Assembly: GCA_003990765.1 (NCBI GenBank) | Contig: RBNJ01000245.1 | Span: 1 to 35,605, forward strand | Direction of reading: 5' to 3' | From: Jimgerdemannia flammicorona | Lineage: Eukaryota | Length of the DNA stretch: 35,605 bases | Shown: piece by piece, positions 1-35,605 of the stretch | How the letters are laid out: every line of letters starts with the position of its first letter | Position numbering within the stretch: position 1 is the first letter of the stretch | The notes under the pieces: generated by a model | Told to the model about the DNA's origin: nothing | The model's input: only the letters and a program-made list of their open reading frames with translations | The model's database searches: none | Translations under genes and position numbers: made by a program

Positions 1-71
1 TTATAGTCTCTTGAACTCCTTTCTTTATTAATATACCAATCTATCCTATATAAATACATTGAGCTCACCCC

Positions 72-3000
72 TTACCTGATCCCCCTAGGGGGGCCCCTCC
101 ACCCTACCCCTACTTGATGAAAGACCACTTTGTCTAATATCATCGCCACCTACCCACCACTCTGTTCACAGATCCCTTCTACTAGACCACGATGTTGCCC
201 AACCTGGAGACTCCAACCCACTCACCACCCAGTCAGCAGATCCTCCATCAACCCCTCCCACCTTAATAACTTCTCCTGTAAACCCAACTGTTGCCCTTCT
301 TAAAGACAAAGAGCCAATGTCCAGCTAATCCCACCCACACTACTAAAACTCACCCTACAGTGAACCAACTATTGCCCACACCCCCCACTAGCCAAGATTT
401 CAAATCCTTCCAGCAGCCTCACTTGCTATCTGGCCACTGCTCTATACCCAGCCAATTTCCTACTTCTATTCAAAAGTCCCCCATATCTCACACTCTCCCA
501 GCCAATGTTCTGGCATCTGCCCAAATCCCCCAACTTGCCCCATATTATAACACTACTCACAATCTAATCAGCCACCTTCCACCAGATGCCCTGCATGGAA
601 ATTCAATGTGATGTTCCTCCACAGTATCTACCACCATACTACCCAGAATTTGGGAGGAAGCCACTTCTGCACCTCAGCACTCCATAACCAGACACCTGCC
701 CAGTCCCACTCCTTGTCAATCCTCACTGCCTGTCATCCACTTGGTCAAAGGTTCTGGCCAAGACCCTGCTAACACTCCACTCCATCCCCAATATCAAACT
801 CAGTAAGCAGAGCACCCCCCAGAAGCAATCTGTCCCATTGCTACATATTTAGACCCCAAGGCACCTCCCCCTCATTGCCCCACCAGCACAGGCTGATTCA
901 GTGTGCTCCATCCACCACCCCCCACCAGAAGCCCTTAAACTGCAGCCATCAACTTCCATTCAGCCCCATCAGAGTGAGCAAATCTCCTGAGGACCCTCAA
1001 GGGGAGAATCTCATCTCCTACACCCTCTGTAGCAGTGGCACCCAACCCCCTCCCTGCAATTCAACAGTTCTCTTCAACCAGCAGACTTGCAGGCAGTGCA
1101 ACCTCTTAGGGAAATCTATAAGGCCTAGTCCTCCCCTAACCACCAGAGTTGCAAGGGTATCCCAACTGATCTGAGACCTCCTCCCAGCCCAAATCCAATC
1201 TCTAGCCATCTTTGTCAGCCTCTTCACTACCTAAGCTGGGAAGTCTAAGTGATATGCCACATACCATAGCTTGGGGAATCAGTAGACATTCAGAATCAAC
1301 ACCTGCCCTGCCAGGGAGATGTGGTGACCCCCCCAATCTCGAAGGGCCTCCCTCCAAATGGCTACCCTTCTCTCCCACCATACTTGTGGCAAGACAGATC
1401 CATATACTGAAAGGAAGATACCCAGATACTGCACCACCTCTCTTATAGAGACAATTGTTCCAATGACATCCCCTCCCACCAGTCCATTTTCCAACACCAT
1501 TATCTCACACTTATGCCAGTTGAGTTTCTCTCCAGAGTATACCTCATACCAATCTACTGTTTCCTTAAGTGCCTCTACTTCTGCCACTCATCCAAGTCCA
1601 ACTACCATATTATCTACAAAGGCCCCCACCTTCTACACCATACCATATATAGAGAACCCTTCTACCTTCTAATGTATTCTATCTAGCAAAGGTTCCAAAG
1701 AAAGGGTATAGAGGATAGGAGACAGTGGATCTTCTTGAGGAACTCCTCTTCCTAAGAGAAATACCAAATCTCTATGACCATTACACATTAGCACCACCCT
1801 GCTACCCTCCAACAAATTCAACATAGAAGTCTGAAATCATGGGGGCACACTAATTCTGTCCAGTACCTTGCTCAGCCACATCTGCCAAACATGGTTGTAG
1901 GCCTTCTCTTGGTCCAAGAAGACCAGTCTACCATCCAGTCCACAAGCCTGGGCCCCTTCAATAATATTGTGTATCCAGACAGTCCCATCTCTGATAAGTC
2001 AGCCTCCTACAAAGCTCTGCTGCTCCTCACCCAGACCTGCTGGGCAATCTTCTGTAGCCTTACAACAATCACCTTAGTTACTATCTTCCTGTCCATATTC
2101 AGAAGCATGATCAGCCTCTAGTTCTTCCAGTCCTCCTGCCTCTCCTTGTCTTTGTACAATAAGGCCACCAGCCCCAAGTCTTGCTCCCCAACCTACTTAC
2201 CATTCAGAAGAATATGGTCACAGAGAGTGGCCATTTCACCTAACACTCCAGGGACTTTCACCATCCTCCTCCAGAAGTCCCAAGGTAACCCATCCTCTCC
2301 TGGTACTGTCTCAAGCTTAGTTGCCACAAGGACTCTCTGGATCTCCTCCTCTTAGACTAGTAAGATCATATTACTCAGCCCCTCTACCTGTGGCAGCTCC
2401 CACTCCTCCAGTGTGTCTCCAATTGCCTCCTCATCAGTACCCCCTTTCTCCTCACTCTACAGACCCTGCCATCTCTCCTTCAAAACCCCTAAGATCTGTT
2501 GCATGCTGTGCACTATATCTCCCTCAGCATCAAAGACCCCATCCTACCAATGTCATACCCTCCTAGCTTTGAGGAGCCTAGACAAGTACCTAGTAGGCCA
2601 CTCTCCCTCCTCAAGCCTCTGCCACCATAGCCTGGCAGCCATTCCTTTTAAATGAATCTCCTCCTCCTCTCTCAAAACCTGTTGCAGCTCCACTACCTCC
2701 AATTTCATCTGCTCTAACCTTCAATCCTCCACCTCTTCAGAAGAAAGCAAATCAATCCATTCTATCTGCAATCTCATCAGTCTATTAGAAGTACACCTTA
2801 TGTACTTTCTTCTCTGTCTCTCAGCCTCTCTACCAGCTCCTCCCCAATAGACTCTCACTGCCTCCTTCAACCTCATTCAACAGATTCCCACAGACATACC
2901 CTCATGCCTCCAGATATGAATCCTTGTCTGGATGTCCTCTACCCATGAGTTTCACAACTCCTTCTCAGCCATCAGAGAGGAGTTAAGGCACCAATGTCTG

Positions 3001-3728
3001 GGTCCATCTCCACTCCCCCCAAACTGCCTATGCCCTAATAGCTCCCAGTGATCAGACCACAGGCACCACTCCATTTCCAAAGTCTTCCAAACATCAACAC
3101 CCCAGCATTCAGCCATCAGAATCCAGTCAATTCTCATAACCAAGCCATTCACTCAATGTATGTAAACCCTCTTGTTGCCCCAGTGTGTTCAGTCCATATC
3201 TCCTAAGGAGCTAAGATTCTCTACCTCCTCCTATGCATCCAGACCACTACTCCTCCCACCTGCATTACTCTCTCCATCTGTCCTATCCAATTGTGGATTC
3301 TGAACCATATTAAAATCACCACTCAGAACATCTACTCCTTCCTCCAAGAGAATACCCTCCTCCAGCAGATCCCTAATCTATACAATCCTCTCAACCCTAA
3401 CTACAGAACAGTAGCAGGAGTCAACCCTCACTGGCTCCTACCCTGGCCAATACCAATCTCCTCAGACCAACTGGTCATCCCAGCTCTTGACTCTGTCCAA
3501 GTCTCCTCTATCCTTCTTTATCAGAATTGTCACTTTGCCAAACCAAGCAGTATCCCCTCCCCATTCTCTAGTTCACTCTACTCAATCATCCTCATCTTCA
3601 CACCATATATTCTGCAGTAAAAAGAGATCAGCCTCCAATCCTTTAAGCTAAGTCAAAATGTTCCTATACTGCCCAGATCCCCTTAACTCATTTACATTCA
3701 GAGAGAAAATATTAGTTGTACTGTTTAT
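72..3728 (-). pseudogene. LINE B1 ORF2: APE endonuclease + reverse transcriptase + C-terminal region, disrupted
   Basis: Motifs FSLNVN, RIDW and WSDH (2952..3152), AFVDN from FADD, KLNWHKCE (1279..1587) and GGLGLIDF (1018..1227). Many TAG/TGA stops are present. Confidence 0.85.
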
Positions 3729-5605
3729 AAGAAATAATGTTGTTGATCAATCATATCCTCTACAAATCTGCATATAACTCCTCCTGTACCAAGTCTAAAT
3801 CTTCAGTTGCCCGGGCCTCCAACCCTACCAGAAGTTCAGCCAGTACCCTATCCTCTTTTTCCTCAAAGTCCCCATGATACTCCAGACATTTCTCTTGCCA
3901 GAGTTGCAATCTATACTGCTCAGCCCAATAGTAGGCAGCTCACTCACCAGCAATAACTGCCAGCTCAGCCTCTCTTGTCTTATCAACCTTATATCCCTCC
4001 TCCTCCAGAAAAATTGCAAGAATCTCTCCCTTCAGTGCCTCCACTACCTCATCTCTATGTAGGATCTATACCTGGGACATCCACCAACTCATCCTCACCA
4101 GCTACCTTGCTAACTACCACCACCCAACCCCCTTTTGCCACATTGGGAACCCCAAAGTGAACCCTCTGAGCACTCTTCATCAACATATCCTCTGCTACCT
4201 GATCTCTTGCAGCTAGATCCCACCTGATCAGAGAGGGAGTGTTCTCCATAACTGGGTCCTATACTTCAAATGTGCCATCAGTAAATAGGTCCTTATGTGG
4301 CACCTTCTCAGCCCCTTCCAGGCCCTCCTCCCCAATGCTTCCACTCTTTCCAGCCCAGATACTCGTCTCTATGCCCTCAGGCTTCTCAGCACTCCCAGCC
4401 TCTATCTTCACCCCTCCTTTCATGCTCACCAGCAGCTCCCACTGCCTTTTGCACCCTTGAGCCCTCTCCCACTGCCTCTTATCAGTGTGAATATGCTTCC
4501 CATCAATAATCTCCAGATGCATCAACTCTACATAAAGCTTCCAGGCCTTTGCCTGCTATTCAATCATACCACTCAACTCCTCCAGCACTTCTAATAAGTC
4601 CTCCTCCTCCTCTTTACTCCCCTTCATCCTTGATACCTTATAGACAAATACCCCCCACATCAATACTGAGGGCCAGTCACTCACCTTCTCTGTGGCCTCC
4701 CTCCCTGCCAGTCTAATCCTGATATCAACATTATCTGTTCTAATTGCAGTCCCCTCCCACACCTGGAAGCCAATATCCACTATGTTGCCATACTCTACCA
4801 TTACCTCCTCCACCCTCCTCCTAGTCTCAACCTTTGTCACCATAGGCACCCCCTTCACCAGCAACTGTATCACTCTGGGGTCCCACCTAAGGCACTGTAC
4901 CATAGGGATCACTACTTCCCCAATCATCACTCTAGTCTTCAGCACCTCATCCAGTAGGCCTGCCTCCTCAAAGCCCACCTCAATCCCCTTCAGCCCCTTC
5001 AGGAACTTCACTGAGGCTGCCCCAGCCACCTGCTGCAAGATAAGCCCCAGGACTATCCTTGCAGTCACCACTAAGTCCTGAAAGCACAAGGTAGCTGCAA
5101 ACTCCAAAATTGACTTCTCGAGTAATGGTGCCACCACTAGCCCTATCACACCATCAGCCAGGTCCCCCTTCTGCTTTGGGCCCATCTGTCCAGCCCCATC
5201 ATCAGTAGTCACATATGGATTTTTTTCCAGATTCCCAGTTATGCTACTATCAGCAGTTCCACCACTACTCTCAGCAGCCACCCCACCAGCCCTACCACCA
5301 ACTGGCTGAGGTCCAGCAACTCCAGTTCCTCTAGCTTCTCCAACCTTCTGCTTCCCCTTCCCTCTAGCCTGCCCACCCTGAGTCCCCAATGGCCAACTAT
5401 CATCTTTCAGTATATCTGCAAAGCTTCTCCCTATCTGCCCTCTAGTCTCACCACAAGTGCCACTTCTACTGCCCAAGCTGTCCTGTCCACTCAGACCACC
5501 AAAAGACCCCATCCCAAGCCCATCCCTTTATTGGACATATTGCCAGTCAAAGGCCCCAGATCCATCTGACCTAGTACACATATCTGCTTACTTGCTGGTT
5601 GACAT
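3725..5605 (-). pseudogene. LINE B1 ORF1 (~626 codons, several premature stops)
   Basis: ATG at 5605 (MSTSK*ADMCTRSDGSGAFDWQYV) is in frame with track ORFs 4556..5512, 4259..4525 and 4055..4249. It is homologous to the other ORF1s (CLRWDP...V.G.P). Confidence 0.8.
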
Positions 5606-5684
5606 TGCCTTAATACTTTTCTCCAATAAACAACTTGAAAGTGTGTTGTAAAAGTGTGCATAATGTAAATTATAGTAGAGAGAG

Positions 5685-6040
5685 ATACTGGCTATAGCTC
5701 TCTTGCTCCACACTACAGTATGCCAGGCCTTGATTCCACCAGACCTCCCCTGATCACCAGCCCCTCTAGCAGCTATGCAAGTCTCTACAACAGCTGCAAA
5801 GCTCTTAGGAAGGCCCAGACCAGGCCTCCTCCTCTCCAGATGTTTAGAGCTAGAGGAACCTTGACTAGTCATATTACCAAAACTTAATGGTTTTTGCCAA
5901 AACTTATTGTACCTTATAGATAGACTCCTGCTGTATAATATACACTAATGTGATTGAAATAAAAACTTGAAAACATATTGTCTTTTGCTGAAAGATATCT
6001 GTGTGGCTTAGCTTGCTCTGTGGTTTGATCAAAAGAAGTC
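5685..6040 (-). mobile_element. 5' fragment (5'UTR + ORF1 start) of a family A LINE (copy A3), interrupted by B1
   Basis: 5873-6040 aligns closely with the A2 5'UTR at 30534-30703 (GACTTCTTTTG...GCTAAGCCACACAGATATC). ORF1 begins MTSQGSSSSKHLERRRPGLGLPKSFAA, and homology stops at ~5685. Confidence 0.9.
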
Positions 6041-7544
6041 TCCCCACTAGACACCATGCATGGGCATATCCTCTACCACTTGGCCCCTTGCAGCTGGACT
6101 CTGCCTGATCAGAGGAGTAGGTATAGGAGACTGCTCCCAGACTTCAAATATACCATTCTCATATTAGTCCTCACTCAGTATCTTTCTGGTCTTCTTTAGA
6201 CCCACCTCCATATTCTCCCCATGCCCCCCAGCCCAGACACTCACCAAAGCTCTCCCAGCATCCTCACTACCATCAGTAACCTTTATCTTCTTCACCTCCA
6301 GACTTACCAGCAACTCTCTCTACCTTCTGTTACCTTGGATCCTCTCCTACAGCCCCTTATCAACATGGACCCACTTCTCATTGATAATCTCCAAGTGCAT
6401 TGACTCCACATACACCTTTCAAGACTTCATCCTCTACTCTACCACACCACTCAGCTCCTCTAATGCCTCCAACAGGTCCTCCACCTCCTCACTCCTCTTG
6501 ACTCTTGTCACCTTATACACAAAAGCTCCCCACATCATCACCAAAGGCCAATCATATACCTTACCAGTTGCCTCTCTCCCTGCCAGCTAAATATGGATAT
6601 CAACATCTATTAATTAGAAGGTGGTCCCTTCCCAGACCCTAAACACTATATCAACCACCTCCTATATTCAGCCATAACCTTCTCAACTCTCCTCCTCATT
6701 TCCACAGTTGTCACTATAGGCACTCTCTTCACCAGGAGCTATATCACTCTGGAGTCTCATCTCAAGCACTATACCATTTGGACACACACCTCCCCCACCA
6801 TCAATCCAGCCTTCAGTACCTTCACCAGTGGCCCTGCCTCCTCAAAGCCCACCTCTATCCCTTCCAGGTCCTTCAAGAACTTAACAGAAGCTGCGCCTTC
6901 TACCTGCTTCACAATCAACCCCAGTACCATTTTTGCCATCACTGCCAAGCCTCTGAAGTACAGGATGACTGTGAATTCTGAGATTGACTTCTTGAGTAAT
7001 AGTGCCACTACTAGTCCTATTACACCATCAGCTAGGGCACTAGGCCTCATGCCCATCTCACTACTCAGTACACCATCAGCAGTCCCATCTGGATTTTTTT
7101 CCAGATTGCCCATTATACTCCCATCAGCAGTCACTCCCTCAGTCACTACACCACTGGCCCCACAACTCTGGCCCCCCAGAGGAGCTCTCTCTTGAAGCCC
7201 CTGCTCTATAGTCTTTGTCATTGCCTTACCCCCCCTCAGCCAATTCTCCAGCCCAGCTCCCTGCTGACCTCTCTTTATCTTCTTTATAAAGCTTGCCCTC
7301 TCTGTCCTCTGGCCTCCAGCACCACCCCCTCCCCTACTCTGTCCTCCTGCCAGCAGGCCCCTCATGCTTTCCCTTAAGCTAGAGCCCCTCCCCACATACT
7401 GCCAGTCAAATACACCAGGGCCACTCTGCTTAGTATATATCTCAGAATGCTCGTTAGTCACCATAATACTAGTATTTTTTCTCCAAAAACAGTGTTGAAA
7501 GTGTTACCAGAAGATTGTATAACCTGAATATTATTGAAGAAAGA
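6041..7544 (-). mobile_element. 5' part (5'UTR + ORF1) of a family B LINE (copy B2), interrupted by A3
   Basis: ORF 6769..7464 (MVTNEH...FDWQYV...GNLEKNP...GAASVKFLK) is homologous to B1 ORF1 and continues with stops to ~6041. The 5'UTR has ACACTTTCAA...TTGGAGAAAA like B1. Confidence 0.85.
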
Positions 7545-8420
7545 TGGCAGAAGCTATGTCTGATATAGATATGTGAGTTCAGTCTGATATGAGGAAGGAG
7601 AGAGCACAGGCAGTGGACAAGGTAATAGTGAGAGAATGGGTGAGTAGTAGAGAGTATGAAAAGGAGTATACTGAGCAGGGCCAGGTGAGCAAAAAAGGTA
7701 AGGTACAATAGAGAGACTGTACAGAGCATACCCCAGTGTATCTTTATAATAGAGAGAGATGTATCTTGATAGAAGGGGTCAGTTTTAGAGACAGAGAGAG
7801 TGAGGGTGATGTGGGTTGGATTAAAAATATTAGGGTGAAAGATAATACTATAGTGAGATCTGAAAGAAGACATTGAATGAGTCTTACTATGTAAGTTCTC
7901 CAGATTACAAGAAGCTAACATATGCTAATGACATTGCAGATGCCAGAGTGAGGTTGTTGTGGTTGAATAAGTGAAGAAGGCTAATTAGACACCAAAGGGT
8001 ACTAAGATTGATGAGAAGGTGGAGCCAAGTGGACCAGATGCCTAACTGATGTTTGATACTATAGATAATGTGTGGCAGCTACTGTAGACCAAGAAACAGA
8101 ATATTGAAACCAGTGTTGATGTAGAGAAAATAGACCACAGAGAGATATTATTTGATGGTCAATAGTTGGAGCCATTTAAGAGCAAGATGATAGATCTAAT
8201 ATATTAGCACCAGTTCAGAAACAGGTAGGGGGCTTCTGGAGATATTGTTGCTGCCATAGAGGGCATAGAATTGGAGGAAGTTCTATTGTCTAAAATATTA
8301 TATATTGTGTATCAATCTTGCCATACCAAACTACAGAAAGAAGGTGATGATGGAAGGAAGTTCAGCATAGAGATTGTACCAATCACTGTTAGATATATCT
8401 GTGCATTAGGAGTAAGGTAA
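7545..8420 (-). pseudogene. Tyrosine recombinase of the Ngaro/DIRS element (truncated)
   Basis: ORF 7469..7921 contains SKTDPFYQ (cf. SKTDPFRQG) and LNSHIYIRHSFCH (cf. YxGHSFRxG), ending at the LINE junction. Confidence 0.85.
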
Positions 8421-8429
8421 TGAAAATGT

Positions 8430-9950
8430 GAGAGGTCAGCATAGAATAGTGTGTCAGTAATACTGTTTTCTTTAGTGAGGATTAATGAGGCAAAGAGCTG
8501 AAAGGAGTGCTAAGCCATCAGGAAATATAATTGTTAAAGTAATTTGAGTAACCAAGGATTGTAAGAAGTACCAGAATTAATTATCATAGCAATGGCCTAG
8601 TTGTCAGCATGAAGTAGAATCTACTAAAAATGCCAGTGATTACCCTGTATAGCAGAGGTATCAACAATGACATAGAGTTCCTTAAATTGAATATCAAGAA
8701 GAATGACAAGAGGCTATGATTTAGAGAACTATTAGTTGTTGAAGAAAGTACTGAAGCCAAGATCACCACTTGTATTCATCCAAATATGAGCATCTGGGGA
8801 GTGAGACCAGGTGATCAGATGAATAACTTGGATACTATTCTAATGTAGAAGAAAAAGCAATCTACTACCAAATATCAGTATAACAAGTCCTATTAATAAT
8901 GATGTAGAAGAAAGAGTTGTCAGTAAGTAGGACAATGAGGCAGTATAGGAATTGACAACCAGGTAAGATGATCTTACATATGATAGCAGGAGAGCTGATG
9001 AGAGATTGCAGCTATGAGTGAGTACATATAGTATATGATAACTATTGATATAGAGCTGACATTATGGCATCTAGTTTGCCAAGAGAGGGGTAAGTTTCCT
9101 TAGTAATAGAGTTCAGTTTGATGCTCAGAAAAACTAGGGAGATGATGAGACCTTCTATCTTAGGTATCTGGGTAGACCAGCCAAGATTATGACAGAGGGA
9201 AAAGAACTGATATAGATTGTGAGGGGCATCAATTAAGGTGGAAATAATGAGTAAGTTGTCAATATAGTGTAAGAGAAAGTAAATGCCATGACAGCCAGCA
9301 ATTCAAGCTAGCAGTTCAGCAAAGAGATTAAAGAGAAAGAGAGAGAATAAAGTACTGAAAGGTACAAAGCAGTCAAAGTAGAAGCAGCTGACCCATTCAA
9401 TGCCTAGTAATTTCCAATTGGCTGTATAGATGAGAATGTCAATAAGTACTGGCAAAATCTATCTTTGATAAGAGGCAACCTTTGTCAATATGAAGATGAG
9501 ATCAAGAGTCTTGTCAAAGTACATATAAGAGAGGTAGAAGATATCAGAGTCAATACCATTATTAACAAAGCCACCTTAGCAGAGCCAAAAAAGATCATAG
9601 ATACAATGCCAAGCTGATATAGAGTTCTTTTTGGCTATAGCACCAAGGGGGGATGAGCAGAAGTTGATAAAGAGAGGAAATTAGAAGGGGCCACAGACTC
9701 TGCTGATATATACCTCATGTGTAATATTGGCTATGATGGCTTCAGTATAGTTGAGGACAGAGTGATAGTTATGACTGAGGAGGTATTTATGAGGGCCTAT
9801 GAATCCAAGAAGAATACCTTGTATAATGATGGTAATAGTGGTTTGGGAGAGGGATTGGTTGAGATATGTTTGTAATTCCCAATCCCATACAGTGGGGTGG
9901 AGTACAATGAGTAGAGGTAGAAAGTATTACATGATGTCAAGGTCAGAGAT
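8430..9950 (-). pseudogene. DIRS-type reverse transcriptase + RNase H
   Basis: Eroded RT motifs FCSSPLGAIAKK, WHCIYDLFW, LSKIDFASTY, FYFDCFVPF..SLFLFNLFAE and LHYIDNL (YxDD). RNase H motifs HIWMNTSGDLGFS (cf. WTDASG.GFG) and LHADN. Confidence 0.85.
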
Positions 9951-10049
9951 AATATAATGGACAGTAAGTGGACAGTGAAGAGTAGTGTTCAGAGCAGCTA
10001 TAATATAGACAAATGGCATTATTACTTGGGTGGGGGTAAGTTCTTAGGA

Positions 10050-11440
10050 GTGTCAGAGTGAGTTATGGGGACATTGAGTCTATGGGTAATCTTCACTACA
10101 ATGGGAGCATATATGAGCATAAGTATAACCTTTTTGACAGTAGCTGGGGTCCTTTATAAGAAGTCTATCAATAAGAATACTATTGAAGGAGTTGCATATA
10201 GGCTGCTGGTTTAGAGAGTTTGGATGAAGAGATATCACCATTCAATAGCTGGCAAGAGAGACCCCAGAACTTTGAGTATGATTTTGGAAGATAACCAGTA
10301 TTAAGGGAAGTACAAGGATATTGATATAGGCTGAGAACTATGAAGAGATTAGGGTTACATTGGGTCTAGTGAAGATACTAATTGAGCAATATACATATCA
10401 TTATTAGTGATCTCAGCAATATATTTTATATAGAAAGACATATGATAGTTAAGAAGAGTAGACCAGAAAGAGGATGTTGAAAGGAGAGTGAAGTTGGCAG
10501 AATAGGTGAAGAATGGTGTAGAATCCATGAGATGAGGATAGACATTATGGAGGATGCTGAAATAGATAAGGAGTATAGATAGAAAAGAAGGAATATCAGG
10601 GAGATCTTTGATGAGATATAAGAGCTTCTATATAAACATCCATGTGCCAGCTTCATCAAGAGACTTGATAAACTAGGTCTCTAGAGGGGGGCCATTCAAG
10701 ATGATATTATGTTCAAGAAAACAGCCAAGTGTGGTAGCAGAGAACAAATTATTGACTACTGTAGCAAGGAGATATTAGTTGATATAGATATATTTCAGGA
10801 AGAGATTGATACCCCAAACAATAGTATAGGATAGAGCTGCTGGGTGTTTTGTTAGTATAGTAGACAACTTACTATGAGGGATACTAGAGAGATCTTGGTC
10901 ATTGAGCAGGAACTACTATAGGGGGCTAAGGAATGATCACAATAGTAGCAGAGATAGAAGCTATAGTATAGTTAATGAATACTTGATCAACAATAGGTGT
11001 GCTGGACCCAGGAATTACTTGCAGTTAATCTTATTAGAAATGTAACAGGAGGAGGATTTCATTGAGTTGATAGTCCTGTATGGTGGAATGATCTTGAAGC
11101 AGGGCAATACTGTCTTCAATAGATACATTAGATAGAAGTAAAAGTATCATTGAGACAGATGCAGTAGAGGTAAAAGAGACTGATAGAGCTGGAGCTTTGT
11201 CCATAGCTTGAGTGGAGGATCGGATAGAAGTAATATAGCTGGCATGTCTTTAGAGAGATTGGTAAGATAAGTTTTGATGATATCAGTATTAGTGTTATTG
11301 TCATTATTGAGATTGTCTTAGAGAAATTGAAGAATATACTTAATGAATATAATATTAGAATGGAGTAGGCAGGTGGGTGAGCCTAACTTATGTTTACTCT
11401 TAGAGATATTAGAGAGATTGTGATGGCAGAGAATGTAGGA
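10050..11440 (-). pseudogene. Ngaro gag-like ORF with C-terminal Cys/His finger
   Basis: 10069-10200 reads C-N-S-F-N...C-Q-K-G-Y-T-Y-A-H-I-C-S-H-C-S-E-D-Y-P-*-T-Q-C-P, the Cys/His pattern typical of Ngaro ORF1. The upstream part is heavily eroded. Confidence 0.65.
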
Positions 11441-11704
11441 GTTAATAGCCAGAACTATAGTAAAAATAAGTATATATACTGAGCATATATATAAAGTATA
11501 TATAAGAAGTACTTGAGTAAAAACCAGATATGAAGCTAAAATACATATTAGACAGTGTAATAGAGAGATATTTTCTAGCTAATATAAAAGTAAGCATGTT
11601 GGCACCAAAGATCTATATTATGCCAAAACCCTTGCACTATCTATACAGTATCTGAAACATTTCTGTGACTATTGATCTGTGATTTCTAATAAAACCCCTC
11701 ATTA

Positions 11705-13378
11705 TAAGTATTCTTATTAGATTAATCTAATTGAAATCTCAGCTATTTCATCTATAAATGAAATCCAAGGAGAGTATTTATAAATATACTAATCACATTA
11801 ATATTCTAGTAAATCAGATAAATTCTCTAAGAATACTAGAAGATAATATCAGTAATAAAGATAAAATTCTGGCTCTTATATAAGGTCTTCTCAAGATATC
11901 TAATATTATAATAGTAGTCATAATAATATGAGAGTAGGAAACTTATAGACTATACTTATATAACAATAAGTCTTATTAATAAAAAGATATATTAAGAAAA
12001 TAGTAGCAATATTGAAGATAAGAAAGTATTCTACAGATTATACAGATGAGGCAAAAAGTACCAACAAGGCAAAATTTAATAGAAACTACTATTACTATAT
12101 TGAATATAGATATATATAAAATAATTACTATTATAAAGATAAAGAGTATGATGAAAATAAGTATAGAAGTCAGTGTTGATAATGTGGAAGCAGTAGAAGG
12201 AAATTTGATAGCTAAGAGTAATATAATATAAATACTATCAAAACTGATAACAATAGTGATATATTTTTTTATATAAGTAATATCTATATATATATATCTA
12301 TCAATAGGACTATAGTCAGTAAAAATACTAATACTACTAATAATAATGATATTTAGCTTATAGATTTAGGTACTATATAATATATGTATAACAGTTTACT
12401 AAGAATAGTTCTCAATATATGAGATGTTTGAATGTCTCATATCTATTAAGTTAGGTAATAATATATCATATATACTCAAGAAAGAGAAAATATCAGTATA
12501 TATCTCTATAGGAATATCACAAAGTCTATCAGTATTTTTTAGAATATACTATATACTTTGAAAATAGAAAAGAATTACTTTTTAATTAGCAAAATGATAA
12601 CCCATAGTGATAAAAAAAATATATATACACCTGATGAGAGCAATAGTATATAGTTTGAAGAATAATAAAGAGATTATAATAATATTAAAATGAGGCAACC
12701 TTTATATAATCAATAGTATACCAAGTGATATAAAGATATCTATATATATAATAACTACATCTGATATATCTAATATATGGTATCAATGCTTGGAAAATAT
12801 AGAGAAATTTAACTTAGAAAAGATGATTAGAAATAGATTAATATGAGAATTACTGACAATATACCTTAATGATAAATTTTGTAAGAATTGTATAGTAAAT
12901 AAAGTATTCCAGTATCTTTTTGAGAAGTAGATAATATATATATCCAGTATATTTAATTTAATCTATATAGATATATGTAACTTAATATATACTACTTTCT
13001 ATAGAAAGAAGAGATATTTTATCATATTTATCAATAACTATATATATAAGATATAGGTATATTCCTTATTAGTAAAGAGTAAAGCCTTGGATAAATTCAA
13101 AAGAGTTTTAAGCAATCATAGAGAATTAAACAAAATGTAAAATATATATTATATATTCGAATAATATATATAAATATATCAATAGTATATTTAAGTAGTA
13201 TCTGAGAAAATATAATATATACTATTAGATAACAGTACTATATACACTATAGTAGAATAGTATAGCTGAGCAATTTAACTATATAGTTATGGAAATAGTA
13301 CAAATGATAATCAATGTAACCAGATTATCATATTCTTATTCAACTGAAGTTATCAATATAGTGGTATATATATATAAC
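11705..13378 (+). mobile_element. Outer Ty1/Copia element, gag-protease-integrase part (very eroded; 5' LTR not in view)
   Basis: Relic protease motif IDxGxT..MY (~12358-12390, cf. DSGATxHM), WYQCLE (~12778, cf. WHxRLGH), IYIDIC (~12961), RYFIIFINNY (~13012) and YT..QNxxAE.FN (~13240-13280). Confidence 0.8.
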
Positions 13379-13515
13379 TATTATAAAATAGAGAGAAAGA
13401 AGCAATTGTTTATTAATTAAACAAGTTGTACTTTTACATATTAAGATTAATAATATAGATAAAGATTAGCTATACTACTATATATTAAGATATAATAGAA
13501 ACTTAGATTTTAATA
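13379..13515 (-). repeat. 3' LTR of inner Copia
   Basis: Aligns with 21722-21850. The termini TATTA...TAATA are eroded TGTTG...CAACA, and a purine-rich PPT relic lies at 13516-13526. Confidence 0.88.
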
Positions 13516-15314
13516 CTTCTGCTCAATGAGATATATATGAAAAATAAAACTAACAAATTATAACTAATGAGATACTATCTAAATAACTAAAAAAAAAATC
13601 TAAATTCCCCACTTATAAGTATGAAAATAGATAAAGAATATAATAAAAGATCAATAATATAGATTTATTCATAAATAAAGAGATATCAGTAATATTAGAG
13701 TAGCTTATTAGTACTCCAAAAGACCTTCTATTATTGTCATATTGTCATTATTGCTATTGCTTTTTGCTTACTAGTATAAAATTTTCTGTAAGTTCTATTT
13801 CTTATATATAAGTTAAATTTTGTCTTAGAAAGAGCTTTAGTTAATAAATCTGCCATTATATACTCTGTTAGAGTATATTTAAGATATATAGTACTGTTTT
13901 CCATATATTTATATATGAAGTAGTACTATATATTGATGTATTTCATTCTAGTATAATATATAGGATTTTTTGCCAAAGCTATTATAAAGTGATTGTCTTG
14001 TTGAAATAGTGTAAAGTACTATATAACTCTTTTAGCAGTTTTTAAAGCTATATAGCTTTCTTTATTACTATTGATAATACTTAATATTTTACTTATATAA
14101 AGGATATCATCATGGAAGATTACTTGTATATTTGTTATAAAATAGCTCTGTTTTTACTAATTTAAAAAAGATATATATATAGTCATAGAGCGCTAATTGT
14201 CAAGATCTGATCTTATCTATATTACATATACCAGTTAGTCTTATAGTTCTCTCACATTATCCTTATTATCATTATCCCAACTGAGTATATAGTATGCCAT
14301 ACTTTTAATATACTAGAAAATATTCTTAATTATCATCTTATATATATTATTATAGTAAGATAAGTATTGTGCTACTTTGTTAACTATATATAATATATTG
14401 GGTCTCATTCTGAGTATAAGATATATGAGAGGTCTCATAGTTTACCAATAGAGATATTATTATCTTTAGATATAGTATTACTAGACTTCTTTAGTCTTAC
14501 AGATATCTCAATAGATATTCTAACTAGCTTATATTTACTTATACCAAATTGTTCAAGTATAGTCCAAATATATATAGCTTATAATAGCTATATAATATAT
14601 TTATACCTATTATATATAATTGATATTTTAAGAAGATAGAATATATTATCCATATCTATCATCTTGAATTTCTGATATAGTGTTATTTTGACTTCATTAA
14701 TCTCACTTGCTATTCTAATCACAATAATATCATCTATTTAAATTTCTAGATATACTATTCCTGAAAATATATACTAGATATATATATATAAGTAAGCCTT
14801 ACAATACTTAAATCTATTATTTAAGAGATATTTATTGATCTGCTTATTTTAGAGATATATTACTTACTTAATTCTTTATAATTCTTTATATAATTTATAT
14901 ATAAGCTTATTTCTGTCATTATTATATAATTTATATTTCATTGACTGAGATATATATAGCTCTGATTACAAGAAGTATTCTAAGTAAAGTGAGCTTGAAT
15001 ACTAAAGAAAAGGTCTTATTATAGTCTATATCATATCTTTATAAATACTCCTTTATTACAAATTGAGCTTTATACTACTCTCTCATTTTATCAGCTTTAT
15101 GCTCAATCTTATAGACCTATTTCAATCTTATAGCTTATCTATCTGCTAAGAGAGAGACTAGATCCCAGATATCATTCTCAATTAGTAAATCATATTTCTC
15201 CTCTATAGTCTTTTTCTACTCCTTTTTATCATCCAAGTTTATGGCTTTATTGTAGTATACTGGTTCACTAGTTATTGTAATATAGGCACACTTATAAGTA
15301 CTAATATAATTCAC

Positions 15315-16841
15315 TCCCATATATCTAAGCCACCAGGAGGGTGAGTATCCCAAATTTTGGAGGCCACAAGCATAGGCTCTAAGGAGCACTAATAGGTGTA
15401 TCTCATCTCTTAGGTATAGGAGTCCCATATGGTCTTTTCAGCATGGCCATAGCTTCCAGTTTCAGCAACTTACAAAGATTTCAAGAATTTCAGGCAAGAT
15501 GACAAGACAGTAAGATGGTAAGACAGCAAGATGGCAAGATGAGCAAGATGACAAGACAGGCAAGAGGGGTAAGAGGGGTAAGATGGACAAGATGGATAAG
15601 ATGGACAAGATGGCAAGACAGGTGACAGGAGCAAGATAGGCTGACAATAAGATAGGCAACATGGGCAATATGGACAATATGGGTGATATGGGCAATACAG
15701 ATAATACAGACAATATGAACAACACAGGCAACACAGGCAGGCAAGATGGGCAAGATGGACAAGATGGGCAAGATGGGCAAGATGGTAAGACAACAAGATG
15801 GATGATATGGATAAGACAGGCAGATAGTAAGATAGACAATAGAGGCAAAATAGGCAAAATAGGCAATATGGGCAATATGGGCAATATAGGCAATATGGAC
15901 AATATGGGCAACATGGGTGGGCAAGATGGGCAAGATGAGCAAGATGGGCAAGATGGGCAAGATGGGCAAGATGGGCAAGATGGCAAGATGATAAAATGGA
16001 TGATATGGGCAAGATAGGCAAGATAGGCAAGATAGACAAGATTAGTAAGATGGACAAGATGGATAAGATGGCAAGATGGTAAGATGGGTGACATGGGCAA
16101 GATGAGCAGATGGCAAGACAGATAATATGGACAAGATGAACAAAACAGGCAAAATGGGCAAAATGAGCAAAATGGGCAATACAGATAATATGGGTAGATA
16201 ATATGAGCAATATGAGTAATACAGACAATATGAGCAATATGAGTAATATGGGTAACATGGGTAATATGGGCAATATGAGCAACATGGGTGGGCAAGATAA
16301 GCAAGATAAAAAAGATGGACAAGATGGCAAGATGGGCAATATGGGCAAGACAGGCAGATGGCAAGACAGGTGATATGGGCAAGATGGGCAAAATGGGCAA
16401 AACAGATAACATGGGCAATACAGGTAACATGGGCAACATGGGTGAGCAAGATAGACAAGACAGGTAAGATAGATAAGATGGGCAAGATGACAAGATGGCA
16501 ACATGAGCAATATAGGCAATATGGGCAGATAAAATAGATAAGACAGGCTAGATAGACAAGATAGAAGACACTAATAGGAGTAGGTCAGGTATACTAGATG
16601 CCAAGTACTTGAGGTGGTTGGAGCTCACAACCCATACTCACTAGGTGAGGCAGGTCAGGTAAGAGGATCTAGTTACTCAGGCAGTGAGGTTGCAACTCAT
16701 ACCCTAAAGGTATAAGGCTAGATGAGTGTAAAGGTGGGTTGAGATTAGAATGGAATGGAGCTACTGATGTTATATGAGAACATGTGGCATATTATAGATA
16801 GTTAATAAATGAGGCTACAGCCTATAGAAAAAAAAAAAAAA
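15315..16841 (+). mobile_element. Non-autonomous VNTR-containing retroposon (SINE/SVA-like architecture)
   Basis: AATAAA at 16804-16809 and poly(A) at 16828-16843. TSD AAGTACTAATATAATTCAC (15296-15314) versus AAGTACTGATATAATTTAT (16842-16860), three transitions apart. The Copia sequence is continuous once it is removed. Confidence 0.85.
15491..16568 (+). repeat. Degenerate 9-bp minisatellite (GGGCAAGAT / GGGCAATAT, with 8-bp variants)
   Basis: Directly visible tandem array of about 1.08 kb with alternating blocks of the two unit types. Confidence 0.97.
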
Positions 16842-17595
16842 AAGTACTGATATAATTTATATAATATTTGCAGTTGCAATGAGATGTCTTAGATATGTCC
16901 TAATAACCTCCTAAATCTACTTCAACTTTATTTTGTAGCCTAGATCTATACTTTTTCTTACCTTTTAGAGAGGTATTCTCATTACCATTCTTATCTATAA
17001 TTTCTATAATTCTTAGCTCCAATAGTCTCATTAGTATATATATAGGCTACACTACTACTGTAAGAGGGTTGCTTTTTAGGATAACTGTTACGTAGTTCTG
17101 GAAGGGTTTTCGGGAAGTTCTGGATATTCTGGAAGTCCATTTTCTTATGGTCAAGATCAATTTCATATAGAGTACGTCCTCTACACTTATTGATTTCTAG
17201 ATCGGGTTAACATCTCAACCAAAGTCCTTTTTCAGACTAGTTCTGGATGTTCAGGATTTTCCATATTTCAGGAGTTCAAGAAACTAAGACCAGCTTAGTT
17301 GAATTGGCGTATTGCTGCAGACAATACCCAATTAGGAAATTTCGTGATGGAGTTAGGAGTGGGACCTAACAGGGAGTAGATTTACTTAAGAGTGGTTTGT
17401 AGGTTATTGAATAGGTTTATTTGCTATTCATGATATTGCTATACTAGGAGTAGTTGTGTAAAGGGATATTGTGGGGAAGTATTCAAGAATGTTCTTGTGT
17501 ATTCGAGTCTCAGATTCTGAGGTCTGGGGGGTGGTATTTATACTAGTGAGGAGCTATCTGGACTATACTGAATATGGATGTAGCACTAAGTGCCT

Positions 17596-17701
17596 TGCTG
17601 AGTCAGAATGCAGTCATGTAGTACAAGTGTGATCTAACATATCAAGAGATTGTCTGACTGCTGAGTCAGTTCACAGTCACATCGTACAAAGCTAATCTAA
17701 C
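17596..17701. promoter_or_regulatory. 63-bp-period duplication, each unit with TGCTGAGTCAG (AP-1/Gcn4-type site)
   Basis: TGAGTCA at 17599-17605 and 17662-17668, just upstream of the minus-strand TATA box. Confidence 0.55.
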
Positions 17702-17731
17702 TATATTATGACTGCTAGGCTATTTATGGGT

Positions 17732-18829
17732 TTAGGTGCTATCTGGGTAGTCCTCAATGACATCACCATTGATGACATCATCTCTGATGAAGTAGTCATC
17801 TAAGAAGAGTAGTTCATGGATTACTTCTCCTTGTTTGCTGAGGTAATAATACATTGGGACCTCGTCTCTATCCCATAAGATAGTATTGTCTGTCTCATAG
17901 GCTGGATAAGGTATTGGTGGATGAAGGATGGGTGTATTGTCTTTGCTTTCATTGGATTCGCTATCTGCATACCTTCTATAGGTTACAGCACTATGAGTTG
18001 CAGGATTGTAGTAAGCTAGTGGCTGTGGTTCATGTCACTCGTACTCAGGTGGTGGAGTGGTTGGTTTGATCTCAAGGGTTGTCTGGAGGTACAGGTTGTG
18101 TTCTCTGGTCTCTTCATTGTAGTTGAAGTAATTAGAGATGAATGCAGGTTGATATTCATGCCAGTGGTCATTGTCCCAATAAGTCTCATATACAGTTATG
18201 AACTGTTGTAAGTTCATCGGCAAGGTTGGCGGAGTGATCAGGGTTGGTAGAGATCCTTGGCTAGAGGTCATGTTGGTGTCAGAGGGACCATTGTCTTCTG
18301 CTTCATCTTCATCAAAGTGGATTATATTGTAGATGTCCTTCATGGCATATCCAACTTGGGGCATTTGCAGGATATGATCATTGGAGTGTGGAAAGGTTCT
18401 GTCTGTGGTTTTGATATACTTGAGGTACTTCTGGTTGAGTTCTTGTATCATGTCATCGATTTGGCCATAGGACAAAGTAGCAACCATTTTGCTGGTAGTA
18501 ACTCGAAGGCGGGGAATAATGGTACTGTACTTATAGAAGAGTTCTCAATGTTTGCAGGCAATGAGCTTCTGGTGTTGAGACATCTGGGTAATGTCTGTAT
18601 TGTGGTGGTGTTTGATCATGTCTTCCAGGAGGCAGCCAATCTGGTAGTAGCTTGAGATTTGTCCGATTCAGTGGGCCTTGCTAAGTATGTTCAGAGTATT
18701 CCATCGGGCTTCCATGAAGTAGAGGGGTGCTAGACTATGGATATTCATGAGGGGCAGAGGGGGTGTGGCTTGGTTAACAATGGCATTCCAAATGTCAGCG
18801 CGGATATGGATATAGATCTTGGTGGTCAT
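17732..18829 (-). pseudogene. 365-codon ORF of unknown function inside the LTR-like element, with three in-frame TGA
   Basis: Manual translation MTTKIYIHIRADIWNAIVNQ...DVIEDYPDST* in a single frame with no frameshift. It includes track ORF 18035..18487. TGA codons at 18668-18670, 18545-18547 and 18035-18037 are each one transition from CGA. Confidence 0.8.
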
Positions 18830-18946
18830 GTTTGTATATTTGGACATTGTAGTTGTTGTTTGTTTGGGTTCTCTGATTCGATGTGTCTTGGTACTCGGTA
18901 TATATGCATTTGGTCCTGATTGGTAAGATTCCGTTTGTGTAAATCT

Positions 18947-19010
18947 TGTGCTCTGTGACTTCGTATTGACTCAGCTTTATGTGCTGTGACTTCGGTTTGA
19001 CTCAGCTTCA
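18947..19010. promoter_or_regulatory. ~31-bp tandem duplication, each unit with TGACTCAGC
   Basis: TGACTCA at 18967-18973 and 18998-19004, upstream of the LTR ORF ATG. Confidence 0.55.
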
Positions 19011-21705
19011 TGATCAAGCAGGTGATTTCCAGATTTGTTCAGAGGTCGCGTGTGATTTCAGTGGCTTGGAGGTTGTGTGCTTACAACTACTGGTATAGAT
19101 ACTGAGGATATCTTTTTCAGAATTTTAACTACTGTTCTGAATATAGAAGTTTTTTACTCATCTTTGAAGTTAGTATAGATGTCACTGGCTATATTATTGA
19201 GTTGGATATAGAGATTGGAATTTTTATATAAATTTTCTACTTAGTCTCCTTGAACTGAATATTATAAGAGATAATTATATAGTATTTCTGTAAGTTCTAT
19301 AGTCTTATACAGCTCTGTTATATTTAAGAAATATATACTTATCTGACTTAAGCTTAAATTTATCTTTATTGTTACCTTTATTTAGAATATAAGTCTTACT
19401 TCCAAATATCTATAAATATGAGATATCTGACTTAGATTTACTTTATAATTCTTCAGAGATAAGATTAGTATCATTTCTAGATTATTGATTATTGCCAGAT
19501 TTCTTACTAAAAGCTTGAGAAATATAATAATTTTGGATATATGTATACTACTGTATTCACTGCTTTGGCCCAAAAGGAGTATAATAGCTAGCTATATTTA
19601 TTATCATTTGAGCCATCTCTGCCATTATTTAATTAAAGTATTATATTCCACAGTTCTGCTGAGATATATAGGGTACCATTATAGTGTATTGGATACTATA
19701 CTTCTTTAAGAAGTATCTGAAAACTTTATTGATATATTTCTTACCATTATCAGAGCATAGAGTCTATATCTTATATCTTATTTTATTTTCTATAATTGTC
19801 TTAAATTCTTGAAATTTTTCAAATATCTCATTCTTCTCTATAATAGACTTTATAAGTATAATTATCAATAAAGATAATAAAATATCTCTTTTTAGAGTAT
19901 ATTAGAGTTTATATAAGACTATAGATATTTATATATATTAGATCAAGAATATCAGTTACTTGCTTCATCTATTTCTGAAAAGGTCACTGAGAAGTCTTAT
20001 TGACTATATATTTATTGCAAAAGCTGAAATCTGGTGATATATAGTTTAATAATATATATACAGATTTATTACTTATTACCTGTTCTAGGCTTATCTTACT
20101 GATATATTTTAAGTATTTATACTACATATACTAGAGATTCTCTCTAATTATAGTTGCAGAATATATAGATAATATATTACTTAGTATATTGTTAATTATA
20201 AGTTTCTCTTTTTTGATATATATATTAACTTCTTATTATTCTTTTGATTGATTATTATTATAATATTTAGATATATATTTACTCCTCTGTCTCCTTAGAC
20301 TATTATCTGGCCTATTGAGAAGAGATTATTACTTATACATATCTAATATATATAGTATATTCATGAAGGTATCTAAAGGTTTATCAATATTGTTCTTATC
20401 TTAAATATAGATGATATTATTATTACCCAGTTTAATAGATATAGAGTACTCAAACTTCTCATATATAGAGGACTACTTACAGAACTATTATATACTGTAT
20501 TATACTAGAATCTATGAGCCAGACTTCTTCTCTATATATATAAGCACTATTCAGTATATAGTTTATATTGGTACTGATACTATTGATATTAATATCAGTA
20601 TTTTTCTCTATCTGAAATTATTTTTCCAAATTCACCCCTATATCTCTCTTTATATATCATAGGTTATTACTTCTGTAAAGAATAAACCTTTACTACCACT
20701 ACTTTCATTACTAGTATTTATTATATTTGTCTACTATTGTTCTTATTACTATTAAATGCTCTTTTCTTTCTTATAATTACAGTTCTACTCATAATATCTA
20801 TACTTATTATAGTTAAAGTATTTACTTTCAAATTTCTGACTATTATATTACTGGCTTTGATTTTGCTCTTTTGTTTAGCTTGCCTTTATCTTATCTATAT
20901 ACTCTGTAGAAGACTTTCTCATCACTATCCTCATTAGTATCATTGCCATTACTACTCAGTCTTGATTTCTTTAAAAGGTATATAATGATATACTTATAGT
21001 CCAATAATCTACTAAATTCCTTCATAGTAGTGATAATAATGTTGTATGTCTTAGAAAGGCCTCATACATATAAGGACCAGGACTTGTCTTTGTCCTTAAT
21101 AGTATCTATCAGCATAGATATAAGAGAGTTTACTTAATTTGCTAGCTCATCAACTTAATTGGTATAGTCCCAGATACTCTCTTTAGACTTTATTTAGAGA
21201 TTGAACAGTTGTACTTTTAGATGAAATCTATTTGATACAGATGTCTATTGATAGTAATTATATAAAATCTTTCAGATATTATTCTCTATTATAGAATTGA
21301 TTATAAGCTTCTTTTGTATATTTTAAAGAATGAATATAATCTCTCTTAGTACTTTGTGATATTTTGTAGTATTATATCTCATTATTTATATCTGTGACTT
21401 TCAGTAGTCCTCTAAACCACATTCCTCTAAGAGATTCTTCATATTATATCTATATAGTTTAATTCTTACTATTGAAGATAGAAATAATTCTCTTTAGTAT
21501 TATTATTAATACTACTAAAAGAATGGTTATAGTTATAACTATCATAATAGATGTACTTATATTATCAGTATCTGTTCTGAGTTCTGTTCTACTTATACTA
21601 TCTGAAACTAGTATACTTCTACTACTAGTATTAGTCAATATTGTATAATATAGTATATTATATATATTTGAAGAATATCTATATTATTATTTACTTTTAT
21701 CTGTA

Positions 21706-21717
21706 GAGCTCATAATC
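21706..21717 (-). promoter_or_regulatory. Primer-binding site relic of inner Copia
   Basis: GATTATGAGCTC lies 4 nt inside the 5' LTR, two transitions away from GGTTATGAGCCC, the PBS common in fungal Copia elements. Confidence 0.65.
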
Positions 21718-21721
21718 TTTT

Positions 21722-21850
21722 TGTTGTAGAATAGAGAGAAAGAAGTTTGATTAAGCAAGTCATGCTTTTTTATATCAAGATTGATAATATAGATGAAAAT
21801 TGACTGTACTACTATATATTGAGATATAATAAAAACTTATATTTTTAATA
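21722..21850 (-). repeat. 5' LTR of inner Copia
   Basis: TGTTGTAGAATAGAGAGAAAGAAG...TTTTAATA, a direct repeat of 13379-13515. Confidence 0.88.
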
Positions 21851-23982
21851 ATAACTGATATATATTTTGAGTATTAAGCAAGAAATCCAGCAATAATAGT
21901 AAGTGTTCCAGAGATAATGATCTTACTTCTAAAGAATTATAGAGTAGAATAAAGAAAGATATATATATACTTCTATACATATTTAGATATAATATATATA
22001 TTCTTAATAAGAGTAATGCTAATCAGTATAAGTTTAAGCTAAAGTGAGTAGATATATATTTCTTAAATATTTTAGCAAAGTATATCAACTCTGGAATCTA
22101 TATAAATATTATATATATAGTAATCTTATATAATATATAGTTCAATAAAAATAAAAAAAAAACAGAAACTCTATATAAATAAATTTATCAGAACCTCTAC
22201 TTTAATATCTTAATATATAAGTATATATAATATCTAATATCAATCTCTTCAATAAAGTAAAATTATTTTCAACTATTATATATATATATCTAAGTAAAAG
22301 TTACCTAAGCTAAGTATAATAAAGAGTATAATTTACTTATTGAGAATGATATATGAGATTTAGTATAAGAATGATAGAAGTATAGAGTAATATAAAGTAT
22401 ACTTTATTGTTCAAGGTTATTTATAAGATTATAGTATTAACTATAATGAGATATTTTTGCTAATATTTAAGCTTACTTTTCTGAGAACACTTCTTATAAT
22501 TGGTACTATATATAATCTGAAAATCTATTAGATAGATATAAAGATGGCTTTTCCTAATAGTGATATAGATATGATTATATATTTGCTAACTATAAGAATA
22601 TAACCAGAATAACCTATTATATAAACTATATAAAGAACTATATATATGGTATCAAGCAAGCAGTTTATTTATAGAGTAGAAAAATCAATAAATATCTTTT
22701 TAATAATGGCTTCATATATTGTAAAGTGAATAACTATATATATATTCAATATTATACTATTAGAGTAGCTTTCATCAATATTTGGATTAATAATATAATC
22801 ATTATTATAATGAAGAACAGATTTAGTAGAGTTAAAGAAGTCCTGTATAAGAAATTTAAGATGACTAATATAAGTAACATATTCATTGTTTTGAAGATAT
22901 CTATTATATATAATGAGAGTATATATATTATATATATATATATATCTCACAGTTAGCTTCTATTCAAGTTATCTTAGAATAATTCAGTATAAGTAAATAT
23001 GTATAAGCCTATTAATACTCCTATGGACATATCTGTGAAGTTAAAGAAGCTTAAGACAAATGATAATAATAATAATATTCTTTATTGATAAGTAGTCAGT
23101 TCTCTCATATATGTACATATCTTATATTAAGAATAAGATCTGATATTTTATATATTATAAATAAGATAGTACTATACTCATCATACTATAACAATTGGTA
23201 TTAGATTATTATTAAGAGAATTTTTAAATATATTAAAGAAATAGTATACTATATACTTACTTTTGATAAAGTAAGTAGAAGCAATAGTAATAATAATAAT
23301 AAGAATAGCATACAACTATTCAACACATATAATACTGATTGGACTAGAGACTTAGATGATTACTGATCTATAATTAAATATTTCTATTAGTTAAATAATA
23401 AAGGAGTTATTTTATAACAAATATATAAGTAGAATTTAATAGTAATATTATTTATATAAGTAGAGTACCAAGTATTATCTATAGTAATAAAGGAAGCTAT
23501 TTGGCCCTACCAATTACTAAAGGCTCTAGGCTTTGATCAGAAATGAAACCCTATACTCATCTATTAGAATTACTAATTTATGATTGCTATGGCAAAGTAC
23601 TCTATATATTACTCCAGAATAAAGTATTTAATGTATAGCACTATTATATAAGGGAGTGCATGAAGAATGAGACTATATACTTGAAATATATCTCTATGAA
23701 GTATATGATTACAGATTCACTTAACAAAGTTCTTTTGAGATCTAAATTCCAGCAATGTACTAAAGAAATGAGTTGTATAGTAAACTATATACCAGCAATA
23801 GATAATGGATAATTATGTGATATTTCATAACAAAAAGGAAGCAGAAAAACAATACAATATATCTCTCTCTTCAAGCATTATTTTGCTCTATTCCATTCTA
23901 CATTTGAGGTTTTCTACCATTAGGACCTATCTATATTCTTCATTTTCACTATAGTTTCATATGTTTTAAGCATAGGTAGATA
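21851..23982 (+). mobile_element. Outer Ty1/Copia element, integrase C-terminus, RT-RNase H and 3'UTR
   Basis: Resumes after the TSD ATAAC. Relic D.KMAF.NSD (~22530-22570), YGIKQA (~22645), YSRIKY (~23610) and MITDSL.K (~23705). The 3' LTR is not reached before LINE A1. Confidence 0.8.
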
Positions 23983-24150
23983 GCATTCTTTTACAAACCA
24001 TTCTGAGCGAGCTAAGCCACACAGACAACCTTTTGTGAAAAGCAACACATTTTCAAGTTTTCACTTCATTCATACTGGTGTGCAAGGTGCGGCAGAAATC
24101 TGTCAATAATTCACAGCAAGTTTCATCCAAATCTGTCAAGTTTCAGTGGT

Positions 24151-24900
24151 ATGGCGACCCAAGGCTCATCAAGCTTGGAGTGCCTAGAGAGGAGGAGGCC
24201 TGGCCTGGGCCTACCCAAGAGTTTTGTGGCAGCAGCTGGTCAAGGAGGGGCTGGGGGACAAACAGGAGGTCGTGGATCAGTAGCAGGACTGGGTGGATGG
24301 CACACAGTGGTGGGGAGTAAGCTGGTAGCTGCTAGGCCTGCAGTTGGGGGGCAGCAGGGGCATAGTGTTAAGAGGGGTGGACATCAGGTGACTGGTCAGC
24401 TGACTGGCCAGAGACCCAGCAGGGGTCAGGGGTCCGGGGGTGTGATGGCTGGGACTGGCTTTCCTGGGGCTGGGCCAGTGGCTGGAGGTGAGACTGCTGG
24501 TAGTGCAGTAGCTCCTAGCGAGATGGTGGCTGGTATATCTGGTAGCAAGAACAAGGCAACCCTGGCAGTAGAAACTGGAGAGCTGGTGGTATAACCATTC
24601 TTCCATAAGTCAGTGTCATCATGGGCAGTCTCCACCAACTTCTTGGGCCTTGGTCTGTCAGTCAAGGAAGTTTTACGGCTGGTGGGTGAGGAGGTTGCTG
24701 GGGCTGAGTCACTGAGGTATATCCCCTTGGCGGAGGCAGTTGAGGTCAGATTTGTTGAGGAGGAGGCCATGGTGAAGGCCTTGGAGAAGGGGTTGATGGT
24801 CAAGAATGTTAAGGTGGGGATGGCGAGGTGCCTGAGATGGGATCCATATGCAGTGAGGTTAGTGGTAGAAGGACTGCCAACGCTGAGTAGGCAGGAGACT
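24151..24900 (+). pseudogene. A1 ORF1, 5' part
   Basis: Track ORFs 24151..24594 and 24613..24993 are homologous to 29751..30533. Confidence 0.88.
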
Positions 24901-25022
24901 TTTTTTTTTTTTTTTTATATTACCTTGGACTCCTTTATTACGAACTATCTAATACAATATCAACTAACCACAACCACTACTAACATCATATAACATATAT
25001 AAGTAGAGCCCTTCAACCAACT

Positions 25023-28000
25023 TCAACCAACTCCTTCCTTCCATCTCACCCCTTGATCATCTAAAATCAGATACCCTCGACTCCTCTGTACAATGTCCTG
25101 TACCTTCTTTAAGGCCCCTGATTGAAGTTGCTTCCCCTGATACCACTATCCCTGAACCACCTCCTGGAGAAGCCACCTCCACTACTCCACCATCTCACCA
25201 ATCTCCATCCATAGGTCCTGTTCAAAAATCCACCACCAATGTACTGCCATCAAGACCCAGACCCCCAAAACTTGACCAAGGCCCCCCCATATATCACCAA
25301 TTTCCCCTATTAGCTGGTGCTTGACCACCAGACTGGTCAGATCCTCTGCCCTATGCCTCTCAGAGCCCCAGTAATCTTCCAAACACTGCCAAAATCCTTC
25401 CACACCTGGGCAGGCCCCCAGAATATGTTCTGGTGTCTGAACCACTCCTCTATCAATCTCATCACACCACTTGCAGTCCCGACAGCCATCCACCTCCATC
25501 CAGCCAGTCCAATAGCCCAGCATCACATTATGTCTTAAAAATCACCACCAAACCACCCAATATTTGGATGGCACCATCTAGTGTACTGAGGTTCCCCAAT
25601 TCCAAATTCTAACCCACTCCCAGTCTTCACTGATACCAGCTCTCTGCCACCCAGGCAGCCATCTCTCCAGAGGGCCAGACCTGATCCACTCCATTGCCTC
25701 AATCAGGGAGTACTCCTTCAGACTATGGCCACCAACATGAAGGTCTCCCAGTCGCCACCACCTCTGCTCAGGATTCTTACCCACCTCAATCTCTGGGCCT
25801 GTCAATCCCATGGCCAGCCAGGCCTCTACAATACCCCACCAGAACTCCTTAAACCACAGTCAGCCTATACTTCTAACTTGAAGCAAGCCCCACATATTCT
25901 TCCAAACCTCACCACGAGGGCAGAACCAGACCTTCCAATTGTCCATGGTCAGCCTGCCCCAACCTTCTTCACCTAGTTCCATCATTCGGCACCACCACCA
26001 GCCCCGAAGCACCTTCAGCCAGCATCTGAAATCCACCAACCCCAGGCCTCCATCTGAAGTCCTCATTACTAAAGTCTCCCATCCAATCTGCAGACGCCTC
26101 CCCTGTCATAACCACCCCTCAACAATCTTCTTCAACTGCTGCACCACCCACCCTGGGAAATCCAGATGATAACCCAGATACCACAGTTTGGGCAGCCAGT
26201 ATACATTCAAGACCACTATCCTGCTGACCAAGGAGAAGCTCCTCCCTGACCAACCTGTCAGAGCACCTTCCAGCCTCTGAATTAAACCACACCACCACTC
26301 CTTTGGCAGGACTGTCCCATATACTGAGAACCAGATACCCAGATATTGAACCACACTCCCTATGGCTACCAATTGTCCAAATTGTCTATGACCCCCCAGG
26401 CCAGCACCAAGTTCCATTGTCTTGCACTTGCCCCAATTCAACTTTGCCCCTGCCAGTCTCTCATACTGTCCAACCTCTTCTTGCAGGGCTTCTACATCCT
26501 CCTGACTACCCAACCCTACCACCATATCATCTGCAAAGGCACCCAGCTGCCAGACCACATCTTCCATCTTCAGTCCTGAGAGCTGCCCCTTCAGCCATGC
26601 CAGCAGAGGCTCTAGAGAAAGTACATAACGAAGGGGGGAGAGAGGATCCCTCTGCAGTACCCCTTGCCCCAAGGCAAACTCTGGTCCACACCATCCATTC
26701 ATCATGACCACTGCTTGGCATCCCCGTACTAAGCCCATCAGACACCCTGCCTCTATAACACCAAACCCAGCCCTCCTCAGAACAGCCTCCAGATAACTCC
26801 ACTGCACTCTGTCATAGGCCTTCTCTTGATCCAGAAAGACCATCTGGCCATCCACCCACCAGCTCCTACAGCTCTCTAAAATATTCTACACCCAGGCAGT
26901 ACTATCTCTGATCTGCCTCCCCTTGACAAAGCCATGCTGCTCCTCCCCAACTAGTGTACCAACATACTGCTGCATCCTCCCTGCTAGAATCTTCGACACC
27001 AACTTTCTATCCACATTCAGCAGCATAATAGGCTGCCAATTATGCCACACCCATCGATCCCCCTTTTCCTTATATAGAAGAGAGACCAGCCCCAAGGGAC
27101 CATTGCCTATCCAGCAGCCCTCCTTCAGAACAGCATTGGCCATCTCCACCAACCAGTCACCAAACTTGGCCTTGAACTCCTTCCAGAATTCCCAGGGCAA
27201 CCCATCCTCTCCTGGTGACAAACTAGTCTGCATCTTTCTCAGTACTTCCAATACTTCATCCAGGGATACCTTTCCCATGACTGCTTCCCCTATCTCAGGT
27301 ATCACTGTCACCAGCCAACTGTTCACCATATTGTCATTATCTACCTCAAACTCTGTGCCCTCCGACTACTCCCTGCCATCCTGCCAAAGAGCCTACCATT
27401 GGCCAGATATCTCCCCTAATATCAGTAATTCCAGAGACCTCTACTCCATCTTCACACAAAACTGAAGCCTAGCTATATCATACTCTCCTGGCCTTCAAGA
27501 TACCAGACAGATATCTCATCGGTCTCTCTCCTTCTTCCAACTGTCTGACTTGTAGCCTGGCCAGCAGGCCATCTACCACCCTGGTCTCTGACACCTTTAA
27601 ATCTACCTGCAACTCAGCCACCTCTAATGCCAAATGGTGGCACACCTCCCCAGACAAGTTCCCCTTTTCCAAGAGCTTCAATCACCATCTCAGCCCCTTC
27701 TCCACCCTCCTTTATTTGTCCTTCTGTTCATTCCCAGTCACTTCTCCAACATCATGCCAGTAAGCACCAGCCAAGTGTTTGAATTTACCCCACCATTCCG
27801 CTATCAACTGCCCTTCATTCTGCCATTGCCTAACTTCCTGTTTCATAACTACTACAAAATTGTCCCTCTCCTTCTTCTTCTGAGTAAGGCCACATTGAGG
27901 CACCAGTGTCCACTACCACTGCCTGTATCTTGGAATCTCCCGCAAACCTCCACTCCCCAGTGATCTGACCAAGGGCACCAGTGCACCTCAGCAGTGTCCA

Positions 28001-28652
28001 AAACATTACCCCAGCACTCCGCCACTAGCACCCAGTCTATTCGTGTCTCAACCAAGGTTGTTCCCACTGGGTGCTACCTGGTGAAAGGTCCCACCACATC
28101 TCCCTGCTGCTGATGAACACCATCCACCAAGCCCATGTCTCACTCCACCTGAAGCCATTGAGAAAGTCCATGTGACACCATGACTTCTGCTCCACCATCA
28201 GATCTGTCCAGTGCTCGATCACGTACCATATTGAAGTCCTCCTCCAAAATGTCCAAAGCAACTACCTCCCGACCATCCCATGCCTGCCATCCCTCAACCC
28301 ATTGCTTTCACTCTCTGCTAACTGCAGGGAGGTAAACCGATCCAACCGTCAAACCATCACCTGCCCCTCCTTTTAGTCTTCCCCAAATTAGTCTGTCACC
28401 GAAGCTCTCCACCTCCACCAACTTGTCTTTGTCTATACCAATTAAGATTCCCACCTGCATATTCCAACCTGCTCCACCATACCATTCTTTACTCCAAATC
28501 TCATAGTCTGACTCACCATAAGCCCGAACATCCTGAAGAAACATAACATCATACCTCCTGACTTTAAGCCATCTGAAAAGCCGCCATCTTTTAACACCAT
28601 CCTGCAATCCATTGACATTGATTGATAAAATACGTAGATTGTTCATCATCAT
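25023..28652 (-). pseudogene. A2 ORF2: APE endonuclease, RT, CCHC domain (stops, local frameshift ~27450-27880)
   Basis: LRILSINVNGL, FLQDV, TRIDW, WSDH, SPGEDGLP, DQEKAYDRV, FADD, and CKWC...TPEHILGAC. Confidence 0.93.
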
Positions 28653-28664
28653 TAAGGAAGTTGT

Positions 28665-30533
28665 TTAAAGCTCAGCTGGAACTACCACTACCTTCTCAGC
28701 CCTTCCTCTAATGATCTCCTGCTAGTCCTCACAAATCGCCCTCCAGATTTGATCACTATTTTCACTGTTGCAGAACAGGTCCACTCTTTCTGCTGCCACC
28801 TTCCTGATGTCAGCCATTTGGTTCTCATCAACATCATATCCTTCATCATCCAGAAGGGCAGCTACCATCACCATCACCAGCTTAGGCCCCTACATCGCTA
28901 CCTTGAGAAATCCTTCCCATACCTCCTGAGATCCATGAAATACATCCACTTCCTTGATATCCTCCTCAGCCAGCTCCTCCAACACTGCCTGGTACCAACT
29001 CTCTGCCATCATCACCAGGGGCCCAGGAGTTGAAGGCCTGGGGGTTTTGCTCAGTTCTTGCAGTTGTTCTCTGTCTGCCGACACATCAGAAGCCACATCC
29101 ACCAGCTCATCCTCCTCCACCACCTTCTCCAAATGGATTACCTCCCTAGCTTCTGGGCACTCCCAATGCACATTCACCACCCCAGCCATATGGGTGTCCT
29201 CCACCTAAGTTTCCGGCACCACCTCAGCATCAACCTCAAAGCCTCCTTCACCAACCTCCTCCTTATCTGCCCACTTCCCTCTCACTGGTGCATGTGCCGA
29301 GTCCTCTACACCACCCATCTGAGAGAAGGACACCTCTGCCACCTCCACTCCTTCCATCTGATTCTTGGCCGCCTCTACTCTTGTCTCCTCTTCCACTGCC
29401 ACCCCCTGAAGGGCTACCTCTAGATGCTCCCAGTTCTCTTTTCTCCACCTCTTCCACTTGCCATCTGCCTCGATCCAGACCCAATCCTTTGTGTACTCCT
29501 CCCACTTCCTCTTTCGCAGCTCCTTGGCAGCCTCCCTCTCCTCCAGAGCGATTGCTAACTCTTCCTCCTCCTGTTCTGCTCCCTTCCTCCTCCACACCTT
29601 GCACTCTTGCCCCCCAATCCTAATCCCTTCAGGCCAATCATGGCCCAGCCCAGTTGCCTCCTTGCCTTCCAAATACAGCATCACCTTGCAGTTACCATTC
29701 TGCAACTTGGTGCTCTCCCAGAGCATGAATCCGAAGTCCACCATCTCACATTATCCACCCAGTGCCTCCACCACCATCTCCTTGGTCTCCTGCCTGCCCA
29801 GAGTAGGCAGTCCTTCCACCACCAGCCAAACAGCACATGGATCCCATCTCAGACACCTCGCCATCCCAATCTGGACACCCTTGACTGTCATCTCTTTCTC
29901 CAGTGCCTTCACCATTGCCTCCTCCTCCACAAATCCAATCTCCACAGCCTCTGCCAAAGGGATGAACTTCAGAGACTCTGCTCTAGCCACTTCCTCCCCC
30001 ACCAGTCTCAGAACCTCCCTTGCTGACATTGCCAATCCCAGGAAGTTCACCAAGATTGCCAATGTTGACACCGATTTATGAAAGAAGGGCCTCACCACCA
30101 GCTCACCAGTCCCAGCTGCCAGAGGCACCTTTCCTTTGGCCCCCAAAACACCAGTAGTTGTTCCACCAGGTATAGCTGTACCACCCACAGTCTTCTCCCC
30201 AGCCATCTGCCCAGCTACAGAAGAACCAGTCCCCAGCATCACGCCACCAGACCTCTGTCTCTTGCCAGCCACCTGACCTGTCACCTGACTTGTCACCTGA
30301 CCTCTCCCCCTGTCAACACTATGTCCCCCCTGTCCAACCCCCATGGGCCTAGCTGCAGCCCTCCTATTCCCAAACACTGTATGCCAGGTCTCAATCCCTC
30401 CAGTCCTCCCCTGCCCACCTGCCCTTCTAGCAGCCACACCAGCCCCTGCAGCAGCTGCAAAGCTCCTGGGAATACTCAGACTGGGCCTCCTCCTCTCCAG
30501 ATGCTCAGAGCTAGAGGAATCTTGACTAGCCAT
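28665..30533 (-). pseudogene. A2 ORF1 (~622 codons, a few premature stops)
   Basis: Track ORFs 29751..30533, 29205..29744 and 28890..29204 share one frame. Confidence 0.88.
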
Positions 30534-30720
30534 GTTGCCAAAACTTGACGGTTTTCCTTGAAACTTATTGTGCCTTGTAGATAGACTCCTGCTGCACGAT
30601 GTACACCAATATATTCGAAATAAAAACTTGAAAACATGTTGTCTTTCGCTGAAGGATATCTGTGTGGCTTAGCTCTCTCCAAATGGTTCAAGCAAAAGAA
30701 GTCCAAGTAGGCAGGAGACT

Positions 30721-31839
30721 AAGATGGTGATCACCAAGGCTCTGGAAGGCTTTGGCAAGATGGTGGATTTCGGATTTATGTTTTGGGAGGGCACCAAGTT
30801 GAGGAATGGTAATTGTGAGGCAATGGTGTGGCTGGAGGGGAAGAAGTCAACAGGCCTCAGGCGAGACTGGCCAGAGGTCATTTGTGTTGGGGAGCAGGAT
30901 TGCCGGGTCTAGAGGAGGAAAGGCTCTGAGCAGGAAGAGGAGGAGCTGCTGATAGCCCTTGAGGAGTGTGATGAGGCAAAGGCTTTGCAGAAAAGGAAAT
31001 GGGAGGAATTTGCTAAGGATTGGATCTGGATTGAGATGGATGGCAAGAGGAAGTGTTGGCATAGGGTGAACTGGGAGCGGCTGCAGGCAGTGCTGCGAGC
31101 ATCTGAGGAGGAGGAGGTTGAAAGGGTGGCATCTGACAGAAATCATATGGAAGGGGTGGAGGTGGCAGAGGTGTCCTTCTCGCAGTTGGGGGGAGTGGAG
31201 GAATCTGTGCATGCACCTGTAACAGGGAAGTGGGCAGGTGGTGAAGAAGAGTGAGGAGAAGGATTCAAAGAAAATGTGGAGGTGATCCCTGAAACTCCGA
31301 TGGAAGACATGGTGATGGCTAGGTCGGCAAATGTGTACTGGGAATGTCCAGAAGCCGGGGAGGTAGTAAGGTTGGATAAGGTCTCTGAAGAGGATGAGCT
31401 GGTGGATATCGCTTTGGATGTTTCAGCAGACAGAGAGCTGCTTCAGGAGCTTTGCTGGACTCCCAGGCCTGCGACTCCAGGGCTGATGGCAATAGTGGCA
31501 GATGGTTGGTTCCAGGCAGTTCTGGAGGAGCTGGCAGAGGATGACATTAAGGAAGTGGATGTGTTTCAGGGCTCTCCAGAGGCGTGGGACAGATTTCTCA
31601 AGGTGGCACTGCAGGGACCAAAGCTTGTAACTGTAATGGTGGCAGCCCTTCTGGAGGATGAAGGGTATGAGGTGGATGATGACTGAATGGCAGATATCCA
31701 TAAGGTGGCATCCAAGCGAGTGGACTTCTTCTGTAGCAGTGTCAATGGCAAAAGAATTTGACGAGCAGTCTGTGAGGAGCATCAAGACATCATTAAGGGC
31801 TGAGCTGAGAAGGTGGTAGCAGTGGTGGCTGATATCTAA
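30721..31839 (+). pseudogene. A1 ORF1, 3' part
   Basis: Track ORFs 30724..30912, 30985..31254 and 31276..31686 are homologous to A2 ORF1 (28665-29744). Confidence 0.88.
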
Positions 31840-31853
31840 ACTCCAAATTTTCC

Positions 31854-34800
31854 ATGATGAAGTATGACCTATGAATTCTGTCTATTAATGTCAATGGCTT
31901 GCGAGATGGTGTGAAGCAGTGGCATCTCTTTTGATGGTTGAAGATCCAGAGGTATGATGTGGTATTTCTTCAAGATATTCGAGCTTATAGGGAGGAGGAC
32001 TGTGAGTTGTGGAGTCAGGAATGGTTTGGGAATGCAGGATGGAGTAAGTAAGTTGGTATTCTGGTTGGAGTTGGGAAGGGGGAGTTAGTTGATATAGAAT
32101 GTTTTGGTGATTGTTTGGTGTGGGGATGGCTGAAGAGAGGGAAAGGAGATGGACTCTTAGTGGGCTCTGTATATCTGCCAGTAGTTGGCAGAGAGCAAAA
32201 GCAATAGGTGGAGGAGTGGCTTGCTTGGGAGAATTGGGCGACTCTAGGGTTAGACATTTTGGGGGGTGACTTTAACATGGTTAGGGACCATGCACTAGAT
32301 CAGTCTGATGGTGGGGCTGGGGTAGTGGTCTCTCCAGGGCTGTCTCAGTGGCTTCAGGTAGAGAAGGGCATGGGGTTGGTGGATGGTGTATGACTGAGGG
32401 TGGGAGGTGGGTCAGGCCCCTTTACAAGATGGTATTCCATAGACAATGGGATGGTTGGTATGCAGATTGACTGGGTGCTGGTAGCTGAACATTGGGGTAA
32501 TGTTTTCAATGTAGTTGGAGTATGGTGGTGCCCATGGTCAGACCATTGAGGAGTGGAGGTGAGCAGGAGATTCCAGGCTATTAATGGGGGAGGCAGGCAC
32601 TGGCGTCTTAACATAGCTTTGCTCTGGCGTCCAGCAGAACAAGAGCGATTCATACATGTGGCCTGACAAGAAGTAGAGCAGTGGGTGGCTGGTGGTCTAT
32701 CTATTGCAGATTGGTGGGGCAGATTCAAACACCTTGCTGGCGCATATTGGAGAGACACTGGAGAAGTGGCAGGAAAGGAGCAAAAGGACAAGGAAAGGAG
32801 AGTTGAAAGGGGTCTGCAGTGGTGGCTGAAGCTGTTGGAGGATGGTGCACTGGCAGAAGAAAGGAAGGGTCAACTCACTAGAGAAGTAATCAACTTGCAG
32901 GCAATCTTGAGGGAGGCCAAGAATAGAGTAGTGGATGGGCTCCTGGTGCGCCTAAGGGCTAGGTGACTGGAAGAGAGTGAAAGACTGACTAAGTACTTAT
33001 CTAGTGTCTTGAAGGCGAGGAATGTTCAACACAGCTGGTCTTCAGTTTTGCGAGACAATAGTGTTGAGGTCACCAGTATAGCAGATATGTTGGAGGAGAT
33101 TTCAGGACAATGGCAGACCCTTTGGAGTGATGATGACATAGAAGAGGGTGTTGGAGTAGGGGATGTTGCAGAGGCACCTCTAGTACATGACTGGCCAGTA
33201 GTGTCACTACTGGAGATTGGAGTTTCAGTATTCGGCAGAGTATCTTTGGAAGAGATGTTGGAGGTTTTGCAGAAGGCGCTGAGTAGTTCTTTGCCAGGGG
33301 AGGATGGTCTCCCTTGGGAATTTTGGAAGGAGTTTTGGGTGGAATTTGGAGCTTGGCTTGTTGAAATGGTTAATTTTGTACTGGAAGAAGGATGGTGGAT
33401 TGGGAATAGAAGTTTGGATCTGGTGTCTTTGCTGTATAAGGAGAAAGGTGACAGGAGGGAGTAGCATAATTGGTGGCCGATCATGCTGCTAAATGTCAAC
33501 AGGAAGCTAGTCTCCAAAATCTTAGTGGGGAGATTGCAGCAGTGGGTTGGAAGATTGGTAGGGGAGGAGCAGAGGGGCTTTGTGAAGGGTCGGCAGATTA
33601 GAGATAGTACTGCCTGGGTGCAAAATGTTTTGAAAGGCTGTAGGAGTAGACAGATCAATGGGAGGATGGTCTTTTTGGATCAAGAGAAGGCCTATGATAG
33701 GGTGCAGTGGTGTTACCTAGAAGTGGTACTCCAGAAAGTTGGATTTAAGCTGGGGGAGGTTGGATGGTTGATGGGGCTAGTGCAAGGCTGTCGAGGGGCA
33801 GTACTGATGAATGGCTGGAGTAGTCCAGAGTTTGCCTTAGGAAGAGGGGTTCCACAAGGGGACCCTCTTTCTCTGCTTCTTTATATCCTCTTGCTAGAAC
33901 CAGTACTGGCCTGGCTGAGAGGATGGCTGAATAGACTACATATGGGTGAGGTAGTTTGGAAGCTGGGGGTCTTTGCAGATGACATGGTGGTGGGGCTCGG
34001 CAGCATGGAGGACGTGGACACTTTGAGGGAAGGAATAGAACAGTATGAGGGGTTGGTGGGTGCAAAGTTGAACTGGGGGAAGTGTGAAACCTTAGAGCTT
34101 GGTACAGGCTTAGAGATAGCAGGGCTTGGATGAGTGGTGCCTAAGGGAGAGGCAGTCTGATACTTAGGGATATGGTTTTCAGTGTTCAGGACTGTTCTGC
34201 TGAAGGAGTGGTGGAATTCCATAGTACAAAAATGGGAAGGTGTGCTGACAGACTGGGTTGGTCGAAACTTTTCTCTAGCAGGAAGAGTGGTGGTCCTGAA
34301 TGTGTACTGGCTGCCGAAGCTGTAGTACCTGGGTTATCACCTAGATTTCTCTGGTTGGGTGGTGTGGCATCTCAAGAAGGTTATTGAAGAGTGGCTCTAG
34401 AAGGGTAGATGGCCACAGATTGGATGGGAGGCATTGGTGCTGCCAATTCCTGATGGTGGTTTGGGGTTGGTGGACTTTTGGTGAAGGTTGAAGACACTTA
34501 GGGGCTGGTGGGGTTGCTGACTAGTGGAGTTAGGAGAAGAGAGCTGGGGCAGATTAGTGATGGACAATTGGGAGATCAGATTCTGCCCCCGGAGTGCAGA
34601 GAGGAAGGATCTGCGAGGGTTAATTCAGATTGGATCTGTGGGGAGAATGCAGTTCAAAGGGTTCTGGTGGGGCATCATTGAGGCCTGACTTATGATGGGC
34701 CTGACGGGGCCAGAGGTGGAGGCAATAGAGGAGGGGGCAGATCCTGAACAGCAGTGGTGGTGACTTGAGTTACTTAGGGTCAGAGGGAAGGAGCTGAAGG

Positions 34801-35492
34801 ACTATTCTCTGGTTGAGGCAATGGAATGGGCCAGGTCGGGCCCTCTTGAGCAGTGGCTGGTAGGATGGCAGACAGCTGGTATTGGCGAGATGTGGGAATA
34901 GGGTAGAATTTGAGGATGGGCCACTACTCTAAATAAGGTGGTACTCTATCAGTATTGGGTAGTTTGGTGGAGGTTCCTGAGAAGGAATGTCATGTTGAAC
35001 TATTGGACAGGATGGATGGTGGTCGATGGATGCAGGGATTGTGAATGGTGTGCAGAGATCTCTGGAGAAGTGGTTCAGACCCCAGAGCATGTCATAGAGG
35101 CCTGCCCAGGGGTGAAGGGCTATTGGCAGATGCTAGAGGAATATTGGGGCTCTGATTGAAGGAGGCTGGGAGAGTCGGCTAGTGTCGTCATCCAGAGGAG
35201 ACTGGTGGGAGATGTTGGGGACATTTGGGGAGGTGTTGGGCAGATCTTAGGAGTGTGGGTCTTAATGGTAGTATACTGGCAATGGGTCTTTGAAGGTGAA
35301 TGTTGGATGGGTATTGGGGACCTGGTTGAGCAATGGTATTGGCTAGTGCAGGAAGTAGTACAGGGTTGGTGGTACCAGGGGAGGCAACAGAAGTTGGGGG
35401 CAGTAAAGAAAGTACATGACATTATAGTGGGGAGTCAGGGTTGTTTGATATTAGGTAAGGGCGAGGTGCAGTGGAAAATTGGGGTGGGTTGA
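31854..35492 (+). pseudogene. A1 ORF2: APE endonuclease, RT, CCHC domain (~1212 codons, premature stops)
   Basis: SINVNGL, FLQDI, GGDFN, WSDH; PGEDGLP, DQEKAYDRV, GVPQGDPLS, FADD; CEWC...TPEHVIEAC. Confidence 0.93.
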
Positions 35493-35605
35493 TTGAACTT
35501 GTAGGTTTATTTCACCCAGATAGTATGGGATAGGATGTTGGCAGGTTATCTTTGTGGTTAATTCATATAGACTAGTGGAATAAAGGAGTCCAAGTGACTA
35601 TAAAA

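Follow-up and report, generated by a model that had tools for sequence, protein, structure and literature searches.

A minisatellite-cored, probably LINE-dependent retroposon in the fungus Jimgerdemannia flammicorona with an architecture resembling that of hominoid SVA elements

A long target-site duplication combined with a poly(A) tail is the hallmark of target-primed reverse transcription (TPRT) mediated by LINEs, and 5' truncation is usual in retroposition of this type. The RIME/ingi and NARTc/L1Tc systems of trypanosomatids include gene-less poly(A) retroposons that keep LINE terminal signals and depend on LINE enzymes. VNTR composite retrotransposons, to which SVA, LAVA, PVA, and FVA belong, have been called specific to hominoid primates (PMC4432496; PMC7353768). 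Among fungi, Eg-R1 of Blumeria is described as a non-autonomous poly(A) retroposon (10.1101/242271), and the WEIRD/MGL elements of Magnaporthe as chimeric retropseudogenes of the poly(A) type (PMC2104539). The original prediction for the locus considered here was that of an SVA-like element with no described fungal equivalent, and a literature search, which was not exhaustive, found none.

The locus lies in a 35.6-kb stretch of Jimgerdemannia flammicorona DNA, here called the window. At 15315–16843 on the plus strand it carries a discrete, non-coding unit of about 1.5 kb, most of which is a 9-base repeat. A unique head of 178 bp (15315–15492) precedes a minisatellite core of about 1.07 kb (15493–16565) that comprises some 120 units with the consensus GGCAAGATG (RRYAANAYR). 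The core gives way to a unique tail of 261 bp (16566–16826) bearing the polyadenylation signal AATAAA (16804–16809), 17 nt upstream of a poly(A) run of 17 A (16827–16843). Head, tail, and flanking duplication were read directly from the sequence, and the array was recognized both by TRF and by our own parsing of its units. The proposed target-site duplication consists of a 5' copy, AAGTACTAATATAATTCAC (15296–15314), and a 3' copy, AAGTACTGATATAATTTAT (16842–16860), both on the plus strand; the final two A of the poly(A) may be part of the latter. The two copies agree at 16 of 19 positions and their three differences are all transitions (A/G, C/T, and C/T). The last three bases of the 5' copy may be element sequence, in which case the duplication is 16 bp long with 15/16 identity. 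When the 3' copy was searched for with up to three mismatches on both strands of the window, only itself and the 5' copy were recovered, two matches where 0.01 would be expected by chance (100 shuffles). Runs of at least 12 A occur only twice in the window, as the poly(A) of the element and as the tail of a resident LINE, LINE-A. GC content steps from 27–31% in the flanks (15195–15314 and 16861–17100) to 37–46% within the element. The predicted RNA folds of the head (z −0.59) and tail (z −0.87) are not unusual. Both the predicted order of head, VNTR, tail, AATAAA, and poly(A) and the predicted 19-bp duplication differing by three transitions are borne out by these readings.

Suitable LINEs are present nearby. 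LINE-A is a full-length, L1-like LINE of 5.8 kb on the minus strand (24900–30705), with an ORF1, an ORF2 combining an APE-type endonuclease and a reverse transcriptase (RT), AATAAA, and A17. It is flanked by an exact 14-bp duplication (24886–24899 and 30706–30719), and its AATAAA stands 17 nt upstream of the A17, as in the element; across the LINEs of the window this distance ranges from 17 to 21 nt. RT domains of these LINEs match RVT_1 at E-values of 6.5e-23 and 3.4e-12, the endonuclease matches Exo_endo_phos over the entire profile (21.3 bits), and the closest solved structure to the LINE protein is human L1 ORF2p (1e-20). Since the element carries an insertion signature similar to that of LINE-A, namely A17, AATAAA, and a duplication, the likeness was counted in favor of an L1-like LINE machinery. 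Insertion through RNA by TPRT, as had been proposed, is well supported by the poly(A), the AATAAA, a duplication far beyond chance, and the same signature on LINE-A. The additional proposal that the element parasitizes the local L1/Tx1 LINEs stands in part: the window does contain L1-like LINEs that have poly(A), duplications, and an endonuclease of the APE type, whereas their mobilization of the element in trans is what we infer from them. LINE-A is accordingly regarded as a representative of the candidate mobilizing family and not as part of the element.

The element sits between the integrase (INT) and RT regions of a Copia copy, which are separated by 4,039 bp (19233 down to 15194). Its excision was expected to restore the Copia INT-RT spacer, an expectation that was not confirmed: subtracting the element and one duplication leaves 2,493 bp, against a gap of 165 bp (22162–22327) in the window's second copy of Copia. 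Nothing in the two flanks (15195–15314 and 16861–17100) aligns with that other copy. Around the site lies an additional block of 2.3 kb whose composition differs, which makes insertion into the INT-RT spacer itself doubtful.

Within the window, head and tail are each single-copy, and searches for head and tail patterns in genome-contig and viral-contig collections gave no matches. The sequencing runs found to contain words of the element comprise one soil metagenome (0.07 share of sampled words), and no RNA run was listed. A relative of the head was found in the soil-metagenome run X1, for which the comparison covered 13300–15510 only and 44 contigs were placed at 80% identity or more. One contig of 311 nt is 86% identical to the head over 15324–15491, with 23 differences, and its match stops exactly at the border between head and repeat. 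Among the 17 differences listed, 12 are A/T in the window and G/C in X1. The contig has a depth of 14.4, compared with 2–3 for seven other pieces listed, although contig depth is a poor proxy for copy number. Judging from this diverged head copy in another sample, the element appears not to be unique to its present locus. The proposed dispersed, non-autonomous family with a common 5' end and a VNTR of variable length is a candidate at this stage, the X1 contig being the one relative found outside the window. Most likely, we infer, the fungus harbors a low-copy family of retroposons with minisatellite cores, to which the element belongs.

The same contig bears on the possibility that the element is a 5'-truncated copy of something longer, either a LINE with a minisatellite in its 3' UTR or a longer non-autonomous element, so that the head would be internal sequence. 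The contig runs on, unbroken, for 143 further bases upstream of the head match in sequence unlike that of the window, and the match begins 9 nt downstream of the proposed 5' end. Truncation would also be the usual outcome of LINE-type retroposition, and the end of the tail resembles LINE 3' ends. However, the three LINEs of the window (LINE-A, LINE-B, and LINE-C) have 3' UTRs of about 300 nt that contain no 9-bp array, and the head resembles neither their ORF2 nor their 3' UTRs. In the X1 contig, moreover, the final 30 bases before the head match have no significant match in the window or at the LINE 5' ends; compared with the 5' flank of the element with transitions tolerated, they reach a score that 83 of 1000 shuffles also reach. 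Descent from a longer element by truncation is therefore held to be unlikely, though it deserves serious consideration. A narrower candidate, a 5'-truncated LINE retaining a remnant of ORF2, was rejected, as the element lacks any Pfam match to RT or endonuclease and any colinearity with the bodies of the window's LINEs, to which it shows no similarity outside its extreme 3' end.

The Pfam scan covered 122 ORFs, and the sole match inside the element is a compositional one to Collagen; the ORFs of the element contain no RT or endonuclease coding. No tRNA gene was found in the head, and no Rfam family, 7SL/Alu included, matched it at E-values up to 1, results that rule out a SINE, that is, a Pol III retroposon. 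A CT-hexamer repeat is likewise absent from the head on reading its sequence. The prediction that neither tRNA A/B boxes nor RT coding would be present thus holds.

In the core, TRF delimits a period-9 array at 15526–16527 with 114 copies, 69% matches, and the consensus GCAAGATGG, and our own parse yields 120 units, 92 of them exactly 9 nt long. A is invariant at positions 5 and 7 of the unit, and position 6 takes all four bases, arranged in blocks that create a higher-order pattern. When metagenomes were scanned with three units of the repeat, 34 loci were returned, and neither head nor tail accompanied any of them. The longest array recovered there forms a genuine collagen-like ORF of more than 2000 aa, in which the 9-bp unit is coding, on an unrelated contig.

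A rival reading takes the element for a one-off processed pseudogene, copied from a host mRNA or non-coding RNA that contained a repetitive stretch, possibly a collagen-like (Gly-Gln-Asp)n. Such retrocopies likewise carry AATAAA, poly(A), and a target-site duplication. The longest plus-strand ORF of the element (125 aa, 15640–16014) reads GQDGQD... and matches Pfam Collagen at 6e-8, and in the metagenome contig the 9-bp unit does encode a collagen-like protein. Against this origin, all three plus-strand frames are broken, the position of the Gly codon differs in a third of the units, and no start resembles a signal peptide. The diverged relative of the head, at higher depth in another sample, also argues against a one-off event, and a processed pseudogene is considered distinctly unlikely.

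Both the repeat unit and the ends of the element invite comparison with the resident LINEs. The array contains 32 occurrences of the motif GGCAANATG, and the rest of the window three, each of them on a LINE's sense strand; LINE-A has one of these at the start of ORF1 and LINE-B another at the start of ORF2. The repeat unit corresponds to the start-codon context of the LINE ORFs. Near the 5' end of the element, LINE-like sequence is limited to CTAAGCCAC(A)CAG and the start-codon context ...TTTCAG/GGCAA.ATG, in a comparison of which the LINE-B ORF1 start region ranks fourth of 6768 segments. The head as a whole is not significantly similar to LINE 5' ends (z 1.7 and 0.3), nor is it found by nhmmer profiles built from the 5' and 3' ends of the window's LINEs. 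Colinearity of the whole head with a LINE 5' UTR was considered and rejected, MAFFT aligning the two while the statistics give no support. At the other end, of 666 segments of the window, the LINE-A 3' end is the one with which the last 120 nt of the tail score highest, and in an end-anchored comparison of 40 nt the ends of LINE-B, LINE-A, and LINE-C rank 13, 402, and 1276 of 67,752. The whole tail scores no higher with the LINE-A end than with one unrelated segment, and nhmmer profiles of LINE 3' ends find the tail at an E-value of 3.8 only. Over its last 40–120 nt or so, the tail shows a weak, though suggestive, likeness to LINE 3' ends. The resident LINE family may be the source of the 3' end of the element, and possibly of the repeat unit as well.

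The confinement of this likeness to the last 40–120 nt or so would also suit a chimeric retrocopy formed by template switching, in which reverse transcription starts on the 3' end of a LINE RNA and jumps to an unrelated repeat-bearing RNA. Such chimeric retropseudogenes have been described in a fungus, Magnaporthe (PMC2104539), but the LINE-like part of the tail has diverged far too much from every LINE of the window to have been copied from one of them, and no sharp junction is seen, which leaves a chimera very improbable. Finally, although minisatellites are common in repeat-rich DNA, an ordinary one lying between chance-similar 19-mers beside an A run can be set aside with near certainty, given a duplication far above chance expectation that adjoins the poly(A) exactly, an AATAAA 17 nt upstream, and the step in GC content.

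In the preferred reading, which is judged somewhat more likely than not, a minisatellite forms the core of a non-coding retroposon that is non-autonomous and depends on a LINE; most likely the element is one of a low-copy family. A polyadenylated transcript composed of the head, about 120 copies of a purine-rich 9-nt unit, the tail, AAUAAA, and poly(A) would have been copied by the endonuclease and RT of an L1-like LINE at a nicked, AT-rich target, leaving behind a target-site duplication of 16–19 bp. The landing site would be repeat DNA of greater age, lying between what is left of the integrase and the RT of a decayed Copia, and GC-to-AT transitions would have gathered after insertion. A LINE may have mobilized the element in trans, and the ends and repeat unit may be of LINE ancestry. 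A bolder version, speculative and with a poor chance of holding as a whole, posits an independent, LINE-derived SVA-like family in an early-diverging fungus, the core of which would be an amplification of the 9 nt around a LINE start codon (GGCAA.ATG). Every transcript would then offer about a hundred strong-context start codons, which could load ribosomes and bring the RNA close to nascent LINE ORF2 protein. Ribosome docking has been proposed for Alu, and this minisatellite version would do likewise.

If the fungal analogy is true, a VNTR-cored, LINE-dependent architecture evolves repeatedly, and the element would offer a second, independent system for the role of a long internal tandem repeat in a parasitic RNA. 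Candidate roles of such a repeat include mobilization efficiency, escape from silencing, and ribosome association. Elements of this kind would also spread minisatellites through the genome and flag recent LINE activity.

Among the described systems, RIME and NARTc resemble the element in being gene-less poly(A) retroposons, but they lack a minisatellite core, and the element resembles LINE ends weakly at its 3' end, with no significant similarity at its 5' end. Eg-R1 and WEIRD/MGL, as far as the available portions of their descriptions go, share with the element a fungal host, the poly(A) type, LINE dependence, and the lack of RT, whereas a long internal minisatellite is not among the features given there. 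The SVA group (SVA, LAVA, PVA, and FVA) shares the arrangement of a unique 5' part, a central VNTR making up most of the length, and a unique 3' part. Its members are also non-autonomous and non-coding, with AATAAA, poly(A), a target-site duplication, and presumed mobilization in trans by L1-type machinery. SVA-type VNTRs and the present array both contain non-random blocks of unit variants; in the account drawn on here, the SVA-type units measure 30–50 bp and are GC-rich, whereas those of the element are 9 bp long and purine-rich (PMC4432496). Unlike the SVA group of hominoid primates, the element resides in a fungus, has no CT-hexamer/Alu-like 5' region, and is not demonstrably assembled from fragments of other transposable elements; the two have no sequence relation. 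By analogy of architecture, the element is best regarded as an SVA analogue and not as an SVA member.

The minisatellite-cored element at 15315-16843 is very probably a genuine insertion that arose by retroposition. Direct reading of 15100-17100 places it between two copies of a 19-bp target-site duplication (15296-15314, AAGTACTAATATAATTCAC; 16842-16860, AAGTACTGATATAATTTAT), whose three differences are all transitions. A unique head of 178 bp (15315-15492) is followed by a tandem array (15493-16565), a unique tail of 261 bp (16566-16826) with AATAAA at 16804-16809, and a poly(A) of 17 A (16827-16843), so that the originally predicted head-VNTR-tail-AATAAA-poly(A)-duplication anatomy is borne out nearly to the base. 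Searched on both strands of the window with up to three mismatches, the 3' 19-mer matches only itself and the 5' copy, the chance expectation from shuffles being 0.01. Runs of at least 12 A occur only twice in the window, in the tail of the element and in that of a LINE, and GC content rises abruptly from 27-31% in the flanking DNA to 37-46% within the element. A duplication beyond chance, a rare A run and the GC step together identify a discrete insertion. A plain minisatellite is made very unlikely by the duplication, the exact poly(A)/AATAAA layout and the GC step.

A Pol III SINE is also rejected: an ARAGORN scan of the window gives no tRNA, 15100-17000 has no Rfam match at E up to 1, and the predicted folds of head and tail are no better than those of shuffles (z -0.59 and -0.87). 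The element's ORFs, scanned with Pfam among 122 window ORFs of at least 75 aa, have no reverse transcriptase (RT) or endonuclease match. The lack of tRNA A/B boxes and of RT coding noted at the outset agrees with these scans. By BLAST against the window the element matches only itself, save for 55 nt at its extreme 3' end that match the 3' end of a LINE.

TRF describes the array as 114 copies of period 9 with the consensus GCAAGATGG, while our own parse divides it into 120 units (consensus GGCAAGATG), of which 92 have a length of 9 nt. Within these 92, positions 5 and 7 are invariably A, positions 1, 2, 3 and 9 carry G>A or C>T in 16-29 units, and position 6 can be any base (G 47, T 28, A 9, C 8). 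The position-6 variants lie in blocks (GGCAAGATG runs, GGCAATATG runs and GGCAACATGG GTG junctions) that recur four times, giving the array a higher-order structure. No plus-strand frame stays open throughout. The longest plus-strand ORF (125 aa, 15640-16014) reads GQDGQD.../GNMGNM... and matches Pfam Collagen because Gly occupies every third residue; the minus-strand ORFs of 361 and 366 aa exist because the complement of a purine-rich strand cannot yield stop codons.

When three repeat units were searched for in metagenome sequence, 34 loci matched and neither head nor tail was present at any of them; head and tail patterns had 0 matches in the genome-contig and viral-contig collections. The longest array among the 34 loci (L009:1-6025, on a 94.8-kb metagenome contig) lies in an ORF of more than 2000 aa of collagen-like GQD/GKD repeats, which are encoded by the element's 9-bp unit and alternate with a conserved globular module in at least four repeats. 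This locus is a genuine collagen-like gene with no relation to the element and a probable origin in a giant virus or bacterium.

The insertion had been assigned to the integrase-RT spacer of a Copia element, and it does lie between the two remnants. This host Copia is on the minus strand, with a gag remnant at ~20956-21262, an integrase SH3-like domain at ~19286-19439 and an RT at 14931-13768 that can be aligned with the window's second Copia copy, on the plus strand. The gap between integrase and RT is 165 bp in the second copy but 4,039 bp in the host, of which the element plus one duplication explains 1,546 bp. Within the rest lies a block at ~17100-19150 of 40-45% GC, against ~20% GC in the Copia around it, whose minus-strand ORFs of 100-169 aa have no Pfam match; it may be another insertion or a captured gene. 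Given the unequal gaps and this GC-distinct block, the element may sit in another insertion and not in the Copia spacer proper. Across the window, the Copia remnants (12000-15000, 19200-23800) have ~18-25% GC versus up to 45-64% in the LINEs, and differences from soil-metagenome contigs are mainly transitions (run totals A>G 35, T>C 34, C>T 29, G>A 18). The older repeats appear to have decayed strongly from GC to AT, much as under RIP or methylated-cytosine deamination.

Three L1-like LINE copies in the window represent the group of candidate mobilisers. LINE-A is full-length (24900-30705, minus strand, 5,806 bp, by self-comparison and junction reading) and ends in AATAAA and A17, with an exact 14-bp duplication at 24886-24899 and 30706-30719. 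It splits the older, related LINE-B (23986-24899 plus 30720-35605, plus strand; 68-70% identity), and this nesting with an exact duplication marks recent LINE activity. LINE-C, on the minus strand, extends from ~6040 to the first base of the window; an 830-bp direct repeat of 72% identity (4425-5257 and 6303-7131) lies around its 5' end. RVT_1 is found in the LINEs at E 6.5e-23 and 3.4e-12, and an APE-type endonuclease matches the full Exo_endo_phos profile at 21.3 bits, slightly below the Pfam cut-off, preceded by ~370 residues without a Pfam match. Among solved structures, human L1 ORF2p comes closest (1e-20). ORF2 starts 7 nt past the ORF1 stop with MVDFGFM, and ORF1 and ORF2 starts share the context TTTGGCAA(C/G)ATGG (30531-30539, minus; 30754-30762, plus; 29743 region, minus). 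Insertions of this kind carry a poly(A), AATAAA 17-21 nt upstream and a 14-19-bp duplication. The LINE domains and the ends of LINE-A indicate that suitable enzymes are present and were recently active within the same 35 kb.

On sequence comparison, kinship between the element and these LINEs appears weaker than the impression gained by eye. The 3' ends of LINE-A, LINE-B and LINE-C read ...TAGATAGTT..AATAAAGGAGTCCAAG..CTAT-A(n), and that of the element ...TAGATAGTTAATAAATGAGGCTACAGCCTATAG-A(n). Under lenient scoring the tail aligns colinearly with the LINE-A 3' UTR (z 5.1, 0/300 shuffles); when 666 window segments serve as an empirical null, the tail as a whole comes only second and its last 120 nt come first. 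With 40-nt stretches anchored at the ends, LINE-B, LINE-A and LINE-C take ranks 13, 402 and 1276 of 67,752. Nhmmer profiles of the LINE ends reach the tail at E 3.8 and give no match to the head, which also lacks significant similarity to LINE 5' ends (z 1.7 and 0.3). The array contains 32 copies of GGCAANATG, and only three more lie outside it; the expectation for the entire window is 1.26. Each outside copy is on a LINE's sense strand: at the ORF1 start of LINE-A (TTTTGGCAACATGG), at the ORF2 start of LINE-B (TTTGGCAAGATGG) and within ORF1 of LINE-C. The distance from the 5' end is 178 nt for the array start in the element and ~170 nt for the ORF1 start in the LINEs, and the 40 nt ending in the first array unit place the LINE-B ORF1 start region 4th of 6,768 segments. 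There is thus a hint that the element could have descended from a LINE of this group, its array growing from a start-codon 9-mer; alternatively, the array unit may merely mimic a strong start context.

We lean towards regarding the element as a member of a non-autonomous, LINE-dependent, minisatellite-cored family. One soil-metagenome run (contigs) shares 7% of the sampled words of 13300-18900. Aligned at 80% likeness to 13300-15510, a range that takes in the head and ends just inside the array, 44 soil-metagenome contigs were found, 39 of them less than 90% alike; they are mostly Copia pieces at depth 2-3. A 311-nt contig of depth 14.4 matches the head at 15324-15491 with 23 differences (86%). 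One of its ends falls exactly at the head/array border, and 143 unlike bases lie upstream of the match, the likeness breaking within 3-9 nt of the proposed 5' end. A copy of the head therefore exists at another place, with different surroundings. No match to the last 30 upstream bases was found in the window, in the 5' flank with transitions tolerated, or in the LINE 5' ends; the upstream sequence could be either another insertion site or part of a longer element. At 12 of the 17 differences listed the window has A/T where the contig has G/C, which argues that the window's head is the more decayed, and this fits the three transitions in its duplication.

Two accounts describe VNTR composite retrotransposons as confined to hominoid primates, with a common CT-hexamer/Alu-like 5' region and organised arrays of 30-50-bp GC-rich units, and as mobilised in trans by L1 (PMC4432496; PMC7353768). 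The element shares their layout and presumed LINE dependence but has neither the defining 5' domain nor any sequence relation to them, and is therefore an analogue, not a member; the head-VNTR-tail-poly(A) layout originally likened to SVA/LAVA stands. Open-access text searches on SVA-like, non-autonomous non-LTR and internal-tandem-repeat elements gave no fungal equivalent of a minisatellite-cored retroposon among the papers listed. The element resembles LINE-derived, gene-less retroposons such as RIME and NARTc, which are not known to have a minisatellite core. It also resembles the fungal poly(A) retroposons Eg-R1 (10.1101/242271) and the Magnaporthe chimeras (PMC2104539), whose abstracts mention no minisatellite core.

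Follow-up and report, generated by a model that had tools for sequence, protein, structure and literature searches.

The stretch of DNA considered here, which we call the window, is a whole contig of the Jimgerdemannia flammicorona genome (35,605 nucleotides; G000:C245), and it holds three LINEs together with an ORF-less element that has a variable-number tandem repeat (VNTR) at its core. LINE A1 runs along the forward strand in two pieces, 23986-24899 and 30720-35605, interrupted by a second LINE, A2 (30703-24900, reverse strand), which is nested antisense in ORF1 of A1 (24900-30720 of the window) with a 15-bp target-site duplication (TSD) and an A17 tail. Since A2 inserted into it, A1 is the older host. 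The reverse transcriptase (RT) segment of A1 ORF2 (33465-34130, forward strand) matches PF00078 at E 6.5e-23, the reading frame being broken by stops elsewhere. The third LINE, B1, lies on the reverse strand from about 6040 to 1, and directly upstream of its 5' end lies another fragment resembling a LINE ORF1, with 72% identity to B1 (4425-5257 and 6303-7131). All three LINEs have a common 45-nt 5' terminus, found at 23986-24027 in A1 (forward strand), 30659-30701 in A2 and 5998-6038 in B1 (both reverse strand).

The VNTR element occupies 15312-16843 of the forward strand, between 16-bp TSDs at 15296-15311 and 16842-16857, which, read directly, are equal save for one A/G difference. Its unique head (15312-15492), the third of the head types described below, falls about 20 nt short of the full head and, aligned to the LINE heads, has both CTAAGCCAC and a 5' block in common with the LINE 5' terminus; it is a diverged, 5'-shortened relative of that 45-nt LINE head. 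There follow the core, made of a 9-bp unit with about 114 copies in the main array (15493-16565), a unique tail characteristic of the family (16566-16803), the last 130 nt or so of which are common to another family, Y, and an A16 tract (16828-16843). AT-rich, strongly decayed inverted repeats, 65-71% identical, lie on either side of the insertion (12367-15126 versus 19250-23735), and the VNTR element appears to sit inside an older element.

It is the ends of these elements that concern us. Near its 3' end the VNTR element carries TAGAY (16795-16799), as LINE ends also do, then AATAAA, a polyadenylation-signal-like hexamer (16804-16809), then TG and a 4-bp hairpin with a C-G closing pair, AGGC-TACA-GCCT (16812-16823, arms at 16812-16815 and 16820-16823), followed by ATAG and the poly(A) tail, all on the forward strand. 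A1 ends on the same strand in AATAAA-GG-AGTC-CAAGT-GACT-ATA (35579-35605, with the hexamer at 35579-35584), three A residues preceding the end of the contig, and B1 ends on the reverse strand in AATAAA-GAAAGG-AGTT-CAAGA-GACT-ATA (1-29), followed by a single A. An earlier note on this DNA had described these three ends, and read directly they agree with it letter for letter, the tails of A1 and B1 being cut by the contig ends. The 3' end of A2 (24900-24939, reverse strand) has a 3' arm that is damaged in this copy only. A pattern built from the three ends finds 3 matches in the window against 0.02 expected, a comparison that is post hoc. The VNTR subfamily to which the window copy belongs has a longer hairpin further upstream (16760-16802; z -3.2 for 16760-16840), which we discarded as a shared signal, its 3' arm being deleted in five of six copies of subfamily 2.

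LINE lineages and their partner families

By class the three LINEs are L1/Tx1-like: their RT matches PF00078, their closest relatives carry PF03372, PF00078 and PF13966, in keeping with an ORF2 that combines AP-endonuclease, RT and a C-terminal zinc-binding region, and among named PDB matches human L1 ORF2p (E 1e-20) ranks above R2 (E 5e-13). The label comes from the domain matches and the PDB ranking, the only tree built being an internal one of 19 lineages. The ends agree with it, in that A2 has a poly(A) tail and a 15-bp TSD and copies of the family carry poly(A). Those 19 lineages were obtained by clustering 76 ends by their ORF2, with 2 of the 19 reached solely via a motif pattern, and the median ORF2 identity between lineages is 44%, which was measured on decayed copies and is an underestimate for masters. 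Through this divergence GTC-N5-GAC is kept in 18 of the 19. The spacer between AATAAA and stem varies from 2 to 7 nt, and the link between stem and tail is AT+A in 17 of the 18 lineages with GTC-N5-GAC. In 17 of the 19 lineages TAGAY occurs in the 22 nt that precede AATAAA, against 9 of 95 background windows. The loops, among which CGAG is common, vary more than the stems (CTTGW, CACAT, the fifth base).

Much the same is seen among the copies of single families. Read by eye, the ends of the A1 family keep the stem at 26 of 30 loci when C>T and G>A changes are allowed, these loci being top BLAST hits, which favour whole ends. The earlier note had set A2 apart as an end that cannot pair, and that is true of the window copy and not of its family: 25 A2-family loci, likewise top BLAST hits and so biased to whole ends, yielded 23 readable ends, of which 21 have a paired 3' arm by eye, the remainder being the window copy and one end cut by its contig. 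The exception is a lesion in one copy.

In the genome as a whole (231 Mb) the hairpin-end pattern has 6028 matches, compared with 137 for the reversed pattern. A pattern that leaves out the stem (AATAAA, 12-28 nt, poly(A)), and by its form excludes family X, has 4619 matches versus 487. By eye, its first 100 matches comprise about 91 LINE-type ends, one VNTR end, one of family Y and 7 others, and about 83 of the LINE-type ends keep the stem if decay is allowed. Several damaged LINE ends have lost a few bases of the 3' arm next to the tail, lesions that could have arisen from mistakes as reverse transcription began. On the forward strand, 23 ends have their poly(A) placed immediately ahead of the 3' arm, compared with 1700 complete ones (counts on the reverse strand are inflated by duplicate matches). 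One supposed LINE end with a UUCG hairpin, at L088, was rejected and is actually a 29-nt insert with its own TSD. This CpG-rich insert (L088:1270-1298), with a C-UUCG-G hairpin and poly(A), sits at a LINE AATAAA; it has no Rfam match and could be a recent retrocopy derived from the 3' terminal part of some small structured RNA.

The VNTR element is one of many. Its tail has 354 candidates in the genome, of which the best 40 were scored, at 86-90% identity, and several copies have TSDs of 13-18 bp. Of 142 candidates for the head of the window copy the best 40 were scored as well, and the full head is found in L225-L242. The terminal hairpin is intact in 23 of 30 copies, altered by C>T or G>A in 6 and truncated in 1 (by eye). 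A second subfamily ends GGGC-TCYR-GCCT, for which we infer an ancestral UCCG loop. VNTR elements carry at least three 5' heads (L006, L016, L019, L022, L240): the LINE 5' terminus, the head of family X (in L006 and L016) and the diverged, longer head. The first of these is the commonest (L011, L013, L014, L015, L020, L021, L022), and its 45 nt are 84-88% identical to the 5' termini of the three window LINEs; against the L022 head the figure for A1 is 86% over 44 nt, with 84% over 43 nt for A2 and 88% over 43 nt for B1. This shared head reads as an independent link between the VNTR element and the LINEs, and the range of heads suggests that they have been exchanged between families.

Upstream of the hexamer, the 3' UTRs of the VNTR element and the LINEs had been called unalignable. 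There is indeed no long homology: the 60 nt upstream in the VNTR element beat all 300 shuffles in only 2 of 20 LINE ends, and the features that the 3' part of the element has in common with the LINEs are only TAGAY, AATAAA and the hairpin. The two are nevertheless not wholly unrelated, TAGAY being present both in the VNTR element and in most LINE lineages. We considered for the VNTR element and for family X the identity of a pol III SINE with a tRNA-, 7SL- or 5S-derived head, and dropped it: their heads contain no tRNA (13 of 13 loci), and Rfam gave nothing near threshold at 10 loci. Coding capacity in family X or the VNTR tail comes to only short open stretches in the family consensus.

Family X came to light through the stem itself. 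When the middle left base is required to differ from T and its partner may be any base, the genome has 683 matches versus 0, and by eye the first 100 comprise 92 A-T, 1 G-C, 1 C-G, 1 G.T and 5 mismatched pairs, which is to say 94 Watson-Crick pairs, 92 of them from one family. The A-T ends belong to family X, a gene-less retroposon of 1.18 kb with a poly(A) tail, TSDs of 12-17 bp and subfamilies 72-87% alike, represented by at least several hundred ends, which make up most of the 683 matches (L163-L192, for example L167, L168 and L183). Across 31 ends the stem GGAC..GTCY is kept while the loop varies in length and letters; from the decay products we infer an ancestral G-C at position 1. The family carries TATATA upstream. 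The X-type end clusters all lack an ORF2 upstream, and among the loci examined the X head was not seen on any LINE. At L180, near 1488-1534, an X insertion 5'-truncated to 43 nt consists of the last bases and tail only, with a 15-bp TSD.

Family Y has a tail homologous to that of the VNTR element (77-82% identity at Y loci) and a stem GAGC..GCTC or AGGC..GCTC. L250 (G000:C643:18061-18103), with a Y-type tail, a seemingly decayed AGGC..GCCT stem and a 5-nt loop, is intermediate between VNTR and Y. Within the LINEs, lineage L245, nested in the A clade, ends AGTGC-CTCA-GCACT in 3 copies, a 5-bp stem with a chance of 0.02 by shuffling, and one LINE copy has a double change to a C-G middle pair. 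There are smaller classes too. L200 (G000:C8:66149-66191) is a singleton with the hairpin end GAGC-AAAA-GCTC; no TSDs were seen within the short stretches examined at L252, L253, L200 and L251. Two related AATAAA-poly(A) ends without an obvious stem (G000:C127:16413 and C335:14405) may mark another small family.

Covariation, decay and chance

The central claim of the earlier note was that a covarying terminal hairpin links the VNTR element to the LINEs, and it is supported, over a wider range of elements than the window alone could show. The middle pair occurs as T-A, G-C, A-T and C-G, both arms differ at positions 1 and 2 as well, and between VNTR and Y2, whose tails are homologous, two pairs have changed in both arms. 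The terminal cassette is conserved over 19 LINE lineages and recurs in the VNTR, X and Y families with its stem letters changed and its arms still paired. Registered by hand on the closing pair, and counted without the X row L130 and the L200 singleton, nine end classes have matching bases in 34 of the 36 cells, a level that shuffling within columns attains at 4e-5. That value overstates the case because the rows are related, and position 3 carries most of the signal. A conservative test on four independent classes, in which whole arms are permuted, gives 1 of 24. By chance, 9-18% of such segments would form a 4-bp Watson-Crick stem, and 2% in the 5-bp case. Compensatory changes of the kind expected of a 3' stem-loop are present, in few independent events.

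In folding predictions the LINE hairpin is weak, at -2.4 kcal/mol, and absent from the minimum free energy (MFE) structures of A1 and B1 in contexts of 76-80 nt; the VNTR hairpin is present in both the MFE and the centroid structure of 16760-16840.

Decay has to be kept in mind throughout. The genome is strongly CpG-depleted, and G>A and C>T account for 336 of the 393 substitutions in 25 VNTR tails. Such decay can mimic a change from G-C to A-T, as in L013, but not one from T-A to G-C or from T-A to A-T. To look for covariation from copy to copy is the wrong test, since copies that are dead accumulate C>T/G>A changes; the covariation is visible between families. In metagenomes the un-decayed motif turned up in 7 stretches, none with poly(A) after it and none with an RT match, and we read these as chance. 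We take the hairpin to be a real feature, with a moderately supported structural claim and a putative function.

How the hairpin might be used

The reading that we find best, and toward which we lean, is that the hairpin is a docking mark for ORF2p, recognized by shape and as a preference rather than with strict stringency. A large, old radiation of L1/Tx1-like LINEs would produce RNAs ending in a compact cassette of TAGAY, AAUAAA, a spacer of 0-8 nt, a C-G-closed hairpin of 4-5 bp with a loop of 4-5 nt, a further 3-7 nt and poly(A). ORF2p would hold the hairpin next to the poly(A), which would fix the start site of cDNA synthesis and favour element RNAs over host mRNA, and the VNTR, X and Y families would be copied by the LINE ORF2p via target-primed reverse transcription (TPRT); VNTR and X copies have TSDs. 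If the enzyme recognized the stem and how far it lies from the tail, and ignored the loop, one enzyme set could serve partners with different letters, the hairpin being preferred and not absolutely required. Human L1 ORF2p is reported to bind a stem-loop beside poly(A) in a largely sequence-blind manner, and unpairing that stem to scatter TPRT starts (PMC10830416).

A docking mark fits the fixed link between stem and tail together with the drifting AATAAA spacer. The recognition would not be strict in the sense known from L2 elements, because loops vary, no cognate LINE with VNTR or X letters is found and some copies lack the 3' arm. Several observations count against docking. Of 10 LINE-type ends in 400 kb sampled without bias, only 6 are intact, 1 has a mismatch and 3 are broken; one LINE lineage has T.T at stem position 1; the commoner form of family Y, set in register, offers only C-G, G-C and G.U; genome pattern searches found no LINE with the stem letters of VNTR or X; and the 7 others among the first 100 AATAAA-poly(A) ends belong to no such hairpin family. 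When LINE ends whose middle pair is G-C or C-G were sought as cognates, at spacers of 4-11 nt, the range in which VNTR copies were set apart, there was 1 match, the single C-G copy already mentioned.

The main rival is 3'-end processing. The cassette would then be a self-contained signal for cleavage and polyadenylation, or for RNA stability, addressed to host factors, and ORF2p would read poly(A) only. We think this rather improbable while giving it real weight, for AATAAA and the tail, 17-28 nt apart, always have the hairpin between them, the upstream TAGAY/TATATA resembles the yeast efficiency element UAUAUA (PMC3111234), and the rare stem-less ends fit a fixed cleavage site as well as they fit a fixed RT start. 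The 3'-processing elements of A. oryzae, however, are described as A- and U-rich sequences, the portion of that source at hand naming no hairpin (PMC3111234). The spacer from AATAAA to the stem drifts over 0-8 nt whereas the distance from stem to tail is fixed within the major LINE class, and all three partner families retain the hairpin though any host signal would polyadenylate them. The earlier note had proposed a cis signal for RT or for 3' processing; the hairpin may be such a signal, and no result separates the two.

We regard it as unlikely that only the terminal letters of the LINEs are conserved, with a protein reading GTC..GAC or CGAG, and that the hairpins of the partners are inherited relics or chance pairings. 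Within 18 of the 19 LINE lineages the stem letters are near-invariant and CGAG is common in the loops, neither of which bears on pairing; CGAG is reported as a conserved word at monocot L1 ends too (PMC3472496); and the chance level per class and the outcome of the conservative test both leave room for such an account. What it struggles with is change. The passages from T-A to G-C and from T-A to A-T are double transversions and not products of decay, L245 acquired other letters within the LINE tree and has a stem that is longer and still paired, the two-pair change from VNTR to Y2 took place on both sides in homologous tails, and the LINE loops are more variable than the stems that they join.

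Very improbable, and largely refuted by the flanks of the copies, is a motif that acts as DNA or is a by-product (target-site preference, insertion cruciform or cytosine-deamination pattern): heavy C>T/G>A decay can turn G-C pairs into apparent A-T, yet the motif is internal to the element, on the 5' side of its poly(A), the flanks past the tail differ from copy to copy, the TSDs exclude it, and the 43-nt X insertion at L180 carries it.

To go back to docking, a bolder version of it can be put forward as a tentative possibility, one that we would not bet on. The LINEs may use a third mode of recognition, between stringent and relaxed, in which a minimal hairpin of 4 bp, closed by C-G and placed at a defined distance from poly(A), is read without regard to its loop; any Pol II transcript evolving one would become a partner, and the VNTR, X and Y families would have done so, swapping 5' heads with LINEs and with each other. 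Were this true, it would provide a natural test of the stem-binding surface in human ORF2p, and the hairpin would be, to our knowledge, the smallest known RNA structure steering the choice of template by a LINE. Were the processing account true, mobile elements would have kept a structured poly(A) cassette over deep divergence. The radiation of L1-like LINEs and its three partner families amount to natural compensatory variants of a 12-13 nt element, ready-made constructs for stem-swap, loop-swap and spacing experiments in an ORF2p assay. The larger open question is whether ancestral L1s chose their templates by 3' structure, and how they relaxed to poly(A) only, which at present rests on a monocot and an algal example (PMC3472496).

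Comparison with known systems

The earlier note had likened these elements to stringent LINE/SINE pairs. The likeness extends to a 3' stem-loop with compensatory changes and stops at the loop, which is free here, and at the letters, there being no LINE with the VNTR stem. Stringent pairs are reported to have 45-80 nt of tail in common and to be recognized chiefly by the loop (PMC3472496, PMC4176376), and those of the L1 kind are maize LINE1-1_ZM with ZmSINE2/3 and Chlamydomonas L1-1_CR with SINEX-3_CR (PMC3472496, PMC3747384). With the maize and Chlamydomonas pairs our elements have in common that the LINEs are of the L1 clade, that they have poly(A), that the 3' end is far better conserved than the body and that a hairpin with compensatory changes is common to the partners. 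In maize and Chlamydomonas, however, the homologous tail is about 45-80 nt long, the hairpin is worth -10 to -17 kcal/mol and the loop letters are conserved (PMC3472496, PMC3747384). Here a stem of 4-5 bp follows AAUAAA and precedes the tail, the loop is free, the host is, to judge from named relatives at 35-42% identity, probably a fungus, and the partners are of 1.2-1.5 kb without tRNA heads. Genome pattern searches found no tens of nucleotides of homologous 3' tail between a partner and a cognate LINE, and the loops differ among LINE, VNTR1, VNTR2, X, Y and L245, and within X. Because both a long shared tail and a conserved loop are lacking, we do not class the system as a stringent pair.

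In the L2 LINEs ZfL2-1, ZfL2-2 and UnaL2 the stem letters are reported to be swappable if pairing is kept, while each ORF2p reads its own cognate loop and rejects others (PMC4176376). Dependence of the stem on pairing is alike in our elements; these are, in contrast, L1-like, and their loops differ between LINEs and partners and within families. Stem-loops at the 3' ends of L1 and Alu have also been proposed (PMC5135761), and human L1 ORF2p with the Alu stem-loop is similar in having a structure beside poly(A) that is bound largely sequence-blind and helps define the start of TPRT (PMC10830416, PMC5135761). The Alu stem is long, and the 3' UTR of human L1 itself is said in these sources to lack a similar structure (PMC10830416, PMC5135761), whereas here it is the LINEs themselves that carry a minimal, invariantly placed hairpin. 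In titles and abstract openings, mostly of the open-access literature, we found no published account of such a hairpin in fungal L1s.

Two further comparisons concern the VNTR element. Bipartite non-autonomous LINEs are exemplified by L1Tc/NARTc and Ingi/RIME. Like them, the VNTR element is an ORF-less partner that joins the extreme 5' end of a LINE (45 nt) to a LINE-type 3' signal; unlike them, it has an L1/Tx1-like donor, a VNTR middle, exchanged heads and a 3' tail without long LINE homology. ORF-less bipartite LINEs are listed, in the portion of the source at hand, for RTE, Ingi, Vingi and R2 only (PMC5786205). At its 5' end, then, the VNTR element is what a bipartite non-autonomous LINE is defined to be.

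The other comparison is with the SVA and LAVA elements of apes, which combine a VNTR core, AATAAA, poly(A) and TSDs with Alu-like and SINE-R/L1ME parts and are mobilised by an enzyme of the L1 clade. The VNTR element has the core, the hexamer, the poly(A) and the TSDs in common with them and apparently no Alu-like or SINE-R parts, and its heads and tails match this genome's own elements. We take it to be analogous to SVA and LAVA, not homologous.

Follow-up and report, generated by a model that had tools for sequence, protein, structure and literature searches.

The extra genes of LTR retrotransposons normally lie in the internal region and are lost on LTR-LTR recombination, and a gene borne by the LTR is unusual because such genes normally sit between the repeats. 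In retroviruses, sag of MMTV is a sense ORF placed wholly in the LTR and expressed from a spliced RNA, while the accessory coding sequences of lentiviral nef and spumaviral bel2/bet start internally and only overlap the U3 of the 3' LTR. In plants, the additional ORFs (aORFs) of LTR retrotransposons, among them Grande gene23, those of RIRE2 and Retand and env-like ORFs, are described in a review as family-specific, without database relatives and kept in most copies; they are internal, for the most part placed downstream of pol and ahead of the 3' LTR, and frequently in antisense orientation, and the review has no wording that puts an ORF in, within or inside the LTR (PMC7264820). A word search of the open-access literature, whose outcome is not proof of absence, turned up MMTV among the retroviruses and reviews on aORFs of the internal region, but no LTR retrotransposon whose LTR holds a gene.

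Layout of the repeat and its gene

The window, i.e., the whole stretch of 35,605 nt that was analysed, contains one copy of a repeat whose sense is the minus strand. Its features are given below in sense order; the duplication, the boxes and the poly(A) signal are placed from the sequence only, with an empty-site-like contig adding to the downstream copy of the duplication.

19086..19090, minus strand: target-site duplication, upstream copy, GTAGT
17059..19085, minus strand: solo LTR of 2027 bp with TGTAAG...CTTACA termini and steps in contig depth
18945..19007, minus strand: two tandem 31-nt units, enhancer-like, with TGASTCA at 18998-19004 and 18967-18973
18899..18904, minus strand: TATATA box in the context CATATATACC, putative ORF promoter, about 70 nt upstream of the ORF
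17732..18829, minus strand: ORF of 365 codons plus TAA for an orphan protein, broken by three TGA
17596..17701, minus strand: two 43-nt units, 63 nt apart, with TGASTCA at 17599-17605 and 17662-17668
17535..17542, minus strand: TATAAATA box, candidate promoter of the genomic RNA, with the putative U3/R border about 30 nt downstream
17416..17421, minus strand: AATAAA poly(A) signal, putative end of R, with U5 probably from about 17400 to 17059
17054..17058, minus strand: target-site duplication, downstream copy, GTAGT, with the empty-site-like X1 contig

The start codon of the ORF is 256 nt into the LTR, and the ORF lies wholly between the LTR start (19085) and TATAAATA (17542); it ends about 190 nt before this box, with AATAAA 121 nt beyond, the order of signals that the initial annotation had reported downstream of the ORF. 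These motif positions, and these only, support a U3 position of the ORF, upstream of TATAAATA...AATAAA. Because the ORF lies entirely inside the LTR, each element has it twice and a solo LTR still contains it; in this it is like MMTV sag, a sense ORF of about 320-365 codons lying wholly in the LTR, upstream of its TATA box, and hence found in either LTR and in a solo LTR. It differs from sag in the lack of sequence similarity (no Sag family membership in Pfam at E <= 10), in an acidic protein with no apparent signal or anchor segment, in a host that is a soil eukaryote and not a mammal, with no sign of env, and in a possible promoter of its own inside the LTR. With nef and bel2/bet it would have in common an accessory coding sequence in U3; unlike in those genes, the frame is closed within the repeat: with TGA read as sense it is open over 17735-18976, and the stop that closes it, at about 18977, is over 100 nt from the LTR start. 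A family-specific orphan ORF of no assigned role is also what the plant aORFs represent in that review (PMC7264820), although the present one is found between the LTR termini with their duplication and not in an internal region. Ordinary Ty1/copia and Ty3/gypsy solo LTRs have the same TG...CA ends, 5-bp duplication, U3-R-U5 signals, repeated enhancer-like units and high copy number, whereas here the LTR measures 2 kb and 54% of it is a conserved coding frame.

With moderate confidence, we read the locus as belonging to a high-copy LTR family that carries a family-specific 365-codon gene in U3, in the orientation of the element, with a putative promoter of its own and a probable accessory product, the window copy being a dead solo LTR. 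The promoter of the gene, at the 5' end of the LTR, would consist of the two TGASTCA repeats and the TATA box that precedes the ATG by about 70 nt, and the gene would end at the LTR's own AATAAA. Of the six TGASTCA sites of the window, the LTR has four, grouped in two pairs that each precede a TATA box by 50-120 nt, and these four are not independent because all are within related repeats: the units at 17596-17701 are related, in inverted orientation, to those at 18945-19007. The number of 31-nt units varies among copies, and a contig of X10, a run that may be of RNA origin, skips 70 nt at 18945-19007.

The inverted arrangement of the repeats also bears on a different origin of the gene, namely a passenger cassette from about 19006 to 17597 (1.41 kb), either a small TIR element nested there or a piece of captured DNA, which would have entered the U3 of a once shorter LTR and hitch-hiked with it since, and whose protein would serve the cassette or nothing, not the retrotransposon. 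The four best inverted repeats in the LTR all pair 17597-17693 with 18945-19006, with 74-80% complementarity over 20-34 nt and perfect 9-nt outer ends, two repeat pairs that face each other in inverted orientation could mark an insertion, and an X10 contig leaves the window sequence at 17635, within the region. The two units per arm are reminiscent of the IR-DR ends of some Tc1-like transposons; of the hallmarks of Tc1/mariner-like elements, inverted repeats with repeated units are found here (17597-17693 vs. 18945-19006), while a TA duplication and a DDE/D transposase are not. TGASTCA is itself palindromic, which inflates the inverted matches, the outer ends have no target-site duplication (flanks ...ATGAA and AAGGC...), and there is no transposase or other Pfam domain even at E <= 10. 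Moreover, among the six joints listed no cassette-less contig unites the outer ends, and an ORF open across subfamilies at 65% identity is unexpected for a pure passenger unless the cassette is itself active. On balance we consider such a cassette unlikely.

The same gene-carrying LTR could also lack a promoter for the gene, which would then be translated, as for MMTV sag, only from a spliced subgenomic RNA initiated in the 5' LTR and extending into U3 of the 3' LTR, with solo LTRs silent for the gene. Every full-length transcript has U3 in its 3' end, and the upstream TATA box may be just a motif; by eye, though, no obvious pyrimidine-tract-plus-AG acceptor directly precedes the ATG, and the repeat-plus-TATA layout occurs twice in the LTR. 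Expression of this kind appears improbable to us.

The upstream TATA box and the paired TGASTCA repeats, as motifs, suggest that every LTR may be a gene complete in itself. With its own promoter and the LTR's AATAAA, the gene would turn each LTR into a full transcription unit next to the canonical TATAAATA promoter for the genomic RNA, formed by the enhancer-like repeats with their TATA box, the 365-codon orphan ORF and the LTR poly(A) signal. An extended form of this reading, in which every LTR of the family is such a gene and solo LTRs keep making a protein that acts in trans for the family, would have the family scatter many expressible copies of one gene, whose product could for instance activate LTR promoters or counter host silencing by CpG methylation; we regard it as distinctly doubtful.

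Boundaries of the element

The reading as an LTR starts from the ends of the element. Read on the minus strand, TGTAAG (19085-19080) and CTTACA (17064-17059) form a 6-bp imperfect inverted terminus with GTAGT on both sides, and the TG...CA termini and the 5-bp duplication reported in the initial annotation are thus confirmed. At both ends, summed contig depth goes from about 5 to more than 1000 in the bins holding 17059 and 19085 in all four public runs (3294, 424, 416 and 302 contigs per run, aligned at 80-100% likeness), and sharp boundaries common to all runs are those of a dispersed repeat. Summed depth is lower over the ORF than over R-U5, a measure that cannot rank parts of the element. 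An X1 contig joins 17039 to 19160 through 30 other letters that resemble both flanks and a single copy of the site, and looks like an empty site.

Other copies show candidate flanks of an internal region. Past the 3' end (17059), one X2 and one X3 contig have an identical non-window flank that reads, on the minus strand, ACT and then TGGTAGCAGCAG..., a tRNA-CCA complement 3 nt after CA, and looks like a primer-binding site; past the 5' end, one X2 contig has ...AAGAAGGGGAG, three letters matching the window flank and then TG, which looks like a polypurine tract. These flanks come from three single contigs, in runs of one organism and one study. Together with the depth steps, they lead us to read the element as a true LTR, as initially annotated, with TG...CA in short inverted repeats, a duplication within the 4-6 bp range and, at the level of motifs, the TATA/poly(A) order.

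That the LTR is solo likewise agrees with the window, which contains no second copy in its 35,605 nt, and with the absence of gag-pol nearby, no Pfam domain being found at 7501-12000 on the minus strand and 7501-11400 on the plus strand. A full-length element of the family, a direct pair, gag or pol were not seen in the window or in the contigs scanned. We picture the element as a solo LTR from a high-copy LTR retrotransposon family of a soil eukaryote that is probably a fungus. It would have inserted into AT-rich DNA, generating the 5-bp duplication, and recombination between its LTRs presumably removed the internal part together with the second LTR. No tRNA genes or Rfam families are present in the window, and a scan of it for bacterial-type promoters and terminators is irrelevant to a eukaryotic element.

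A single copy with its own duplication in the window, together with a family gag-pol that was not found, would fit a non-autonomous 2-kb element that stands alone, is moved by an integrase and carries a gene of its own. The tRNA-CCA-complement flank is, however, identical in contigs of two runs, where random insertion sites would differ, a purine run abuts TG in another contig, the internal direct terminal repeats of TRIM-type elements are lacking, and the TATA...AATAAA order is consistent with U3-R-U5. An element other than an LTR is in our view very unlikely.

Coding frame, relatives and predicted product

The frame at 18850-17730 has 373 codons and is interrupted only by TGA at 18670-18668, 18547-18545 and 18037-18035 before the terminal TAA (17734-17732), whereas the remaining five frames have 8 to 32 stops over an equal span; its longest stop-free stretch is 169 aa (18035-18544). 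The 1098-bp, 365-aa frame of the initial annotation stands if the start is the second ATG (18829), where the relative P0003 also begins, and not if it is the first (18847), which other copies do not share, variants at 18845 and 18846 being present in all contigs. Codon positions 1, 2 and 3 have G at 0.22, 0.10 and 0.14, respectively, and C reaches 0.36 at position 3.

Two relatives were found, P0002 and P0003, both partial, from contigs of about 1 kb, and with a mutual overlap of only 14 residues; the protein collection holds open frames only, hence an ascertainment bias affects both. P0003 (128 aa) shows 83% identity without gaps and has Arg at two of the stop positions, whereas P0002 (247 aa; 65% identity, 82% similarity), with two in-frame 2-aa gaps only and no stop, has Gln at the third. 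The three stops initially described as of CGA>TGA type accordingly stand opposite Arg, Arg and Gln. Differences are modestly clustered along P0002 (P = 0.03), and a weak excess of synonymous changes is seen among the listed ORF variants (10 of 21 vs. 5.7 expected, binomial P = 0.037, with more than 600 variant places in all). The matches amounted to one among 388 candidates of near length and one among 33 shorter proteins; none of the 818 longer candidates matched, so no fused form was seen, which is weak evidence. A representative protein library returned P0002 itself only, with a 247-position profile that leaves the N-terminal 121 residues outside the query, and no relatives were found among pattern-matched stretches of JGI metagenome contigs (584 for alignment A1 and 92 for P0003), viral contigs (20) or prokaryote genomes (12).

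Two diverged open copies and the CpG-type decay of the window copy indicate that the ORF is real coding sequence and not a product of chance. That the frame was never a gene and merely reflects a skewed, G-poor composition, which does make TGA and TAG less frequent as the sense strand has only 15% G, is highly unlikely given that none of 5000 composition-matched, first-order Markov simulations had three stops or fewer in any frame (minimum 8), that two diverged open relatives show conservative substitutions and in-frame gaps, and that composition follows codon periodicity.

In our favoured reading of a gene-carrying LTR family, the gene would have been kept open while subfamilies drifted to 65% amino-acid identity. 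The window copy differs from P0003 at 22 places, 17 of which show G>A or C>T on the side of the window copy; changes of these two kinds prevail in it, and many of them are at CpG. With three CpG-type stops and numerous C>T/G>A replacements, this copy of the gene is, judging from its sequence, dead, and the earlier claim that the gene survives LTR-LTR recombination fails for it. Traces attributed to CpG-methylation silencing span the whole window.

The product was described initially as helical in its N half, acidic and Pro/Tyr-rich in its C half and devoid of recognisable gag, pol, env or transposase motifs. The last point agrees with the absence of any Pfam, PDB or fold relative: Pfam gave no family for P0001, P0002 or P0003 at E <= 10 and no transposase domain, the two rows from a PDB sequence search had E = 0.35, and the ESM Atlas offered nothing usable for P0002 (whose Atlas model has pLDDT 0.39) and unnamed or unrelated leads only for P0003. 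AlphaFold2 reached pLDDT 32.1 for the whole protein and 53.8, with four helices, for the N-terminal 128 aa; none of 252 Foldseek matches to the PDB reached E <= 0.001, and with such low model confidence these rows are meaningless. The two halves accordingly hold only as far as a low-confidence model (the helices) and composition go. None of the families, folds or motifs searched gives a lead to the trans-activator or anti-silencing role initially proposed. The product may comprise about 145 aa of helical N-terminal domain and, after it, a tail that is acidic and rich in Tyr and Pro, and we take it as a putative accessory factor of the element, regulatory or host-directed and not structural or enzymatic.

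Implications for the family

At present the finding concerns the anatomy of the repeat and the coding nature of its frame only. A gene inside the LTR is present twice per element, persists in all solo LTRs and has strong promoters as neighbours. Should this gene be expressed and act on behalf of the element, it would represent a non-retroviral parallel to MMTV sag and a route by which an orphan gene is spread in very many copies, and the LTR family would offer a way to study the interplay of repeats with CpG-directed silencing in a soil eukaryote.

Boundaries and layout of the element

The unit described in the initial annotation as a solo LTR of about 2 kb (17059-19085, 2027 bp, sense on the minus strand) has the following layout, with all LTR coordinates given in minus-strand sense.

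19090-19086 and 17058-17054, minus: pentamer GTAGT, directly outside both LTR ends
from 19085, minus: LTR 5' terminus, read as TGTAAG
19007-18945, minus: two tandem 31-nt units
18904-18899, minus: TATATA box
18829, minus: ATG of the ORF
17734-17732, minus: TAA ending the ORF frame
17701-17596, minus: two 43-nt units
17542-17535, minus: TATAAATA
17421-17416, minus: AATAAA
about 340 nt, minus: remainder, from AATAAA to the terminal CA
to 17059, minus: LTR 3' terminus, read as CTTACA

TATAAATA and AATAAA are spaced by 121 nt, and the pair fits the canonical U3/R/U5 layout, which would place the whole ORF in U3. Copies in the sequencing runs vary at 17452-17533 by an 80-nt skip and carry several small insertions at 17499-17529, near a run of C that closely follows TATAAATA; in this family, the length of what is presumed to be the start of R thus varies.

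Parts of the window stretch are present in 11 public runs, mostly soil metagenomes, none of which contains half of its words. Contigs of four of these runs were aligned to 16500-19650 at a likeness of at least 80% (3294, 424, 416, and 302 contigs per run, mostly 80-99% alike). In all four, summed contig depth in the flanks ranged from near zero to a few tens, leapt to hundreds or thousands in the bin containing 17059 and dropped again in the bin containing 19085. Together with the contig counts, these steps indicate a dispersed, diverged, high-copy repeat with the very bounds first proposed from its TG...CA ends and a 5-bp duplication.

One contig each from runs X2 and X3 diverges from the window exactly at the 3' CA and continues into a common foreign flank, which reads on the minus strand ACT and then TGGTAGCAGCAG... 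In one X2 contig, a purine run ending in AAGAAGGGGAG, plus three further letters matching the window flank, lies just upstream of the 5' TG. The common flank, whose start is complementary to the CCA end of a tRNA, and the abutting purine tract look like a primer-binding site (PBS) and a polypurine tract (PPT), respectively; the first nine letters of the former may resemble initiator-tRNA-type sites. Furthermore, a low-depth contig of run X1 connects 17039 with 19160 via 30 letters similar to both flanks, in which the duplicated site occurs once; this contig looks like an empty site, in either a relative or a diverged paralogue. Within the window, neither a second LTR copy (blastn and tblastx) nor an LTR-element Pfam domain beside the LTR was found, and neither a gag-pol of the family nor an LTR pair was seen. 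The identification of the element as an LTR, solo here as initially suggested, is well supported though short of proof, the flank evidence coming from three contigs in runs of one organism.

A decayed gene encoding an orphan protein

The long minus-strand frame noticed initially comprises 373 codons when translated from 18850 and is broken by only three TGA stops (18670-18668, 18547-18545, and 18037-18035), while the remaining five frames contain 8 to 32 stops over the same span. In 5000 first-order Markov simulations of this segment, no forward frame had three stops or fewer (minimum 8, mean 18.3), and the base composition of the ORF differs among codon positions in the manner of coding sequence; the frame is thus not a product of G-poor composition. 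Its first ATG (18847) is private to the window copy, as all contigs aligned there have other letters at 18845 and 18846.

Only two relatives of the ORF protein (P0001) were found in a large protein collection, both partial and with open frames. P0002 (247 aa; ENA contig of 998 nt) aligns with residues 122-371 at 65% identity and 82% similarity, with two in-frame 2-aa gaps and without a stop. P0003 (128 aa; JGI contig of 1180 nt) covers residues 8-135 gap-free at 83% identity and begins at the second ATG. Opposite the window stops they carry Arg at the first two (P0003) and Gln at the third (P0002). No longer, fused form was present among 818 candidates, and P0002 was the sole match among 1.84 billion representatives to a profile of the 247 C-terminal positions only.

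When the window codons were compared with P0003, 17 of 22 differences consisted of a window-copy change of G>A (12 cases) or C>T (5), compared with one A>G and one T>C; six differences fell at a CpG within a codon, and several more, read by eye, across codon borders. The CpG observed/expected ratio lies at 0.28-0.35 within the LTR and at 0-0.3 elsewhere in the window. This bias and the low CpG ratio indicate that the window copy descends from an open gene and has decayed, in keeping with the early guess of CGA>TGA changes. Of the 40 variants listed out of more than 600, 21 lie in the ORF. Ten of these are synonymous, where the codons and the transition-to-transversion mix (15:6) would predict 5.7 (P = 0.037), and the positions that differ from P0002 show mild clustering (P = 0.03). 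Because contigs assembled from a high-copy repeat are drawn towards the consensus of its family, the existence of two diverged subfamilies with open frames suggests that the gene was maintained during the activity of the family. The ORF represents a genuine gene of this family, dead in the window copy.

The protein is an orphan. No Pfam family was found in it even at E <= 10, in line with the first impression that gag, pol, env, and transposase motifs were lacking, and no zinc knuckle, protease, integrase, transposase or envelope-like feature was recognized. It had no sequence relative in the PDB (best E = 0.35), no usable match in the Atlas and no Foldseek match at E <= 0.001. The AlphaFold2 model of the whole protein, of low confidence (pLDDT 32), places helices through residue 148, one more short helix at 214-224 and, near the C-terminus, two short strands, but hardly anything more, while the N-terminal 128 residues modeled separately gave four helices (pLDDT 54). 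By composition, the last 220 residues are acidic (pI 4.3, 20 Tyr, 22 Pro). The helical N half of the initial description agrees with the low-confidence model, and its acidic Pro/Tyr-rich C half with this composition. P0001 and P0002 have conserved blocks in common.

Surroundings of the element in the window

CpG is nearly absent throughout the window (1-35605; observed/expected 0.00-0.35 per kb). In the blocks with 20-25% G+C (about 11.2-15.0 and 19.1-24.0 kb), TpA is in excess and CpA/TpG in deficit as well, a pattern resembling that of RIP, whereas repeats of 50% G+C show CpG loss only; two distinct mutation regimes seem to have acted on the window. The AT-rich DNA into which the LTR inserted may itself be an ancient retroelement altered by heavy mutation: a copia-type reverse transcriptase match (RVT_2, 22675-22953, plus) lies in an AT-rich block, albeit weak (E = 0.0054, below the curated cut-off), and a 99-nt direct repeat, 83% alike, recurs 8.3 kb apart (13413-13511 and 21747-21845). 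A minisatellite (15493-16565) lies 500 nt away from the LTR in this AT-rich host DNA. Its 9-nt unit (consensus GCAAGATGG) is repeated about 114 times, with higher-order periodicities of 53 and 88 nt, and its stop-free minus-strand frames of about 360 codons are probably meaningless.

Decayed non-LTR (LINE-like) elements occupy 24000-35605 and 1-7500, where the strands are extremely skewed (GC skew -0.5 or +0.45), and two copies face each other head to head near 30.7 kb (inverted repeats I1-I4 of the window). Reverse transcriptase pieces at 33465-34130 (plus) and 26109-26885 (minus) match RVT_1, with LINE-1 ORF2p as the best PDB match; the frames become far longer with TAA and TAG read through, which fits C>T decay of Gln codons. 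The region 7500-11400 has 36-38% G+C, a GC skew around +0.3 and no CpG, and no Pfam domain was found in 7501-12000 (minus) or 7501-11400 (plus).

Expression, origin and parallels of the LTR gene

Four of the six TGASTCA palindromes of the 35.6-kb window lie within the LTR, as two pairs inside the repeated units, each 50-120 nt upstream of a TATA box; since all the repeat units are related, the four sites are not independent and their enrichment should not be over-read. The two TATA boxes are similar in form, CATATATACC preceding the ORF and GTATAAATACC preceding R. On this arrangement of motifs, the upstream module of repeat units and TATA box would drive an ORF mRNA ending at the LTR's own poly(A) signal, and the downstream module would drive the genomic RNA. 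Under this preferred model each LTR would be a complete gene. The main alternative is expression via a spliced subgenomic RNA, the route by which MMTV sag is expressed.

The upstream (18945-19006) and downstream (17597-17693) units are related but mutually inverted, 74-80% complementary, and could represent either shared enhancers or a scar left by cassette insertion. With their perfect 9-nt outer ends, these inverted pairs (I1-I4 of the LTR) bracket the 1.41-kb segment with the ORF and could mark where a cassette long ago entered a then shorter LTR; however, the ends of that segment show no target-site duplication, and it lacks a transposase domain.

In the part of the literature covered, MMTV sag is the closest functional parallel to the window gene, being likewise an ORF in an LTR, but the two have no sequence relation. 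Additional ORFs of plant LTR retrotransposons are orphans like the window ORF, but internal rather than inside the LTR, mostly between pol and the 3' LTR (PMC7264820). A word search of the open-access literature brought up no case of a gene lying inside the LTR of an LTR retrotransposon, which does not prove absence. The window gene is a probable accessory gene sited inside the LTR of a non-retroviral element.
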